39,207 nucleotides of DNA from an uncultured Candidatus Saccharibacteria bacterium. Lineage in GTDB: Bacteria > Patescibacteriota > Minisyncoccia > Phycocordibacterales > UBA9973. Location of the stretch: assembly GCA_964369095.1 (NCBI GenBank), contig CAYJDV010000002.1, positions 1 to 39,207 of the forward strand. Reading direction: 5' to 3'. The notes beneath the pieces are model-generated. The model was not told the origin of the DNA and ran no database searches. It saw nothing but the letters and a program-made list of their open reading frames with translations. Shown in pieces: positions 1 through 39,207 of this stretch. How positions within the stretch are numbered: position 1 is the stretch's first letter; each line of letters starts with the position of its first letter. The position numbers were made by a program, and so were the translations under genes.

Positions 1-52
1 GAGAAGAAATAAAGAAAGCTAGTCAAGATGGTAAAACAAAACTCCAATTCCC
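1..52. repeat. 52-bp exact copy of the window end (39156-39207); circular-closure overlap
   Basis: Read directly: gagaagaaataaagaaagctagtcaagatggtaaaacaaaactccaattccc is present at both window ends. Unique length is therefore 39155 bp. Confidence 0.95.
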
Positions 53-731
53 TACTGGAGAGACAGCTATGAAGATAGAGGGGTTGGGTAGTCAAAGCGA
101 CTGGGTTGCAGTAGATTTTTCTCAATACAATACACCGCAAAGAATAGTAAATCGTACAACACTAAAACCAGACACTCTAAAGGTTGGTATGGATATTCAG
201 CAAGGTGGTGTAACTGGTGGTGGTCAAAGATGGATAATCACCGATGTCCTCGGAGATGGGAAGTTTAAGGCTGTGCCGAAAGACAACATTATTGGATGGA
301 GTAGTGAAAAAGAGCTGTATGAACAACTTGATAATTCAAAGAATTTCAGCGAAGTAAAAGGTAATAAATACTTAGAAGATGTGATGGATGATATTTTTGA
401 CAGAAAAATGGAAGCTGACGACCTGTTTGCGAAATACGACTACGACAAAGTATCAGACGAGCTACAAAATCAATATGTAAAAACAATAAAAGATAACCAC
501 AAAGAAGCTTTCGACATCTCAGGTAAGGTAGACACTAACAACCCCATATATAAGTTCTACGAAAAAGAAATGCAGAAATACCTAAATAAATTTGGAGGTA
601 CAAAAGTAGTAGACGATAAGGGTGTAAGTTGGATAGAGGTACAAATTAAAAAAGAATGGGCAAAAATGCCCGTGGAGGCGTTTGCTATAATTGGAGCAGT
701 TGGGCTAGCTTCCCAAAATAATAACAAATAA
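1..731 (+). CDS. C-terminal segment of the ~1320-aa giant virion protein (continues 35924..39155 across the circular junction)
   Basis: The frame of the ORF opening at 35924 maps through the 52-bp overlap onto the frame of track ORF 69..731. My codon-by-codon reading found no stop from 35924 to the TAA at 729-731. Confidence 0.85.
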
Positions 732-735
732 TAAT

Positions 736-2715
736 ATGGGAAAATTCATAATAAGTAAAAACCAACAAGCAGTTCCAGGTCTCCCAATAGGGAAGATTAA
801 CAACCACGAACTAAGAATCAAAGCACTAGAAACTGGTGGTGGTGGCGGTTCTTCTACATTCTTGGGACTTACAGATACACCATCTTCTTACACAGGTCAA
901 GCCCTAAAAGTTATACAAGTAAACGCAGGAGAATCAGCACTGGAATTTATCACTCTATCAGGTGGTGGAGACGCTCTCGTTGCTAACCCTCTTTCACAAT
1001 TCGCTTCAACAACTTCAGCACAGCTTGCAGGGGTTATTTCTGATGAAACAGGAACAGGAGATTTAGTTTTTGCGACATCGCCAACACTTATAACTCCAAA
1101 CATTGGCTCTGCGACAGGTACAGGACTTCTTCTTTCAGGACTTACAGCCTCACGAGTGGTTGTAACAGACGGGTCAAAAAACCTTTCATCGTCTTCAGTA
1201 ACAACAACAACACTTGGATTTTTAGACGCAACTTCATCTATTCAAACACAATTAGACGCTAAAGCTCCGAAAGCCTCACCTACATTCACAGGAATAGTAA
1301 CAGTACCCGCAGATGATTTCACAGTTGGGGCTTCTGTTCCGTTTAGTGATTTAGCAGGTGTACTAACACTTCAAAAGATTGATGCTCTTGACGTGGTAAC
1401 AGAGACAACTATTGAAAATGCCATCGACACACTTCCAAACCTTACTTCAGTTCAAGGAAAAACATTAACGCTTGCGGGAAACTTTATAACGTCTGGTGCA
1501 AACTCTATAACTCTTACCACAACAGGAGCGACAAACGTAACTTTGCCTACAACAGGAACACTTTCAACATTAGCTGGCTCTGAAACGCTAACAAACAAGG
1601 TAATCAATGGTTCAAACAACACGATAACAAATGTGTCTTTGGCTACTGGAGTAACAAGTAATTTACCCGTAACAAATCTTAACTCTGGTACTTCAGCGTC
1701 ATCTTCAACATTTTGGAGAGGGGACGGAACTTGGGCTACTCCTTCTGGAAGCTCGGTTACTATTGGTTCTGCAAAACAAATACCTTTTGTAAATGCAACT
1801 AACAATGACTTTGATTATGATTCTGGCTTTACTTACGACACTTCAACTGATGAAGTCAAAACGTTTGTAATAAGAGCAAACACGGGTTCAACATTTAATC
1901 TTAGGGCTGAGGGTGGTACTGATTTAATCAGGTTAGCGGTTGGGGAGACTCTTGTTTTTCCCACATTTGGAACAGGTCTTTTACACTTAGATAGTGGAGG
2001 AAATGCAACTTCAAGTGCTGTTAATTTAGCGTCCGCAGACGTAACAGGTATTCTTACTGGAACAAATGGCGGTACAGGAATAAACAATGGTTCTAACACA
2101 ATAACTTTGGGAGGAGACCTTACAACTTCAGGTGCAAACGCTCTAACTCTAACTACTACAGGAGCGACAAACGTAACACTTCCAACAACAGGAACGCTGG
2201 TAAATGATGCCGTAACCTCACTTTCATCTTTAAATACAGTTGACACAAGCTTAACTGGTCCATTACGAGCAGATGCAGGAGTTCTGTCATCGGGCTTTGA
2301 GGCATTTGTTTCAACATTTTCAACAACCTCAACGTCTTATGTAGATATTACAGGACTTAATAAAACACTTGCAATTAACAAGAAATATGTTTTCTCAATA
2401 ACAGGTCAATGGACATCAAACCACTCTTCAGGACAAGCTTCTATTGGTCTCACACTTCCAACTGGTGCAACGTTTACAATGACACGTTTAATGGGGCGTA
2501 CTTCTTCTGCTGTAAACTCAGTGATGCAATCTTCAAACGACCAATCTCAAATGGAGCCTATTGCCACAGCAAACGCAATCAGAACAGTTCAAATAACTGG
2601 AATAATCGTTATGGGGGGAACAGCTGGAGACGTTCAATTTAGACTTGTTTCAAACAACGCTTCATATACAGCAACAGCTCAAAATATGTATTTAACAGGA
2701 CACGTACTTAACTAA
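736..2715 (+). CDS. Tail fibre / receptor-binding protein, Ser/Thr/Gly-rich (659 aa)
   Basis: Lies between the giant virion protein and the lysis cassette. Low-complexity T/S/G-rich sequence with a fibre-like motif ([25 protein letters not shown]), an internal 34-codon duplication, and a C-terminus paralogous to 32014..33120. Confidence 0.65.
1462..1563 (+). repeat. Intragenic 34-codon repeat, copy 1 ([34 protein letters not shown])
   Basis: Imperfect direct repeat of 2098..2199. The two copies share an identical 20-mer, acaggagcgacaaacgtaac (1522-1541 = 2158-2177). Confidence 0.9.
2098..2199 (+). repeat. Intragenic 34-codon repeat, copy 2 ([34 protein letters not shown])
   Basis: See copy 1. 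Confidence 0.9.
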
Positions 2716-2723
2716 TTAATTAT

Positions 2724-2891
2724 ATGGAATATCACATTGCACAAATATTAGAAAATAGAAACGATAGAGGAAGAGTAAAAGTATTAGAGGTCGGTGCTAA
2801 TACTATTGTTCTTTCGTCGGGTGAATTTACTGATGAAGTATTGGGAATATTTGGTTTTAGCGAAATAGAAAGGGATTATATAATTATTTAA
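2724..2891 (+). CDS. Hypothetical small protein (55 aa; below the track cutoff)
   Basis: ATG at 2724 and TAA at 2889-2891, translated by hand (MEYHIAQILENRNDRGRVKVLEV...). It fills the gap between the fibre and holin genes. Confidence 0.4.
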   Translation: MEYHIAQILENRNDRGRVKVLEVGANTIVLSSGEFTDEVLGIFGFSEIERDYIII

Positions 2892-2895
2892 AGTT

Positions 2896-3333
2896 ATGGA
2901 TAAGATAGAAATTACAGGACAATATATAACAAACGCATGCAGTAATTTTATTATTAAGTGTGTTGGTGTACTTTCCTTATATCTTATTCAATTTTCTTTT
3001 GGGGATATATCTCACATGGTTCTATCTGCCCTGTTTATGTTAATCCTGATAGATTTTTTGACAGGTATTTGGGCTTCAAAAATGGTTGGCGAAGAAATTA
3101 AATCTGCAAAAATATTTAGAACAGCATGGAAATTTGCACTATATTTTATAGTTGTATCATCTGGTCATTTTACAGAGGTTGTTGTTGGCTCTAATATGTT
3201 CTTAGATGAGACGATTATGGGATTTCTTGCCCTAACAGAATTATATTCAATTTTTGAAAACATGAAAAAGGCTGGATATGAGACACCGACAGAACTACTA
3301 AAAAATATAAGCAGTTTGATTAAGAAAAAATAA
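2896..3333 (+). CDS. Holin (Phage_holin_4_1 / toxin secretion-phage lysis holin-like)
   Basis: Four hydrophobic segments. The family-like signature LILIDFLTGIWASK ... LTELYSIFENMKKAGYETP is present. The gene sits immediately upstream of a lysin-like gene. Confidence 0.75.
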   Translation: MDKIEITGQYITNACSNFIIKCVGVLSLYLIQFSFGDISHMVLSALFMLILIDFLTGIWASKMVGEEIKSAKIFRTAWKFALYFIVVSSGHFTEVVVGSNMFLDETIMGFLALTELYSIFENMKKAGYETPTELLKNISSLIKKK

Positions 3334-4235
3334 TGAAAGTCCTACTAATCGTCAACAATCAAAAATGGAAGACTTGGAACTCAAAAATCCAAACCCTGAA
3401 AGATTGGTTCAAACCAGCCGTAGATTTAGAATTTACTTTAAGCCATGTTGATTTTAAAAAGATTCCATTTGTCCCAGTAGATAACGGAAAAGAAATCGAC
3501 CCAAAGTGGTACAACGAAAACATTCTTCCATTGGCTGGCGGTTATGACGTTGTAATGTTCTCTGTTCCACTTAAACAATGGAAAGGGGAAAAGATACGAG
3601 GTCGCTGGACACGTGGAGACATTCAAAAGATACAACTCGGTGCAGATGAATCAGGAACTTATGAATATAACAAAATAAAACATGAAGGAGGTCGTTGGTT
3701 TAATATTGCACGTCATGAACTATGCCACGCTATATCTGCGATACTTAAAATACAGGATAGAACGCATTATTGGTGGGAACTCGGAAACCTAGAACAAATA
3801 TTAAATGAATTTAAAGTCAAGAAAACTCCACCAATCGTTCTAATAGAAAGAAACACTAAAACAAAAAACCAAACTACTGGAAACTTAACGGCTATAAATG
3901 AGGGTGCCACATTCACGTGTAAAACTCTCGAATTAGCTGATAAGAATAACCAACAGAATATATCTTGTATTCCGTCTGGTGTATACAAAGTAGTATGGTC
4001 GTTTTCGCCGAGGTTTATGAAGTTTACTTATGAGATAACGGGTGTTAAAAATAGGAGTGGTATTAGGGTTCATTCTGGTAATTTCTTCACACAAATTAAT
4101 GGCTGTATCCTTTTAGGGAATAACTTAGTAGACATAAACGGAGACAAAGAGTTAGACGTTATCAATAGTCAAAAGACTATCGAATTATTCAATAATTTTA
4201 TGGGTAAAAAAGAATTTACTCTAATAATAAAATGA
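3333..4235 (+). CDS. Putative endolysin: N-terminal HExxH (RHELCHA) domain plus C-terminal DUF5675-like domain
   Basis: Start overlaps the holin stop. HELCH motif is present. The C-terminal pattern CKTLE...IPSGVYKV...SGIRVHSGNFFTQINGCILLG matches my recollection of DUF5675. Confidence 0.55.
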   Translation: MKVLLIVNNQKWKTWNSKIQTLKDWFKPAVDLEFTLSHVDFKKIPFVPVDNGKEIDPKWYNENILPLAGGYDVVMFSVPLKQWKGEKIRGRWTRGDIQKIQLGADESGTYEYNKIKHEGGRWFNIARHELCHAISAILKIQDRTHYWWELGNLEQILNEFKVKKTPPIVLIERNTKTKNQTTGNLTAINEGATFTCKTLELADKNNQQNISCIPSGVYKVVWSFSPRFMKFTYEITGVKNRSGIRVHSGNFFTQINGCILLGNNLVDINGDKELDVINSQKTIELFNNFMGKKEFTLIIK

Positions 4236-4414
4236 CAAAAAAAGTAACAAAGAAATGGTATCAAAGTAGAACAATCCAATTCGCAATTCTGACAGCAATC
4301 TTAACTGTTTTAATGGCGATTCAACAAGAAAACCCAGACATTGGATTCCTCGGTGTTTTGATTTCTCTAATCAACACACTACTTAGATTAGACACTTCAG
4401 AAACAATAAAGTAA
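4232..4414 (+). CDS. Small membrane protein (60 aa, two hydrophobic helices); lysis accessory candidate
   Basis: ATGA overlap with the lysin gene. Hydrophobic stretches TIQFAILTAILTVLMAI and IGFLGVLISLINTLL. Confidence 0.5.
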   Translation: MTKKVTKKWYQSRTIQFAILTAILTVLMAIQQENPDIGFLGVLISLINTLLRLDTSETIK

Positions 4415-4420
4415 TCCACA
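4412..4420 (+). promoter_or_regulatory. DnaA-box-like 9-mer TAATCCACA (1 mismatch), extends to TCCACAG
   Basis: Begins with the stop codon of 4232..4414. The TCCACAG end lies 29 nt upstream of the -10 at 4451. Confidence 0.5.
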
Positions 4421-4447
4421 GGTCAAGGGCTTTTCAGGTGTTCTGTT

Positions 4448-4456
4448 TGGTATAAT
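4448..4456 (+). promoter_or_regulatory. Extended -10 promoter element TGgTATAAT
   Basis: Read directly. It lies about 100 nt upstream of the ATG at 4557. Confidence 0.55.
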
Positions 4457-4470
4457 AGAAACGAGGTAAG

Positions 4471-4552
4471 GAGATTGGTGTGGGGTGGTCGATACCCTCG
4501 CCAACCTCTTTATCTCACACAGTTAAAAGTTTCTACGTAGCATAAACGTAGA
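4471..4552 (+). promoter_or_regulatory. Structured 5' leader of the transglycosylase gene (two hairpins)
   Basis: Hairpin 1 pairs 4471-4480 with 4499-4508, plus an inner helix ggg(t)/(a)ccc. Hairpin 2 pairs tctacgt (4532-4538) with acgtaga (4546-4552). It ends 4 nt before the ATG, and no SD is visible. Confidence 0.45.
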
Positions 4553-4556
4553 CCAA

Positions 4557-4964
4557 ATGGATTATAAATTAAAGTGGATATTGTTAATTGCCTTACTCGC
4601 AAGTATCCCCTTAAAAGCAATAGCAGAACCAAACGAGAGTATAACCCCTATCGTAGAAGTTATGCCTATCGACCCGTTATTTGAGAAAATAGCGTGGTGC
4701 GAATCTAAACACGTTTTAGACGCACAAAACTCTTATACTACCGCTGGTGGTGAGTTTCAATTTCTAGATGGAACTTGGAAATACTACGGGCAAAAGTATT
4801 GGGGCGAAGACTGGGTGAGTAAAGATAAATACTCACTCGATAATAGAGAACTAGCGTGGTATGTCTACACCCACTATGGTTCAGGCGATTGGGAAGCAGA
4901 CCCCAAATCACTTAACTGTTGGAAAGTAGAAATACCAAACGCAACCCATCGAAATATTTACTAA
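4557..4964 (+). CDS. Secreted Rpf-like (transglycosylase-like domain) muralytic protein
   Basis: N-terminal signal-peptide-like sequence (WILLIALLASIPLKAIA). IAWCESKHVLDAQNSYTTAGGEFQFLDGTW matches the AqCES...GglQF...TW transglycosylase-like signature. Confidence 0.7.
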   Translation: MDYKLKWILLIALLASIPLKAIAEPNESITPIVEVMPIDPLFEKIAWCESKHVLDAQNSYTTAGGEFQFLDGTWKYYGQKYWGEDWVSKDKYSLDNRELAWYVYTHYGSGDWEADPKSLNCWKVEIPNATHRNIY

Positions 4965-4969
4965 CAAAC

Positions 4970-4978
4970 TTATCCACA
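4970..4978 (+). promoter_or_regulatory. Perfect DnaA-box 9-mer TTATCCACA (inside a terminator stem)
   Basis: Read directly. Confidence 0.45.
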
Positions 4979-5000
4979 AGCGATTGTGGATTTTTGTTTT
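4972..5000 (+). terminator. Intrinsic terminator
   Basis: The 8-bp stem atccacaa/ttgtggat has a GCGA (GNRA) loop and is followed by ttttgtttt. Confidence 0.8.
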
Positions 5001-5011
5001 ATAATAAATAA

Positions 5012-5224
5012 ATGATTAACGGAAGCGAAATAATTAAACTACTAAATATAAACCGACAACAATTAAACTATTTAGTTTTTAATGATTTTATAATTCCCAA
5101 AATAAAAAGAAACTCAGTCCTGTCAGATTTATTTGATGAAAAAGATATTGAGATATTTACAAACAATAAAAGAAAATTCAGGAATAATTTATTAGCATTA
5201 GAAATAGAAAACGAATGGCGATAA
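5012..5224 (+). CDS. Hypothetical small protein, possible HTH DNA-binding (70 aa)
   Basis: Track ORF. The N-terminal SEIIKLLNINRQQLNYLV looks like an HTH, but this is a weak guess. Confidence 0.45.
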   Translation: MINGSEIIKLLNINRQQLNYLVFNDFIIPKIKRNSVLSDLFDEKDIEIFTNNKRKFRNNLLALEIENEWR

Positions 5225-5391
5225 GACCGATAAAATGTTTTGCAGTAATTAAAAACAATAAACTAGACGCATTTGAAATCTACAAAGACAAGGAAGTTGT
5301 TTTAAGCAAGGGTGAGACTTTTGTAAATGTTATAATTAGTGTTAATGAAAAAAACTTCGTTAAGAAGAAAATCAAAAAGTCCAATCGCTAA
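5215..5391 (+). CDS. Hypothetical small protein (58 aa), uncertain
   Basis: Hand-translated ORF (MAIRPIKCFAVIKNNKLDAFEIY...). It fills the 5225-5344 gap but overlaps the next gene by 47 nt. Confidence 0.3.
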   Translation: MAIRPIKCFAVIKNNKLDAFEIYKDKEVVLSKGETFVNVIISVNEKNFVKKKIKKSNR

Positions 5392-5803
5392 ACTACAACA
5401 AAAGCTAGTAGAACTTTCCCACACATACATAAGAGAAAGAGATAGCGTTATGGTTGGCGGGATTGCTGGTTATTGTTTTGACTGTGGGAATTTTGCAGAG
5501 GGTAGACATTTTCAAGCGGGACACTTTGTTCCAGACGCTTCAGGTGGTGCGATTTTAAGATACCACCCACACAATATGCACGGACAGGCAAGCGGTTGCA
5601 ATATGAAACAGGTTCAGGAAAGAGTAAAAATAAATTACACAATTAAAATGCAGGAAAAATATGGCATTGATTATTTTAACTTCCTACTCTCACTTAGGAA
5701 TAAAACAATTAAAGCAGATGAGATTTTCTATAACAAAATGATAGAACTTTACGAGAAAAAAGACGAAGACGCTATTGTGGAGTACTTACATTCCTTAGCG
5801 TAG
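5345..5803 (+). CDS. ninG: NinG-like recombination/nuclease protein
   Basis: CFDCGN...QAGHFVP...LRYHPHNMHGQASGCN matches the lambda NinG pattern (C..CG...qaGH...Rf...N.h.QC..CN). I prefer the ATG at 5345 over the track's GTG at 5339. Confidence 0.65.
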   Translation: MKKTSLRRKSKSPIAKLQQKLVELSHTYIRERDSVMVGGIAGYCFDCGNFAEGRHFQAGHFVPDASGGAILRYHPHNMHGQASGCNMKQVQERVKINYTIKMQEKYGIDYFNFLLSLRNKTIKADEIFYNKMIELYEKKDEDAIVEYLHSLA

Positions 5804-5885
5804 CTTTGGAACATACCTACAACGCCCCACAATGCGTTTTAAAGGGGTCAAAATAGCCTAATGTAGACTTTCCTGTAAAAAGGAG

Positions 5886-5911
5886 AAAACCCCTATAAAC
5901 GGGGTTTTTTA
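5886..5911 (+). terminator. Intrinsic terminator
   Basis: The stem aaaacccc/ggggtttt has a tataaac loop and is followed by a T-run. Confidence 0.8.
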
Positions 5912-5981
5912 TTGTCGGTTGTATCAAAATGGAGACAGCTTCATTACGCTGTTGAGAGGAAACCCCTCAATTATTATTATA

Positions 5982-6045
5982 ACACAAAATTAAAAAAGCC
6001 ATCAACCCACACTCTTGCAAAATCGGGCGAACCCATAGTGTGTTA
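5982..6045 (-). terminator. Intrinsic terminator of the minus-strand unit
   Basis: On the minus strand, catcaac...gttgatg and acacact/agtgtgg helices enclose a ggg-UUCG-ccc tip. The structure is followed by gcttttttaatttt. Confidence 0.6.
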
Positions 6046-6125
6046 ATAGTTGATGACTTAGCTAGTTCAGATAATGCTGATACACATATCACAAAAAGAT
6101 GCTAACTACAGAGCTTTCTGGTGTA

Positions 6126-6151
6126 GAATCGTTAGTCGCAAGACACGATTC
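6126..6151 (-). repeat. Conserved hairpin copy A (contains GTCGCAAGAC, 6135-6144)
   Basis: Outer stem gaatcg/cgattc, inner stem gtc/gac, 4-nt loop. The same 10-mer and the same architecture recur at 6749-6771. This copy is immediately 3' of the HNH gene on the minus strand. Confidence 0.7.
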
Positions 6152-6162
6152 GAATTATTTTA

Positions 6163-6555
6163 TTATACCATATTGTGGGGACATTTTCCACCATTTCTAA
6201 ATTTAGCTATATTGCAGTTGTAACACAATATTTGAAAATTATTTTTAGGAAAATTATTATCTCTCAACCATTTGTAAATATTTTGTTTAATAGAATCTCT
6301 ATGGATTTTGCCATCATTATTTATATGGTCTATGGTCAACGCCTCCTTCATTGTCTCACCGCAACAAACACAAATGTTACCGTATTTTTGAAATACTATT
6401 TGTTTTAATGGAATATCATATTCATTTTGAACCCCATGAACACAATTTTTACATTGAGCATGAAGTTTTTTTCCACCCCTTCTTAGTTTGTTGAAATGAT
6501 TTATTGGCTTAAATTCATTACACCTTGTACAAAATTTTTTACCATCTTTAACCAC
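6163..6555 (-). CDS. HNH endonuclease
   Basis: CxxC pairs plus LTIDHINNDGKIHRD...LCYNCNIAKF (H-N-H core). The track start is GTG. See the in-frame upstream extension 6556..6711. Confidence 0.8.
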   Translation of the reverse strand: MVKDGKKFCTRCNEFKPINHFNKLRRGGKKLHAQCKNCVHGVQNEYDIPLKQIVFQKYGNICVCCGETMKEALTIDHINNDGKIHRDSIKQNIYKWLRDNNFPKNNFQILCYNCNIAKFRNGGKCPHNMV

Positions 6556-6711
6556 AGATTTTATTAAAAACCTTGAATAACAATAATGTGAACAAAAAAA
6601 ATTACCAGATATGTTTTTATTTATTTGACTTAAGGTAACATACTTTGGTTTACTACATATTTTACATTTTTTTATTTTTCCATTTTTTGTTATGCAATAA
6701 TCATATCACAT
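6556..6711 (-). pseudogene. In-frame Cys-rich 5' extension of the HNH ORF, cut off by TGA at codon 2 (ATG-TGA)
   Basis: On the minus strand, AGGAGA-N10-ATG (6711-6709) is followed by TGA (6708-6706). Then come 50 sense codons (YDYCITKNGKIKKCKICSKP...CSHYCYSRFLIKS) in frame with the GTG at 6555, with no internal ATG, GTG or TTG. Confidence 0.4.
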
Positions 6712-6748
6712 TTTATTCTATTCTCCTAGCTATGACCACTTGATATAG

Positions 6749-6771
6749 TTTCCCTTGTCGCAAGACGGAAA
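6749..6771 (-). repeat. Conserved hairpin copy B (contains GTCGCAAGAC, 6757-6766)
   Basis: Outer stem tttcc/ggaaa and inner stem gtc/gac. It lies in the 5' UTR of the HNH cassette on the minus strand. Confidence 0.7.
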
Positions 6772-6782
6772 ACGTAATGTAA

Positions 6783-6794
6783 ATATTATACACT
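6783..6794 (-). promoter_or_regulatory. Promoter -10 block AGTGTATAATAT (minus strand)
   Basis: The reverse complement of 6783-6794 equals the 12-mer at 8161-8172. The TATAAT hexamer corresponds to 6790-6785. Confidence 0.5.
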
Positions 6795-6819
6795 AAAACC
6801 CCCACTTTAGGCAGGGGTT
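6795..6819 (-). terminator. Weak intrinsic terminator after the metallophosphoesterase gene
   Basis: On the minus strand, aacccc-N11-ggggtt is followed by tt. Confidence 0.4.
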
Positions 6820-6824
6820 AGAGT

Positions 6825-8048
6825 TTAGTAGAAGTGTGTTATTCGAGCAACTTGACCACCTTGTGGGTCAAAGATGAACGATTCCATTGCTTGGATATTC
6901 TTGTAACCGTTCGTGTAGTGCCACCTGTCTGGTGCTGATGGTGTTCTAACCATTTCCACATAGATAGAGGTTGACTGGTCGACTCCTTGTCGTGAGTGGA
7001 TTTCGGTGATGAGGTGTTTATCCTCCTCAACCATCTCCATACGCTTTGAACCGAGTGTCTTTACCCTCTTGTCTTTGTGGTGTCCGTGGTTAATCAACCA
7101 GTAGCCAAACTTAAACGCTACACCTCGTGCTTCAGTAAGCATAAGGTTTGGGAGGTCTGTTATCTTAGCTCCATCTCCGTGAGAGTAGCCAATCATATTA
7201 TTCCCGTAAACCAAATACTTACGATGTGTCATTGACGTGTGAAAAGACACGTTTTTTGACTTAGAGAACCAACTAACAACAGCGTCAGTTAGCATATACC
7301 CAGACATAAAGTCATGGTTCGATGGACAGAAGACCAACTTCACTGGTGCGTATTGAACAAGTTTTTCAATGGCTTGTATGTAGCACCTTTTAGCAATGTT
7401 GTAAGCTTCCCACCACATACCGTCTGTGTCTTGCGGAGTTCCTGCTGTTGTAGTTCGCTTTGGTGTGTCGATGTGCAAGATGTCGTTCCCAACAACGAAA
7501 ACAATTTGCTCAGGAGGAAATGGTAAGGACTTGGTTATTAGTCCATCAATTCCCTCGTTGAAGCGTTGCTCTGCTATTTTAAGATTGTAGCTTTCGCCAG
7601 TTTCTTCTTTTGCAGAGTATTTGCCAAAGTGTGGGTCAGCGGGGTTCACGTTCCAAAGATACTTTCCGCTGCCTTTATATTTGACAGCTGGATATTTCGG
7701 AGCGTGCTTTTTCATTTCCGCAATGAGGTCATCACGGATTTCTTCGTAGGTCATTACACCTTTTTCGTTGCGTATGAAAATCGAAGCATTGTCGGTTTTT
7801 AGCCAACCATGCGACCAATCTCCAGAGAAGCTATTAGCCTCAAGTTCAACCTCAAAGGTGCTTTTACCACCACCAGTAGCTCGTTGGAATCGCTTGCGAA
7901 CATTTTCTCCGCTCAGTTTTGTTCCGAACTTTGTGTTCGCAATTTCCGCCAACTCTGCATAGGTTTTTCCTCCTCCGACCTCCTTATTAAGAGCGAGTAG
8001 GAAGCTGTTTATGTCTTCTTGCTTGCTCATTTTATTTGTGCTTTTCAT
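6825..8048 (-). CDS. Calcineurin-like metallophosphoesterase (Mre11/SbcD-type motif set) with an N-terminal HTH-like extension
   Basis: The motifs occur in canonical order: ADPHFG (DxH), VVGNDILHID, PSNHDF (GNHD-like), YSHGDG, NHGHHKD (GHxH-like). The N-terminus contains YAELAEIANTKFGTKLSGENVRKRF. The true start may be the Met at 8030. Confidence 0.7.
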   Translation of the reverse strand: MKSTNKMSKQEDINSFLLALNKEVGGGKTYAELAEIANTKFGTKLSGENVRKRFQRATGGGKSTFEVELEANSFSGDWSHGWLKTDNASIFIRNEKGVMTYEEIRDDLIAEMKKHAPKYPAVKYKGSGKYLWNVNPADPHFGKYSAKEETGESYNLKIAEQRFNEGIDGLITKSLPFPPEQIVFVVGNDILHIDTPKRTTTAGTPQDTDGMWWEAYNIAKRCYIQAIEKLVQYAPVKLVFCPSNHDFMSGYMLTDAVVSWFSKSKNVSFHTSMTHRKYLVYGNNMIGYSHGDGAKITDLPNLMLTEARGVAFKFGYWLINHGHHKDKRVKTLGSKRMEMVEEDKHLITEIHSRQGVDQSTSIYVEMVRTPSAPDRWHYTNGYKNIQAMESFIFDPQGGQVARITHFY

Positions 8049-8050
8049 CT

Positions 8051-8059
8051 ATTATATCA
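8051..8059 (-). promoter_or_regulatory. Extended -10 TGaTATAAT (minus strand)
   Basis: Reverse complement of attatatca. It lies so close to the ATG at 8048 that Met-7 (8030) would have to be the start if this promoter is used. Confidence 0.4.
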
Positions 8060-8091
8060 TTGCGATATTTTAATAAAATTTCAACACTTTT

Positions 8092-8100
8092 ATTATCCCA
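8092..8100 (-). promoter_or_regulatory. Extended -10 TGgGATAAT (minus strand)
   Basis: Reverse complement of attatccca. It lies 39 nt downstream of the minus-strand TTATCCACAG motif. Confidence 0.4.
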
Positions 8101-8137
8101 CAAAATTTGACAACACAATAAATTAAATTGTTTAAAC

Positions 8138-8146
8138 TGTGGATAA
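8138..8146 (-). promoter_or_regulatory. Perfect DnaA-box 9-mer TTATCCACA (minus strand), extends to TCCACAG
   Basis: The + strand reads ctgtggataa at 8137-8146, in the divergent intergenic region. Confidence 0.5.
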
Positions 8147-8147
8147 C

Positions 8148-8172
8148 TTGACAAAAGGAAAGTGTATAATAT
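8148..8172 (+). promoter_or_regulatory. Promoter-like TTGACA ... AGTGTATAATAT (plus strand)
   Basis: TTGACA is at 8148-8153 and TATAAT at 8165-8170. The spacer is only 11 nt, so the -35 assignment is doubtful. The 12-mer is shared with 6783-6794. Confidence 0.45.
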
Positions 8173-8189
8173 GCACAAAGCCCTTAACA

Positions 8190-8393
8190 ATGAAAACAAC
8201 ACACCAAGTTCACAAGTGTAAAAATTGCAGAACCGAAATAGGAATTGCAATTACCACAATCGGCACACGCCGAAGTAAAATGAAAGCTTGGCTTTACTGC
8301 GAAGCTTGCTCGTTTCCCCTCGAAATTTGGTGGGACAGCAATCCGCAAGCAGAAGACCCAAGTCAAACCAACATGTTTGAACAAAACAGTTGA
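8190..8393 (+). CDS. Hypothetical small zinc-ribbon-like protein (67 aa), uncertain
   Basis: Internal ATG of track ORF 8139..8393, downstream of the promoter block. Contains CKNC ... CEAC. The stop lies 3 nt before the next start. Confidence 0.3.
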   Translation: MKTTHQVHKCKNCRTEIGIAITTIGTRRSKMKAWLYCEACSFPLEIWWDSNPQAEDPSQTNMFEQNS

Positions 8394-8396
8394 GCC

Positions 8397-8615
8397 ATGA
8401 GTAAGAAAAAGTTTCGCTTTGACTACCATCACCGAGTTCCTCAATCAAAAGGAGGAACTGACTTTTACCCTGAGGGCAACTTAGTACGGGTAAACAAAGT
8501 CAAACACGCACATTGGCATGCCCTATTCGCCAATAGAGACCTTGAGGACATTGTTGAAGAACTCAACAACCTCTGGATAGACCCACGTTTCAAACTCACC
8601 ATTGAACAACGCTAA
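8397..8615 (+). CDS. Small HNH endonuclease
   Basis: DYHHRVPQSKGGTD...N...VNKVKHAHWHALF is a typical short phage HNH signature. Confidence 0.8.
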   Translation: MSKKKFRFDYHHRVPQSKGGTDFYPEGNLVRVNKVKHAHWHALFANRDLEDIVEELNNLWIDPRFKLTIEQR

Positions 8616-8616
8616 C

Positions 8617-8709
8617 ATGGGAATCTTCTTCTGGCTCGCCTTCGTCGTTCTGATGTCGTGGGCAATCTCGCAACTTCTCTTCGGAAACCCTAAAAAGCCA
8701 CCCCGATGA
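8617..8709 (+). CDS. Hypothetical 30-aa membrane peptide, uncertain
   Basis: Hand-translated as MGIFFWLAFVVLMSWAISQLLFGNPKKPPR. ATGA overlap with the next ORF. Confidence 0.3.
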   Translation: MGIFFWLAFVVLMSWAISQLLFGNPKKPPR

Positions 8710-9059
8710 AAAACGAGAAAGTCATAACTCGTCAAATGTTCTGCGAGAGGTGCTTCAAAGCTAACCGACCATACAAAGACAACACGTTCATCGTTCGTGG
8801 AACCAAGGGTTACCACGTTAGAGAAGTGAACAAGTATGTCCCACCAGACAAGAAAGGTTTTACACCTCATCTGGTCGCAGCCTATAAGTTGCTCGATGAT
8901 AAAAACATCGCCATCAACAGGGTTTGCTGTATCGTTGGTTGTGGAGTTTCACTTAAAGACGATGTCTTCACTTATCTGAAGGTTTCCTATGAGCAAGTTC
9001 TGCTCTCTGATTGGAACGCCCTCGTGAAAAGTAAAGACCTCGGATACTACCTAGAATAA
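8706..9059 (+). CDS. Hypothetical protein (117 aa)
   Basis: Track ORF with ATG start, followed by tandem terminators. Confidence 0.55.
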   Translation: MKNEKVITRQMFCERCFKANRPYKDNTFIVRGTKGYHVREVNKYVPPDKKGFTPHLVAAYKLLDDKNIAINRVCCIVGCGVSLKDDVFTYLKVSYEQVLLSDWNALVKSKDLGYYLE

Positions 9060-9061
9060 AG

Positions 9062-9085
9062 CCCCTACCAATCGTGGGGGTTTTA
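9062..9085 (+). terminator. Intrinsic terminator
   Basis: The stem cccctac/gtggggg (one G-U pair) is followed by tttta. Confidence 0.65.
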
Positions 9086-9156
9086 TGATAGAATGTAAAA
9101 GTCCCAGTGGTCGCCGACCTTGGGGGTATTTCAATAAACGCCCTGTTCTCAACATC

Positions 9157-9183
9157 ACAGTCCTTCGGGGCTGTTTTGTTTTA
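9157..9183 (+). terminator. Intrinsic terminator with UUCG loop
   Basis: The stem acagtcc/gggctgt has a ttcg loop and is followed by tttgtttta. Confidence 0.7.
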
Positions 9184-9192
9184 TGCTAAAAT
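9184..9192 (+). promoter_or_regulatory. Extended -10 TGcTAAAAT, 6 nt before the ATG at 9199 (possible leaderless mRNA)
   Basis: Read directly. Confidence 0.45.
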
Positions 9193-9198
9193 ATTGAT

Positions 9199-9585
9199 AT
9201 GAAAAAAGAATTTTTTGGTATAAGTTACGACGTTGAAAAACACCATAAAATATACGGAGTAAAAACTATCCCCATTCCGCTATATAGATGTGAGATTAAA
9301 TTATTTTTTGGTAAGCAAACAGAAGAATTAGAAAAACTTTGGAAAAATGATTTAAATTATGATGGAAATGTTAGAGATTATTTAGATGAACACAGAGAAG
9401 TTGTAATAACATTCCCAATCAATAATCCAAACGTTGCGTCTGTGGTTCATGAACTATGCCACGCCACTCAAATAATTTTAAAAAATATTGGGCATAATTA
9501 TTATAATCAAAATTCTGATGAGCCTTTTGCATATCTTTTGACTTATCTAATTCAAGAATATCAGAAAATTAAAAAGTTTAAATAA
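9199..9585 (+). CDS. Minimal HExxH metallopeptidase-like protein (128 aa)
   Basis: VVHELCHATQ is followed by DEPFAY, with the Glu 24 residues after the first His. Same layout as 11101..11436. Confidence 0.55.
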   Translation: MKKEFFGISYDVEKHHKIYGVKTIPIPLYRCEIKLFFGKQTEELEKLWKNDLNYDGNVRDYLDEHREVVITFPINNPNVASVVHELCHATQIILKNIGHNYYNQNSDEPFAYLLTYLIQEYQKIKKFK

Positions 9586-9689
9586 TCTATGCTAAACTAT
9601 AATCACTAACTGCTCGACACAGTTGGTATTAAAATTAAGAAAACGGGGACTGAGCCTCGGTAAAATTTCTTAAGTTTAGGTAACAGACT

Positions 9690-9714
9690 TCCCCTAACGG
9701 GGATTTTTGTTTTC
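9690..9714 (+). terminator. Intrinsic terminator
   Basis: The stem tcccc/gggga has a taac loop and is followed by tttttgtttt. Confidence 0.65.
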
Positions 9715-9718
9715 CACA
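9710..9718 (+). promoter_or_regulatory. DnaA-box-like 9-mer TTTTCCACA, extends to TCCACAG
   Basis: Read directly, immediately after the terminator. Confidence 0.45.
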
Positions 9719-9761
9719 GGTTATGAACATTTCATAAAAATAAAATACAAAAAAGGTAGTA

Positions 9762-9770
9762 TGCTATAAT
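9762..9770 (+). promoter_or_regulatory. Extended -10 TGcTATAAT
   Basis: Read directly. No ORF follows it. Confidence 0.5.
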
Positions 9771-9776
9771 ATGTGG

Positions 9777-9908
9777 GTATGACAAAAGCAACAGATAATT
9801 TAATAGTAGCTTGCATAAGTTTTTTTTGTGTGCTAGTGTTCAGTTATCTTTTGTCATACAACAAAAGCAGAAAACTCGTAATTTTTTAATTGCGGGTTTT
9901 TTGTTTTT
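9777..9908 (+). ncRNA. Candidate ~130-nt small RNA (promoter, long hairpin, terminator)
   Basis: The 11-bp stem 9778-9788/9848-9858 plus a 4-bp extension (9795-9798/9844-9847). A 10-bp terminator stem (9874-9883/9888-9897) with two G-U pairs only forms on the + strand, and a T-run follows. No ORF is present. Confidence 0.4.
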
Positions 9909-10213
9909 AAAAATCAGATAGTAAGAGCTAGAAACTTATCGCTACTCTATAAACAACAAATGATAAATGGATTGTCTTTCGGGAATCGGTTGAAATCTTT
10001 TTTCAGCCCGTTAATCGGAAGATAATTCGCCTCAACATAAACGCTAGTTCGGAGCTACAAAGGGAGGACACTGTGAAAAACCATTCTTATCCTAAAAGCA
10101 AAACTGACACTGGGTAGTGATTCAGTCTATCGTGGAAGTTGAGGAGCTATCTGTACATATGATTTCATTCTGTTAAGGGTATTAACGGAATAAGGAACTG
10201 TTTTCAAAACACA

Positions 10214-10222
10214 ATATCCACA
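10214..10222 (+). promoter_or_regulatory. DnaA-box-like 9-mer ATATCCACA, extends to TCCACAG
   Basis: The TCCACAG end lies 29 nt upstream of the TAAAAT at 10253. Confidence 0.45.
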
Positions 10223-10252
10223 GATAAATTAAACAAACAAAAACATCTCTAG

Positions 10253-10258
10253 TAAAAT
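10253..10258 (+). promoter_or_regulatory. -10-like TAAAAT, 6 nt before the ATG at 10265 (possible leaderless mRNA)
   Basis: Read directly. Confidence 0.35.
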
Positions 10259-10264
10259 AGAGTA

Positions 10265-10540
10265 ATGAAAACAATATTTGAAACATTAAAAGACTTTCAA
10301 CTTCCTGTTAAATCTATTAAGAGTGAGAGAGCAGAAATAATTAAATCTTTCGTAGATGAAATAAATCTTGAAAGAAAAGATACTAAATGGAAACCTGTAA
10401 CTGGAAGAAGTGTAGCAATTCAATTAAGTGTTTTAAAAACAAACTTTGAACTTTACAGCTGGCTTTCACAATGCCGAGACTATAAAAACAGACACGGAAG
10501 TTTTAGCAGAATTTATTATGGTGCTTTAAAAAAGAAATGA
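10265..10540 (+). CDS. Hypothetical protein (91 aa)
   Basis: Track ORF with ATG start. ATGA overlap with the next gene. Confidence 0.55.
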   Translation: MKTIFETLKDFQLPVKSIKSERAEIIKSFVDEINLERKDTKWKPVTGRSVAIQLSVLKTNFELYSWLSQCRDYKNRHGSFSRIYYGALKKK

Positions 10541-10908
10541 CAATCAGTAAAACTAAATGGGTGAATATAAAAAACAAAATTAAGTACGGAGCTAATTGGT
10601 ATGGCAAAAAAGGAATGAGAGTAAAATTTGTAAAAATACTAATGGAAAAACAAAAAGGACTTTGTGTTGAATGTAAGGAAAAGATTTTGCATGGAGAAGA
10701 AACGGTAGACCACATTATTCCCGTTTCTTTAAATGGAAAACATGAGCTGGAGAATATGCAATTACTTCATAAGGGATGTCATTATAAAAAAGACAAAGAG
10801 CATAGTGATAAATTAGGAGCACTTGGAGGGGCTTTAAAACCAGAACGTGGGTCATATGATTACAAGCCAAACACCATAAAAGAAATTTACGAACACTATA
10901 AAAAATAA
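10537..10908 (+). CDS. HNH endonuclease
   Basis: CVECKEKI...VDHIIPVSLNGKHELENMQLLHKGCHYKK is a canonical HNH. Confidence 0.85.
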   Translation: MTISKTKWVNIKNKIKYGANWYGKKGMRVKFVKILMEKQKGLCVECKEKILHGEETVDHIIPVSLNGKHELENMQLLHKGCHYKKDKEHSDKLGALGGALKPERGSYDYKPNTIKEIYEHYKK

Positions 10909-10910
10909 CC

Positions 10911-11000
10911 ATGCACTCAATCTGCCACACATGTAAAAAGAAACTAAAAGTAATCTATTATTGGAAAGGTAAGTGCTATTGCGAAAAGCACAACAAATAA
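10911..11000 (+). CDS. Hypothetical 29-aa Cys-rich peptide, uncertain
   Basis: Hand-translated as MHSICHTCKKKLKVIYYWKGKCYCEKHNK (CxxC...CxC). Tightly packed with its neighbours. Confidence 0.3.
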   Translation: MHSICHTCKKKLKVIYYWKGKCYCEKHNK

Positions 11001-11001
11001 T

Positions 11002-11097
11002 ATGAAAAAGAAAACAGAAAAAATAGCAAAAGAAATAATCAAAAAATACGACAAGACATTTAAAGATTTAGGAGATTATGATAAGGGTAAGAAATAG
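11002..11097 (+). CDS. Hypothetical 31-aa peptide, uncertain
   Basis: Hand-translated as MKKKTEKIAKEIIKKYDKTFKDLGDYDKGKK. Confidence 0.3.
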   Translation: MKKKTEKIAKEIIKKYDKTFKDLGDYDKGKK

Positions 11098-11100
11098 TTT

Positions 11101-11436
11101 ATGAAAATAAAAATACCGCACATTGGATATACAGTTACAATACAAGATATAAAAACAGCCAAAGGAGAGGCTAGAGATTTTTTAAGTAAGGGTTACCTTG
11201 CATGTGCTCATAGAGTTGATTTAAATAATTCTACGATATACGTTACATTACCCATAAAAGTAAAAGACCATGCAACTTTGGGCCATGAAATAATCCACGT
11301 ACTTCAACACATTTGCGATTCAAGAGGAATTGAATTTATTCATGAACAAGAACACATCGCATACATTTATCAATACATATTTAATGAGGCAACGGGGTAT
11401 AAGTATGACTTTGATAGCTCACTAAGTAAAAGATAA
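11101..11436 (+). CDS. Minimal HExxH metallopeptidase-like protein (111 aa), paralogue-like of 9199..9585
   Basis: LGHEIIHVLQ is followed by QEHIAY, with the Glu 22 residues after the first His. Confidence 0.55.
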   Translation: MKIKIPHIGYTVTIQDIKTAKGEARDFLSKGYLACAHRVDLNNSTIYVTLPIKVKDHATLGHEIIHVLQHICDSRGIEFIHEQEHIAYIYQYIFNEATGYKYDFDSSLSKR

Positions 11437-11439
11437 TAG

Positions 11440-11448
11440 TTTTCCACA
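11440..11448 (+). promoter_or_regulatory. DnaA-box-like 9-mer TTTTCCACA, extends to TCCACAG
   Basis: Lies 4 nt after the stop of 11101..11436. The TCCACAG end is 38 nt upstream of the -10 at 11488. Confidence 0.45.
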
Positions 11449-11464
11449 GATTTAACCACCGCAC

Positions 11465-11493
11465 TTGACTTATCTATCCGTTAGATATATACT
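11465..11493 (+). promoter_or_regulatory. Sigma70-type promoter TTGACT-17-TATACT with a CTATCCGTTAG element in the spacer
   Basis: Read directly. The spacer element at 11474-11484 differs by 1 nt from the palindrome at 13738-13748. Confidence 0.65.
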
Positions 11494-11526
11494 CTAACTA
11501 TAAGATTATCAATAACAAATAAGTAT

Positions 11527-11667
11527 ATGAAATTAGGATATGTTGGTAGAGCTGGTGGTTTAATGGAATTTATCGCATATGCAATATGGTGCGAACAAGA
11601 TGCAACAAAGAAGGGTTTTAAGGTCGAAAAAGTATTTGATGATTTAAGCGGATATACCGCTCGATAA
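11527..11667 (+). CDS. Hypothetical small protein (46 aa)
   Basis: Hand-translated as MKLGYVGRAGGLMEFIAYAIWCEQDATKKGFKVEKVFDDLSGYTAR. It is the first ORF after the promoter. Confidence 0.4.
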   Translation: MKLGYVGRAGGLMEFIAYAIWCEQDATKKGFKVEKVFDDLSGYTAR

Positions 11668-11668
11668 T

Positions 11669-11818
11669 ATGGAAAAAGAATTAAAAGATTTACTAACTGC
11701 ATTAAAAGATTTAAAAGAAAATCTAAATGTAGCAGTAGAGAAGTTAGAAGAAGTGTTTCCTAAATATCCAGATGTATTTATTAGCGATAAACAAGAAGAA
11801 ATAAATGAAAACAATTAA
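11669..11818 (+). CDS. Hypothetical small helical protein (49 aa)
   Basis: Hand-translated as MEKELKDLLTALKDLKENLNVAVEKLEEVF.... It overlaps the ATG at 11805. Confidence 0.4.
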   Translation: MEKELKDLLTALKDLKENLNVAVEKLEEVFPKYPDVFISDKQEEINENN

Positions 11819-12155
11819 CATAAAAGGTAAGGACTATGTGCCAGTTGTGGAGCGAGTAAAACAAGCCCACGCTCAAGATAAAGAAGTGTCGATAACAACA
11901 GAAATAGTTGAAAGCGTGAATGATAGAATTTCTATAAAGGCAACAGTTGTATTAAATGGAAAAACTTTCACAGGACACTCTCAGGCAAGGTACCACGAAA
12001 AAATGATGGGTGAAGTTGCATTAGAGATAGCAGAAACTTCAGCGATAGGTAGAGCATTAGGTTTCGCTAACATAGGTCTACTAGACGGAATAGCCAGTGC
12101 AGATGAAATGAGAAAAGTAGGAAAGAAAGACGATGACGAACAAGAACCTTTTTAA
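11805..12155 (+). CDS. Hypothetical protein; possible Rad52/Sak-like annealing-protein core
   Basis: KGKDYVPVVERV ... AETSAIGRALGFANIG resembles the Rad52-family pattern (Y..v..R... aEt.A.kRAl..fGiG). The protein is short, so confidence is low. Confidence 0.35.
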   Translation: MKTINIKGKDYVPVVERVKQAHAQDKEVSITTEIVESVNDRISIKATVVLNGKTFTGHSQARYHEKMMGEVALEIAETSAIGRALGFANIGLLDGIASADEMRKVGKKDDDEQEPF

Positions 12156-12172
12156 AAATTAACTTAAATAAC

Positions 12173-12433
12173 ATGATAAACGGATTTACAATTTTCAAAG
12201 TAAAGGAACACGACGGAGACGAGAAGAAACCAACACACAGTATCTCAGCTAAAGTAGGAGAAGAATTTATCTATATTGGAAAATGCTGGACAAAGACAAA
12301 AGGCGACAACAAGTATCTAAGTTGCTCACTCGACAAACCTTACCAAGATAAAAAGGGCTACAAAGTAGTTGAAGAAGTAAACAACGCAAACAAGGGCCCA
12401 GATGAAGTAGCTAATGGTATAGACGCCTTCTAG
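12173..12433 (+). CDS. DUF736-like protein (86 aa)
   Basis: FTIFKV...KKPTHSISAKVGEEFIYIGKCWTKTKGDNKYLSCSLDKP follows the DUF736 pattern (pdyri....eiGaaW.k.s..g..ylsv.lD.P). Confidence 0.5.
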   Translation: MINGFTIFKVKEHDGDEKKPTHSISAKVGEEFIYIGKCWTKTKGDNKYLSCSLDKPYQDKKGYKVVEEVNNANKGPDEVANGIDAF

Positions 12434-12478
12434 GACGCCCATATTAGCCCCTAAAATCGTTTATAACGCATAAAAACT

Positions 12479-12826
12479 ATGAAGTTTATACTACCTGCAA
12501 TAATTAATCCTCCGAGGCTTAGAAAGGACAAATCTTGTTCGATTTCGTTCGACACAAGAGAGCTGTCTTCTGAAGAGTTGTTCACGATAATTTCCTTGTC
12601 TCAAAGTGAAGGATGGTTAGCTTTCCAACCGAATGAGGAAAATATTGAAATACCCACAGAGCGTGCAGAAGTAGATGAAAAAACACCAAGTGAACGCCTA
12701 AGAGCGTGCCTATACGTTTGGTTCAAACAAGAATCGGACAAAGGCAAGTTCACAGGCACATTTGAGACGTTTAAGAAAGAGAAATACGAGAAAATAATCG
12801 AAGGAGTTAAAAGTAAATTAGATTAG
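12479..12826 (+). CDS. Hypothetical protein (115 aa)
   Basis: Track ORF with ATG start in the same-strand array. No motif recognised. Confidence 0.55.
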   Translation: MKFILPAIINPPRLRKDKSCSISFDTRELSSEELFTIISLSQSEGWLAFQPNEENIEIPTERAEVDEKTPSERLRACLYVWFKQESDKGKFTGTFETFKKEKYEKIIEGVKSKLD

Positions 12827-12828
12827 CT

Positions 12829-13029
12829 ATGGATAAAATTAAAAGTCTAGGCTGGTTGTTTCGCTCGCTAATACTTCATTCTGACGGAATATGGACGGCA
12901 AAAGCTATCACAGGACAATACAAAGAGCATGTTAATTCAATCGAAGTTATCGGAAAGACACCCGAAGAAGCAGTAGATAAACTAATTGAAAAACTAGAAG
13001 CTAAGGGACTTTTAAACGAATCATTATGA
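12829..13029 (+). CDS. Hypothetical protein (66 aa)
   Basis: Track ORF. ATGA overlap with the next gene. Confidence 0.5.
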   Translation: MDKIKSLGWLFRSLILHSDGIWTAKAITGQYKEHVNSIEVIGKTPEEAVDKLIEKLEAKGLLNESL

Positions 13030-13313
13030 AAAGAATTAAATGCAAAGACGTACTACTCGACTACATACAAACCCACGAAGGGTGGTTGAAGAAAGTAGAC
13101 CTGTACAAAATAGCAGAAGAGTTTAGCCCTGAAACCGCAGGAAGAGCCTTACGTCTTTTAGCCGAAGAAAACAAAATACAAGTACAGTATTACGATAGTA
13201 AATACGCAAAGAATCTAGCAATGTACTCACGTATAGGAGAAGCACCAAAGAAGTTTGAACCAAACATTATTACTAAATCAGACGGAAGTAGAGTTTTATT
13301 AGTTAGAGAATAG
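13026..13313 (+). CDS. Hypothetical protein (95 aa)
   Basis: Track ORF with ATG start. Confidence 0.55.
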   Translation: MKRIKCKDVLLDYIQTHEGWLKKVDLYKIAEEFSPETAGRALRLLAEENKIQVQYYDSKYAKNLAMYSRIGEAPKKFEPNIITKSDGSRVLLVRE

Positions 13314-13315
13314 AT

Positions 13316-13516
13316 ATGGAGAAAATAAAAATATTATTTTGGAAAACATATGCGATATTCTGGGATTTACGACCAAGAATACACTTACCAAAATATTCTG
13401 ATTATCCTATTGCAAGCACAGATATTGCCAAAGAATATGAGTATCCCGAATGTATTAAAGTTTTATTTGAATGGGACGAAAAAGGAAAACATTGGATAGT
13501 ATTTAAAAGAAAATAA
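13316..13516 (+). CDS. Hypothetical protein (66 aa)
   Basis: Track ORF with ATG start. Confidence 0.5.
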   Translation: MEKIKILFWKTYAIFWDLRPRIHLPKYSDYPIASTDIAKEYEYPECIKVLFEWDEKGKHWIVFKRK

Positions 13517-13519
13517 TTT

Positions 13520-13705
13520 ATGAATAAAGAACAAGAAAAAAAAGCAGTACATTCTGCAATAGATGCAGGAGAGATACCCTCACCAGAAGAAATCAGTAGA
13601 GTTATGTCTTGGCTATCAAAGAAAAACAAAATGACAAAAGCAGAGAGAGTAGCAAGAGCTAAGAAGGCTGGAATAGCGGGGGCATTAAAAAGGTGGGGAA
13701 AATAG
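13520..13705 (+). CDS. Hypothetical basic protein (61 aa)
   Basis: Track ORF with ATG start. Confidence 0.5.
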   Translation: MNKEQEKKAVHSAIDAGEIPSPEEISRVMSWLSKKNKMTKAERVARAKKAGIAGALKRWGK

Positions 13706-13714
13706 TTATTTGAG

Positions 13715-13723
13715 TTATCCACA
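13715..13723 (+). promoter_or_regulatory. Perfect DnaA-box 9-mer TTATCCACA, extends to TCCACAG
   Basis: Lies 9 nt after the stop of 13520..13705. The TCCACAG end is 30 nt upstream of the -10 at 13755. Confidence 0.5.
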
Positions 13724-13731
13724 GTTAATGC

Positions 13732-13760
13732 TTGTGTCTATCCGATAGCTATGATATATT
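13732..13760 (+). promoter_or_regulatory. Promoter TTGTGT-17-TGaTATATT with the palindrome CTATC-C-GATAG in the spacer
   Basis: Read directly. The palindrome is at 13738-13748. Confidence 0.6.
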
Positions 13761-13804
13761 AACAATATAAGAAGAAACACATAAGACACTTCTTAGATAA
13801 ATAT

Positions 13805-14053
13805 ATGAAAAAAGAGATAGAAAAAATATATAAAAAACTAACACAAAATACCGTGTTTGAAATAGCAGAAGAAGCTCGCATACAGTTAATGTTTGAATCA
13901 GGTAAAAATTCAGACGAACAAAAAGAAAAAGCAAGAACTAAATCAATGGCAAAATTATCGGCAATGTTAATTTACGAGAAAAAAAAGAATCAACCAGATA
14001 TAGAAGAAATGGCAGAACGCACACTATTATCAGCATATAATCTATACAACTAA
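13805..14053 (+). CDS. Hypothetical protein (82 aa)
   Basis: Track ORF. It is the first ORF after the promoter. Confidence 0.55.
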   Translation: MKKEIEKIYKKLTQNTVFEIAEEARIQLMFESGKNSDEQKEKARTKSMAKLSAMLIYEKKKNQPDIEEMAERTLLSAYNLYN

Positions 14054-14054
14054 T

Positions 14055-14210
14055 ATGAAAACACTAATCATAAAACGCCACGGGAAAATAGTAATGGAAC
14101 AAGTAGGACAAAAACCAAAGAAAAGCTACCTACCAGCTCTAGGAATAATCATCTTCATCATCGGAGCTTTAGTAGTAGGAAGTTTAGATTATAAAGTTTT
14201 AGTAATGTAA
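14055..14210 (+). CDS. Hypothetical small membrane protein (51 aa)
   Basis: Hand-translated as MKTLIIKRHGKIVMEQVGQKPKKSYLPALGIIIFIIGALVVGSLDYKVLVM. Confidence 0.4.
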   Translation: MKTLIIKRHGKIVMEQVGQKPKKSYLPALGIIIFIIGALVVGSLDYKVLVM

Positions 14211-14215
14211 AAGAT

Positions 14216-14707
14216 ATGTTAGATATAACAACATTTTTAGAAAAGAATAGTGTAAAAGATATTTGTAGACTTGTTTATGTAAAAGACGGTAAGGCGGTAG
14301 CAACAGACTCATTTAAACTAATAGAAATTACACTTGATGATTTTTGTAAAGAAAACGTGCCAAATGGATACTACGAAATCAAAGCGTGGAAACAAATGTG
14401 TAAAGCATACAACGCAAAGAAGCAAGATTTAAAGACTTTTATGGAAGTTATAAACCAAAATAACGAAACCATAACAACACATAAGGATACAGAATATCCG
14501 AACTACGAGAAACTAATGGATAGTAAATTTAAAGAACTAGATTTAAATTCTTACTTCACAAAAAAACACCTTATCGCATTTATTGAAATACTACCAGAAC
14601 TTTCTTTCCAAAGAATAAGGTTATCTGATATACAAGATAATGGAAATATGATTAAGTTTGAAAATAAAGATATGCGTATTGTTTTAATGAAGTGTAGGGT
14701 GGAGTAA
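14216..14707 (+). CDS. Beta-sliding-clamp (DnaN)-like mini protein (163 aa)
   Basis: AVATDSFKLIEI (aa 27-38), EYPNYEKLM (aa 93-101) and the C-terminal RIVLMKCRVE echo the DnaN signatures vATDGHRLa, G.FPDY..vlP and yvvMPmRl in the same order. Confidence 0.4.
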   Translation: MLDITTFLEKNSVKDICRLVYVKDGKAVATDSFKLIEITLDDFCKENVPNGYYEIKAWKQMCKAYNAKKQDLKTFMEVINQNNETITTHKDTEYPNYEKLMDSKFKELDLNSYFTKKHLIAFIEILPELSFQRIRLSDIQDNGNMIKFENKDMRIVLMKCRVE

Positions 14708-14729
14708 TTATCAAAATAATAAACCAAAT

Positions 14730-14918
14730 ATGACAGACAAAAAAATAGAAGAGTATTTAGAGAGGGCAATGAGTATTGAAAAAAAGATATGGACTACTGT
14801 CAACGCTGAAGAATTTGGTTCATACCAAAAAACCATTGTCGAAATAGCAAAAATGATACAGCTAGAGGAGCATAGAGAGTCAAACAAAGACGCAGATGCA
14901 GTTATTAAAAAGGACTAG
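14730..14918 (+). CDS. Hypothetical protein (62 aa)
   Basis: Track ORF with ATG start. Confidence 0.5.
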   Translation: MTDKKIEEYLERAMSIEKKIWTTVNAEEFGSYQKTIVEIAKMIQLEEHRESNKDADAVIKKD

Positions 14919-14931
14919 CACATCAAAAGAT

Positions 14932-15110
14932 AGAGGGTGGTAACGGGGGATATATTGAAGTCTGGGTGCATCCGCCATCGAAAGATGGTCTCCCGTTACT
15001 GCTCTTTATCAAAACGTGGTGGATTAAATCCAGTAGTCAATAATCAGTGCTTTAGGGGGTCGGTAACAAAAGCCTATACCCGAAAAGTGCGAGGCCTTGA
15101 GACTACTGGC
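14932..15110 (+). ncRNA. Candidate structured RNA (~180 nt), class unknown
   Basis: GC-richer island. Helix 14940-14950/14989-14999 is 11 bp with one G-U pair that only forms on the + strand. Outer helix agag/ctct (14932-14935/15002-15005). A ccatc-GAAA-gatgg tetraloop hairpin at 14975-14988. A perfect 9-bp long-range helix ccagtagtc/gactactgg (15030-15038/15101-15109). A gcttt/aaagc helix (15049-15053/15069-15073). Confidence 0.5.
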
Positions 15111-15149
15111 GTTAGTTCATCACAACATTACTAAGTAATAAATAATATT

Positions 15150-15278
15150 ATGAGAGAGATAAGAATTGTAATACGTGAAATATACTACACGTTTAAAACA
15201 AAAAAACACGCTCGCAATATGACCTACTTTGAATATTGGATATGGAGAATGCACAGAAGATTTAAATTACCCAAATAA
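15150..15278 (+). CDS. Hypothetical small basic protein (42 aa)
   Basis: Hand-translated as MREIRIVIREIYYTFKTKKHARNMTYFEYWIWRMHRRFKLPK. Confidence 0.35.
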   Translation: MREIRIVIREIYYTFKTKKHARNMTYFEYWIWRMHRRFKLPK

Positions 15279-15309
15279 CATTTACTAACCATAAGAGAGA
15301 TATAAGAAT

Positions 15310-15516
15310 ATGAGGAGAAACTACACAGAAAGAGAAATATATTTAATAGAAAAGTCGTTTGAAGAGGGCTATGCTGTTGCTAAAAGACTATATAAACCAA
15401 TTTCGATAAGATATGTTACAGAACACGATTTAAACGGAAATGACTTTTCTGAATTTATTAAAAGAAGAAATAAAAAGGCGACTAATTACAAAAACAGAAA
15501 ACCTAGAGGATTATAA
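15310..15516 (+). CDS. Hypothetical protein (68 aa)
   Basis: Track ORF with ATG start. Confidence 0.5.
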   Translation: MRRNYTEREIYLIEKSFEEGYAVAKRLYKPISIRYVTEHDLNGNDFSEFIKRRNKKATNYKNRKPRGL

Positions 15517-15531
15517 TTAAGAGAAATATTT

Positions 15532-15852
15532 ATGGATAATTCAGAAAAATTGGTGGGCATACTAATATTAGGTGTAATTGTCTTGGGATTCTTCGGGGCA
15601 AGAGCCGATATGCGAGCAGACGAAATAGAATCAATAGAATACTGGCAAACAAGAGGAGAAACAGAACTAACCAATCAACAAATAATTGACCAAGCCAAGC
15701 CTTGTTACGACGCAGGACTTTCCGCAGAAGAAATAAAGGGTGGAAACTACACTTACGGAGAATATGTAACAGGAATCCGTTGCACAACAAAAGATAACCC
15801 AGATATTATTCAAGGCAAAAAATCAAACGCTACACAAGTTATTATTAATTAG
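15532..15852 (+). CDS. Hypothetical membrane-anchored protein (106 aa)
   Basis: Track ORF with an N-terminal hydrophobic helix (LVGILILGVIVLGFFGA). Confidence 0.55.
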   Translation: MDNSEKLVGILILGVIVLGFFGARADMRADEIESIEYWQTRGETELTNQQIIDQAKPCYDAGLSAEEIKGGNYTYGEYVTGIRCTTKDNPDIIQGKKSNATQVIIN

Positions 15853-15864
15853 TAAATAAGATAT

Positions 15865-16200
15865 ATGTTAGCAGTAAAAACATTTATAATAATACAAGCT
15901 ATCACTTTTATAATTTGTACACTAACTCTTGTAATTATCGCACCAAAAGAAGTTCAGACAGTACAGATTAAAAGTGAACCACCTCAAGAAACAATTTGGT
16001 TCTCATATATACAAGGGGTGAGTAAGGGTGGAACAATACTTGCATATATAAACTTTCAAGGGATTGGCTTTACAAGGTTTAAGGAAACAAAAATCGAGAG
16101 CCAAGAAGAATTTAACAAATATCTGCAAGGCAAACTATCAAGAGAAAGAAAAAGTTTCATCATTGACGTTTTTTCTTGGGATTTATTAAGAGTTGAATAA
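15865..16200 (+). CDS. Hypothetical membrane-anchored protein (111 aa)
   Basis: Track ORF with an N-terminal hydrophobic helix (FIIIQAITFIICTLTLVIIA). Confidence 0.55.
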   Translation: MLAVKTFIIIQAITFIICTLTLVIIAPKEVQTVQIKSEPPQETIWFSYIQGVSKGGTILAYINFQGIGFTRFKETKIESQEEFNKYLQGKLSRERKSFIIDVFSWDLLRVE

Positions 16201-16208
16201 TAATATCT

Positions 16209-16601
16209 ATGACATCAGAAAACAAAGAAGAGAAGTGCTGTGTCTGTAAAACAAAATACTGTAAACATTATAAAAGTGATTTTGATAAGTTTGTAGAGAA
16301 TAACACCCCACAAACACCTAGCTGGGAAGATAAAGTTGATTATTTTTTCAAGTTTCAATCTGTAAATCATTACCCAGAAGATAAAAATAAACTTATCGAA
16401 GAACTTGAACTTACTATAAATTCCCTCATCTCCCAAACAAAACAAGAAGGGCGGAGAGAGGGGATTGAGGAGGCGATTCTTGAGATTATTTATGGATGTG
16501 CCAGATATACAAATATGCACCAAGACACAGACGATGTTAATGTTGCCGTAAACACAGTAAGAGCAGACGTGTTATCAAAACTGGATAAAAAGAGAAAGTA
16601 G
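16209..16601 (+). CDS. Hypothetical protein (130 aa)
   Basis: Track ORF with ATG start. Confidence 0.55.
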   Translation: MTSENKEEKCCVCKTKYCKHYKSDFDKFVENNTPQTPSWEDKVDYFFKFQSVNHYPEDKNKLIEELELTINSLISQTKQEGRREGIEEAILEIIYGCARYTNMHQDTDDVNVAVNTVRADVLSKLDKKRK

Positions 16602-16629
16602 TTTATAAAAGAGGTTTAATAATAAGAGT

Positions 16630-16833
16630 ATGTCAACATATGTAGGAAAGGCGAAAAATAAAAAGACTGGCGAGGAAGTAAACATACTTTGTATAGACGA
16701 CTACTTCGCACCAAGAGTATACGGATTTCAAGTTGGGAAAACTGGGGAAGATCCAAGAATAGAAGACTGGAAAAAAGAGTTTACTGGAAAGGTCTATACT
16801 TGGAATGAAATAAGAGAAGAATATTATTTTTAA
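16630..16833 (+). CDS. Hypothetical protein (67 aa)
   Basis: Track ORF with ATG start. Confidence 0.5.
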   Translation: MSTYVGKAKNKKTGEEVNILCIDDYFAPRVYGFQVGKTGEDPRIEDWKKEFTGKVYTWNEIREEYYF

Positions 16834-16844
16834 TAACAAGAAAT

Positions 16845-17060
16845 ATGATACAAAAAATAAAACTATGGCTTTGTAGAAACTTCGGGCATACTTTCAATCT
16901 TGTTGATTTAACAATGCTAGACATAATGCAACGAGGTGCCATAAACAAAGAAGAGTTTAAAAACGAAACGATAAATTGTGAAAGATGTGGAGTTTCCTGT
17001 TCTTTTACGAGCAATATGGTCGGTCTTTATGAAAACAAAGATGAGTTTGATTTAATTTAA
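16845..17060 (+). CDS. Hypothetical protein (71 aa)
   Basis: Track ORF with ATG start. Confidence 0.5.
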   Translation: MIQKIKLWLCRNFGHTFNLVDLTMLDIMQRGAINKEEFKNETINCERCGVSCSFTSNMVGLYENKDEFDLI

Positions 17061-17066
17061 TCCCCT

Positions 17067-17486
17067 ATGCCACACACTAACGAAGAGATGATGGAAAAAA
17101 TGGCTGCCATTGAACACGAAAGATGGGCGAAATGGCAGAAGTATATACACTCAAAAATACTTCCTTCAAAGGATGATGACCTTATGATTATAGGTTCAGA
17201 GTTTGTAGAAAGATGGGAAAGGCAAATAAATACACCCTATGAACAATTATCTGAAAAAGAAAAAGAAAGTGACAGAGAACAGGTAAGACCATATTTAGAT
17301 TTAATCTCCGACCTTAAAAAATCCATCCGTGAGGAGATAGAGAAAGAGATACGAGGAGAACAAACCATTGCTAAGCTATTTTCAGGTAAAAAGATAATAA
17401 AAAGTAAAATGTTACCAAGAGATGAAATATGGGTTGGCGAAGGTGCAACGCGTTCAGAAATATTATCACTAAAATCATTAGAATAG
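17067..17486 (+). CDS. Hypothetical protein (139 aa)
   Basis: Track ORF with ATG start. The AAIEHERWAKWQKY motif is of unclear affiliation. Confidence 0.55.
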   Translation: MPHTNEEMMEKMAAIEHERWAKWQKYIHSKILPSKDDDLMIIGSEFVERWERQINTPYEQLSEKEKESDREQVRPYLDLISDLKKSIREEIEKEIRGEQTIAKLFSGKKIIKSKMLPRDEIWVGEGATRSEILSLKSLE

Positions 17487-17487
17487 C

Positions 17488-17778
17488 ATGGAAGAAATAA
17501 TTAAAATAGCGATTGAGGGAGGGTGGAAAGATAAAGATTTTCCTAACCTTGACCCCCAGTATATGGGAGACTTATATCGGATAATCGTCTGTGACCCCCT
17601 ATTCTGGCAAGCTCTAGGTAAGGCGAGTGGGTGGGATAAAATGATTCCAATGATGGCAAAAGACCAGTGGTGGTTATTAGATGCCCTCCGCTTCCACGAA
17701 ATAAACCTCACAGAAGGTTGGGACAAAGCTGTAGCATACGTAAAAGAAACAACCAGAGGGACAGCTTTAGTAAATTAA
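17488..17778 (+). CDS. Hypothetical protein (96 aa)
   Basis: Track ORF with ATG start. Confidence 0.55.
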   Translation: MEEIIKIAIEGGWKDKDFPNLDPQYMGDLYRIIVCDPLFWQALGKASGWDKMIPMMAKDQWWLLDALRFHEINLTEGWDKAVAYVKETTRGTALVN

Positions 17779-17791
17779 CTAGATATATATT

Positions 17792-18100
17792 ATGGAAAAT
17801 TGGAATGTAAAAATAATAGACAAAGGGATTAGGATCGAAAGAGATATTTATATTTACAGAAAACTCGGGGATAAAATAGAAATAATTGGTGCTGGCAATA
17901 CTACAAATATTATTAACCAATTTGCCACCATCCCAGACGAACCAACACTTTCATTAAACCCAGAAGCACTTCAAGCTTTTGCCAACGCCTTAAACGACAT
18001 AGGTATAAACCCACAAAAAGAGTTTATAGAGGGAAAGCTAGAGGCGACAGAAAAACATCTTGAGGATATGAGAACATTAGTGTTTAAAAGAATTAAGTAG
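17792..18100 (+). CDS. Hypothetical protein (102 aa)
   Basis: Track ORF with ATG start. Confidence 0.55.
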   Translation: MENWNVKIIDKGIRIERDIYIYRKLGDKIEIIGAGNTTNIINQFATIPDEPTLSLNPEALQAFANALNDIGINPQKEFIEGKLEATEKHLEDMRTLVFKRIK

Positions 18101-18106
18101 ATAAAT

Positions 18107-18238
18107 ATGAAGTATATTAAAATAGACCAGAACTTCTTTAAAAATATAAACTTTATAGTAGAAATTCCAACTATTTCATGCCCTGTTTGTGGAGAACAGA
18201 TATTAGATATACCCACTAACCGTTTTATCAATAACTAA
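18107..18238 (+). CDS. Hypothetical small protein (43 aa)
   Basis: Hand-translated as MKYIKIDQNFFKNINFIVEIPTISCPVCGEQILDIPTNRFINN. Confidence 0.35.
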   Translation: MKYIKIDQNFFKNINFIVEIPTISCPVCGEQILDIPTNRFINN

Positions 18239-18246
18239 CAGTATAT

Positions 18247-18357
18247 ATGAAACCCATCGGCACAGGCACAATAAAAGGAGAGAGGTATGAGGTGTTTAGA
18301 GATAAAGACAAGGAACTTTATATAGAAAAAGTTACTAACACGAAATCCACATTTTAA
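18247..18357 (+). CDS. Hypothetical small protein (36 aa)
   Basis: Hand-translated as MKPIGTGTIKGERYEVFRDKDKELYIEKVTNTKSTF. The stop lies inside the terminator. Confidence 0.3.
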   Translation: MKPIGTGTIKGERYEVFRDKDKELYIEKVTNTKSTF

Positions 18358-18372
18358 TATTGTGGGTTTTTT
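18345..18372 (+). terminator. Intrinsic terminator
   Basis: The stem atccaca/tgtgggt has a 9-nt loop and is followed by tttttt. The stem contains AAATCCACA. Confidence 0.6.
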
Positions 18373-18408
18373 GCTATTATATAAGTATTACAATAATCTA
18401 TTTAAGTT

Positions 18409-18579
18409 ATGGATAAACTAACGCAACTAAAGAACTTCTTAAAAGCAAAACAAGTTCCTTTCACTCAAGGAGAACTACAAGATGTTATAAACTTTGTAAC
18501 AGCTATTGAAACTGATATGAAACCAAAAGTAGACCCAACAGTTCCGCCAATACCAAACACAACTAAAAAGAAAAAATAA
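18409..18579 (+). CDS. Hypothetical small protein (56 aa)
   Basis: Hand-translated as MDKLTQLKNFLKAKQVPFTQGELQDVINFV.... It is the first ORF after the terminator. Confidence 0.4.
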   Translation: MDKLTQLKNFLKAKQVPFTQGELQDVINFVTAIETDMKPKVDPTVPPIPNTTKKKK

Positions 18580-18580
18580 A

Positions 18581-18757
18581 ATGTATCTACCCGTCGAAGA
18601 AATAGACGACAATGATTTCTATCGAGAGAAAAGACAAAAGCAAGCTGAAAAAGAAAAGATAAGACTTCAAGAGGAATGTAAACACAAACACTTTGTTGTT
18701 AGATGTTCTCATTGTAATAGGGTATTAGGAAGTGAAATTAACCATAAAAGGATATGA
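18581..18757 (+). CDS. Hypothetical small protein (58 aa)
   Basis: Hand-translated as MYLPVEEIDDNDFYREKRQKQAEKEKIRLQEECKHKHFVVRCSHCNRVLG.... ATGA overlap with the chaperonin gene. Confidence 0.4.
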   Translation: MYLPVEEIDDNDFYREKRQKQAEKEKIRLQEECKHKHFVVRCSHCNRVLGSEINHKRI

Positions 18758-20187
18758 AAATAATAGAAACAAATATCGAAAAAATAATTTCTGGAATAAA
18801 CAAGACTGCTGATATGTTGTGTCCGACACTTGGCCCATTCGGAACAAACGTAATAATTGGTAGGAAATATCAAAAACCAATTATTGCAAATGATTCTGGA
18901 ACAATCTCGGACAATCTTGTATTTGAAGACGAATCAGAACAAATTGCCTCAGAGATAATAAATGAGGCAACGACTACGGCAGATAAAACAACCCAAGATG
19001 GGAGAACATCAACTGTCGCTATAATGAGACATCTTGTTAACTCTCTGTATAAAAAAACACAAGGTCTCCAAAAGGAAAAACCAAGAAAGCTATACAATAA
19101 AGTTCGAGAAGAATTAGAAACGGCTCAAAAACTACTATTAAAAGAAAAGAAAATTGTCAAAAAGGAGGAAGATTTAAAAAGTGTAGCACTCGGTTCTTCT
19201 CAGAATAAAGAACTTGCAGAGATAATATCTAACACCTTCTGGAAAATAGGAAAAGACGGGGTAATTACGATTGAGGATAATTTCAATCCAGAAATATCAA
19301 TCGTTAAAAAGAACGGACTTGAAATACCATTTAAAATTGTGTCTGACTTTTTAATTAAACAACTTGGACAATCTCCTATTTTAGTTACAACAACAAAGAT
19401 TGATTCAATCAATCAAATAATTCAAATCTATAATGAAATACTAGAAAGGTCTAAATCACAAAAGCTTGGTGTTTATAATTGGGTTATCATTGCCCCAAAC
19501 TTTGAAGACGGGGTAATATCTGAATTTAAGGCATTAGGGGGTGCGTTTGATATTATGCCAATCAAGATTCCTGAATCAAACATTGAGATATACGAGGATA
19601 TTTCAGCAATTTGTGGAACAAAAACATATAAGGGACAACTAGAACTTTTAACATTGTCTGATATTGGAGAACTAAAAGAAATAGTTTCAAATGAAAAAAC
19701 AATAATAACTGGTTCGGTTAGTCCAGATGAACATATAAAATCTCTAAAAGAAAAAGAAATTGACTCTCTTTACGACAAAGAAAGACTTGATAAAAGAATT
19801 GCTAGACTTAAAAACGGAATAGTGGTTTTAAAGATAGGACATAGCCTAGACCAAGACAGGGAGTTTCTTAAACTAAAGGCGAGAGACTGTGTAACCTCTG
19901 TTAAGACGGCACTAAGTGATGGATATGTTAAAGGGGCTGGAGTATCATTAAAGAACGTAGCAGACAAAATGCCGAAAGATAGCATTATCGCAGAATCCTT
20001 AAAAGAGCCATATAGACTAATCCAAGAAAGTAACGGAGGGCCTTTTGAAATACCTGAAAATGTAATAGATTCATATAAAACAGTTGAACAAGAAATTATA
20101 ACATCATGTGTTTTAGCAAGTAATATTATAAACTCACATGGCTCAATAGCAGATAAAACAGAAAAGTCAGAAGACCCTGTGATATAA
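18754..20187 (+). CDS. GroEL/Cpn60-family chaperonin, shortened (477 aa)
   Basis: [30 protein letters not shown] aligns with GroEL's [37 protein letters not shown] corresponds to [65 protein letters not shown] aligns with [55 protein letters not shown]. Confidence 0.85.
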   Translation: [477 protein letters not shown]

Positions 20188-20196
20188 TATACATAT

Positions 20197-20439
20197 ATGA
20201 AAACGATAAAATCATCTTATAGAAAACTTCCAGGCAATAAAGCCACTGAAGCAAAATCAATCACAAGAAAAACAAAAAGAAAAACTGTAATTAAGACAGG
20301 TATGTTAAATACTGATTACGGAATGGGTAAGACAACAACAAGTGGATATAAAACTAAAATCAAATACGGAAAGTCAGGGGGAATAAAGAAAGCAAAAACA
20401 AAAAGAATGGGTGCTTATAAAACAATAAACATGATGTAG
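20197..20439 (+). CDS. Lysine-rich highly basic small protein (80 aa)
   Basis: Track ORF. About a quarter of its residues are Lys, with several Arg. No GroES-like motif. Confidence 0.55.
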   Translation: MKTIKSSYRKLPGNKATEAKSITRKTKRKTVIKTGMLNTDYGMGKTTTSGYKTKIKYGKSGGIKKAKTKRMGAYKTINMM

Positions 20440-20506
20440 CTTATGGAAGAAAGAAAAGATAACTACAATGAAATAGAAGACTTATTAAATAAGGAGATAA
20501 AAGTAA

Positions 20507-20947
20507 GTGAACCCAAAAGAGAACCAAAGGTTTGCTTATCTTGCGAGGGATAATATGGAAGACGTAGAAAAAACAGGGGAACAGTTTAAAAACAGCTATG
20601 AAATCTTAGAAAATGAGAAGGAACAAGAATCTAAGAAAAGAGCTGAACACTTAGCCCCCTATCAATATAAGAAAGGACAATCAGGCAATCCATCTGGTCG
20701 CCCTAAAGGTATTTCCCTTAAGGAATACGCTAAGATGAAACTTGTTCATATGACAGATGAAGAGAAGGAGGAGTTTTTTAATGGTATAGACAAACGTGTT
20801 ATCTGGGAAATGGCAGAGGGTAAGGCCGAAGCTAAAACAGATATAACCTCACAGGGGGAAAGGCTTGTATTTGTACCACCAGTAGTTACAGAAAGATTTA
20901 ACTTAAATGAATCTAACGAAAAAACAGGAGGAGTTTCTAGCCAATAG
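20507..20947 (+). CDS. terS: Terminase small subunit-like protein
   Basis: The QSGNPSGRPKG motif is common in small-terminase-like (DUF5681-type) proteins. The gene lies immediately upstream of TerL. AAGGAG sits 10 nt before the GTG at 20507, with an alternative ATG at 20555. Confidence 0.6.
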   Translation: MNPKENQRFAYLARDNMEDVEKTGEQFKNSYEILENEKEQESKKRAEHLAPYQYKKGQSGNPSGRPKGISLKEYAKMKLVHMTDEEKEEFFNGIDKRVIWEMAEGKAEAKTDITSQGERLVFVPPVVTERFNLNESNEKTGGVSSQ

Positions 20948-22124
20948 AGCAAGATATAAGTTTGCTAACTGGGGAAGAAGAAGTGGTAAAACCACAATGT
21001 TTGCCTATGAAGCACTGGGTACTGCTCTTTCTGTTGATAATGCGAGGGTTACATACTACGCCCCAACAGTATCAGATGCCAGAGATATTGCGTGGGGACT
21101 ATTTCAAGAAGTATTTGGTCAAGCTGTTGTAAAGAAAAACGAAACACTACTAGAGCTGACTATTTTAAATAAATTTGGTACTACATCTTTAGTGGTACTA
21201 AGAGGATGGGAATCAGTTGTAATTGGAGAAAAAGGAAGAGGAGTCGAAAACGATTTACTTATATTTGATGAGGTTGCCTTTTGTAGAAACTTTAAAGAAT
21301 TTTGGGTTAAAACACTAGAGCCAACACTTCTAACTTCTAAGGGAAGAGCCGTGTTTGCCTCTACACCAGACGGATTTAACCACTGGTATTCTATGTGCAA
21401 CGAAGCACAAAACAATCATAATGATTTTTACTCTCATGCAACATCATACGATAACCCATTTAACGACCCAGTAGAACTACAAAGAATAAAAGAATCAAGA
21501 ACAGAAGACGCTTTTGCTCAAGAATATCTAGCAGACTTTAGAAAAACAGAGGGATTAGTCTACAAAGAATTTAACAGGGAGAACCACATATTCGATGATT
21601 TCACAAACAAGGGACAGATAATAAGGAGAATATCAAGTGTGGACTTTGGATATAAAAACCCATCGGCGATATATCTAATCGAAGTAAACTATGATAATCA
21701 TTATTGGATTTCAAATGAGTTCTATAAGACAGGTAAACTAAACGCAGAGCTAATTGAATATATAATCTCAATGAAAACTGAGGCTGTATATCCAGACCCA
21801 GCAGAGCCAGATAGACTAAAGGAAATGGAGAACGCTGGGTTAAATGTTCAAGAGGTTTCAAAAGACGTAGAGAAAGGAATTGATAGCGTTAGAAATCTGT
21901 TTAAAACAGGAAGAATACATATCCATAAGGAATGTGAAAATCTAATAAATGAACTAGAATCATATCGATATAAAGAAAAAAGACACGGCTCAAACGAACC
22001 CGAAGACCCAATCAAAGAAAACGACCACGCTTGCGACTCAATCAGATATGCTCTTTATAACATTCAACCAATATCTTATGGTGAAGATGAAAACTTCTCA
22101 CTCTACAAAACATCCTACAAATAG
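20907..22124 (+). CDS. terL: Terminase large subunit
   Basis: Walker A-like WGRRSGKTT and Walker B-like LLIFDEVAF. C-terminal nuclease-type motifs VDFGYKNPSA and NDHACDSIRYALY. Confidence 0.85.
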   Translation: MNLTKKQEEFLANRARYKFANWGRRSGKTTMFAYEALGTALSVDNARVTYYAPTVSDARDIAWGLFQEVFGQAVVKKNETLLELTILNKFGTTSLVVLRGWESVVIGEKGRGVENDLLIFDEVAFCRNFKEFWVKTLEPTLLTSKGRAVFASTPDGFNHWYSMCNEAQNNHNDFYSHATSYDNPFNDPVELQRIKESRTEDAFAQEYLADFRKTEGLVYKEFNRENHIFDDFTNKGQIIRRISSVDFGYKNPSAIYLIEVNYDNHYWISNEFYKTGKLNAELIEYIISMKTEAVYPDPAEPDRLKEMENAGLNVQEVSKDVEKGIDSVRNLFKTGRIHIHKECENLINELESYRYKEKRHGSNEPEDPIKENDHACDSIRYALYNIQPISYGEDENFSLYKTSYK

Positions 22125-22147
22125 TGGTATGTTATAATAACAAATAT

Positions 22148-23938
22148 ATGGCAATATCTAAGAAAAACAAATCAGCAATAGAAGAAATGGCATTAAGAAT
22201 TGTTGATGAGGAACGAAGTAATTGGGAAGACGCAATCTGTTACGTTACTGAAGACGTTGGATTCAAAATGCGTGCAATGATTAGAACCTTTAGAAAGAAC
22301 TACTGGGGAGTATTTGATAGTCCAACAGACCCAAACACAGGATTAGATAAGTTCTGGTTTCACTTAGCAATGAAGACGGTGGAAGATATTGTAAAGAATA
22401 TTGATATTGATTCTAAAGACGTTAACTACAGAGCTAAGAATCCAGATGGACAAGAAATAACTGAGGTTGTTCGAGCTTGGGTAAAAGAATGGCTAGATAA
22501 AAACTATTTTGGAGAAACTCTTGATGAAACAGAGCGACAAGCATGTATTGACGGAACTGTTGTTTGGAAAACATGGTTAAACGGAAAGAAAATTGAAAGA
22601 CGAACAGTTGACCTACTGCACGTTTACATAAACCCCGTAGAAGATAATATTCAATCAGCTTATAGATTTACCGAACGAGGAATAATGACACCAAGTCAAA
22701 TAGCTGGAATGACAGGTTGGATGAACACAGGAGAAATAAAGGGTTCACAAGGTTTAGACTTCAACGATTCTGAAAGAATGTCGGCAAACGCAATGCCAAC
22801 AACAGGAAGTTTTGCAGACGTTTGGGAAATGTGGGGAAAGATTCCAGAAAGCTTAATTACAGGTAAGGCAAAAGACACTAAAGAAATTGACGGACACATA
22901 ATTGTTTCTGGTCTTGAATCTGGAGATAGGAGAGTTCACCTAATCGAAAAGAACAACAACCAAGACGTTGATGGAAATATAATCAAACCATATGAAGAAC
23001 TAAGATTGGTAAAAGTATCTGGGCGATGGTATGGACTTGGATTTATTGAGAGACTACTTGCTCTTCAAGAATACCTAAACGCAACAATGAACATGAGAAT
23101 AAACAAGGCGAGAGTTTCTCAACTTGGATTATTTAAGATACGAAAGGGTGCTGGAATCACACCACAAATGTTGGCGAATCTACCATCAAATGGAGTTGTA
23201 TCTCTAACAAACATGGCAGACCTTGAGCCGATGATGATTCCACCAGTAGACGGAAGCTCATATAAAGATGAGGAAGTTATTAAAGAGTGGGCGTCTGGAG
23301 TTACTCAAGCATACCCAGCCTCAACAGGTGAAGAAACCCCAGCATCTAAATCAGCCACAGCGGTTGCGGTTGAATCTTCTGGTTCTAAGTCTGCTTATGT
23401 TATGTCAAAGAACGCCATTAACTCATTTATTGAGCGATGGTCTGACAGACAACTTCTACCAAAACTTGCTAAGGTAATGCCTAAAGATGAACTACTAAGA
23501 ATAATGTCTGACGATGGAAAGTTTAAAGAGATAACAGAACGAGTTGTTAAGTATTACGCTCACGAAAACATGAAAGAGGGTAAATTCCCTAATTCTGAAC
23601 AAGAAATGATGGTTGCTATTGATAACGCAAGAGAAGCACTTCTTAAAAAGGATGGATTATTCTTCAAACTTGTTCAAGATATTGTCGCAAAGAATATTGA
23701 CACTAAAGTATACGCAACTAATGAATCAATGAACCCAGGTGTTGTTATTGCAAACCTACTTCAAACACTACAAATTGCCCCAGAGTATAAGGAACCAATA
23801 GTTAAAGAAGTATTTAACTTAATGGGAATAAACATACCAAATCTTCCAAAGATTCAACCAAACCCAGAAGAAAATATTTCGCAAGCACCAATGGCGATGC
23901 CAACAGAACAAGGAGTGTTACAAGACTCATTGACTTAA
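22148..23938 (+). CDS. Portal protein (called on position and size)
   Basis: About 597 aa, directly after TerL and before the scaffold and capsid genes. I prefer the ATG at 22148 over the track's GTG at 22124. Confidence 0.6.
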   Translation: MAISKKNKSAIEEMALRIVDEERSNWEDAICYVTEDVGFKMRAMIRTFRKNYWGVFDSPTDPNTGLDKFWFHLAMKTVEDIVKNIDIDSKDVNYRAKNPDGQEITEVVRAWVKEWLDKNYFGETLDETERQACIDGTVVWKTWLNGKKIERRTVDLLHVYINPVEDNIQSAYRFTERGIMTPSQIAGMTGWMNTGEIKGSQGLDFNDSERMSANAMPTTGSFADVWEMWGKIPESLITGKAKDTKEIDGHIIVSGLESGDRRVHLIEKNNNQDVDGNIIKPYEELRLVKVSGRWYGLGFIERLLALQEYLNATMNMRINKARVSQLGLFKIRKGAGITPQMLANLPSNGVVSLTNMADLEPMMIPPVDGSSYKDEEVIKEWASGVTQAYPASTGEETPASKSATAVAVESSGSKSAYVMSKNAINSFIERWSDRQLLPKLAKVMPKDELLRIMSDDGKFKEITERVVKYYAHENMKEGKFPNSEQEMMVAIDNAREALLKKDGLFFKLVQDIVAKNIDTKVYATNESMNPGVVIANLLQTLQIAPEYKEPIVKEVFNLMGINIPNLPKIQPNPEENISQAPMAMPTEQGVLQDSLT

Positions 23939-23949
23939 TGTGATATAAT

Positions 23950-24249
23950 ATGAATAAACTAGACAAAGAAACTTCTACAATCGTAAGAACAGAAAAAACA
24001 GTAGAGGAATTGATGAAGCACGATGGCTGGAAAATCGTTGATGAACTGTATAAAAGTAAAATAAAAGACCTTGAAAGCATACTGAACGTTTCAGGTACAA
24101 CAGCAGAACAAGTTTCAATCGATGTAAAATCCAGAGTAATAGCAATGAACTACTTGGTTGATTTCATGACTGAAATACAGGGAATGGCTCAAAATAGTCA
24201 ATTCACAAATCAAGAAGTAAAAAGAGAAGCCTTGATATTTAGGAAGTAG
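23950..24249 (+). CDS. Hypothetical protein in the head module (99 aa)
   Basis: Track ORF with ATG start. Confidence 0.55.
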   Translation: MNKLDKETSTIVRTEKTVEELMKHDGWKIVDELYKSKIKDLESILNVSGTTAEQVSIDVKSRVIAMNYLVDFMTEIQGMAQNSQFTNQEVKREALIFRK

Positions 24250-24311
24250 TTTATCTCCAGCACGCCTTAGCTGGGGGTAAAACCCCTATTATAAGTAAGC
24301 ACATTTAAAAT

Positions 24312-24911
24312 ATGTACGATGAAAATCAAGAGTTAATTAACGATAACGACCTAATTGGTGATGCTAGCAACGACAACGTTGAATCATCAATCTCAGAATC
24401 GTCTGACTCTCAACCTACCCAAGCACAAGTTGAGAATCTTTCGTTAGATGAACTCAATAGGTATTTGGGTAAAAACTACCCAAACAAGGATTCAGCTTTA
24501 AAGTCATTAAAAGATACTTTTAGCTATGTGGGTAAAAAGAAAGAAACTGTTGTCAAAGAGGCTTTCGATGAAAACAAGTTTATTTCAAGGGAACAATACG
24601 AAGAAGACATGTTCTTCTCTCGTAACCCAGAATACACAACTCCTGAAATGAAAGAGATTATTAAATCAATGGCAAAAGCTGACGGCATTAGACCATCAGA
24701 TGTTGTTGAAAAAGACTCATTCAAAAAAGTGTTTGGGGCGGTTAAGGGATATTCAGAATCACAGAACTTAAAGTCTGTGCTTGAAACAAATCCACGTATA
24801 GCTCAAACAAAATCATTACTGAAAGAAGCCCAAGAAGCAAAAATGTCTGGTAACAAAGTGTTAGCAGAAGAACTTGCAACTAAAGCGGTGATGGATGCGT
24901 ACGAGATGTAA
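24312..24911 (+). CDS. Scaffolding protein candidate (199 aa)
   Basis: Acidic, helical-looking sequence lying between the portal and capsid genes. Confidence 0.5.
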   Translation: MYDENQELINDNDLIGDASNDNVESSISESSDSQPTQAQVENLSLDELNRYLGKNYPNKDSALKSLKDTFSYVGKKKETVVKEAFDENKFISREQYEEDMFFSRNPEYTTPEMKEIIKSMAKADGIRPSDVVEKDSFKKVFGAVKGYSESQNLKSVLETNPRIAQTKSLLKEAQEAKMSGNKVLAEELATKAVMDAYEM

Positions 24912-24934
24912 GCGGTACATTAAAACTTAACATT

Positions 24935-25861
24935 ATGGCATTAACAAACTCATATCTTACTTACGGAGATACATCACGAAAGGAAGATGTTGTACTAAAC
25001 TCAATCGAAACATTGACAGCGGAAGAAAACTTCCTGTTGACAACTCTTGGTAAAACAGAAGCGATTGACACAGTTCACTCTTACCTAACTGATTCATTAC
25101 AAACACCAGCGTCTGGAGCGGTAGCAATGGGAACTGATTTCACACCTAACGCACTTACTCAACCAGCTCGACTTACAAACATTGTTGAAGAAATGGAGCA
25201 AACTATTCTTGTATCACGACCACAAGAAAAAGTTCAGCACTACCACGGACAAAACGAAACACAAAGACAAACAACAAAGGCTCTTAAAGACTGGGGTAAC
25301 TCAGCAGAATACGACCTTCTACGTTCAACTTTGGTTTCTGGAGTTTCTGGAACAACTGCAAAAATGAATGGAGTTATCGCTGCGATTTCTAAATCAACAA
25401 ACACAACTGCACACACATCTGGAACAGTATTTTCTGCAACAATCCTAGACGGACTTATGCAAGCAAACTGGGAAAACTCAAATGGCGATGTAGCAACTGA
25501 CCTTGTTGTTGGAGGAGTAATGCGAAGAGTAGTTGACAACTTTGTACAAAAGTCAAACATCGTAGTTAATAACCCGTCTTCTGTGTCTAACATTGTAAAG
25601 ACAGTTACAACTTACGAAACGGCTTTTGGAACAATTTCAATCAACCTACACCGATACATTCAAGAATCTGGTGATGCGACAGGAAGAGTTCTAGCAATTC
25701 GACCTGACAAACTAAAGATTGCTTACCTAGACAGACCAATGATTAAAGATTTGGCTGAAGGTGGAGCATACACAAAGAAAGCTGTTTATGGTTCTTGTAC
25801 TCTAGAAGTACGAAACCAAGATTCAAACTTCTTTGCATCTGGATTCCTAAAATCTGCGTAA
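24935..25861 (+). CDS. Major capsid protein (SU10-type / DUF5309-like)
   Basis: The N-terminus (TYGDTSRKEDVVLNSIETLTAEENFLLTTLGKTEAIDTVHSYLTDSL) follows the pattern I recall for this capsid family. Position and size also fit. Confidence 0.7.
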   Translation: MALTNSYLTYGDTSRKEDVVLNSIETLTAEENFLLTTLGKTEAIDTVHSYLTDSLQTPASGAVAMGTDFTPNALTQPARLTNIVEEMEQTILVSRPQEKVQHYHGQNETQRQTTKALKDWGNSAEYDLLRSTLVSGVSGTTAKMNGVIAAISKSTNTTAHTSGTVFSATILDGLMQANWENSNGDVATDLVVGGVMRRVVDNFVQKSNIVVNNPSSVSNIVKTVTTYETAFGTISINLHRYIQESGDATGRVLAIRPDKLKIAYLDRPMIKDLAEGGAYTKKAVYGSCTLEVRNQDSNFFASGFLKSA

Positions 25862-25882
25862 TCTTCGTACAATAAGATTGTT

Positions 25883-25917
25883 TATCGCCCCTGCTGTTCA
25901 GTATGGCTTGGGCGATA
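25883..25917 (+). terminator. Hairpin after the capsid gene (attenuator or stabiliser; no T-run)
   Basis: The 8-bp stem tatcgccc/gggcgata has a 19-nt loop. Confidence 0.35.
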
Positions 25918-25934
25918 CATACTGAAAATAATCT

Positions 25935-26234
25935 ATGAATACAACCAAAAATAAAATAAAGAACGTTGTTAAACTATATTCGGAAATGTTTAGTGAAGAA
26001 TACAAACAATTCCAAAAGGAATCAGACGAAAGAAGAAGACTTGTACGAGATGAATTTGCCACAATTAAAGATACACAATACATTCAAAGGGCATTATTCT
26101 CAATCCCTGAAAAGTTACACGTGGCACTAATTAAAAACCTAACAGATGAAGAACTAAAATACTGGAAGACAAAAGAGTGTGCTAGATGGTTCGCTAAAAC
26201 ATTCCCAGTATTTACTCTTCCTAAAAAAATATAA
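25935..26234 (+). CDS. Hypothetical protein (99 aa)
   Basis: Track ORF. TAATG overlap with the next gene. Confidence 0.55.
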   Translation: MNTTKNKIKNVVKLYSEMFSEEYKQFQKESDERRRLVRDEFATIKDTQYIQRALFSIPEKLHVALIKNLTDEELKYWKTKECARWFAKTFPVFTLPKKI

Positions 26235-28558
26235 TGAAAGTAGCACTAAGTCTGATTGTAAAAGGAACAGATGAGGAAGCAATACTACTAGACAGATGTC
26301 TGGAGAGTGTATCTCCTTTTGTTGATGGAATATTTATAACCTCGACGCATAAAAAGGGTGACAAACCAAACGAATCAGTTGCTAAGATTGCAAAACTATA
26401 CAACGCAAACCTTTCTACTTTTGAATGGGTAAATGACTTTGCCAAAGCGAGAAACTTTAACTTCTCACAAGTAACAAAAGACTTTGATTACATTATGTGG
26501 TGCGATGCCGATGATGTGTTCAGAGGACTTGAGAAACTAAAACCAACCCTAGAAGAAAATAAAACAGTTGACGTGTTTGCTTTCTGGTATTTGTATGATT
26601 TTGATGAATTTAAGAATCCGACAGTTGTACACAAGAAAAGCCAGCTGGTAAAAAACAATGACTGTGTATATTGGGAAGGCTCACTACACGAAGACTTCGT
26701 AGCTAACAGAGAACTTAACACTAAGTTTATCGAGGGTATAGAACGATTACACTTAACAACACAAGAAAGATTTGAAGTTGCTAAAGGAAGAAACATAGAA
26801 GTTGCACAACACCACACAGAGGAAAAGCCAGAAGACCCACGCTCTTGGTGGAATCTTGCCAACTCCTATTTTGGAGCTGGAGAATATACTAAAGCTAAAG
26901 AATGTTTTGATAAGTTCTATAAAATGTCTCAATCGGAAGATGAAAAGTATTTAGTTAGACTAAGACTTGCACAGATTGAAAAGAGTTTAGGAAACCATGA
27001 TGACGCCGTACTAAACCTGCAAATAGCAATCGGAATGAAGCCAGAGATACCTGATTCATATCTACAAATGGGTCAAATGTATTCTGATTTTAACCTGCTT
27101 GATAAGGCTGAGAAGTTCTTACTACTTGGATTAAAAATGAAGCCACAGTATCACGGGATTATTGTGTATAACCCACGAGACTATGACTACAATCCAATGA
27201 TGCAATTAGCACAGGTTTACTTCAAGAAGAATAGACCAGACCTTGCTCTTAAAATGCTTAAGGGGTGTCTCGCAATCGTACCAGAAAGCGACTACATAAA
27301 AGGACTTGTAAAAGAAATGGAAAAAGAACAAACACGAGTGGAGGAAGTGGTTAAACTTGCTATCAAATTAGACACAATAAAGGATAAGGTTAAACTTAAA
27401 AAGGCACTAGACAAGATACCTAAAGACCTACAATCACACCCAAAGATAAACCAAATCAGAAACCAAAACTTTATTAAGGAAACTTCAACAGGTAAAGATA
27501 TTGCATACTTCTGTGGATTTACAGACCATGTTTGGAATCCTGAAATATTCAAGACAAAAGGCTTTGGTGGTTCAGAGGAGGCGGTGGTTAATCTGTCTAA
27601 GGAGTGGGCTAAACGGGGCTATAACGTAACTGTATACAATAACTGTGGTACGGAAGAGATGACTGCTGACGGGGTTAAGTACAAACCATTCTGGACATTC
27701 AACTCAAAGGATAAGTGGGACTACTTAATTCTTTGGAGACACCCACGCATGCTTGATTACGAAGTAAATGCTACAAATGTTTACGTTGATATGCACGACG
27801 TCGTACCGAAAGGAGAGTTTACAGAATCACGACTCGCTAAGGCCAAGAAGATTCTATTTAAAACAAACTTCCACAGAAACCTATTTCCAAACATACCAGA
27901 TGATAAATGTGAAATAATACCAAACGGAATGGACTTTGAATTGTTCAATCAAGACGTTAAGAAAGACCAATACTTGCTTGTAAACACTTCTTCACCTGAT
28001 AGGTCAATGGATGTTATGCCCAAACTATTCAAGATGATTAAGGAACGTGTACCCAACGCTAAAATGAAATGGTCATATGGCTGGGATGTGTTTGATTCTG
28101 CTCACGGAGATAATAAAGTTATGATGGCGTGGAGACATAAACTACAAAAAGAAATTGACGAAGCTGGTATTGAATCACTTGGTAAAATACCACAATCAGA
28201 ATGTGCTAAACTTTACCTAGAGGGAAATGTTCTAGCCTATCCATCAGAGTTTGCCGAGATTGATTGTATCTCTGTTAAGAAGGCACAGGCTTGCGGAGCT
28301 ATTCCAGTAACAACAGACTTCGGAGCATTTAATGAAAGTGTGCAGTTCGGGGTAAAAATACACTCAGATAAAACAAATGAAACTTGGGCTAAGGATTATC
28401 AAATGAGTTTCGGGCTTGAAGATGAAACTAAACAAAAGGAATGGGTTGAAGCGGTGGTTAAATTATTAGAAACCCCTATTGAGAATCGTGATGAAATGAA
28501 AGAATGGACAAAGAAATTCTCTTGGGACTTAATATCAAATAAATGGTTATGTCAATAG
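26234..28558 (+). CDS. Three-module glycosyltransferase: GT-A (GT2-like), TPR repeats, GT-B (GT4-like), 774 aa
   Basis: aa 1-190: ALSLIVKG...LDRCLESV...WVNDFAKARNF...WCDADDV (DxD at 26504-26515). aa ~203-352: TPR-like helices (WWNLANSYFGAGEYTKAKECF, YLQMGQMYSDFNLLDKAEKFLLLGL, LAQVYFKKNRPDLALKML). aa ~421-774: GFGGSEEAVVNLSKEWAKRGYNVTVY and YPSEFAEIDCISVKKAQACGAIPV. Confidence 0.75.
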   Translation: MKVALSLIVKGTDEEAILLDRCLESVSPFVDGIFITSTHKKGDKPNESVAKIAKLYNANLSTFEWVNDFAKARNFNFSQVTKDFDYIMWCDADDVFRGLEKLKPTLEENKTVDVFAFWYLYDFDEFKNPTVVHKKSQLVKNNDCVYWEGSLHEDFVANRELNTKFIEGIERLHLTTQERFEVAKGRNIEVAQHHTEEKPEDPRSWWNLANSYFGAGEYTKAKECFDKFYKMSQSEDEKYLVRLRLAQIEKSLGNHDDAVLNLQIAIGMKPEIPDSYLQMGQMYSDFNLLDKAEKFLLLGLKMKPQYHGIIVYNPRDYDYNPMMQLAQVYFKKNRPDLALKMLKGCLAIVPESDYIKGLVKEMEKEQTRVEEVVKLAIKLDTIKDKVKLKKALDKIPKDLQSHPKINQIRNQNFIKETSTGKDIAYFCGFTDHVWNPEIFKTKGFGGSEEAVVNLSKEWAKRGYNVTVYNNCGTEEMTADGVKYKPFWTFNSKDKWDYLILWRHPRMLDYEVNATNVYVDMHDVVPKGEFTESRLAKAKKILFKTNFHRNLFPNIPDDKCEIIPNGMDFELFNQDVKKDQYLLVNTSSPDRSMDVMPKLFKMIKERVPNAKMKWSYGWDVFDSAHGDNKVMMAWRHKLQKEIDEAGIESLGKIPQSECAKLYLEGNVLAYPSEFAEIDCISVKKAQACGAIPVTTDFGAFNESVQFGVKIHSDKTNETWAKDYQMSFGLEDETKQKEWVEAVVKLLETPIENRDEMKEWTKKFSWDLISNKWLCQ

Positions 28559-28962
28559 CATCAAAATACGAAGATATGGGTGTAGACCCATTACTAGCAA
28601 CAGAACTTATGGATTTACTCGGAATATATCCAGATGATTTTATAGACCAAAGAAGATTCGAGAAGTTTAAAGACGTTGCAAGATATATTGGTAAGTTTGA
28701 AAACTATCAGTATATGATTAAGAAACTAACATTGGCAAAGAATGTGGACAAGTTAACCCATATCTGGGAATGGTGCGAGTTGTCTAAGCAAAAAGCTGAC
28801 GCAGATAGTCAAATAGATTCTGTATCGCTTGAAGATTCTGAAATGACTGGAATGGTAAACAATCGAGAGGGAATGGAAAAACTATCTAAGATACAAAACC
28901 TATTAAAGGAAAACATAAACAAGTCTTCTAAGTTAGACGAGGAGATGAAGCTATATGGCTAA
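28543..28962 (+). CDS. Hypothetical acidic protein within the glycosylation cassette (139 aa)
   Basis: Track ORF. It overlaps both neighbouring genes. Confidence 0.55.
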   Translation: MVMSIASKYEDMGVDPLLATELMDLLGIYPDDFIDQRRFEKFKDVARYIGKFENYQYMIKKLTLAKNVDKLTHIWEWCELSKQKADADSQIDSVSLEDSEMTGMVNNREGMEKLSKIQNLLKENINKSSKLDEEMKLYG

Positions 28963-29857
28963 GATTGCGTTTGTGTGGCAAGGGATAGACGGAAGATATG
29001 GACACTGGCAAGATGGCCTGTGGCTTGCCATGAAGCACTTAGAGAAAGAATTTGAGGTAACATATCATGACATATATGAAGACATACCCGAGGATTCAAT
29101 CGTATTGTATTGGGAAGCACCTTGTACAATTAACGGAGAGTTTGGAGCTAACTATAAACGAATACAGAACCTACCAAACAAAAAGATTTTACTCTTTGCT
29201 GGTGGTCCCATTAAAAAAGAATGGGTTGATGGTTTTGATATGGTATGTGTAGAGAGTAAGTTAAACAAAGATGAGTTCGACGCTATCGGTGTTCCGAACA
29301 TAACAGCGTTTGGAATCAATGACGAGATATTCAAACCACTTAACTTGCCTAAGAAATACAAAGCAATCCATCAAGGAACTTCTGCTAGTTGGAAAAGACA
29401 ATGGCTTATGGCAGAGGCATTTAGAGAGGGTGCGTTGCTCGTTGGAAGATACCAAGAATCAGACCCAAGACCGTTTGACGATTCTCGCAAGCTGGGAGCT
29501 ACAATACTAGACGAAAAACCATACCCAGAAATTGCTAAGTTAATAAACGAATCAGAAGTGTTAGCACAAACATCAGAGTATTGGGGTGGTGGTCAACGTG
29601 CAACCTTAGAAGCTATGGCTTGTGGTGTTCCAGTAATCTGTATGACAGATAGTCCAAAGAATCGTGAGTATGTAGAAGAGAGTGGAGCTGGCTTAATTTG
29701 TGAACCAGACGCTAATAGTATAAGACGTGCGTACGATGAAATTATGACATGGACAGATGAAGAAAAAATGCGAGGTGTAGAGTATGTAAAAAATAAATGG
29801 ACAGGTAAACATTATTCAGAGAATTTAAAGAAAGCAATTTATGCCATCAACTCCTAA
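28955..29857 (+). CDS. Glycosyltransferase, GT-B fold (group 1-like)
   Basis: SEYWGGGQRATLEAMACGVPVICMTDSPKNREYVEESGAGLICEP is a typical GT1/GT4 C-terminal signature. Confidence 0.7.
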   Translation: MAKIAFVWQGIDGRYGHWQDGLWLAMKHLEKEFEVTYHDIYEDIPEDSIVLYWEAPCTINGEFGANYKRIQNLPNKKILLFAGGPIKKEWVDGFDMVCVESKLNKDEFDAIGVPNITAFGINDEIFKPLNLPKKYKAIHQGTSASWKRQWLMAEAFREGALLVGRYQESDPRPFDDSRKLGATILDEKPYPEIAKLINESEVLAQTSEYWGGGQRATLEAMACGVPVICMTDSPKNREYVEESGAGLICEPDANSIRRAYDEIMTWTDEEKMRGVEYVKNKWTGKHYSENLKKAIYAINS

Positions 29858-30446
29858 AGACCACTTCCAATATACGATTCAAGAATGGAGTAACGACCCA
29901 TTTAAGGAAATCCTAAACAAGGTTAAAGACATTAAAGTTGTCTATGATATTGGTGCAAACTCTGGCGGGTTTTCATTCCTACTTGATTCACTTTTTGATG
30001 ATTTAGATATTTACTGCTTTGAACCAGTTGGAAGAAACTTTGATGAACTTAAAAAGAATATGCCGAACGCCAAATGCCTAAAGTACGGAATCTATTATGG
30101 AGAAAGAGAATCAAGAATACTTTGGCGAGGGGAGAATTGTGGTGCCTTCTTTGTTGAACATGTTAATTCTGGTGAACCAAGAGTTGACATTGGGGAAAGG
30201 GTTGAACTTAGGGAATTAGAAGAACTAAAACTTCCGAAACCAGACCTAATTAAGATTGACATTGAGGGGGCAGAAGAAAATGTAATACCAAACTCTAAGA
30301 TAATTAAAGATACTAAATACTTAATTATTGAATGGCATCCAGACCACGTTCCAGTATTAGACTTCTTTAAAGAACACCTACCCAAACATAAGATTATTCA
30401 CAATATAGAAAACAGACAATTTCTTTTATGCCTAGAATCAGCGTAA
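29841..30446 (+). CDS. FkbM-family methyltransferase
   Basis: VYDIGANSGGFSF (SAM-binding glycine motif) and LIKIDIEGAEENV (the FkbM signature). Confidence 0.7.
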   Translation: MPSTPKDHFQYTIQEWSNDPFKEILNKVKDIKVVYDIGANSGGFSFLLDSLFDDLDIYCFEPVGRNFDELKKNMPNAKCLKYGIYYGERESRILWRGENCGAFFVEHVNSGEPRVDIGERVELRELEELKLPKPDLIKIDIEGAEENVIPNSKIIKDTKYLIIEWHPDHVPVLDFFKEHLPKHKIIHNIENRQFLLCLESA

Positions 30447-31057
30447 TCACCCCGTCGATACGCCCAGAGGGACTTAAAATCGTTCAAGAATGTTTAAAGA
30501 ATCAAACATTTACTGATTTTGAATGGCTTGTTGAGGTTGGATTAGGGAACAAACATGATTTAAACAATGCTTTTAATAAAATGCTCAAACGTGCAAGTGG
30601 TGAACTCATAGTTTTCTACCAAGATTACATAAAAATAGAGAATGACGGATTGGAAAAGTTTTGGAATGAGTATCAAAAGGATAAAAACTATCTAATAACC
30701 GCACCCGTTGGAAAATCAGATGACTATACTAACCCAAAGTACGATTGGAGGGCTTTTAAATACGAAGATATAGGCTTTCAGGGGTGGGAAATAGACTGGG
30801 GAGCTTGTCCAAAATCAATTCTCTTTGAGATTGGTGGATTTAATGAAGAACTAGATAAATACTGGTCGTTTGATAACGTAGACGTTGCATATAGAGCTTT
30901 AAAGCACGGGTATAAGTTTAAATGTATTGACAATAAGTCAGTCGCCAAAGACCACGACAAAACAGAAAAGCACCCATTTAGAGAATTGTTTAACCCTAAA
31001 CATAATAACGAGATGCTATCAAACATTGACAAAGGGAACCACAAAAAGTGGATATGA
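30428..31057 (+). CDS. Glycosyltransferase family 2-like
   Basis: The N-terminal PRISVITPSIRPEGLKIVQECLKNQTFTDFEWLV is typical of GT2. Confidence 0.6.
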   Translation: MPRISVITPSIRPEGLKIVQECLKNQTFTDFEWLVEVGLGNKHDLNNAFNKMLKRASGELIVFYQDYIKIENDGLEKFWNEYQKDKNYLITAPVGKSDDYTNPKYDWRAFKYEDIGFQGWEIDWGACPKSILFEIGGFNEELDKYWSFDNVDVAYRALKHGYKFKCIDNKSVAKDHDKTEKHPFRELFNPKHNNEMLSNIDKGNHKKWI

Positions 31058-31063
31058 TATAAT
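31055..31063 (+). promoter_or_regulatory. Extended -10 TGaTATAAT
   Basis: Read directly. It is followed by the leader hairpin tagaataa/ttattcta (31110-31117/31127-31134). Confidence 0.45.
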
Positions 31064-31154
31064 GGGTATACAAAGCGGATTAACCTTACTTTGTTTTCTC
31101 TCTCATGGTTAGAATAACGAAGGCAATTATTCTAGTCATTAGAAACAAAATAAA

Positions 31155-31847
31155 ATGACTATTGGAAACATATCAAGTTTAATAACTTTTCTCACTAACG
31201 CAGACACAACTGCTTACACAAATGCAAATCGTTTACTAAATATAAACGACCATCTTAATCGTATTCAAACAACAATTCTACGCTCACAAGATGAGTGGGA
31301 TTTTGATGATAAAAACAACACAGACCTACCGATTCTCACAGCGGATATAGTCGCCAATCAACAATATTACACACTTCCAACAGGAATGATTGACATGAAA
31401 AGACTGGAAATGTCTTTTGATGGGGTTACTTTCTATAAGGCGATGCCACTTGATATAAACGAAAGACAAACCGACACAAGCAACCTAAGCGATTTCTCTC
31501 AAAATCAGCCGTATTACGATATGGTTTCAAGTGATACGTTCACACTATACCCAATACCAACAGCTAACGTAACTGGTGGACTTAAAATCTGGGTTTCAAG
31601 AACGCCAGTAGAATTTACATCAGCTGAACTTACAACTGGAACAAAAGAACCTGGATTTGAATCACTATTTCACCAAATGTTAGCTTATGGCTCAGCAATG
31701 GATTTCTGTATGGCTAGAGGTCTTCCACAATATTCAACAATCAAATCAGCTTACGATGAAATGTCTCAATCCCTTTCAAATCATTACGGAGATAAACAAG
31801 AGGACAGGCTAATGAGTATTAGAAGCAATCCAGTAAATTACAAATAA
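31155..31847 (+). CDS. Virion structural protein (possible head-tail adaptor), 230 aa
   Basis: Called on position only: it is the first gene of the tail block. Confidence 0.35.
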   Translation: MTIGNISSLITFLTNADTTAYTNANRLLNINDHLNRIQTTILRSQDEWDFDDKNNTDLPILTADIVANQQYYTLPTGMIDMKRLEMSFDGVTFYKAMPLDINERQTDTSNLSDFSQNQPYYDMVSSDTFTLYPIPTANVTGGLKIWVSRTPVEFTSAELTTGTKEPGFESLFHQMLAYGSAMDFCMARGLPQYSTIKSAYDEMSQSLSNHYGDKQEDRLMSIRSNPVNYK

Positions 31848-31848
31848 T

Positions 31849-32010
31849 ATGTCAACTAGCTGGGATTCATTTACAAAACCTGGGGCTGGTTGGGAATATG
31901 ACCAAGATGGCTATATATACGACCAAGCCCTCGACCCAAACACTGGAGCAATTATTTATTATGATTCAGCGGGAGAAGCAACCCAATGGACAGCAATTAA
32001 CAAACCTTAA
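31849..32010 (+). CDS. Hypothetical small protein (53 aa)
   Basis: Hand-translated as MSTSWDSFTKPGAGWEYDQDGYIYDQALDPNTGAIIYYDSAGEATQWTAINKP. Tightly packed with its neighbours. Confidence 0.45.
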   Translation: MSTSWDSFTKPGAGWEYDQDGYIYDQALDPNTGAIIYYDSAGEATQWTAINKP

Positions 32011-32013
32011 TAT

Positions 32014-33120
32014 ATGAGTACGAATTTCCCAACATCACTTGATGCACTAACAAACCCAACTTCGACAGATAGGGTTTCTACTGTTGGACACGCATCACAA
32101 CACGCAAACATTAACGATGCAGTCGAAGCACTTCAATCAAAGGTTGGGGTAAACTCATCTGCTGTTACTAGTTCACTTGATTACAAGGTAACAAACACAG
32201 CGTCTATTGACCCTGGACACAAACACACGACAGGTTCCCTATCTGTTTCTGGTTTAACAGCAAGTCAACTTCTTAGGGTAAACTCTGGTGGTACTGCAAT
32301 AGAATCATCTGGAAAAACAGTCCCAACAGGAGATATAGTTGGTACATCTGACACACAGGCATTAACAGGAAAAACAATAGACGGAGATTTGAACACGGTT
32401 CAAGATTTAACAGCTAGTGCAGTATTCAAAACTGGAACAGCTGTTCCTATCGCCAATGGTGGAACAGGACAAACATCGCAAACGTCAGCCTTTGATGCCC
32501 TTGCCCCAACAACTACTAAAGGAGACATAATTGTTTCAAATGGAACAGATAATATTCGTGTTGCGGTTGGCTCTAATGACCAAGTTCTTACAGCAGACTC
32601 GACACAGGCGTCGGGGGTAAAATGGGCGTCAGCTGGAACAAACGGATATTGGGACTTCGCAGAACAACTAGCAACCGACTATACAGTTACCAACAATGTA
32701 ACACTTCAAACTGTTACAGGGTTCACTTTTGCTGCTGGGGCAAGTGATATATGGGAAATAGAAATCATTGGTGCGACATATACAAACTCCACAACTGGAG
32801 ATATTATAGCCAATCTTGTAACAACAGGAACATGGATTGTAGATGGTTCTTACTATGAAGCACTTTACTATGGCCCGACTTCTACATTGGTTAATACAAG
32901 TAGAGTGGCGATAAGTTCAACAACAGGAGTTCTGGGGGCATCAACAGTTGTAAATAACGGAGATATTGCGACACCACGTTCGTTTATGCTTAAGTGTCTA
33001 GTTATTATGTCTGGTGCTGGTAACATTAACTTCCAAATTGCAAACGCATCTGCTGGTTCGGGAAGAGATAGTACATTAAAGGCTGGCTCTTACATGTTTG
33101 CTCGAAAACTATCAATATAA
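32014..33120 (+). CDS. Tail fibre / receptor-binding protein 2 (368 aa)
   Basis: Fibre-like N-terminus (FPTSLDALTNPTSTD...HANINDAVEALQSKVG). Contains ANGGTGQTS...KGDIIVSNGTDNIRVAVGSNDQVLTADSTQASGVKWAS. The C-terminus is paralogous to that of 736..2715. Confidence 0.65.
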   Translation: MSTNFPTSLDALTNPTSTDRVSTVGHASQHANINDAVEALQSKVGVNSSAVTSSLDYKVTNTASIDPGHKHTTGSLSVSGLTASQLLRVNSGGTAIESSGKTVPTGDIVGTSDTQALTGKTIDGDLNTVQDLTASAVFKTGTAVPIANGGTGQTSQTSAFDALAPTTTKGDIIVSNGTDNIRVAVGSNDQVLTADSTQASGVKWASAGTNGYWDFAEQLATDYTVTNNVTLQTVTGFTFAAGASDIWEIEIIGATYTNSTTGDIIANLVTTGTWIVDGSYYEALYYGPTSTLVNTSRVAISSTTGVLGASTVVNNGDIATPRSFMLKCLVIMSGAGNINFQIANASAGSGRDSTLKAGSYMFARKLSI

Positions 33121-33121
33121 T

Positions 33122-34603
33122 ATGAACAAAGATGGCTCAATTACAATAGATTCAAATGATTTTATTAAAGGTATATCTGATTCAAGATACACTGGTATTG
33201 AGCATATGCGAAACCTTGACCCGTTTACAAAAATAGGGCTATTGCGAATTTCATATAAATTAGACGCAGAATCAAACGCACCATCAACAGCCCTATTAAA
33301 GTTTTCAGCAATAAACCCAAGAACTGGGGATATATTCTTCGCACCAGATGAAAGTTCGGATTCTATCTATAAAAGAACTGGAAGTAATTCATGGACAACA
33401 ATAAGTGGTGCAACATCTGGAACGGCTCGTGGTTTAGTGATTGGTAATGATTATCTTTTTAGAGTAAGAAACTCTGGTGGAAATACCATTGTTGATAGAT
33501 ACGGCCCGCTATCCTCATCACCATCTTGGTCAAACTCTTGGGGAACACTCAGAACAAGCGATACGGCAACCTATGTGCCGTCAATTTATGGACAAGATGG
33601 AATTATTTATTTCGGAATTAACAACGACGTTGCATCAATTTCAGACGTAACCTCGGCGGGAAGTATAAATAGTTCAGCCCTAGATATTCCAGACGGATAT
33701 GTAATCCAATCTTTTACGGAGTTAGGTATAAATCTAATGGTTGGGGCATCGATGGGCGACTCTGTTTCTTCAATCGGAGATATATTCCCATGGGATAGAA
33801 CATCATCATCATTTAGCCTACCAATTCAAACTGGATTACAAGGTATTCCGATGATGTATACAAAAAACAATCTTATTTATGCAATCGGTGGAAGATTCGG
33901 ACAAATGTTCGTAACCAATAGCTCATCGGTCGAACAAAGAATTAAATTGTCTAACTACACAATGAATCCAGAAGTTAGATTTGTAACAAATGAAGATGCA
34001 ATAGACGCTCACAACTCTGGTTTAATTATCGGGTTATCAAAAACAGCGGGAACAGAAAATGGCCCAGCGGGTGTGTGGGTTGTAAACGATAATACCGTAA
34101 CACTTCAAACACTATCAATCGGGGATTCAAATGATTCTGACGGGTGCGAAATTGGGTGTGTTGTATCACTAAGTGATTTCTCGTACCTTGTAACATGGAA
34201 AGATAATACAGGAAGTGATACTTACGGAGTTGACGTTGTAGATACGGGTCGAAGAGTTTCATCATACGGAGCATATCTTGATTCAAGAATGTATCAAGTT
34301 GGAACAAAACTATCTCCTAAAACATTTCAAAAGCTTTTAATAAAATTTGCTTCTCCATTAGCATCATCACAAGGTATTAAGGTTTCTTACAGATTAAATT
34401 CAAGTGATTCATACACAGAAATAGAAACTTTTGCTTATGGCTCTGGGACTGGGGCAGATAACGATAACCTCGGTGGTATAATGAGTATAGATTTTTCACC
34501 ACTTAATATCCCAGCAACTGAAAGTATTCAATTTAGAATTGCATTAACAACAAATACATCTAATGACGCCACACCTGAATTAGAATATTTAATTATAAAA
34601 TAA
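33122..34603 (+). CDS. Virion structural protein (493 aa; tail or nozzle candidate)
   Basis: I prefer the ATG at 33122 over the track's TTG at 33098. The call rests on position only. Confidence 0.4.
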   Translation: MNKDGSITIDSNDFIKGISDSRYTGIEHMRNLDPFTKIGLLRISYKLDAESNAPSTALLKFSAINPRTGDIFFAPDESSDSIYKRTGSNSWTTISGATSGTARGLVIGNDYLFRVRNSGGNTIVDRYGPLSSSPSWSNSWGTLRTSDTATYVPSIYGQDGIIYFGINNDVASISDVTSAGSINSSALDIPDGYVIQSFTELGINLMVGASMGDSVSSIGDIFPWDRTSSSFSLPIQTGLQGIPMMYTKNNLIYAIGGRFGQMFVTNSSSVEQRIKLSNYTMNPEVRFVTNEDAIDAHNSGLIIGLSKTAGTENGPAGVWVVNDNTVTLQTLSIGDSNDSDGCEIGCVVSLSDFSYLVTWKDNTGSDTYGVDVVDTGRRVSSYGAYLDSRMYQVGTKLSPKTFQKLLIKFASPLASSQGIKVSYRLNSSDSYTEIETFAYGSGTGADNDNLGGIMSIDFSPLNIPATESIQFRIALTTNTSNDATPELEYLIIK

Positions 34604-34604
34604 T

Positions 34605-34808
34605 ATGGAACTAGATAAGCTACAAACAACACCATACCACACACACAACGGAGTTGATTCACCTCGACTTGATTTTGAATTAACTGATTTATTAACGCCA
34701 ATTTCATCGCCAGCAAGCCCAGCGGGTGGGGTAACGGTTGATTCACAAGCTAGAACTGCAATTGTTGATATTATTACTAAACTACAAACAGTAGGTATCT
34801 TCTTATAA
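34605..34808 (+). CDS. Hypothetical structural-module protein (67 aa)
   Basis: Track ORF. The PYHTHNGVDSPRL motif is also seen in some fibre-associated proteins. Confidence 0.45.
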   Translation: MELDKLQTTPYHTHNGVDSPRLDFELTDLLTPISSPASPAGGVTVDSQARTAIVDIITKLQTVGIFL

Positions 34809-34809
34809 T

Positions 34810-35922
34810 ATGGCCTTTCAAGGAACAATAGAAAATCTAAATAAATCAACAACATCAGGAAGAAGAATAAAACCATCTCCTAAAAGTGTTGGCACACCAT
34901 TCATAGACAATGGCTCATTCAATATAAAAGTCCCTAGAGAAATTCCATCTCAAGTTCTTGGTTCAGACGTATCAATGGGAGACCTTTCTTCACTTTTTAA
35001 TCAATACAAAACAAGTCAACAAGCCATCTCAGATAAACTACTTACAGCGTCAGCACCAAGCACGGCAGAAACAAACGCAAGAAACGCACTAATCAATTTC
35101 GACCAATCATACCGACAGGGAATGGATAAAATCGAAAACAAACCTATCGCTATGGAATTTGTAACTGGTCAGCAAGCAGCACTTGAAAGACAAGCTGGAA
35201 TAACTCGACAAGGATTGGCAGAAACTTACTCAGCTCTTTCGGAAGATAGAAAGGCACAAGTTGATTCACTTGAAAATCAATGGAGCAGACTATCTGACAT
35301 ATTTAAAACTGGTGTAGACACAATTAAAACACAAAAAGAATTTGACAGACTAGATAAGGAGGCACAAAAACTTGATACAAGCATCATAACTCTTGATAAC
35401 GGGTCAACAATGCTAATTGATAACCAAACAGGAAAGGTTGTAAAAGACTTTGGTGGAATTAAGCCAGTCAGTGGTTCATCTGGTGTTGCGGGACAAAATT
35501 TAGCTGGATACAGAGAGCAATCTGCAACAAATGTTTTGAATTATGTTGATACTGCACTTAGTCAAATTAAATTAGGAACAGCTGGATTTGGAACAGACAC
35601 GCTTTCTAAATTCGGTGGAACTGGAGCAAAGAATCTTCGAGCGACACTAGAAACAGTAAAGGGCAACATTGGATTCGAGGCACTTCAAGCAATGAGAGAA
35701 GCTTCAAAAACAGGTGGAGCATTGGGTTCTATCGCCGTTCAAGAATTAACTGCATTACAATCTGTTTTGGGTTCTCTTGATGCAAGCCAATCACGCTCAC
35801 AACTAAGACAAAATCTTGAGAACATTAAGGCTCACTATGCAAATGCAATGAAGGCCCTTAACCAAGCAGACCAAACAATATCACAACCAAACGAAAATGA
35901 CCCGCTAGGACTTTTTAACTAA
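34810..35922 (+). CDS. Virion/internal protein candidate, Q/A/S-rich and helical (370 aa)
   Basis: Track ORF. It directly precedes the giant protein. Confidence 0.4.
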   Translation: MAFQGTIENLNKSTTSGRRIKPSPKSVGTPFIDNGSFNIKVPREIPSQVLGSDVSMGDLSSLFNQYKTSQQAISDKLLTASAPSTAETNARNALINFDQSYRQGMDKIENKPIAMEFVTGQQAALERQAGITRQGLAETYSALSEDRKAQVDSLENQWSRLSDIFKTGVDTIKTQKEFDRLDKEAQKLDTSIITLDNGSTMLIDNQTGKVVKDFGGIKPVSGSSGVAGQNLAGYREQSATNVLNYVDTALSQIKLGTAGFGTDTLSKFGGTGAKNLRATLETVKGNIGFEALQAMREASKTGGALGSIAVQELTALQSVLGSLDASQSRSQLRQNLENIKAHYANAMKALNQADQTISQPNENDPLGLFN

Positions 35923-35923
35923 C

Positions 35924-38900
35924 ATGGATAAAACAACTCAACCAAAAGAAACAATGGAACAATTTGGTGCAAGAATACGGGGTAAATACCCAGAGTATTT
36001 AAAGTATTCAAACAAAGAAATTGCACAAAAAATGATTGTTAAATATCCACAGTATGCAACCAATGTTTCTGACATAGAGCAACCAAAACAAGAAAGCTTT
36101 TTAACAAAAGCGGGAAAAACTGTTGCTGGATTTTTTACTGGGGAAACACAAAAACTCGGAAAAACTCTTGGGCAAATCGGTGCAACAGAAGACGTTACTC
36201 AATCACTTAATAAATCAGAACAATTAGCTGGTGGAGTTGAAGCTAATCTTATTAAACAAATACGACTTGCAAAATCACAAGGAAGAGATACTTCAAAATT
36301 AGAAAAAGAATTGGTTAGTATTTCTGGAAGACAAAGACCTGGTCAATTAACAAAAGAAATTATCCCTGGTGCATTAAAATCGAATCGCCAAGTAATAGGA
36401 GAGGTTGTTGGAACTGCGACAGAAGCCCTACAGGGTGGTGCCATTAGTGGAACACGTGGTCTTGGGTTGGCTAAAATCGCTCCAACAGCAGAAAAAGCGG
36501 CAATATCAAAAGCTCAATATTTAGCAAAACCACTTTCTGGAAGACTAAAACAAATCGGAACTGAAACAGTTAAAGATATTGCATCTATTCTTCCGTTTGG
36601 TTACTCATACGACGTTGCTCAAAATTTACAAAACGACAAAACGGGAATGGAGGCATTTAAACCAGGAATGGCGACCATCATGTCAACAGTTATTCCACTT
36701 GGATTGGGAACGATACGAGCAGGAAGACAAATAACCGCAGACACTCTTTCAAACGTGGTTGCACCAAACCTTTCAGGTGTTCAGGCGGAAGCGTACAAAA
36801 GATTACGAACTGGAGATGTTGATTTTAAAAATGCACCAACTCCACAAAAGGCACTAGAAGACGCTCGAATATCAGCGACAGCTTTTAAACAAGCTGTTCA
36901 AGAAGAATTTGGGGAAGGTCAGGAAAAACTAATTACAGAAATGACTGGAAAAAGAATTGGAATAACCGAGAGTGAAAAAGTAAAACTACAAAAAATTGCA
37001 GAAAGATTTGGGTTTTCTGACAGACTACCTCAAAACCCACAAAACATGTCAGTAAAAGAAACAATGGATTTAGTAAAGGAAATTAACTCGATTAAACCAA
37101 TTTCACAACTAGATGACCCATTAATAATGAATCTGAAACTATCATTGATGGATATTAAAAAATCTATCATGGAAAGAGCTGGCTCAAACGAGGGATTCAC
37201 AAATAAGTTTTCAACTATATATAAAAACTATTCAACTAAACAAAAGATGTTGAAAGATATACAAAGTGTTATAGGCAAGATTGGAACATCTCAAAATGGA
37301 ACAAGACTAGCTCTAAACCCAACACAAACACAAACCGCAACATCTCGACTACAAAGAATTTTCCAAGAAAATGGAACAGAATATTTAAAGGCGATTAAAC
37401 AACTTGAATTAGAGACTGGAGAAAATATTTTAGATAAAGTTGCGGCTTCTCAGCTTGCGAATATATTACCAAAGACACTAAGAACAGCCCCAGCGGGATT
37501 GGGGGGAATAATGAACGACGTTGTTTCGGCGGTAACTATCCCATTGTCATCACCAAGATTTTCAGCATTTCTAATATCTCAAATTGGGGGTTATGGTCGT
37601 GGGGCAGTAACAAAATTACTAAATGCTAATCCTAAAATACGAAAAGCTATCTATGATGCGGTTCATAAAGAGAATATGAAGTTCTCAGACGCAGTTGAAC
37701 TTTACGCCATAGACTACATAAAAAACCCAAAGATGGGTGCATCTATTCAAGACGTAAGTAAAAATCAGTTAAATAACCAAAATATAAGTGCCAATAATGG
37801 TAAAATAACCCAAACAAACACTAAAATTCCAACAAATATTGCCATAGATACAAACTCTACAACTAATACTATTAAAAGTCAAGCCTACAAAGGAGAGAAA
37901 GACCTCACAACAAAAATCCTCAAAGACCTAGAGGGAAAAACTACTGTATCTAAACAGTATATTCTTGACGCTACAAACAGAGGTGAACTTAAACAAGTAG
38001 AACGAGATATAACACGACAAGTGCTAGAGGATATGACAAGAAACAAAGAACCTTTAATATCAATTCCTCAAATTAAAAGTAAATACCCGAAACTTGAATT
38101 TGGAATATATGAAAATCCTAGTGAAATAACTTTAAGTAAAATTGTTGTGCCAAAAGCAGAACGAGGTGGTGGAGTAGGTACTTCTGCTATGAATGACTTA
38201 GTCAAGTATGCTGACCAAAGTGGTAAAAAGATAGTATTAACACCATCTACTGATTACGGAGGCAGTAGTGTTTCAAGACTGAAAGACTTTTATAAGAAGT
38301 TTGGCTTTGTTGAAAACGCTGGAAAAAATAAAGATTTCTCTACAAGAGAGTCTATGTTTAGATTGCCTCAAAAGACATATTCTTCCGACACCATAAACGT
38401 CAAAGAATTTGCTGATAAAGTAAAGAGTGAATTGTTGCCTTTGGAAGCAAAAACAAGTGGGTCATCGATACAAAGAAATAAAACATCAGAAGATTATTTA
38501 ATGACTCCACGATACGAAAATATCTCACTTCCAAGTGAATTGAGAGGCAAAATAAAAGACTATCGAGAAAGAATATACAACTCTCCGATTGAAACTAGTG
38601 CAGGTAAAACCCACTTCGGTTCAAATGCAAGAGATACAGCTAAAAACTACTTCGGTCACACCCGTATAGAAGACATGGCAGACAATAAAACTCGTAGAGT
38701 AATTGAAGTACAGAGTGATTTGTATCAGAAGGGGAATTTGGAGAAGGAGGGAGATAATTTCTCAAAAGAAAATCTAAAGAAACTAGGAAGTGATACTGGA
38801 CTTGGTGTATTCAACAAAAGTGACCCATTTAATTACAAAAAAATGGATATTTCAACATTGAAAGTTGGGGATATTGTCGGAGAAAAATATGGCAAACAGT

Positions 38901-39207
38901 ACAAGGTGAATAAAATACTAAATGACAGTGATATAAAAGTGCAAGAACTTTATCGTGGAAATGGTGTAAAAGAATTTGATTTTAAGAAATACACTGTAGC
39001 ACCTGAAGAATATCAATTAAATACAAAAGTCGGTGGAGATGCCAATCAAAGAAGTATACAAGCAAGTAGCTACCAAAATAAAATAAGTCAGAGAGAACAA
39101 GAAATATCTAAACTCCAACAATACAACGACCCTACAGCTCACTTCCGTATGGTACGAGAAGAAATAAAGAAAGCTAGTCAAGATGGTAAAACAAAACTCC
39201 AATTCCC
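35924..39207 (+). CDS. Giant virion protein, N-terminal ~1094 codons (runs off the window end, continues at 1..731; ~1320 aa in total)
   Basis: ATG at 35924, directly after the previous stop. I translated every codon to 39207 and found no stop. The ORF track omits it because it lacks a stop inside the window. It contains a GNAT-like segment at about 38060-38330. Confidence 0.85.
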   Translation, partial: MDKTTQPKETMEQFGARIRGKYPEYLKYSNKEIAQKMIVKYPQYATNVSDIEQPKQESFLTKAGKTVAGFFTGETQKLGKTLGQIGATEDVTQSLNKSEQLAGGVEANLIKQIRLAKSQGRDTSKLEKELVSISGRQRPGQLTKEIIPGALKSNRQVIGEVVGTATEALQGGAISGTRGLGLAKIAPTAEKAAISKAQYLAKPLSGRLKQIGTETVKDIASILPFGYSYDVAQNLQNDKTGMEAFKPGMATIMSTVIPLGLGTIRAGRQITADTLSNVVAPNLSGVQAEAYKRLRTGDVDFKNAPTPQKALEDARISATAFKQAVQEEFGEGQEKLITEMTGKRIGITESEKVKLQKIAERFGFSDRLPQNPQNMSVKETMDLVKEINSIKPISQLDDPLIMNLKLSLMDIKKSIMERAGSNEGFTNKFSTIYKNYSTKQKMLKDIQSVIGKIGTSQNGTRLALNPTQTQTATSRLQRIFQENGTEYLKAIKQLELETGENILDKVAASQLANILPKTLRTAPAGLGGIMNDVVSAVTIPLSSPRFSAFLISQIGGYGRGAVTKLLNANPKIRKAIYDAVHKENMKFSDAVELYAIDYIKNPKMGASIQDVSKNQLNNQNISANNGKITQTNTKIPTNIAIDTNSTTNTIKSQAYKGEKDLTTKILKDLEGKTTVSKQYILDATNRGELKQVERDITRQVLEDMTRNKEPLISIPQIKSKYPKLEFGIYENPSEITLSKIVVPKAERGGGVGTSAMNDLVKYADQSGKKIVLTPSTDYGGSSVSRLKDFYKKFGFVENAGKNKDFSTRESMFRLPQKTYSSDTINVKEFADKVKSELLPLEAKTSGSSIQRNKTSEDYLMTPRYENISLPSELRGKIKDYRERIYNSPIETSAGKTHFGSNARDTAKNYFGHTRIEDMADNKTRRVIEVQSDLYQKGNLEKEGDNFSKENLKKLGSDTGLGVFNKSDPFNYKKMDISTLKVGDIVGEKYGKQYKVNKILNDSDIKVQELYRGNGVKEFDFKKYTVAPEEYQLNTKVGGDANQRSIQASSYQNKISQREQEISKLQQYNDPTAHFRMVREEIKKASQDGKTKLQF
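39156..39207. repeat. 52-bp exact copy of the window start (1-52)
   Basis: Same 52-mer as positions 1-52. Confidence 0.95.

Follow-up and report, generated by a model that had tools for sequence, protein, structure and literature searches.

We found that a DnaA-box-like motif recurs before promoters in a circular phage genome of 39 kb, confirming the observation behind the original prediction, which is stronger than first reported. The motif is enriched in intergenic DNA, co-oriented with downstream genes, phased relative to −10 hexamers and conserved in related phages. It is a putative promoter-proximal protein-binding site. In the non-structural half of the genome, nearly all transcription units are headed by a copy, and this suggests that the phage may use the essential host DnaA as a gene-expression switch, not to start replication. 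We propose, with a probability of about 0.55, that host DnaA binds the boxes close to these promoters, most of which have no good −35, and probably activates them. If true, phage expression would depend on a protein that is essential to the host, which could not dispense with it.

Recurrence of the motif in intergenic DNA

Scanning the window (the whole stretch analysed, 39,207 nt) located perfect copies of TTATCCACA at 4970–4978(+), 13715–13723(+) and 8138–8146(−), and copies with one mismatch at 4412, 9710, 10214 and 11440, all as originally listed. With up to one mismatch allowed, there were 21 matches against 12.2 expected, and the shorter word TCCACAG was present nine times against 3.15 expected; neither count was reached in any of 100 shuffles. 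Six of the nine TCCACAG copies are intergenic, although intergenic DNA comprises just 3,990 nt, or 10% of the genome (binomial p = 7e-5), and all six are oriented toward the downstream gene, including the minus-strand copy before the minus-strand exonuclease gene. The three copies within genes (27511−, 27870+ and 36046+), which had also been pointed out, match the number predicted by chance. An unbiased 7-mer screen of the window ranked ATCCACA first among intergenic-enriched words (7 intergenic versus 2 coding, p = 3e-6), the general form of the enriched word being W-T-W-TCCACA(G).

Layout of boxes and promoters

The boxes are single and dispersed, 0.5–3.7 kb apart, with one per transcription unit. 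Measured from the final G of TCCACAG, the −10 hexamer lies 29 nt (TATAAT at 4451), 29 nt (TAAAAT at 10253) or 30 nt (TATATT at 13755) downstream, with longer spacings of 38 nt (TATACT at 11488) and 39 nt (GATAAT at 8097, minus strand); these distances had been given correctly, and several of the −10 assignments are consensus matches only. Box 1 (TAATCCACAG, 4412–4421(+)) begins at the stop codon of ORF 4232–4414 and lies 29 nt (30 nt from the 9-mer) before TGgTATAAT at 4448–4456(+), which supplies the TG-extended −10 (4451–4456(+)) of a transglycosylase-like gene (4557–4964); the −35 position of this promoter reads GGCTTT, which is no match. Box 2 (TTATCCACAA, 4970–5005(+)), whose last letter is A and not G, doubles as the 5′ arm of a terminator hairpin (4972–4991, z = −5.5) and is followed by a T-run and by TATAAT at 5000–5005(+), 21 nt from the box. 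A degenerate box (AAATCCACA, 18343–18380(+)) likewise makes up the 5′ arm of such a hairpin (18345 onward, z = −5.1), after which come a T-run, TGcTATTAT (18375–18380, 23 nt from the box) and the structural-gene block. This unit is a paralogue of 4958–5005, TTACTAACA precedes both, and the two stems, previously described as built from ATCCACA, are real.

Box 3 (TTATCCACAG, 8137–8146(−)) occupies a divergent control region. Leftward it lies 39–40 nt upstream of TGgGATAAT (8097–8092, −), before the exonuclease gene (8048–6825). In the opposite reading direction, its distance to the plus-strand TATAAT at 8165–8170, which heads a 67-aa Zn-ribbon ORF (8190–8393), is 18 nt. Box 4 (TTTTCCACAG(G TTATGAACA), 9710–9719(+)), which contains the sixth intergenic TCCACAG, is positioned right behind a terminator (9689–9703) and 45–46 nt (45 nt from the final G) before TGcTATAAT at 9762–9770(+), heading a short hairpin-terminator transcript without an ORF. 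Box 5 (ATATCCACAG, 10214–10223(+)) is 29–30 nt from TAAAAT at 10253–10258; the ATG of ORF 10265–10540 follows 6 nt past this hexamer and lacks a Shine-Dalgarno sequence, which makes a leaderless mRNA probable. Box 6 (TTTTCCACAG, 11440–11493(+)) is followed after 15 nt by the −35 TTGACT (11465–11470), a 17-nt spacer with CTATCCGTTAG (11474–11484) and the −10 TATACT (11488–11493(+)). Box 7 (TTATCCACAG, 13715–13760(+)) precedes by 7 nt the −35 TTGTGT (13732–13737), a 17-nt spacer with CTATCCGATAG (13738–13748) and TGaTATATT, with its −10 at 13755–13760(+). Extended −10 promoters that have no box are found in the window at 9089, 9187, 9598 and 8165.

Conservation in related phages

We pooled the window with seven relatives picked solely by exonuclease homology. 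In this set 23 of 41 matches to TTWTNCACA are intergenic, where intergenic DNA makes up 11.7% of the total (p = 9e-12), and 21 of these 23 share the orientation of the downstream gene (p = 3e-5). Strong −10 hexamers lie at 21 nt (four cases), 30–32 nt (ten cases) or 40 nt (two cases) from the 9-mer; given a background rate of 0.0034 per position, the 30–32 nt class has p = 5e-14. A reverse search with −10 hexamers and the word CACA alone gave the same distance peaks and recovered the full box. The centre of the box is near −38, near −48 (the main class) or near −57, on one helix face relative to an extended −10 promoter. The −35 is mostly a poor match, and in several cases its place is taken by the hairpin that terminates the preceding gene. 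Outliers from the three spacing classes include two spacings of 45–46 nt and some boxes at 26 and 34 nt, and an IMG/VR-wide sample for TTATCCACA-N15-45-TATAAT gave weak distance peaks only.

Conservation extends to individual sites, as box 3 (8146(−)) has counterparts at L088:370 and L091:9907 and box 2 (4970) has an orthologue at L088:3366. The layout appeared again in the held-out relative L222, where all five perfect boxes are co-oriented and four are at 29–31 nt, and L221 has one box at 31 nt. It is therefore barely credible that the pattern is a product of chance or composition, such as the reuse of terminator-stem words. Two copies are indeed terminator-hairpin arms, and consensus sigma-70 promoter matches in the region are no commoner than in shuffles, but the shuffle tests, the intergenic and orientation binomials, the phasing statistics and the independent recurrence in relatives including L222 all reject this origin. 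Together, co-orientation, phasing and retention in relatives bear out the suggestion that the motif may serve promoter control.

Relation to the DnaA box and the candidate reader

By its sequence, (AG)TT(A/T)TCCACA(G)(T), the motif is a canonical high-affinity DnaA box. Positions 4 and 6–9 are invariant and positions 1–3, 5 and 10 vary, as in TTWTNCACA, and the extended phage words, flanks included, are identical to R4 (AGTTATCCACAGT) and R1 (TTATCCACAGG) of E. coli K-12 oriC. The co-binned host MAG, a tiny genome, carries cTATCCACAGGTTATTAACA at the promoter of dnaA and box-like words between dnaA and dnaN, and TTATCCACAGnTTATnAACA adjoins dnaA in five host-family genomes. Host DnaA has a canonical domain IV, which can be aligned to 1J1V and 8BTG and retains the DNA-contact motif, RQ...GG(K)DHTTV(I)H. 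Phage and host are linked by binning and similar G+C only; a search for spacer or att matches between the two found none. At the level of sequence comparison, then, the DnaA identity proposed originally held up, and the most likely binder would be the host's own DnaA, through domain IV.

The original prediction also offered a phage-specific element that merely resembles a DnaA box. We regard it as possible, though clearly less probable than host DnaA, that the reader is another factor sharing or mimicking DnaA-box specificity and that the box defines a phage middle-promoter class. In the remainder of the host MAG (553 kb), which has 58 boxes, −10 hexamers were not enriched at distances of 21, 31 or 40 nt from them; the layout is therefore a phage invention, not copied from host promoters. 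This absence favors a reader other than host DnaA, and the box-less extended −10 promoters could then form the immediate-early class. The reader could be an early-made or injected phage protein, such as the 67-aa Zn-ribbon or an unrecognised DnaA-IV-like fold. The distant relative G002/L003 encodes two small proteins consisting of DnaA domain IV (DnaA_C) only, so the wider group does include a phage-encoded reader for boxes of this kind. However, a Pfam six-frame search (E<=10), phmmer and a custom profile detected no DnaA_C-like ORF in the window or close relatives, nor did the phage genome yield a DnaA-IV-like or other recognisable DNA-binding protein, and no early protein is common to all box-bearing relatives. 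Conserved counterparts of the Zn-ribbon ORF lie in synteny with box 3 in L091 (51%) and L088 (31%), but the protein has no homologue in the searched parts of the box-bearing L093, L100, L102, L222 and L005, and no significant Pfam match, hence none to the Ogr/Delta family. A second host protein is a further candidate, namely a 242-aa DnaA_C paralogue on contig C9; it is absent from five host-family genomes, however, and its DHTTV motif is changed to EHTRV. The flank identity to R1 and R4 is also easier to explain with DnaA itself.

The middle promoters of T4 carry a MotA box at −30, used with AsiA, and the late promoters of P2 and P4 carry a site for the zinc-finger proteins Ogr/Delta near −55; the reader in the T4 MotA and P2 Ogr systems is a phage protein. 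As in these promoters, a short conserved box here takes the place of a poor −35, ahead of an ordinary −10, and marks out a promoter class, but the box is the site of a host initiator and occurs in three helical registers instead of one. Searches of the phage genome revealed no homologue of MotA, AsiA or Ogr.

Activation or repression

If host DnaA is the reader, the bound protein may touch RNA polymerase and provide the upstream contact missing for lack of a −35, which would tie early and middle phage transcription to the level or ATP state of DnaA. In the divergent region, near 8140, a single box could act for the exonuclease promoter on the left and at the same time cover the −35 zone of the promoter on the right. 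DnaA boxes at lambda pR lie downstream of the promoter, unlike those here, which are upstream of and phased at each promoter. According to Szalewska-Palasz et al. 1998, as described in PMC8203912, lambda pR is stimulated by host DnaA, reportedly via RNA polymerase contact; there one promoter is affected, serving ori activation, whereas here about eight promoters carry boxes, with no associated origin. More generally, DnaA is both activator and repressor at promoter-proximal boxes, as at nrdAB and lambda pR, and it regulates E. coli nrdAB and dnaA and the B. subtilis and Caulobacter DnaA regulons; it either stabilises RNA polymerase (low DnaA at nrdAB) or blocks it, and its nucleotide state tunes the effect (PMC8203912). 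The phage sites resemble these bacterial promoters in having a 9-bp DnaA box near a sigma-70-type promoter. In the phage, however, DnaA binding is putative, and most transcription units of the genome are headed by a box. The boxes are single and co-oriented at the three centres given above, and mostly accompany promoters without a good −35, a class not seen in the presumed host chromosome.

We consider it unlikely that DnaA binds the boxes but represses the phage promoters, whether by silencing the phage during a carrier state or by shutting off early promoters once DnaA is displaced or titrated. Many promoters are repressed by DnaA (PMC8203912). The −35 zone, where repression usually takes place, is overlapped by the boxes of the 21-nt class and is covered by reversed box 3 at the rightward promoter at 8165, and the dnaA promoter of the host has its box immediately after TATAAT, on the downstream side, where it would repress. 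Steric block needs neither helical phasing nor fixed orientation, however, and both are strict here; furthermore, the main class is centred outside polymerase core contacts, and the mostly poor or hairpin-replaced −35 hexamers are as in activator-dependent promoters. We infer binding by DnaA and activation as its probable effect.

Replication and titration

The replication-initiation part of the original prediction found no support, and a role of the boxes in phage replication initiation, or in titration that soaks up DnaA to stop host initiation, appears improbable. The window has no recognised replication enzymes, DnaA boxes are known in phages and plasmids, as in transcriptional activation of the lambda ori (PMC8203912) and the clusters of T5 (bioRxiv 10.1101/866236), and about eight high-affinity boxes per copy would titrate DnaA after the phage replicates. 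An origin might be sought in the longest non-coding stretch, 679 ORF-free nt (9586–10264) that are flanked by boxes 4 and 5 and hold a small transcribed hairpin unit. Yet the boxes form no cluster and are tied to −10 hexamers at phased distances that an origin does not require, and GC skew gave no origin signal beyond coding-strand bias. Moreover, L091 (DnaG-type zinc ribbon and helicase) and L099 (Toprim-DnaB) have their own primase/helicase and keep the same layout; the argument from missing replication genes therefore fails across the clade.

Bacterial oriC shares with the phage boxes the word and flanks of R1 and R4, but the phage boxes are unclustered, unlike the basal unwinding system, and we recognised no box pair with GC spacer, DnaA-trios and AT-rich unwinding element in the phage genome. 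The injection-stop region of T5 has eight DnaA boxes at one locus, in pairs 3 bp apart within inverted repeats, which are proposed to anchor DNA at the membrane (bioRxiv 10.1101/866236). T5 offers a parallel, in that consensus or near-consensus DnaA boxes are conserved in non-coding DNA across a phage clade with a proposed non-replication role for DnaA binding, but in the phage described here each dispersed box is tied to a promoter.

The DnaA-box-like word is concentrated between genes of a circular phage genome

The window is the entire contig C2 of a MAG of 592 kb (74 contigs, 88.6% complete), and its exact 52-nt terminal overlap (positions 1-52 and 39156-39207) closes the 39.2-kb assembly into a circle. 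A large ORF at 35924-39207 continues into an ORF at 3-731 across the circle junction. With genomes of 0.5-0.9 Mb in the MAG's order, the presumed host belongs with the ultra-small, Patescibacteria-like bacteria. The phage-host link is presumed from binning and similar G+C, and a CRISPR-spacer and att-like search of the phage against the rest of the MAG returned 18-19-nt chance matches only. Nearly all window genes lie on the + strand; the two exceptions encode an HNH protein (6163-6555) and a 407-aa exonuclease (6825-8048). Genes recognised near the boxes encode a holin, a DUF5675 lysin, a transglycosylase-like protein, a NinG/Rap nuclease and HNH proteins; among them no polymerase, primase, helicase, initiator, repressor or sigma factor was recognised.

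A re-scan of the window confirmed every coordinate originally given: three perfect TTATCCACA words (4970, 13715 and, on the minus strand, 8146) and four with one mismatch (4412, 9710, 10214 and 11440). Five of these seven promoter copies fit TTWTNCACA, and the remaining two deviate solely at position 1 or 2. Enrichment over shuffled controls held for both forms of the word, as none of 100 shuffles attained either the 21 matches to TTATCCACA at up to one mismatch (12.2 expected) or the nine TCCACAG (3.15 expected). Six of the nine TCCACAG fall within the 3,990 nt of between-gene DNA (p = 7e-5), and all six are oriented to the next gene, the single minus-strand copy lying ahead of the minus-strand exonuclease gene; the three inside genes equal chance expectation. 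In a blind 7-mer screen, ATCCACA was the top intergenic-enriched word of the window, on a par with TATAATA, a -10 word, and with words from terminators. The box recurs as a co-oriented, helically phased element heading transcription units at 4451, 5000, 8097 (minus), 9765, 10253, 11488 and 13755, and a degenerate copy (18343) heads a further unit at 18375.

The word had also been noticed in two terminator stems (4972 and 18345), and both proved to be good terminators (z = -5.5 and -5.1). Both hairpins also have a -10 hexamer 21-23 nt past the box, and the hairpin boxes are therefore part of the same series. The paralogous units at 4948-5005 and 18322-18380 share the order (T)TACTAACA, 2-3 nt, box-armed terminator hairpin, T-run and -10 hexamer; one stands ahead of the NinG operon, the other ahead of the structural block.

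Boxes recur in relatives picked blind to the motif

Relatives were picked by exonuclease homology (67-44% identity), blind to the motif, with up to half of each contig covered. Across the window and seven relatives (136.6 kb) we found 41 TTWTNCACA matches, 23 of them in the 11.7% of DNA that is intergenic (p = 9e-12), and 21 of those 23 are co-oriented with the downstream gene (p = 3e-5). Conservation at orthologous sites was likewise found: L088 and L091 both have the minus-strand box of 8146 at the matching position before their exonuclease gene, and the hairpin box at 4970 is kept in L088. In L088 a short run of box variants, missing from the window, lies directly 5' of this conserved hairpin box: three TATACAC(A) words in tandem (GTGTATACACTATACACTAAACTATACACAG; L088:3343-3400).

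Among more remotely related phages, L005 from IMG/VR (47% G+C) carries five perfect TTATCCACA words over 11.5 kb. IMG/VR exonuclease relatives at 31% identity or less (G+C 57-71%) showed neither TTATCCACA nor its high-GC variant above control, and so these high-GC contigs are uninformative. Spacings in an IMG/VR-wide scan for TTATCCACA-N15-45-TATAAT were spread almost evenly, which means that viruses in general do not share the layout. Other routes to relatives gave no match: megablast of the region against cultured-phage records, IMG/VR searches with a clamp-like protein and a 604-aa protein, and a search of the latter against 400 genomes of the host's order.

Boxes stand at phased distances from -10 hexamers

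We assigned strong -10 hexamers by consensus (at least 5 of 6 matches with A2 and T6, and a bonus for a TG extension). The distances of 29, 29, 30, 38 and 39 nt originally given from the final G of TCCACAG to the -10 were right, and the sixth copy measured 45. Counted from the 9-mer, strong hexamers lie downstream of intergenic boxes at 21 nt (n = 4), 30-32 nt (n = 10) and 40 nt (n = 2), and outside these classes at 45-46 nt (n = 2) and at three other distances. The 30-32-nt class has p = 5e-14 against a background of 0.0034 per position. A reverse test, starting from 109 strong intergenic -10 hexamers and considering upstream CACA ends only, recovered identical peaks, and nearly all CACA at the peaks belong to full TT(A/T)TCCACA. 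Three contigs were held out until the spacing classes had been fixed. One (L222) has five perfect co-oriented boxes, all directly 3' of a stop codon and four of them at 29-31 nt; another (L221) has one box at 31 nt with a good -35; there is no box in the third (L223), a phage whose replication genes are T4-type.

Taking the -10 as -12 to -7, the box centres fall at about -38, -48 and -57. In most promoters of the 30/31 class the -35 position either agrees with the consensus at 0-3 of 6 bases or is taken up by a terminator hairpin, and at window 4970, L091:464 and L222:11156 and 13838 the -35 zone is the preceding gene's terminator hairpin. The promoters of the boxes at 11440 and 13715 do carry a -35 (TTGACT and TTGTGT). 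Box-less promoters of the window are likewise without a good -35, and a generic sigma-70 promoter scan did no better than shuffles. Fixed orientation and helically phased distance are features of the activator-dependent sigma-70-type class, and the boxes have both. Judged by this layout, the anatomy of the box promoters suggests dependence on an upstream-bound protein.

Several promoters have further features. The near-palindrome CTATCCG(T/A)TAG, a candidate operator for a second regulator, occurs in exactly two copies in the genome (window 11474-11484 and 13738-13748), each starting 0-3 nt from the -35 hexamer within the 17-nt spacer of the promoters of the boxes at 11440 and 13715. At 10253-10267, only 6 nt separate TAAAAT from the ATG of an ORF (10265-10540) that has no Shine-Dalgarno, and its mRNA is probably leaderless. 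Downstream of the box at 9710, the stretch 9762-9910 consists of TGcTATAAT, a long imperfect hairpin (~9777-9860) and a terminator (~9875-9910), and contains no ORF; it looks like a small non-coding transcript from this box promoter, and an Rfam search of the window, this stretch included, gave no match.

The word has the sequence of a DnaA site

DnaA domain IV binds the consensus TTWTNCACA. Among 23 boxes collected from the -10 side, C6 was present in all, T4 and C5 in 17 each and A/T at position 3 in 19, with positions 7-9 preset by the search word CACA. As far as sequence can tell, the variation is that of the TTWTNCACA pattern, in which positions 1-3 and 5 are loose and 4 and 6-9 fixed. 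The proven high-affinity DnaA sites R4 and R1 of E. coli oriC, read directly from K-12, are AGTTATCCACAGT and TTATCCACAGG, and four phage copies (8146 on the minus strand, 13715, L088:370 and L102:8828) read AGTTATCCACAGT with flanks as in R4. In the presumed host, assigned by binning, the TATAAT of the dnaA promoter is directly followed by cTATCCACAGGTTATTAACA, and the dnaA-dnaN spacer contains box-like words; five genomes of the host family have TTATCCACAGnTTATnAACA beside dnaA, and the phage box at 9710 is TTTTCCACAGGTTATGAACA. The dnaA gene of the presumed host lies on contig C12, and the domain IV it encodes aligns to 1J1V (E = 1e-14), the E. coli DnaA domain IV in complex with DNA, and keeps GGKDHTTVIH. 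Four independent lines, namely variation, flanks, host dnaA boxes and host domain IV, indicate that the word is that of DnaA.

Boxes are dispersed singly among transcription units

One original suggestion was that the boxes recruit DnaA for replication start. This is disfavoured by their arrangement as single boxes, one per transcription unit, 0.5-3.7 kb apart and each tied to a -10; the clustering typical of oriC is absent, with at most two boxes within 560 nt. Reading of the box flanks revealed no combination of box pair, GC spacer, DnaA-trios and AT-rich unwinding element, and the GC skew of the window reflects coding-strand bias only. The lack of recognisable replication genes, which had made an origin attractive, loses its weight as an argument for the clade as a whole, given that L091 and L099 encode their own primase and helicase and have the same box arrangement. 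Titration of host DnaA by the boxes is possible as a side-effect.

Host DnaA is the simplest candidate reader of the box

No DnaA-domain-IV-like ORF was found in the window or the covered parts of close relatives (Pfam six-frame at E<=10, phmmer and a custom profile), nor an early protein common to all box-bearing relatives, which makes host DnaA the simplest candidate for the box reader. No sigma-like reader was found in the window. Host DnaA would bind the box and help RNA polymerase at promoters without a usable -35. Low DnaA at nrdAB, and DnaA at lambda pR, are reported to help RNA polymerase (PMC8203912). At 8140, one box could favour the leftward exonuclease promoter and also cover the -35 zone of the rightward promoter. 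It is possible that DnaA at the boxes represses instead of activating, but repression leaves the phasing unexplained. Of the original proposal of promoter control by host DnaA, what stands is a co-oriented, phased and conserved element with DnaA-box sequence; DnaA binding and help to the polymerase are what we infer from it. We see roughly one chance in three that a phage clade, probably on ultra-small Patescibacteria-like hosts, made DnaA the obligatory upstream activator of a whole promoter class. In such promoters a single high-affinity box in one of three helical registers would replace the -35, early expression would read the host's replication-initiation state through a protein indispensable to the host, and some relatives would have gone on to seize the sites with DnaA-domain-IV proteins of their own.

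DnaA is an occasional transcription factor, and phages borrow it at origins. We know of almost nothing on transcription control in uncultured phages of tiny-genome bacteria. Our literature search found no report of a phage with promoters systematically built on phased DnaA boxes; the nearest phage cases were lambda pR (PMC8203912) and the paired boxes of the T5 injection-stop region (bioRxiv 10.1101/866236). If DnaA is the reader, a regulator-poor phage would have a simple way to couple its programme to host growth or replication status, and dependence on an essential host protein would shut an easy resistance route. Box-N30/31-TAnnnT could then serve as a signature by which to locate promoters in uncultured phages of tiny-genome bacteria and perhaps to trace the hosts of such phages, and the box promoters would be a clean natural system for the study of DnaA-RNA polymerase contact.

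Possible phage-encoded or second host readers

The box promoters could also be a later phage class that needs a phage product, since box-less extended -10 promoters follow terminators in the window at 9089, 9187 and 9598. In the remainder of the MAG (553 kb, 58 boxes) there is no preferred box-to--10 distance, and the layout is therefore a phage device. A phage relative at 44% exonuclease identity (IMG/VR record G002, 46.8 kb with terminal repeats) has two tandem small DnaA_C proteins, ORFs of 116 and 105 aa at L003:19150-19804 that are barely more than DnaA domain IV. In the T4 MotA/AsiA and P2 Ogr/Delta systems the activator is phage-encoded, whereas here the early ORFs matched no activator of either type in Pfam or PHROGs. 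A second DnaA_C protein of the presumed host (242 aa) might read the box in place of DnaA, but searches of five host-family genomes did not recover it. Its gene lies at ~6250-6980 of MAG contig C9 (L086:1426-2154, minus) and adjoins a 122-aa ORF; the domain spans residues 152-218, with DHTTV changed to EHTRV. The phage-only layout, the box-less promoters and the DnaA_C proteins all temper the case for host DnaA, which stays the simplest candidate.

Small ORFs of the control region were also considered. Divergent from the box at 8146, the first gene of the rightward arm is a 67-aa Zn-ribbon ORF (8190-8393, +; CxxC...CxxC) with no significant family match, which is syntenic and conserved in L091 (51%) and L088 (31%) and absent from the other relatives as covered. 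The next, a 72-aa protein (8397-8615, +), looked like a candidate regulator but was rejected as the reader, as its HNH-like motif (DYHHRVPQSKGG...N...HAHWH) marks it as a mini HNH protein; it is 70% identical in L091, above exonuclease conservation, and is the third HNH-type gene of this 39-kb genome. In L100 (54% exonuclease identity), the 157-aa product of L100:6651-7124 matches both HTH_3 and sigma-70 region 4; it has no homologue in the window or other relatives. On the host side, contig C13 of the MAG carries three co-oriented box variants within 3 kb (879-4010), two of TTATACACA and one of TTATGCACA, two of the three standing 27-28 nt from a TATAAT; this stretch may be another mobile or regulated cassette.

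Follow-up and report, generated by a model that had tools for sequence, protein, structure and literature searches.

A short, diverged group I chaperonin encoded beside the packaging and head genes of a complete 39-kb phage genome

Here we describe a genuine group I chaperonin homologue encoded in a window of 39,207 nucleotides, the whole stretch of DNA that was analysed, which is itself a complete phage genome. The gene (18754..20187, + strand) specifies a short GroEL/Cpn60 homologue of 477 aa, 71 aa below E. coli GroEL and 23% identical to it, whose sequence places it in a deep phage-specific clade. The best explanation, which we hold with middling confidence, is a ring chaperonin, perhaps with a single ring, that would need no co-chaperonin and serve head morphogenesis in an SU10-like, short-tailed phage of ~39 kb.

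The ends of the window share an exact 52-bp overlap, giving a genome of 39,155 bp, and an ORF of 1320 aa continues in frame through the end junction of the circular contig; on these two grounds the phage genome in the window is complete. The 39-kb phage of the preliminary description is borne out by this and by the genes for the large terminase subunit (TerL), portal, major capsid protein (MCP) and adaptor. The region from 35.9 to 39.2 kb could be taken for a 3.3-kb ORF-free stretch, but the 1320-aa ORF wraps across the contig ends; the region has zero Rfam matches and zero repeats. The G+C content of the chaperonin gene equals that of the genome.

Upstream of the chaperonin gene is a 58-aa ORF (18581..18757, + strand) with a zinc-ribbon-like C-x-H...C-x-x-C motif. 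Its TGA overlaps the chaperonin ATG (ATGA), which suggests translational coupling. In the related phage L002, a 69-aa homologue with 43% identity likewise runs into the start of GroEL; L097 has none. Downstream is a Lys/Arg-rich protein of 80 aa (20197..20439, + strand; 29% Lys+Arg, pI 10.7), correctly described before as Lys-rich and not GroES-like, with zero Pfam or PHROG matches. Its only conserved occurrence is in L002, the closest relative (57% identity), and it is missing in L097. We considered this ORF as a cryptic co-chaperonin and rejected it, as it is a basic, low-complexity protein with no family match and occurs only in the closest relative. Together with a possible 36-aa ORF, it separates the chaperonin gene from the terminase. 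Beyond these lie a probable small terminase subunit (TerS; 20507..20947, + strand; DUF5681, with a PHROG 'terminase small subunit' match in the search of small ORFs), TerL (20907..22124, + strand; Terminase_6N 3e-16, Terminase_3C 1e-12, phrog_2 2e-50), the portal protein (22124..23938, + strand; SU10-type in relatives), and an SU10-type MCP (24935..25861, + strand; PF17236, 7e-47). An SU10 adaptor and a scaffold-like protein of 199 aa (24312..24911) are also encoded in the window. From 15.0 to 26.3 kb, the + strand was searched for intrinsic terminators and showed none.

Assignment of the 477-aa product to the GroEL family, as first proposed, is secure. In the Cpn60_TCP1 (PF00118) search that had been suggested, it scores 68.7 bits against a gathering threshold of 34.3 (E 5.3e-19). 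It also matches PHROG 5725 'chaperonin groEL' (7e-50) and, by phmmer against the PDB, GroEL at 2.8e-36, with E. coli GroEL at 6e-30 over query residues 10-406, all far above chance. The protein nevertheless falls below the TIGR02348 GroEL equivalog cut-off (140.1 against 582.1 bits) and those of the GroEL subfamily models NF000592 (158 against 397 bits) and NF009487 (152 against 352 bits), curated cut-offs that E. coli GroEL and one CPR GroEL passed as controls. Its identity to cellular GroELs is at most 30%. The AF2 model (pLDDT 87.7, pTM 0.80) predicts three domains: equatorial, intermediate and apical. With this model as the Foldseek query, the best match was ATP-bound mtHsp60 (8g7l, TM 0.84), and all 50 of the top PDB matches listed were group I chaperonins. 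E. coli GroL shares the three-domain fold (E 1e-33 to 1e-30, TM 0.75-0.84). Group II (thermosome/CCT) models gave a sole match, CCT-theta at 17.7 bits, limited to an N-terminal equatorial segment. Group II is also disfavored by Foldseek and by the apical domain, which here is below GroEL length and not above it.

The preliminary description had the apical region shorter by about 35 aa. Instead, the apical domain is on balance only 16 residues shorter (170, compared with the 186 of E. coli 191-376), and the larger losses lie in the C-terminal equatorial part. An 11-aa deletion at 19969..19989 (+ strand) removes E. coli 429-439 (LRGQNEDQNVG), including Glu434. At 20035..20064 (+ strand), the loop [10 protein letters not shown] stands for the 25 aa of E. 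coli 464-488, which make up most of helix Q and the beta-hairpin with Asn479, Ala480 and Ala481. In an alignment that is of only moderate certainty near both deletions, the 18 E. coli residues 425-442 are matched by 7 and the 33 residues 460-492 by 8; DSSP on the AF2 model assigns aa 427-440 to a loop between two helices. The protein ends in ...[13 protein letters not shown], with a charged C-terminal tail, [12 protein letters not shown] (20149..20184, + strand), replacing the GGM repeat tail, which is 15 aa in E. coli and absent here. The IADKxE within this tail is conserved across the clade. The N-terminus is 5 aa shorter than that of E. coli GroEL. Of the residues that make inter-ring contacts, two are deleted (E434 and V464) and two replaced (E461 by Pro, S463 by Glu); only R452 is kept. 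This loss of contacts, as read from the alignment, suggests single-ring or ring-separating heptamers. The single-ring SR1 of Weissman et al. 1995 reportedly carries R452E/E461A/S463A/V464A, and three of these four positions are changed or deleted in the window chaperonin; the fourth, R452, is unchanged, which counts against a single ring. Both SR1 and mtHsp60 keep the full equatorial domain and still require a co-chaperonin, in which they would differ from the window chaperonin.

The nucleotide pocket is partly conserved and partly remodelled. The TLGPFGTN segment (18826..18849, + strand; aa 25-32) corresponds to E. coli T30-N37, the conserved phosphate/K+-site loop. The P-loop variant QDGRTST (18994..19014, + strand; aa 81-87) aligns with E. 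coli G86-D87-G88-T89-T90-T91-A92, with Thr89Arg and Thr91Ser changed and Asp87, Gly88 and Thr90 unchanged. In KGAGV (19930..19944, + strand; aa 393-397), equivalent to E. coli A413-G414-G415-G416-V417, Gly415Ala turns GGG into GAG (aa 394-396), so that both motifs had been read correctly from the start. ARDCV (19879..19893, + strand; aa 376-380) keeps the Asp398 equivalent and has Arg at Glu397. Overall, T30-L-G-P (with T30, G32 and P33 of the pocket), D52, D87, G88, T90, D398, G414, G416 and D495 are shared with E. coli GroL, including all three of the catalytic/metal-binding residues D52, D87 and D398. Further substitutions relative to E. coli GroEL are K51N, G53S, D83K and R197F, the last two altering allosteric salt-bridge residues. 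The apical substrate-binding positions 199, 203, 204, 234, 237 and 259 are mostly still hydrophobic, helix I has lost V263 and V264, and the H-I region has a 6-aa insertion and a 2-aa deletion. In GroEL, Thr89 hydrogen-bonds the beta-phosphate (PMC3053311, also the source for the roles of T91, N479, A480 and D495). With Arg in place of Thr89 and the hairpin 479-481 that contacts adenine gone, an altered ATPase chemistry, as the preliminary description proposed, is plausible; the catalytic Asp residues are kept. Alternatively, Thr89Arg could cripple ATP binding, not modify it.

The closest relatives of the window chaperonin come from an uncultured clade whose members we recognize by a length of ~470-530 aa, a charged tail free of GGM repeats, and two deletions, at E. 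coli 429-439 and at 464-488. The deletions are present in 136 of 160 sampled clusters at 50% identity, and GGM-free tails were checked in a 28-sequence alignment; the clade tree is a rough neighbor-joining (NJ) tree only. The strong homologues number roughly 280. This short phage chaperonin family is large and apparently undescribed. All of the contigs whose short-clade contexts were examined are 18-42 kb long, with several complete at 38.5-42 kb. Conservation is focused on the nucleotide pocket and the hinge glycines. Arg89 occurs in 17 of 134 short-clade clusters and is common to a subclade of P0002, P0121 and P0122; 21 of 136 clusters have GAG. Of the 17 Arg89 clusters, 5 have lost Asp87, compared with 1 of 117 others, and the Arg89 group is enriched in Thr90Lys and Glu397Lys, so Thr89Arg is a repeated change within the clade that tends to come with others in the pocket. 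A canonical GDGTT[TS] loop and the hairpin deletion occur together in about 110 clusters. Two clade members carry inteins inserted exactly at GDG|TTT; because inteins favor functionally essential motifs, this points to a functional pocket in the clade.

Gene context in the relatives ties the chaperonin to the late genes. Nine of the ten independent short-clade contexts adjoin head or packaging genes, with L099 a partial exception. The gene lies immediately upstream of TerS/TerL/portal/MCP genes in the window, L002, L003, L005, L009, L097, L100 and L101; in L007, one of the nine, it is directly downstream of the MCP gene instead. Relatives with as little as ~26% identity keep the gene beside those for terminase, portal and capsid. 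A late or morphogenesis role is thus supported by synteny, although the gene is not strictly the last one before the terminase and head block, as had been stated, given the 80-aa and possible 36-aa ORFs between them. The chaperonin gene also diverges faster than its structural neighbors. Three related genomes keep it, with GroEL identities of 54% and 37% in comparisons where MCP identities are 88% and 78% and portal identities 75% and 62%; DGRTST is kept between the two homologues of 54% identity, a distance at which synonymous sites have become saturated. Such fast evolution could come from relaxed constraint on a nearly dispensable gene. In the 39,060-bp relative L096 the GroEL gene is in three pieces, but this was rejected as a sign of dispensability: L096 also has its MCP and further genes in fragments, which marks the assembly as error-prone.

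No co-chaperonin was detected in the genome, as the preliminary description had it. Cpn10 was not found in the 48 small ORFs at E<0.067 (Pfam) or E<6e-5 (PHROGs), nor in the large ORFs, and phmmer with E. coli GroES gave a best E of 1.9. As a positive control, the divergent phage GroES of MW202566 was still found by Pfam (E 0.003). The short-clade contexts examined likewise have no adjacent Cpn10 gene. The chaperonins of phages EL, OBP and AR9 do not need a co-chaperonin (PMC9598537, PMC7185714).

These three jumbo-phage proteins, EL gp146 (PDB 6TMT), OBP gp246 (6HDD) and AR9 gp228, are all phage-encoded without a phage co-chaperonin and share with the window chaperonin the same fold (AR9 Foldseek E 2e-31) and an altered ring-ring interface. 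In the EL chaperonin, helix Q (462-471) is missing, as are two salt bridges, D83-K327 and R197-E386, and the interface is altered (PMC7185714); the OBP and AR9 chaperonins are single rings, and the known substrate of all three is endolysin (PMC9598537). They are not the nearest relatives, however, as phmmer matches bacterial GroEL at 3e-36 but EL at only 1e-10 and OBP at 2e-5. They are also ~515-560 aa long with insertions, in genomes of >200 kb, whereas the window chaperonin has 477 aa with deletions in a 39-kb genome. Marine et al. 2017, the one metagenomic survey, described GroEL-only clades from uncultured viruses of the virioplankton that diverge from bacterial GroELs, have no neighboring GroES and conserve the ATP/Mg sites; their sequences had to span E. 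coli residues 8-514, and they put the genomes of viruses with a GroEL at >70 kb (PMC5649160). By that description, the 464-488 deletion and contigs of at most 42 kb would set the present clade apart. E. coli groL also differs from the window gene in its setting, the latter having no adjacent groES and standing in a phage late operon.

The restriction of phage GroELs to jumbo phages is an outdated view, given Marine et al. (PMC5649160) and 117 GenBank phage records with GroEL-like genes; these records include ~100-kb crAss-like and Cellulophaga phages as well as two complete 'Manatee Spring' phages of 39-43 kb. The latter, MW202566 (38,956 bp) and MW202497 (42,941 bp), are annotated with groeL. 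Like the window, both are whole ~40-kb genomes in which GroEL neighbors the terminase and portal genes; in MW202497, moreover, glycosyltransferases flank groEL and the MCP is distantly related (25.5% identity). Their GroELs are of the full-length type (541 and 522 aa) and only 25-27% identical to the window chaperonin, and in MW202566 a probable GroES (Cpn10 E 0.003) lies directly upstream of GroEL.

Under the explanation that we favor, the gene would encode a phage-specific minimised group I chaperonin as the first large gene of a late packaging/head transcription unit. Its rings would be heptameric, with the back-to-back contact weakened or lost, leaving a single-ring or ring-separating assembly that needs no dedicated co-chaperonin, as for the EL, OBP and AR9 chaperonins. 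ATP would be cycled through a remodelled pocket (Arg89, Ser91, Ala415, Arg397, and the missing 479-481 hairpin), and the task would be to hold new head proteins in an assembly-competent state, with the SU10-type MCP the most likely client and the portal a possible one. We propose that a narrow client range underlies the faster evolution relative to neighboring genes. The choice of client drawn from synteny is circumstantial, given that by analogy the EL, OBP and AR9 chaperonins act on endolysin and not on a capsid protein, and our literature search found no paper linking SU10-type capsids with GroEL. A bolder version, which we regard as doubtful, is that the whole clade represents a minimal autonomous single-ring chaperonin, without ring-ring interface or adenine hairpin, and that the SU10 MCP of ~40-kb phages is the single client. 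In the recurrent Arg89 sub-lineages, the window chaperonin among them, the positive side chain of Arg89, with or without Lys90 and Lys/Arg397, would replace the monovalent cation or Thr-OH contacts at the beta/gamma-phosphate. If so, these sub-lineages would have changed nucleotide specificity or a K+-independent ATPase.

Other readings have to be weighed against this. The protein may be a canonical foldase that borrows host GroES, a mirror image of T4 gp31 in which the phage supplies extra or customised large subunits; this is a possibility to be taken seriously, though on balance we think it unlikely. The catalytic core and the hydrophobic apical positions are kept, and the latter could bind the GroES mobile loop; use of host GroES by GroEL-only viruses was raised by Marine et al. 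(PMC5649160), and the other small phage, MW202566, does pair a full-length GroEL with a GroES-like gene. Against it, V263 and V264 are gone and the H-I region is remodelled, D83K and R197F change the allosteric salt-bridge residues, the GGM tail is missing, the short-clade contexts examined are without an adjacent Cpn10, and no GroES binding is seen with the EL chaperonin, the analogue studied in most depth (PMC7185714). A holdase that works independently of nucleotide or is hydrolysis-dead, its Arg89/Arg397 pocket without ATP turnover and its ring shielding late proteins, seems quite unlikely. The EL chaperonin does prevent aggregation with or without ATP (PMC9598537), and here Thr89 and Thr91, the strongest phosphate hydrogen-bond donors of GroEL (PMC3053311), are both changed, the adenine hairpin is deleted, and the Arg89 group shows the Asp87 loss and Lys enrichments given above. 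Yet D52, D87, D398, T30, G32, P33, T90 and D495 are all retained in the window chaperonin, DGRTST has been conserved between homologues that are only 54% identical, and the ~110 clusters with a canonical loop, two of them with an intein in it, share the same hairpin deletion.

A non-folding or host-takeover role, by co-assembly with or titration of host GroEL/GroES, or as a structural or scaffolding part of the virion, we judge improbable. Divergence faster than that of structural genes resembles host-interaction genes, and L007 and MW202497 have the gene within their structural modules. But nothing positive speaks for such a role, the conserved nucleotide pocket and hinge glycines fit a working chaperonin, and the inter-subunit equatorial core that mixing with host rings would need has diverged (23% identity). 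That the gene is a recent host-derived fragment or a decaying pseudogene without function, a possibility the preliminary description had raised, is effectively refuted. Shortness relative to GroEL, non-canonical motifs and the three-piece L096 gene might suggest this, but the ORF is intact, with G+C matching the genome and cellular GroELs at most 30% identical; the deletions are ancient, being common to 136 clusters of a deep phage clade; synteny is conserved and the AF2 model confident; and the L096 fragmentation belongs to an error-prone assembly.

The characterised phage GroELs are three jumbo-phage examples, studied as a possible third chaperonin group. The short clade, with at least 136 clusters (50% identity) of ~470-530-aa chaperonins in ~40-kb phages, would be far larger and more diverse. 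Its members are candidate natural 'minimal GroELs' without the GGM tail, helix Q, the adenine hairpin, most ring-holding residues or an evident co-chaperonin, and could offer a compact system for defining the minimum needs of a working chaperonin ring. The recurrent Thr89Arg with its co-varying changes is in effect a natural P-loop experiment, and the clade may allow a test of whether certain capsid folds depend on a folding machine of their own even in genomes with little room to spare.

Single-protein scans of GTDB genome contigs and IMG/VR returned no close relatives; both genome matches in the GTDB scan were ordinary cellular GroELs. The 28-sequence clade alignment was too diverse to serve as an IMG/VR profile, and a profile from a tighter alignment found at least 587 GroEL-like loci there, mostly of the full-length type and with generic patterns. 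A word-indexed protein search with the clade profile returned mainly cellular GroELs and added one clade member, P0157.

The reading frame at 18754..20187 on the + strand encodes, as the preliminary description held, a 477-aa protein of the GroEL family. The Pfam model Cpn60_TCP1 matches it at 68.7 bits, compared with a gathering score of 34.3, and PHROG 5725 ('chaperonin groEL') at 7e-50. Among PDB sequences, phmmer matched an Enterococcus GroEL (2.8e-36), E. coli GroEL at 6e-30 (query residues 10-406), and the jumbo-phage chaperonins EL gp146 and OBP gp246 at 1e-10 and 2e-5. Using an AlphaFold2 model (55-sequence alignment; pLDDT 87.7, pTM 0.80), Foldseek returned only group I chaperonins as top PDB matches, the best being ATP-bound mtHsp60 (TM 0.84), while viral GroELs including that of AR9 ranked first in the BFVD library. 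GroEL ancestry is beyond doubt, and the predicted fold places the protein in group I of the Cpn60/TCP-1 superfamily; a group II chaperonin is ruled out by the family-model scores and Foldseek. The protein is not a GroEL equivalog: it scored 140 bits against the 582-bit cut-off of TIGR02348 and likewise failed all GroEL subfamily models, which the E. coli and CPR GroELs used as controls pass.

Aligned with E. coli GroEL (from NC_000913) and relatives, the window protein is 71 aa short. A deficit of about 35 aa had been attributed to the apical region, which is incorrect, as this domain has 170 residues versus 186 in E. coli (191-376), a net loss of 16 aa. Elsewhere, the N-terminus lacks 5 aa, deletions at E. 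coli 429-439 and 464-488 account for 11 and 25 aa, and the missing GGM tail accounts for 15 aa; small indels in the N-terminal equatorial part (one residue deleted at E. coli 157, two inserted) count as -1 aa in this tally. The AlphaFold2 model shows, at aa 427-440, only a loop in place of GroEL's helix Q and beta-hairpin. The 429-439 and 464-488 deletions take out E434 and V464, and E461 and S463 are substituted. Of the four residues mutated in single-ring SR1 GroEL (R452, E461, S463, and V464), three are changed or missing. The allosteric salt-bridge partners D83 and R197 are replaced by Lys and Phe. Losses of the same kind are seen in the EL chaperonin, which has a loop instead of helix Q, an altered ring interface, no GroES binding, and no conservation of the D83/R197 salt bridges (Bracher et al., PMC7185714). 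Jumbo-phage GroELs are biochemically co-chaperonin-independent, and the OBP and AR9 proteins form single rings (PMC9598537). The window protein is no close sequence relative of the EL, OBP, and AR9 chaperonins; by analogy, it most likely works as they do. From residue mapping, synteny, and this analogy, we infer that it probably needs no co-chaperonin and has a double-ring interface that is weakened or lost.

Both nucleotide-binding motif changes in the preliminary description were present. The P-loop is QDGRTST in place of the GDGTTT of E. coli, keeping D87, G88, and T90 but carrying the substitutions T89R and T91S, and GGG has become GAG (G415A). Also kept are T30-L-G-P, G35, N37, D52, S151, D398, G414, G416, and D495. 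According to molecular dynamics and structural analysis of GroEL, the beta- and gamma-phosphates are hydrogen-bonded most persistently by Thr89 and Thr91, while the adenine is touched by Asn479 and Ala480 and the ribose by Asp495 (PMC3053311). Given these roles, the window protein retains the metal/catalytic residues and the ribose contact, with two of the three P-loop threonines altered and the adenine hairpin lost.

Public data contain an identical protein, encoded on a contig of 39,207 bp. An exhaustive HMMER search over 1.84 billion cluster representatives yielded 8109 matches at E<=1e-3, of which 278 reached E<=1e-30; the best 150 are mostly 470-530 aa. When 160 of these were aligned with E. 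coli GroEL, 136 had the 464-488 deletion, nearly all of them with the 429-439 deletion as well. Tails in a 28-sequence alignment of this short-equatorial clade are charged and carry a conserved IADKxE instead of GGM repeats, and most members retain [AV]GDGTT[TS] and GGG. Since the deletions are common to 136 of 160 sequences, the shortening is an old, clade-defining trait rather than decay in the window genome. A recent host-derived fragment is excluded by the shared old deletions, a gene G+C (0.32-0.33) near the genome value, and low cellular identity, as the closest cellular matches, GroELs from candidate-phyla-radiation bacteria, are only 26-28% identical. Two clade members, P0190 (852 aa, L101:564-3122) and P0228 (833 aa), contain a LAGLIDADG-type intein of ~340 aa, which splits the phosphate-binding loop precisely at the junction of GDG with T(S/T)T.

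Arg89 is common to the window's subclade, the P-loops reading TQDGRTS in the window and TKDGRTS, SADGRTT, and VGNGRKS in homologs P0002, P0121, and P0122. Of 134 short-clade clusters, 17 have this Arg, and they are dispersed across a rough NJ tree. In raw counts, not corrected for phylogeny, it co-varies with Thr90Lys (7/17 in the Arg89 group versus 0/117 in the Thr/Ser89 group), Glu397Lys (7/17 versus 3/117), Asp87 loss (5/17 versus 1/117), Arg58Asp (8/17 versus 3/117), Gly53Ala (6/17 versus 1/117), and also Glu397Arg and Pro496Ser. In the window protein, Arg89 is aa 84, and position 397 (aa 377), adjoining Asp398, is an Arg. The pattern suggests that the nucleotide pocket has been remodelled repeatedly and in a coordinated way, not damaged at random.

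Ten independent contexts were fetched for the short clade, the largest contig being 42 kb. In the window (L001, 39.2 kb, GroEL identity 100%), GroEL is followed by small ORFs, a TerS-like gene, TerL, the portal, and then an SU10 capsid gene. This arrangement recurs in L002 (54% GroEL identity to the window; 20.3 kb, partial), L097 (37%; 38.5 kb, the same length in two samples), and L100 (32%; 41.1 kb). Window-like arrangements with a Phage_capsid_4-type MCP were found in L003 (30%; 40.9 kb), L005 (26%; ~37 kb, 19 contigs), and L009 (27%; 31 kb), and one with a weak Mu-like gpT capsid in the intein-bearing L101 (31%; 25 kb). In L007 (29%; 18 kb) the SU10 capsid gene is followed directly by GroEL, and in L099 (30%; 42 kb) a short minus-strand block lies between GroEL and a putative terminase. 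The finding is real, and the family is of more interest than the single gene. The window gene encodes a phage-specific group I chaperonin in minimised form and heads the operon for head assembly in small phages. In the close relative L096 (ENA ERZ1714332 contig_4844, 39,060 bp), GroEL is split into 155-, 41-, and 192-aa pieces. A pseudogene was rejected there because the capsid and other genes are equally broken, which indicates a frameshift-rich assembly.

The GroEL start overlaps (ATGA) the stop of a small ORF at 18581-18757, and no terminator-like sites were found on the + strand at 15.0-26.3 kb, which together fit co-transcription with the late genes. This small ORF and its counterpart L002:219-428 (43% identity), which overlaps the chaperonin start likewise, share a zinc-ribbon-like motif, C-x-H...RCS-x-C-x-x-(V/I)LGSE. 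L097 lacks this ORF; there, the one overlapping the start of GroEL is dGTP_diPhyd_N-like.

The absence of a GroES partner was borne out. With E. coli GroES, phmmer found nothing in the window genome (best E 1.9), the 48 small ORFs gave no Cpn10 at E<0.067 (Pfam) or E<6e-5 (PHROGs), and none was found among the large ORFs. Pfam Cpn10 did still match, over its full length, the divergent GroES-like ORF of MW202566 that served as a control (E 0.003). The short-clade contexts examined likewise have no Cpn10 neighbor. The ORF downstream of GroEL is, as described, not GroES-like (80 aa, pI 10.7, without a family match). It is kept (57%) only in the closest relative and absent from the next one, and this patchy conservation rules it out as an obligate partner.

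Between the window and L002 or L097, identities are 88% and 78% for the MCP, 75% and 62% for the portal, 76% and 70% for the TPR-glycosyltransferase, and 54% and 37% for GroEL, the fastest-diverging large late gene, which is kept at the same place throughout. Cellular GroEL is among the most conserved proteins, the opposite of what is seen here. Fast divergence fits a chaperonin with one or few clients; relaxed constraint is the alternative explanation. TerL (29% in L002, 57% in the more distant L097) has been exchanged in L002. In this swap of the terminase module (window 20907-22124, L002:2835-4055, L097:12039-13250), the mosaic boundary falls immediately downstream of the GroEL gene.

Viral GroELs also occur in marine and soil metagenomes (PMC5649160, PMC8390657), and the GroEL-only clade of Marine et al. 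had inferred genomes of >70 kb (PMC5649160). GroEL-like genes are present in 117 GenBank phage records, two of which are complete 'Manatee Spring' genomes of 39-43 kb with a groeL annotation. Unlike the window's, these GroELs are full-length, and one has a probable GroES upstream. This ORF, 'mhsp60' (MW202566.1, 5695-6018), lies directly upstream of groeL and matches Pfam Cpn10 over its full length below cut-off (E 0.0031, 17.9 bits); it is probably a divergent GroES, so that a GroES-GroEL pair would exist in another small phage (38,956 bp). In the literature searched, which did not cover all journals, we found no published description of the short-equatorial clade, of its association with SU10-like phages of ~40 kb, or of the Arg89 variant.

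The window begins and ends with the same 52 bases, and a 1320-aa ORF starting at 35924 continues in frame through the junction to 731. The window is therefore a complete phage genome, a 39,155-bp circle. The last 3.3 kb had been a candidate ORF-free region, which was rejected since this single ORF wraps the contig ends (35924-39207, 1-731); a 220-aa ORF at 69-731 is merely its C-terminus. Residues 730-797 of the 1320-aa product weakly match a GNAT acetyltransferase (E 3.5e-4, under cut-off). The genome has genes for a small-terminase-like DUF5681 protein, TerL, portal, SU10-type major capsid protein, and SU10 adaptor, as well as a holin, NinG and HNH nucleases, and a TPR-glycosyltransferase, glycosyltransferase, and FkbM-methyltransferase block. 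The capsid protein is <=26% identical to that of any GenBank phage, marking the lineage as uncultured. No integrase was detected among the window ORFs scanned.

Directly downstream of the capsid gene, the glycosyltransferase block (26234-31057) is conserved, also in L002, L007, L097, and L100. It comprises a 774-aa GT2-like, TPR, and GT4/GT1 fusion, a 139-aa ORF, a 300-aa GT1 glycosyltransferase, an FkbM-type methyltransferase, and a weak GT2-like ORF. Glycosyltransferases also surround GroEL in L003 and the 'Manatee Spring' phage MW202497. The block may serve to glycosylate the virion or the host surface, and its large multidomain enzyme could be an alternative client of the chaperonin. The otherwise + strand genome also has a minus-strand island at 6163-8870, with a locally higher G+C (0.41-0.44 versus ~0.35) and a gene for a 407-aa DNA-repair exonuclease (PHROG 704, 6.5e-62).

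Follow-up and report, generated by a model that had tools for sequence, protein, structure and literature searches.

A six-gene module between the capsid and adaptor genes

What are genes for sugar- and methyl-adding enzymes doing between the capsid and tail-adaptor genes of a phage, and which molecules would their products modify? The question is raised by a six-gene module at positions 25935-31057 (+ strand) of the window, the whole 39,207-nt stretch of DNA analysed here, which represents a complete circular genome: its ends overlap by 52 bp, and the true length is 39155 bp. The module is bounded upstream by the gene for an SU10-type major capsid protein (24935-25861, + strand; PF17236, E 7e-47) and downstream by the gene for an SU10-type head-to-tail adaptor (31155-31847, + strand; PF24175, E 6e-11). 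Because the module is fixed in the related phages examined and its key enzyme resembles bacterial protein glycosyltransferases (GTs), the virus is likely to cover its virions with a variable glycan.

Five of the genes had been recognized in a preliminary description made from the sequence alone, and their exact coordinates were confirmed: ORF1 (26234-28558, 774 aa; GT774), ORF2 (28543-28962, 139 aa; acid139), ORF3 (28955-29857, 300 aa; GTB300), ORF4 (29841-30446, 201 aa; FkbM methyltransferase) and ORF5 (30428-31057, 209 aa; GT2_209), all on the + strand and with consecutive overlaps of 16, 8, 17 and 19 nt. The GT and FkbM folds proposed there were borne out by profile and structure searches (Pfam, TIGR01444, AlphaFold2, Foldseek). 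ORF1 had been placed directly after the capsid gene; a sixth module member that had been missed, s99 (25935-26234, + strand), intervenes. It encodes a basic, all-helical protein of 99 aa, and its stop and the GT774 start have base 26234 in common. No promoter or terminator signals above background were found across positions 24000-33200, in agreement with the earlier view that the cassette is embedded in a morphogenetic run, and from the gene packing and the absent signals we infer that it is co-transcribed with the structural genes.

A glycosyltransferase with three fused domains

GT774 is a fusion of a GT-A, a TPR and a GT-B domain according to Pfam and to an AlphaFold2 model (pLDDT 91) that showed a GT-A fold, a helical repeat and a two-Rossmann GT-B fold. 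The N-terminal GT-A (GT2) domain of the GmaR/SunS type (residues 1-175; 26234-26758, + strand) scored 31.3 bits against a Pfam GT2 cut-off of 23.3 and is a candidate initiating protein glycosyltransferase. The DADD motif noticed earlier at 26504-26515 was located at residues 91-94, with three Asp residues (D91, D93, D94) invariant among 30 homologues. A sub-profile of this domain gave significant PDB matches only to GmaR (4e-16, to its GT domain), SunS (3e-6) and ThuS (6e-4). Since these are all protein or peptide glycosyltransferases, a protein acceptor is favoured, and GT774 looks like a cytoplasmic protein glycosyltransferase rather than a polysaccharide or DNA enzyme.

The central TPR/helical-repeat domain (residues 177-412; 26762-27469, + strand), a candidate docking surface for the acceptor protein, matched TPR_8 (E 9e-15) and further TPR families in Pfam and appeared as stacked helices in the model; the GT774 profile also matched the TPRs of OGT and SPINDLY. 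The C-terminal domain (residues 420-774; 27491-28558, + strand) is a divergent, GT4-like GT-B and a candidate for a second sugar transfer. Its Pfam matches to Glyco_transf_4 and Glycos_transf_1 (GT4/GT1) were sub-threshold and a sequence comparison with the PDB gave no match; Foldseek aligned it to the GT4 alpha-1,2-glucosyltransferase tll1591 with a TMt of 0.70. The GFGGSEE motif and E675 were invariant in this domain, and K683 occupies the position of the second E of EX7E.

Among characterized enzymes, GmaR of Listeria combines a GT with TPRs and transfers GlcNAc to flagellin (PMC9638930), and FlmG of Caulobacter, a cytoplasmic O-glycosyltransferase with TPR and GT-B domains, binds flagellin through its TPR domain (PMC7591256). 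Both are soluble cytoplasmic enzymes with a TPR domain adjoining the catalytic domain, as in GT774. In contrast to them, GT774 unites in one polypeptide a GT-A of the GmaR kind and a GT-B, with a TPR between the two, and the antirepressor domain of GmaR is absent from it. The best structural matches of GT774 were SunS and ThuS, from the SPbeta prophage and Bacillus (Foldseek E 1.7e-16; 7msp TMt 0.67, rmsd 3.4 Å), which are glycocin S-glycosyltransferases with a GT-A followed by a helical repeat domain and act on a polypeptide. GT774 differs from them by the additional GT-B domain and by its partner GTs, and SunS modifies a secreted bacteriocin by adding one sugar to a Cys.

Next in the Foldseek ranking were SPINDLY and OGT (GT41; E 1e-11 to 1e-15), in which a TPR array is followed by a GT-B. 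GT774 had no Pfam match to PF13844 (GT41) and superposition gave an rmsd of >19 Å, so this likeness is one of domain order and not of a common catalytic family. A 1507-aa protein from Acidobacteriaceae carries a GT774-like TPR and GT-B half joined to a GT41 (OGT) domain, and in BFVD, GT2 proteins of giant viruses and GT-FkbM fusions of phages are among the fold matches to GT774.

Further enzymes of the module

GTB300 matched Glycos_transf_1 with 42.8 bits (Pfam cut-off 26.4) and the glycosyltransferase family phrog_2170; it was found in 22 of the 33 related loci described below with a median identity of 53%, and we propose that this short GT-B is an elongating GT. ORF4 matched Methyltransf_21 (FkbM) with 37.2 bits (cut-off 22.7) and TIGR01444 with 60.8 bits (cut-off 37.7) and is a SAM-dependent FkbM-family methyltransferase with a proposed role in sugar O-methylation. 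GT2_209 alone reached 16.7 bits, under the Pfam cut-off of 23.3, and a family profile from 11 homologues (A2) matched the GT2 domain of chondroitin synthase (E 4e-6) and SpsA (E 1.4e-4). This small GT-A-like protein, present in 16/33 loci (median identity 49%), is proposed as a further elongating GT. It carries a non-canonical Q-D-Y at the DXD position, with Q65 and D66 invariant; because of this motif and of K683 in the EX7E motif of GT774, activity of GT2_209 and of the GT774 GT-B domain is not assured.

For acid139, family searches (Pfam, PHROG, NCBIfam) gave no match, in keeping with the earlier statement that it has no recognizable motif. The protein is acidic with a coiled-coil-like C-terminus, and an independent gene caller chose a start further downstream, which shortens it to 128 aa and removes the overlap. 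Homologues were encoded right after GT774 in L019, L072, L075, L076 and L082, and elsewhere this slot held a methyltransferase, a cytidylyltransferase or an HNH-like ORF; acid139 is a subclade-specific accessory.

NDP-sugar genes were not seen among the scanned ORFs of the window (at least about 110 aa), in line with the preliminary description. The scanned ORFs of the complete genome also contained no dNMP hydroxymethylase, thymidylate-synthase-like or other base-modification gene. This bears on DNA glycosylation, a function that phage GTs are known to serve (Pyle 2024, as cited in PMC12619734): sugars are added to the bases of phage DNA, and DNA hypermodified in this way would evade restriction. 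Here such a role is very improbable, as the genes belong to the head and not to the replication module, and the TPR domain and the affinity to GmaR and SunS indicate protein substrates.

Conservation of the module in related phages

GT774 followed the capsid gene in 33/33 related metagenomic phage loci, among them all 18 loci of a scan selected by the major capsid protein in which the contig reached past the capsid gene; the adaptor gene marked the end of the cassette in relatives. More than 1100 full-length GT774 homologues were found, and tblastn with GT774 against a phage collection returned uncultured records only. Median identities to the window were 63% for the capsid protein, 54% for GT774, 47% for the portal and 36% for the adaptor, which makes GT774 the most conserved head-module product after the capsid protein. 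The arrangement recurred even where the capsid was only 26% identical (MW202524, L040). In SU10-type phages that lack the GT, the capsid gene is followed by a small ORF and an adaptor-like gene; the module is a clade-specific gain. It is a fixed core of the head-assembly block in a large clade of uncultured podoviruses, and the earlier wording of a cassette 'wedged in', which suggests recent insertion, does not suit genes present in all informative related loci. Nor does the remark that such genes are otherwise rare hold for metagenomes.

The slots between the conserved GTs varied among relatives and held four methyltransferase families, extra GT2s, a cytidylyltransferase or an NDP-sugar epimerase. 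An FkbM enzyme of the ORF4 type occurred in few relatives only (L019, L081, L090), and in others its slot was taken by Methyltransf_24, _11/_25 or _23 or by an additional GT2. These swappable slots resemble a flagellin glycosylation island, where an initiating GT is likewise followed by extra GTs and methyltransferases; unlike the flagellin systems, the module is encoded by a virus inside a head-gene block, has no flagellar genes nearby and has putative acceptors only. The TagD-like cytidylyltransferase of relatives would also suit teichoic-acid-type chemistry.

Virion proteins or host components as possible acceptors

We give about even chances to a late cytoplasmic O-glycosylation in which candidate virion proteins receive a methylated glycan that varies between strains. 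During late expression, the TPR domain of GT774 would dock a newly made structural protein, and its GmaR/SunS-like GT-A would place the first sugar on a Ser or Thr side chain. The chain might then be extended by the GT774 GT-B, GTB300 and GT2_209 from host nucleotide sugars, and the FkbM enzyme would O-methylate a sugar, a tailoring step that other strains may have swapped for other enzymes. The acceptor, linkage, sugars and step order are conjectural, as is the pay-off of the resulting strain-variable glycan coat on the virion, which may be shielding, stability, or adhesion and host range.

The preliminary description had likewise proposed a multi-sugar, possibly O-methylated virion glycan. 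The folds agree with this and a protein acceptor is favoured, but its choice of fibres and capsid as acceptors was a guess. The candidate with the highest Ser+Thr share (28.2%) among ORFs longer than 60 aa is a fibre-like protein of 659 aa (736-2715, + strand) for which family searches gave no match. A second Ser/Thr-rich fibre-like protein (32014-33120, + strand; 26.4%) has phrog_32934 as its only family assignment. The major capsid protein is also a candidate, with 20.5% Ser+Thr and a conserved SKSTNTTAHTSGT patch; this patch is partly present in GT-less relatives too and is therefore not diagnostic of a glycosylation acceptor.

Virus-encoded decoration of virions has precedents. Phage GTs were shown to decorate capsid and tail proteins in the mycobacteriophages Che8, Corndog and Myrna (Freeman et al. 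2023, as cited in PMC12363180), a role that is proposed for the present module. In tblastn searches no actinophage record matched GT774 and no sequence relationship was detected; hosts and morphotypes are also different, and the present module has a TPR-bearing fusion, swappable methyltransferases and clade-wide fixation. Chlorovirus PBCV-1 makes methylated major-capsid glycans with cytoplasmic multidomain GTs and a methyltransferase (A064R, A111/114R), of which A064R, with two GT domains joined to a methyltransferase, works on the capsid glycans (PMC7826918). In contrast to our module, PBCV-1 is a eukaryotic giant virus with N-linked glycans and no TPR domain, and homology is established for the GT folds only.

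The cassette might instead modify a host component: a polymer of the cell wall or of teichoic type, or a surface protein (for instance pilin, flagellin or S-layer protein) that receives its sugars in the cytoplasm. The masking of receptors would then keep progeny from being lost on debris or exclude rival phages. The cassette has no flippase or membrane GT, which argues against this. No transmembrane segments were found in the cassette proteins, which supports a cytoplasmic location; absent membrane segments are, however, not decisive for a protein acceptor, because soluble GT-A/GT-B enzymes can also act on lipid-linked wall polymers. Examples are TarS, TarM and the prophage-encoded TarP, soluble enzymes that add sugars to wall teichoic acid on its cytoplasmic side. 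Phage GTs are, moreover, classically tied to changes of the host surface (review PMC12619734), relatives of our phage encode a glycerol-3-phosphate-type cytidylyltransferase and the NDP-sugar epimerase, and the closest characterized relatives of GT774, GmaR and FlmG, act on host flagellins (PMC9638930; PMC7591256). Against this, receptor-masking morons are usually sporadic and near lysogeny genes, whereas our module is kept between capsid and adaptor genes in every relative, and its GTs surpass the portal in conservation. The scanned ORFs of the complete genome yielded no integrase or lysogeny gene (the ORF at 6825-8048 is an exonuclease), and the earlier distinction from a seroconversion moron is upheld by this and by the lack of transmembrane segments. 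We regard modification of a host component as rather unlikely.

Coupling of s99 to GT774

Glycosylation of virion proteins also has to be weighed against a small phage peptide or protein outside the virion as substrate, comparable to sublancin for SunS. The obvious candidate would be s99, which could become a regulatory, chaperone-like or toxin-like glycoprotein. Apart from SunS and ThuS being the best structural matches of GT774, the tight positional coupling of the two genes, down to one base in common, speaks for this. Of the 33 related loci, 28 had s99 directly upstream of a GT774 homologue. In the distant phage MW202524, a family HMM matched the ORF before the GT (E 3e-6); the HMM gave no match to the post-capsid ORFs of about 105 aa in GT-less relatives. 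Yet the s99 sequence lacks the leader-peptide and cysteine patterns usual in glycocins, Pfam and PHROG family searches found in the module neither the transporter nor the thiol-disulfide oxidoreductases of the SunS cluster, and four catalytic domains plus tailoring enzymes exceed the needs of a single-sugar glycocin. s99 itself had no match in Pfam, PHROG, NCBIfam or the PDB, and its structure could not be modelled (AlphaFold2 pLDDT 55, unusable). A small non-virion substrate of this kind appears improbable.

The pairing of s99 and GT774 was kept where a chaperonin gene separates the capsid gene from s99. This order of capsid, Cpn60, s99 and GT774 was seen in L005, L007-L011, L018, L025, L070, L071, L088-L090 and others, and in the window a Cpn60/GroEL-like chaperonin is encoded at 18754-20187 (+ strand; PF00118, E 5e-19; phrog_5725, E 7e-50).

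Organization of the cassette and its genome

Between the major capsid gene (24935-25861; PF17236, E 7e-47) and the adaptor gene (31155-31847; PF24175, E 6e-11), both of SU10 type, we found five plus-strand ORFs, whose coordinates had been given exactly in the preliminary description and which overlap by 16, 8, 17 and 19 nt in succession. They encode a large protein of 774 aa with glycosyltransferase (GT) domains (GT774, 26234-28558), an acidic protein (acid139, 28543-28962), a smaller GT-B protein (GTB300, 28955-29857), an FkbM-type methyltransferase (29841-30446) and a GT2-like protein (GT2_209, 30428-31057). A sixth gene directly upstream, s99 (25935-26234, +), encodes 99 aa and has base 26234 in common with the start of GT774. 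G+C content was even over cassette and flanks. A promoter and terminator scan of 24000-33200 gave counts at or under shuffled expectation and does not establish operon structure. Transmembrane-like segments were found in none of the five cassette proteins (19-residue hydropathy maximum ≤1.2).

Gtr-type seroconversion cassettes comprise a GtrA flippase, a bactoprenol glycosyltransferase and an integral-membrane GtrC, and usually lie beside the integrase of a temperate phage. The cassette described here differs in having no membrane components, in its site between capsid and adaptor genes and in that no integrase was identified among the ORFs scanned, which agrees with the initial view that it is not a seroconversion moron.

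The first 52 bases of the window (1-52) are identical to the last 52 (39156-39207). Because this terminal overlap is exact, the contig is closed and the true genome length is 39155 bp. An ORF of 1310 aa crosses the genome junction (35954..39207 joined to 53..731), and the ORF at 69-731 is the C-terminal part of this protein. Its residues ~707-812 matched phrog_10691 and phrog_11975, neither with known function, and a role as internal or ejection protein is possible. A lysis pair at 2896-4235 consists of a Phage_holin_4_1 holin (2896-3333) and a 300-aa protein (3333-4235) with DUF5675 as its C-terminal half, which is presumably an endolysin of an uncharacterised family. The sole sizeable minus-strand block (6163-8048, -) carries an HNH/endonuclease VII-like gene and a gene for a 407-aa DNA repair exonuclease (phrog_704, E 6e-62), and coincides with a local rise in G+C to 0.41-0.44 at 7001-9000, compared with ~0.33-0.38 elsewhere. 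An integrase identity for 6825-8048 (-) was ruled out, as this is the DNA repair exonuclease. No tRNA genes were found in the window.

GT774 combines two glycosyltransferase folds and a TPR domain

Residues 48-131 of GT774 matched the Pfam GT2 family PF00535 (31.3 bits, cut-off 23.3), and a DXD motif, D91-A-D93-D94, is encoded at 26504-26515, with D91, D93 and D94 invariant in 30 homologues. TPR families matched strongly at ~residues 190-350. For residues 444-737 the GT4/GT1 matches were under their cut-offs (PF13439, 24.2 vs 28.5 bits; PF00534, 21.8 vs 26.4 bits). In an AlphaFold2 model built from 30 homologues (mean pLDDT 91.1), residues 1-175 form a GT-A domain, 177-412 a helical repeat and 420-774 a GT-B domain with two Rossmann halves.

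When a profile of the N-terminal domain was compared with all PDB sequences, the only significant matches were GmaR (4e-16), SunS (3e-6) and ThuS (6e-4). In a Foldseek search with the whole model SunS and ThuS ranked first, followed by SPINDLY and OGT. A GT-A domain directly followed by a TPR/helical repeat, with similarity in both sequence and structure, makes GT774 a candidate member of the GmaR/SunS type, enzymes with a polypeptide acceptor. Peptides are the glycosylation targets of SunS and ThuS, and the similarity to SunS would fit a cassette making a glycocin-like peptide product, but this one comes without a transporter, an oxidoreductase or a Cys-rich precursor. GmaR is a protein with GT and TPR domains that transfers GlcNAc to flagellin (PMC9638930). 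Caulobacter FlmG, a cytoplasmic flagellin O-glycosyltransferase, joins a TPR domain, by which it binds its substrate, to a GT-B domain (PMC7591256).

The GT-B half of GT774 alone gave Foldseek TMt values of 0.69-0.70 to the GT4 enzyme tll1591, and with two Rossmann-like domains and this similarity to a solved GT4 structure it has a GT4-like GT-B fold; its sub-profile had no significant PDB sequence match. A canonical EX7E motif is absent: by our own reading of the motif E675 is invariant and the second Glu position is taken by an invariant K683. We rejected membership of GT774 in family GT41 (OGT/SPINDLY), since there was no PF13844 match and Foldseek rmsd was 19-25 Å; the two have the TPR-then-GT-B order in common but superpose poorly.

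Acidobacteriaceae chromosomes encode a homologue of the TPR and GT-B half of GT774 (35-39% identity) within a 1507-aa protein that also contains a GT41 (OGT) domain, and PF13844 was found only in this fusion protein. Judged from the GmaR, SunS and ThuS matches, the likeness to FlmG and this fusion, both GT774 halves have their nearest characterised analogues among cytoplasmic protein-glycosylating enzymes. In one such chromosome (L030, 7806-12329) the domain order of the 1507-aa protein is TPR, GT4-like, TPR, GT41 (OGT), and the first of its two GTs represents the cellular relative of the GT-B domain in the phage. Two alpha-L-fucosidases, a SASA esterase and a GtrA-domain protein are encoded on the flanks of this gene, whose product is possibly a two-headed protein glycosyltransferase of bacteria, as yet uncharacterised. 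Fold searches also led to relatives that have yet to be studied, with GT2-TPR or GT-FkbM architecture, in giant viruses and in further uncultured phages.

The smaller cassette proteins

GTB300 matched PF00534 (42.8 bits, cut-off 26.4) and PF13692 (36 bits, cut-off 27) in its C-terminal half only. The FkbM protein matched PF05050 (37.2 bits, cut-off 22.7) and TIGR01444 (60.8 bits, cut-off 37.7) and contains the glycine-rich SAM motif VYDIGANSGGFS. Neither protein had a significant match in a PDB sequence search. GT2_209 alone stayed under the Pfam GT2 cut-off (16.7 vs 23.3 bits). A profile of 11 homologues matched chondroitin synthase in its GT2 domain (E 4e-6) as well as SpsA (E 1.4e-4), which supports the predicted GT-A fold. 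GT2_209 has no canonical DXD, the aligned residues being Q65-D66-Y67, of which the first two do not vary within the family. For acid139 there was no family match; its homologues fill the same slot in closer relatives.

The search for homologues of s99 gave 4 sequences only, its AlphaFold2 model had a pLDDT of 55, and its profile matched nothing in the PDB under E 0.1. An HMM of the s99 family matched the ORF preceding the GT gene in MW202524 (E 3e-6) and did not match the unrelated ~105-aa post-capsid ORFs of phages without these GTs. The gene stays directly upstream of GT774 even where a chaperonin gene parts it from the capsid gene.

Conservation of the module and its variable slots

We found more than 1100 homologues of GT774. 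The best 120 were all full length, had 56-82% identity and came from contigs as long as 38-43 kb; the clade counts >1000 metagenomic members from varied samples. With GT774 as tblastn query, 50,697 phage records yielded 8 matches, all uncultured and none an actinophage, and no DNA nearly identical to the window was present in the phage records.

Synteny was compared over 19 IMG/VR loci retrieved with GT774 and 21 retrieved independently with the capsid protein. The gene order was terminase, portal, small ORF, scaffold, capsid, an optional Cpn60-like gene, s99, GT774, a variable slot, GTB300, a second variable slot, GT2_209 and adaptor. Both s99 and GT774 were present in 18/18 capsid-selected loci that reach past the capsid gene. 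Median protein identities to the window over 33 loci were 63% for the capsid protein, 54% for GT774, 53% for GTB300, 49% for GT2_209, 47% for the portal, 39% for the scaffold and 36% for the adaptor. The same arrangement was found at only ~26% capsid identity in MW202524 (Manatee Spring) and L040. Between capsid and adaptor-like genes GTs were absent from Pseudomonas Lyrsu01 and Rhizobium RHph_Y25, SU10-type phages with cultured hosts, and from another spring phage. Because synteny is conserved in the relatives and the module is absent from these GT-less SU10-type phages, it was gained at the level of the clade and then became fixed, and the recent insertion implied when it was called wedged in was not borne out.

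The slots between the conserved GTs were occupied in relatives by Methyltransf_24, Methyltransf_11/25 and Methyltransf_23 enzymes, as well as by extra GT2s, a cytidylyltransferase, an NDP-sugar epimerase/dehydratase and a NodS-like methyltransferase. Few relatives (L019, L081, L090) have the FkbM gene in common with the window. By analogy, a conserved core with swappable tailoring enzymes has the look of glycan-diversity loci, and to judge from the variable slots the glycan may be under diversifying selection.

Several further genes were observed within or near the module. A Cpn60/GroEL-like chaperonin (18754-20187; PF00118, E 5e-19; phrog_5725, E 7e-50) is encoded upstream of the terminase region in the window; its homologue lies between the capsid gene and the s99-GT774 pair in many relatives and between two GT genes in MW202497. 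Possible folding clients are the capsid protein and the large GT. Relatives show traces of mobile elements within the module: a 155-aa ORF interrupts the capsid gene of L092, leaving it in two pieces, in L083 an HNH endonuclease homologous to 6163-6555 of the window is placed between the capsid gene and s99, and in L015 an HNH-like ORF (10304-10759) occupies the slot after GT774. L072 carries a HAD/trehalose-phosphatase-like gene (3934-4626) between the terminase and portal genes, and L007 encodes an 841-aa pentaxin and CBM_4_9 protein (10773-13298) between the GT genes and the adaptor.

Proposed function

The cassette consists of soluble enzymes with protein-glycosyltransferase affinities, strictly conserved in a run of head genes and with variable tailoring genes alongside. 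We consider the chances about evenly balanced that it glycosylates virion proteins. This reading had been put forward from the window and is supported in part, by the folds and the protein-glycosyltransferase affinities; its picture of a recent insertion in one genome falls away. Lipid-linked polymers can be substrates of soluble GTs such as TarS, TarM and TarP, and since relatives also carry a TagD-like enzyme, modification of the host envelope or of a host protein instead of the virion is possible, but it fits poorly with clade-wide fixation inside a morphogenetic block, and no lysogeny genes were found among the ORFs scanned. If the target were a host component, this strict conservation would itself want explanation. 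Glycosylation of phage DNA is unlikely, because the enzymes are of protein type and no base-modification pathway was found among ORFs of about 110 aa or more scanned over the complete genome.

If virion proteins are the target, the enzymes would be expressed late and the TPR domain of GT774 would dock on a structural protein, where the GmaR-like domain might initiate on Ser or Thr. The chain could be elongated by the GT-B domain of GT774, GTB300 and GT2_209 from host nucleotide sugars, and the FkbM enzyme may O-methylate one sugar, with a virion glycan coat as the end product. Candidate acceptors rich in Ser and Thr are encoded at 736-2715 (28% S+T), 32014-33120 (26%) and 33122-34603 (22%), and also include the capsid protein (24935-25861, 20.5%) and the adaptor (31155-31847, 19.6%); among them none stands out. 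A Ser/Thr patch of the capsid protein, SKSTNTTAHTSGT, is conserved within the clade. It was rejected as an acceptor marker, as the flanking motif also occurs in GT-less relatives, there with a Gly-rich insertion.

A more specific model, to which we give somewhat less than even credence, is that GT774 is an undescribed two-headed protein O-glycosyltransferase, in which a GmaR-like GT-A and a GT-B domain share one TPR docking domain, and that it belongs to the morphogenetic core of uncultured ~40-kb SU10-type podoviruses that form a very large clade. Together with s99 and a swappable complement of GTs, methyltransferases and sugar-nucleotide enzymes, GT774 would produce a strain-specific methylated virion glycan coat, a phage 'glyco-serotype' system built like a flagellin glycosylation island and under stronger constraint than the portal.

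According to the passages citing Freeman 2023 in PMC12363180 and PMC12619734, glycosylation of virions by the phage's own enzymes is documented in a few mycobacteriophages. Glycans have been demonstrated on capsid or tail proteins in those systems; in the present one they are predicted. Its enzyme set differs in being much larger and fixed in the head-gene block, and tblastn with GT774 as the only query did not detect homology to the GTs of Che8, Corndog and Myrna. In chloroviruses, multidomain GT-methyltransferase enzymes act on capsid glycans (PMC7826918). Our literature search found no paper describing a GT-A/TPR/GT-B fusion module. This fusion and its partner s99 appear to be new, as do the modular tailoring slots and the capsid-adjacent fixation throughout a very large clade of uncultured phages. 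Should the virions carry glycans, glycosylation by a phage's own enzymes would not be a curiosity but common among environmental phages, and the clade would represent a natural series of related glycan-coat variants that could be used to probe shielding from defences or grazers, particle stability and adhesion. Site-directed protein glycoengineering would then also gain a compact enzyme in the GT-A/TPR/GT-B fusion.

Possible hosts

Full-length GT774 homologues were located on short or phage-size (~41-42 kb) contigs binned into MAGs (L024, L025, L036 and L041, also L026, L027 and L040), among which no host-flanked copy was seen. Some bins belonged to lineages of the Candidate Phyla Radiation (Taylorbacteria, Levyibacteriota, Saccharibacteria, Peribacteria), others to Cellvibrionaceae, an actinobacterium and Clostridia. 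These labels hint at Patescibacteria as hosts. The Peribacteria-binned contig (L041) carried two GT774-like genes in tandem.

Follow-up and report, generated by a model that had tools for sequence, protein, structure and literature searches.

A minimal GNAT module occupies a cargo slot in a giant protein of an SU10-like podovirus

The window (the whole stretch of DNA analysed, 39,207 nt) is a circular assembly, since its last 52 nt (39156-39207) are a copy of its first 52 (1-52). It encodes TerL, a portal, and an SU10-type MCP and adaptor; the source phage is an SU10-like podovirus, and its giant gene lies among tail and putative internal-protein genes, flanked by genes of the tail module and by a fibre gene. 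The structural module also holds an island of a glycosyltransferase and a methyltransferase. The giant ORF of 1320 aa starts at 35924, runs through the circular junction and ends with the stop codon at 729-731. The length of about 1320 aa given in an earlier sequence-only reading of this DNA is correct, but only because the window is circular and the ORF continues past the junction to 731. Reading through the junction is backed by orthologue alignments that span it, and continuity is further backed by the DNA of a relative in IMG/VR (contig L025), which matches both window ends contiguously. The locus is laid out as follows:

34810-35922, + strand: upstream neighbour gene (370 aa), matching phrog_2534 (E 5e-4) and phrog_24864 (E 1e-22)
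35924-39207, + strand: first part of the giant ORF (aa 1-1094 plus 2 nt), leaving the window end through the circular junction
35924-37870, + strand: N-terminal region (aa 1-649), with only 10 relatives, all of them full-length orthologues
37871-38032, + strand: upstream anchor of the carrier family (aa 650-703, '...LTTKILKDLEGKTTVSKQYILDATN...ERDITRQVL'), which in relatives directly abuts aa ~822
37902-38441, + strand: cassette of anchor, GNAT and first core helix, with ~92% DNA and ~97% protein identity to L025
38033-38386, + strand: inserted module (aa 704-821), missing from the closest orthologues and from ~87-92% of carrier relatives
38387-38758, + strand: carrier core block 1 (aa 822-945), containing 38651-38730, FGHTRIEDMADNKTRRVIEVQSDLYQKG
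1-731, + strand: continuation of the giant ORF (1-52 duplicate 39156-39207), containing carrier core block 2 (aa about 1041-1320), supported by orthologue alignments

The upstream neighbour bears a weak likeness to phrog_2534, annotated 'released from the phage upon host infection'; phrog_24864 is a PHROG without assigned function. The N-terminal region of the giant belongs to no family in Pfam, PHROG or NCBIfam. The carrier core (550 aa) contains invariant H, R, E and D residues and matches no Pfam family across 72 members, nor any family in PHROGs or NCBIfam. Its most conserved motif lies in block 1, where R914, E916, D917, R924, R925, E928 and Q930 are invariant across 72 sequences. This is the second block (38651-38730) that the sequence-only reading had noted after the GNAT-like segment: the block is real and very conserved, but it is carrier core, found in most relatives that have no GNAT, and no part of the acetyltransferase. 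The core itself was also considered as a second GNAT, a hint that is not claimed here. Foldseek lists nearly only GNATs for it, yet at E-values of 0.2-1 and an rmsd of ~12 Å; hhalign against the mini-GNAT gives a probability of 0.2%, and the PDB profile search with the core is empty. The core stretch 'HF...NYFGHTRIED...TRRVIEV' weakly recalls how a methyltransferase-like chain begins (N-terminus of 9xab, E 0.15), which is treated as chance.

In BFVD the core model matches phage proteins named as containing LPD, GP88 or ART-PolyVal domains (E 3e-6 to 1e-2); by Pfam sequence search the carrier has no LPD or MuF domain. Some carrier relatives bear SLT or Hydrolase_2 (cell-wall-hydrolase) domains, and the GNAT is the only recognisable enzyme domain in the carrier of the window. 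Membrane-spanning segments in the giant are unsupported: no 19-residue stretch exceeds a Kyte-Doolittle mean of 1.41, and none is strongly hydrophobic as in membrane-inserting ejection proteins. In one relative (L004) the carrier gene follows a putative portal and not tail genes, which makes any placement of the protein within the particle tentative. The carrier core occurs on 12 contigs in GTDB MAGs, 6 of them binned as Saccharibacteria, Patescibacteria or Shapirobacteria, which is merely suggestive of the host because binning is not host evidence. Among the cultured phages of INPHARED there are matches for the GNAT segment only and none for the carrier.

The sequence-only reading had placed a GNAT-like segment at 38060-38330, that is, aa 713-803 of the ORF starting at 35924. 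This segment is real, but its 3' end was drawn too short: the conserved module reaches aa 815 (nt 38368) and takes in an invariant N-x-G-x-N-K-D loop and a last strand. The elements of the module are the following:

38090-38368, + strand: conserved minimal GNAT domain (aa 723-815), from alignments, AF2 model, Foldseek and Pfam
38162-38179, + strand: motif A, the pyrophosphate-binding loop R747-G-G-G750-V-G752, from family alignments
38276-38308, + strand: motif B helix and strand, R785-L-K-D-F-Y790-K-K-F-G-F795, from alignments of the family and of solved GNATs
38315-38341, + strand: family-specific signature loop N798-A-G800-K-N802-K803-D804-F-S (β6-β7 loop), nearly invariant

The quoted sequence and the order of the GNAT core are confirmed by profiles, fold and homologues, which identify aa ~723-815 as a minimal GNAT with the elements β(725-730), β(734-741), α(751-766), β(769-772), α(783-791), β(~796) and β(811-813). 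The codons read at 38162 (cga ggt ggt gga gta ggt) do encode R747-G-G-G750-V-G752, and the R, G and G of motif A are present in 26/26 homologues and at a level of at least 90% in an alignment of 57. Motif B aligns with the FYxKxGF of the solved GNATs 2vi7, 9ilr, 8osp and 1y9w, Y790 being its Tyr, and Y790, K791, G794 and F795 are invariant in the module family. The N798-D804 signature loop is presumed to be an acceptor-site element. The retained half of the fold comprises β3-β4, motif A, α3, β5, α4 with the conserved Tyr, and β6-β7. Missing from the conserved unit, which is no longer than ~100 aa, is the canonical arm at the N-terminus (β1-α1-α2(-β2), with motifs C and D); in solo homologues (118-126 aa) the first conserved strand is preceded by only ~20 variable residues, and Pfam matches reach only the C-terminal parts of the models (e.g., positions 57-116 of 116). 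Because the arm is absent, the domain is a truncated, 'minimal' GNAT; as the acceptor site usually owes its shape to this arm, the module need not be catalytic. No residue of the module can be assigned as general base, and the translation of aa 704-821 contains no Cys.

Residues ~704-821 of the giant are a GNAT-homologous insertion with a GNAT fold. Four Pfam GNAT families (Acetyltransf_7, _1, _10 and _CG) match one and the same stretch. Acetyltransf_7 matches the window domain with an E-value of 7e-5; with the excised segment, Acetyltransf_1 reaches 20.8 bits, its gathering score being 20.7, and the other GNAT families stay below threshold. The homologous domain of P0193, 52% identical to that of the window (E 4e-33), clearly passes three Pfam GNAT models (Acetyltransf_7 with 55 bits vs 27, Acetyltransf_1 with 51.8 vs 20.7). 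Many of the 68 close homologues of the module have precomputed Pfam GNAT matches, and in PDB profile searches with the module family GNATs account for 20/23 and 49/53 of the matches; the best NCBIfam match, a weak one, is rimI. The AF2 model of the module (pLDDT 84.3, pTM 0.74) has the order E-E-H-E-H-(E)-E. The top 50 Foldseek matches of this model in the PDB are all GNATs with a probability of ~1.0, although the E-values are modest (from ~1e-3) and TM is 0.4-0.56 when normalised by query length; Naa10/Ard1, Naa50, TacT and AtaT are among the top matches. The sequence-only reading had held that profile search and structure prediction should return a GNAT fold if it was right, and both do, the former through Pfam, PDB profiles and P0193, the latter through the AF2 model and Foldseek.

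The GNAT module is an insertion in a defined 'cargo slot' of the carrier. The slot measures 0-12 residues in 86/99 metagenomic and 57/62 IMG/VR relatives, and 3-4 residues in full-length orthologues (49-68% identity). A GNAT occupies it in the window phage and in L025, and an ART-PolyVal (ADP-ribosyltransferase) domain in P0161 (E 4e-11) and L034 (E 1.4e-11) and, with weak matches, in P0092 and L050; P0147 may carry a candidate NTase at this position. Domain shuffling, a criterion for polyvalent proteins, is thus seen here, the slot being empty or filled with GNAT or ART-PolyVal depending on the relative. A further criterion, a large multidomain phage protein encoded with packaging or late genes, describes the giant, with its 1320 aa and its place in the structural module. 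Of the two or more effector or catalytic domains expected in a polyvalent protein, the GNAT alone is recognisable here. The cassette has been exchanged between phages: in L025 its ~180 residues are near-identical, while the remaining ORF is diverged. The module is under purifying selection, with a dN/dS of 0.07 over the GNAT part of the cassette.

Beyond the carrier, the module is present in 3074 protein clusters at E<=1e-10, and in the best 150 of these it lies in proteins of 1000-6086 aa in 40 cases. It occurs within 'DarB-like' and 'PLxRFG' giants of cultured phages, with Serratia phage Parlo, Pseudomonas phage Skulduggery, Klebsiella phage vB_KpnP_ZX1 and Vibrio phage 1.185.O among its cultured carriers, and its range covers phages of Bacillus, Acidobacteria and Alphaproteobacteria as well as plasmids of Actinobacteria; plasmid genes with the module are already named GNAT in RefSeq. 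An apparent homology of Atu_ph07 up to aa 944 is, past the GNAT, a gapped extension of low identity and does not define a two-domain unit.

GNATs in injected polyvalent proteins have already been described (Iyer et al., 2017, PMC5512222; Iyer et al., 2021, PMC7824862), including a family found beside ART domains in (pro)phage giants and assigned to a RimI-like clade (Iyer et al., 2017, PMC5512222). Like these, the window module is a GNAT that forms part of a phage protein of very large size, the gene of which lies with late or structural genes; in P0193 the module stands beside ART-PolyVal and LPD23, and solo versions exist. In the carrier of the window, by contrast, Pfam finds neither LPD nor MuF nor any other named domain. 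The range described in 2017 is gammaproteobacterial and that of the module family far wider. AcrVA5 and AcrVA5Bsp (6iuf; PMC10799925) are likewise minimal GNATs of roughly 92-100 aa encoded by phages or other MGEs. AcrVA5 (6iuf, 96 aa) is the best size-matched structure, with a target-normalised TM of 0.73 and an rmsd of 3.0 Å over 92 aligned columns; AcrVA5 shows that a GNAT of such size can be an active anti-defence enzyme. Sequence similarity is not detectable: AcrVA5 is not among the PDB profile matches even at E<=10, and identity in the structural alignment is 17-18%. Furthermore, AcrVA5 is a free early protein whereas the window module is built into a giant, for which there is no pointer to Cas12a as the target.

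The family PF14542 (Acetyltransf_CG; S. aureus 1r57/2h5m, 102 aa) is of similar size and has likewise lost the N-terminal arm. Its 1r57 is the second-best PDB profile match (E 8e-4), and its Pfam model matches the window with an E-value of 2e-4, at 21.8 bits below the gathering score of 30. A hallmark of the family is a conserved cysteine that lies close to the acetyl group. The window module, with its sub-threshold score and without any cysteine, falls outside it.

Protein-modifying enzymes of phages offer a further comparison: T4 Alt is a head-packaged ART, and the LUZ19 Rac acetyltransferase acts on RNAP alpha (PMC5512222, PMC7824862). The proposed role of the window module resembles these two and phi24B gp47 in concept, namely the modification of host machinery by an enzyme at or just after DNA entry, a likeness with no demonstrated homology. 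LUZ19 Rac is made from an early gene and is not known to be present in virions. For T4 Alt the parallel extends to the slot, which ART domains occupy in relatives of the carrier.

The role as an injected effector that the sequence-only reading had suggested for the module is credible but unproven. In the favoured reading, to which we assign a probability of roughly 0.6, the module is an accessory minimal GNAT, an acyltransferase dependent on acyl-CoA, that modifies a host macromolecule as infection starts. The carrier would be packaged in the virion and then ejected together with the DNA. Inside the cell, the GNAT module would draw on host acetyl-CoA, and a conserved host macromolecule would be acetylated at the onset of infection: a defence protein, a component of transcription or translation, or a charged tRNA. 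Catalytic activity, packaging with ejection, and the nature of the target are inferred. Support for the effector reading comes from the module being an optional insertion where relatives carry ART-PolyVal, from its purifying selection, from the position of the gene in an SU10-like podovirus, next to tail genes and putative genes for internal proteins, from the SLT or cell-wall-hydrolase domains of carrier relatives, and from BFVD, where the carrier model matches structures of the 'large polyvalent protein' type. Mass spectrometry has detected a comparable giant of a podovirus, the polyvalent phi24B gp47, in virions (bioRxiv 10.64898/2026.04.10.717836).

A chance RxxGxG in a low-complexity stretch of a structural protein has virtually no probability left: the motif alone is short and the individual Pfam scores of the window are sub-threshold, but profile, family and structure agree on a 100-aa module with thousands of homologues at E<=1e-10, which refutes it. 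It seems improbable that the module is not a catalytic effector but a pseudo-enzyme that binds CoA or acyl-CoA in a regulatory or docking role, as in PanZ, or a structural or packaging module. PanZ uses bound acetyl-CoA to bind PanD, without acetylating PanD. The missing arm on the acceptor side and the lack of an identifiable general base fit such a protein, as does the presence of PanZ (4crz) among the structural matches (TM 0.51, rmsd 2.9 Å). Nevertheless, invariance extends to the Tyr that corresponds to the general acid in many GNATs and to polar residues beyond the CoA loop (S775, D777, R785, K791, N798, N802, K803, D804 and R813). Furthermore, the solo versions of 118-126 aa argue for an autonomous function, and AcrVA5, a 92-aa GNAT of like size class, is catalytically active (PMC10799925 and the work it cites).

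If the enzyme is active, its substrate could also be virion proteins or phage DNA in the producer cell, or the peptidoglycan and envelope during penetration, and not a cytoplasmic host or defence target. The module adjoins DNA-acting domains (helicase and methyltransferase) in the Parlo 'DarB-like' protein, peptidoglycan hydrolases occur on carrier relatives, and the glycosyltransferase and methyltransferase island suggests virion decoration. This substrate range is nevertheless rather unlikely, given that ART-PolyVal sits at the same slot and the ARTs of polyvalent proteins are classed as protein-modifying (Iyer et al., 2017), that the closest profiles are GNATs acetylating proteins or tRNA (RimI, Naa10/Ard1, Naa50, TacT, AtaT), and that the module has no likeness to the Mom-type DNA-modifying GNATs of the literature. 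Still less credence goes to a carrier that is never delivered by the virion but is a late intracellular protein, e.g., an assembly factor, with the GNAT acting late in the producer cell. The lack of Pfam LPD or MuF domains by sequence and the weakness of the hydrophobic segments speak for it; against it stand the place of the gene in the structural module, the relatives with peptidoglycan-hydrolase fusions, the polyvalent proteins matched in BFVD and phi24B gp47 as a precedent.

A more far-reaching version of the effector reading is possible but doubtful. Here the carrier (aa ~650-703 and 822-1320) would be an undescribed, Pfam-less family of virion proteins in SU10-like podoviruses, with a dedicated internal slot whose conserved flanks serve as recombination arms for swapping effector cassettes between phages. 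The GNAT family, which runs from solo genes to giants of 6000 aa and across many phyla, would be an acetyltransferase like AcrVA5 and would, on entry, disable a defence or core component that is broadly conserved among hosts. The carriers of such a family may belong to phages of Patescibacteria or Saccharibacteria, their cargo being a minimal GNAT, ART-PolyVal and perhaps an NTase.

The concept of GNATs in virion-delivered polyvalent proteins is already published, and the present finding extends it without overturning it. The slot architecture amounts to a natural experiment, with a slot that is mostly empty, holds a GNAT in two phages and an ART in others. It can reveal the exchange of entry-stage effectors among phages and offers a handle for mining more cargo domains. 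If the module is active and injected, it would be a member of an abundant phage effector family of thousands of clusters that is experimentally untouched. Its target could then be found in tractable systems, since the family also includes giants from phages of Serratia, Pseudomonas, Klebsiella, Vibrio and Bacillus that are in culture.

The ORF of the giant protein starts at window position 35924 and passes the window end. Positions 1-52 are repeated exactly at 39156-39207, and this 52-nt terminal direct repeat indicates that the window is an assembly closed into a circle of 39155 bp, with the giant ORF spanning its artificial ends; both orthologue alignments and the DNA of a related contig traverse the circular junction without a break. 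The length of ~1320 aa proposed in the sequence-only reading is right once the repeat is removed, the ORF then encoding 1320 aa with its stop at 729-731. The residues and codons quoted there for a GNAT-like segment are present as stated: 38060-38330 encodes aa 713-803, with motif A (R747-G-G-G750-V-G752) beginning at 38162.

That this segment is a GNAT, as had been proposed, is agreed by Pfam, homologues, PDB profiles, an AlphaFold2 model, Foldseek and RefSeq names. Scanned alone, it is matched over the same residues by four Pfam GNAT families with weak scores: Acetyltransf_7 (E 7e-5), Acetyltransf_CG (E 2e-4) and Acetyltransf_10 (E 1.6e-3) stay below their gathering scores and Acetyltransf_1 (E 5e-4), at 20.8 bits, just passes its gathering score of 20.7. 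The doubt that these scores leave is dispelled by several independent findings. In a set of 5.8 billion proteins, a search for this domain (mini-GNAT) found 68 homologues at 45-70% identity, many with precomputed Pfam GNAT matches or the JGI name "GNAT." An exhaustive profile search yielded 5017 clusters with E<=1e-3, of which 3074 have E<=1e-10 and 680 have E<=1e-30. The domain of the metagenomic protein P0193, 52% identical to that of the window (E 4e-33), passes three Pfam GNAT models well over threshold, and plasmid-borne homologues are already called "GNAT family N-acetyltransferase" in RefSeq. In a PDB sequence search with two family profiles, GNATs account for 20 of 23 (A2) and 49 of 53 matches (A4; best E 2e-4). 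The structure check likewise returned a GNAT fold: the AlphaFold2 model of aa 700-829, built from a 57-sequence alignment, has pLDDT 84.3 and pTM 0.74, and its top 50 Foldseek matches in the PDB are all GNATs (probability ~1.0), among them Ard1/Naa10, TacT, AtaT, GCN5 and Naa50. The best size-matched structure is the anti-CRISPR acetyltransferase AcrVA5 (96 aa; TM 0.73 normalised to AcrVA5, rmsd 3.0 Å).

The conserved unit comprises ~100 residues (aa 723-815), arranged in the model as follows:

aa 725-730: first β strand
aa 734-741: second β strand, followed by the motif A loop
aa 751-766: α helix
aa 769-772: β strand, followed by the invariant T-P-S-x-D
aa 783-791: α helix bearing R785 and the invariant F-Y790-K
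then G794-F795 and a short strand
then the nearly invariant loop N798-x-G-x-N-K-D804
M811-x-R813: last strand

The module corresponds to the half of a GNAT that binds the cofactor (β3-β4-α3-β5-α4-β6-β7). Because the N-terminal arm (β1-α1-α2) is missing and solo homologues (118-126 aa) have merely ~20 variable residues upstream of the conserved unit, the domain is a minimal GNAT. AcrVA5 and PF14542 proteins (e.g., 1r57) are of the same size class, but by sequence the module belongs to neither.

The module interrupts a conserved part of the giant, here called the carrier, which consists of an anchor and a core (aa 650-703 and 822-1320; window 37871-38032, 38387-39207 and 53-731) for which no Pfam, PHROG or NCBIfam family was found. 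The core family has at least 278 metagenomic relatives, with E down to 1e-101 for the C-terminal 500 aa, on 30-48-kb contigs, and 76 IMG/VR loci; the metagenomic relatives carry no Pfam domain in this region. In pairwise alignments, relatives align to ~650-703 of the giant and directly resume at ~822. Among 99 metagenomic proteins with both anchors, this slot is short (0-8 aa) in 86, holds inserts of 95-217 aa in five, and shows negative offsets in three and single spanning HSPs in five; among 62 such IMG/VR loci it is short (1-12 aa) in 57 and holds 51-124 aa in five. The mini-GNAT is found in none of the 120 carrier-core relatives listed. Only ten relatives cover the N-terminal 650 aa, five of which (P0327, P0328, P0331, P0332, P0333) are full-length orthologues (46-68% identity across that region); the mini-GNAT profile picks up none of these five, even with the E limit relaxed to 10, and the three with a clean alignment break (P0328, P0332, P0333) have a slot of 3-4 residues. 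Elsewhere the slot is filled by ART-PolyVal, above Pfam threshold in P0161 (on L004, 7397-9517; E 4e-11) and L034 (ORF 2259-6452; E 1.4e-11) and weakly in P0092 and L050, by a weak nucleotidyltransferase match (P0147), or by inserts of 120-220 aa with no domain identified (L019, P0182, P0121).

The GNAT occupies the slot in one of the 76 IMG/VR loci, L025 (IMGVR_UViG_3300043411_000305). Between L025 5516-6391 and window 37902-38750, the two phages share a ~540-nt cassette that spans the anchor, the GNAT and the first helix of the core: protein identity is ~97% over residues ~660-840 and DNA identity ~92% across 37902-38441. The N-terminal 650 aa are unrelated, and downstream the core falls to 25-80% identity. 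This looks like a fairly recent recombinational exchange. The GNAT codons differ by 20 synonymous and six non-synonymous changes (dN/dS 0.07); two fall in motif A (G749A and V751T) and leave invariant positions untouched. Together with the empty or otherwise filled slots, this marks the module as an optional, exchangeable cassette under selection.

Strikingly invariant residues of the carrier core (H897, R914, E916, D917, R924, R925, E928, Q930, Y1067, R1075, E1079/1080 and others) suggest that the core may itself be an enzyme. Its AlphaFold2 model (pLDDT 78.5) has no significant Foldseek match in the PDB, where nearly all hits are GNAT folds at E 0.2-1; in BFVD it matches uncultured-phage proteins of 760-1400 aa (E 3e-6 to 1e-3), several with names citing LPD, GP88 or ART-PolyVal domains.

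The mini-GNAT also occurs in several kinds of giants of cultured phages: a 3764-aa "DarB-like" protein of Serratia phage Parlo (domain order SLT, helicase, methyltransferase, mini-GNAT, LPD39), a 2514-aa protein encoded within the structural module of Vibrio phage 1.185.O and a "PLxRFG" protein of Klebsiella phage ZX1. These share only the ~100-aa module with the window giant. P0193 (2136 aa) is, for this module, an extreme polyvalent architecture: it has as many as three copies resembling the mini-GNAT (782-822, 1156-1248, 1288-1352), plus LPD23 and four stretches that match ART-PolyVal. Agrobacterium jumbo phage Atu_ph07 encodes a stand-alone 362-aa protein (L003 5893-6981), within a run of ~ten hypothetical genes of similar size, whose N-terminal mini-GNAT has a degenerate motif A ("P----GEGTGS" versus PKxxRGxGxGS). 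Overall, the family ranges over phages of Proteobacteria, Firmicutes and Acidobacteria and actinobacterial plasmids.

The window encodes TerL, portal, an SU10-type major capsid protein (E 7e-47), an SU10-type adaptor, fibre-like proteins and a 370-aa protein weakly like a PHROG annotated "released from the phage upon host infection," followed by the giant and another fibre-like protein. The podovirus locus L006 has a matching layout (tailspike, SU10 adaptor, 3-4 large unannotated proteins including the carrier, amidase), in L004 the carrier gene comes after those for the terminase and a putative portal of 670 aa, and other carrier-family members have SLT or cell-wall-hydrolase domains. The window genome lacks an ORF of DNA polymerase size. 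Further features of the window are:

3333-4235: 300-aa protein directly past a fibre gene, N-terminal HExxH motif (RHELCHA), C-terminal DUF5675 (E 2e-27); candidate lysis or cell-wall enzyme
6825-8048, minus strand: sole large minus-strand ORF, SbcD/Mre11-like "DNA repair exonuclease" (phrog_704, E 6e-62)
18754-20187: Cpn60/TCP1-like chaperonin, matching the Pfam model in its N-terminal half only
26234-31057: glycosyltransferase/methyltransferase island within the structural module, between major capsid and adaptor genes (774-aa GT2-TPR-GT4/GT1 protein, GT1, FkbM-type methyltransferase, 209-aa ORF); possibly for virion glycosylation

Since L004 also encodes Cpn10 and Cpn60 (846-2674, immediately upstream of the terminase), a phage chaperonin seems to be characteristic of the lineage. 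Of the 12 genome-collection contigs with the carrier core, six (L088, L089, L094, L095, L097, L098; several of phage-genome size, 21-43 kb) lie in GTDB MAG bins of Candidatus Saccharibacteria, Patescibacteria or Shapirobacteria, which hints that this podovirus group may infect CPR bacteria, although binning is not host proof.

Phage polyvalent proteins with GNAT domains of a RimI-like clade, typically beside ART domains and in solo versions in phages, have been described and predicted to modify host proteins upon entry (Iyer et al., 2017, PMC5512222), an idea restated with Rac of phiKMV-like phages as functional analogy (Iyer et al., 2021, PMC7824862). In cobaviruses, a GNAT gene adjoins internal virion protein genes (PMC6775973). 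The window feature fits this known kind. The best-supported reading makes the module an accessory effector, an acetyl- or acyl-transferase, on a virion protein: the carrier would bear it, both would be released into the cell along with the DNA, and the module would then modify some conserved component of the host, drawing on the cell's acetyl-CoA. That the giant is not packaged at all is improbable; a polyvalent giant, phi24B gp47, has been detected in virions by proteomics (bioRxiv 10.64898/2026.04.10.717836). A module that binds CoA without catalysis is unlikely, and action on phage or envelope substrates is given the same low odds. For the effector, the wide range of host phyla argues for a broadly conserved target, and a slot common to GNAT and ARTs points to a macromolecule, probably a protein.

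Beyond these published cases, the analysis contributes three points: the minimal form of the domain, the extent of its family, and the architecture of the slot within an unannotated carrier family. Their interest would grow if it were confirmed that the slot is one for cargo and that the module has a conserved anti-defence target.
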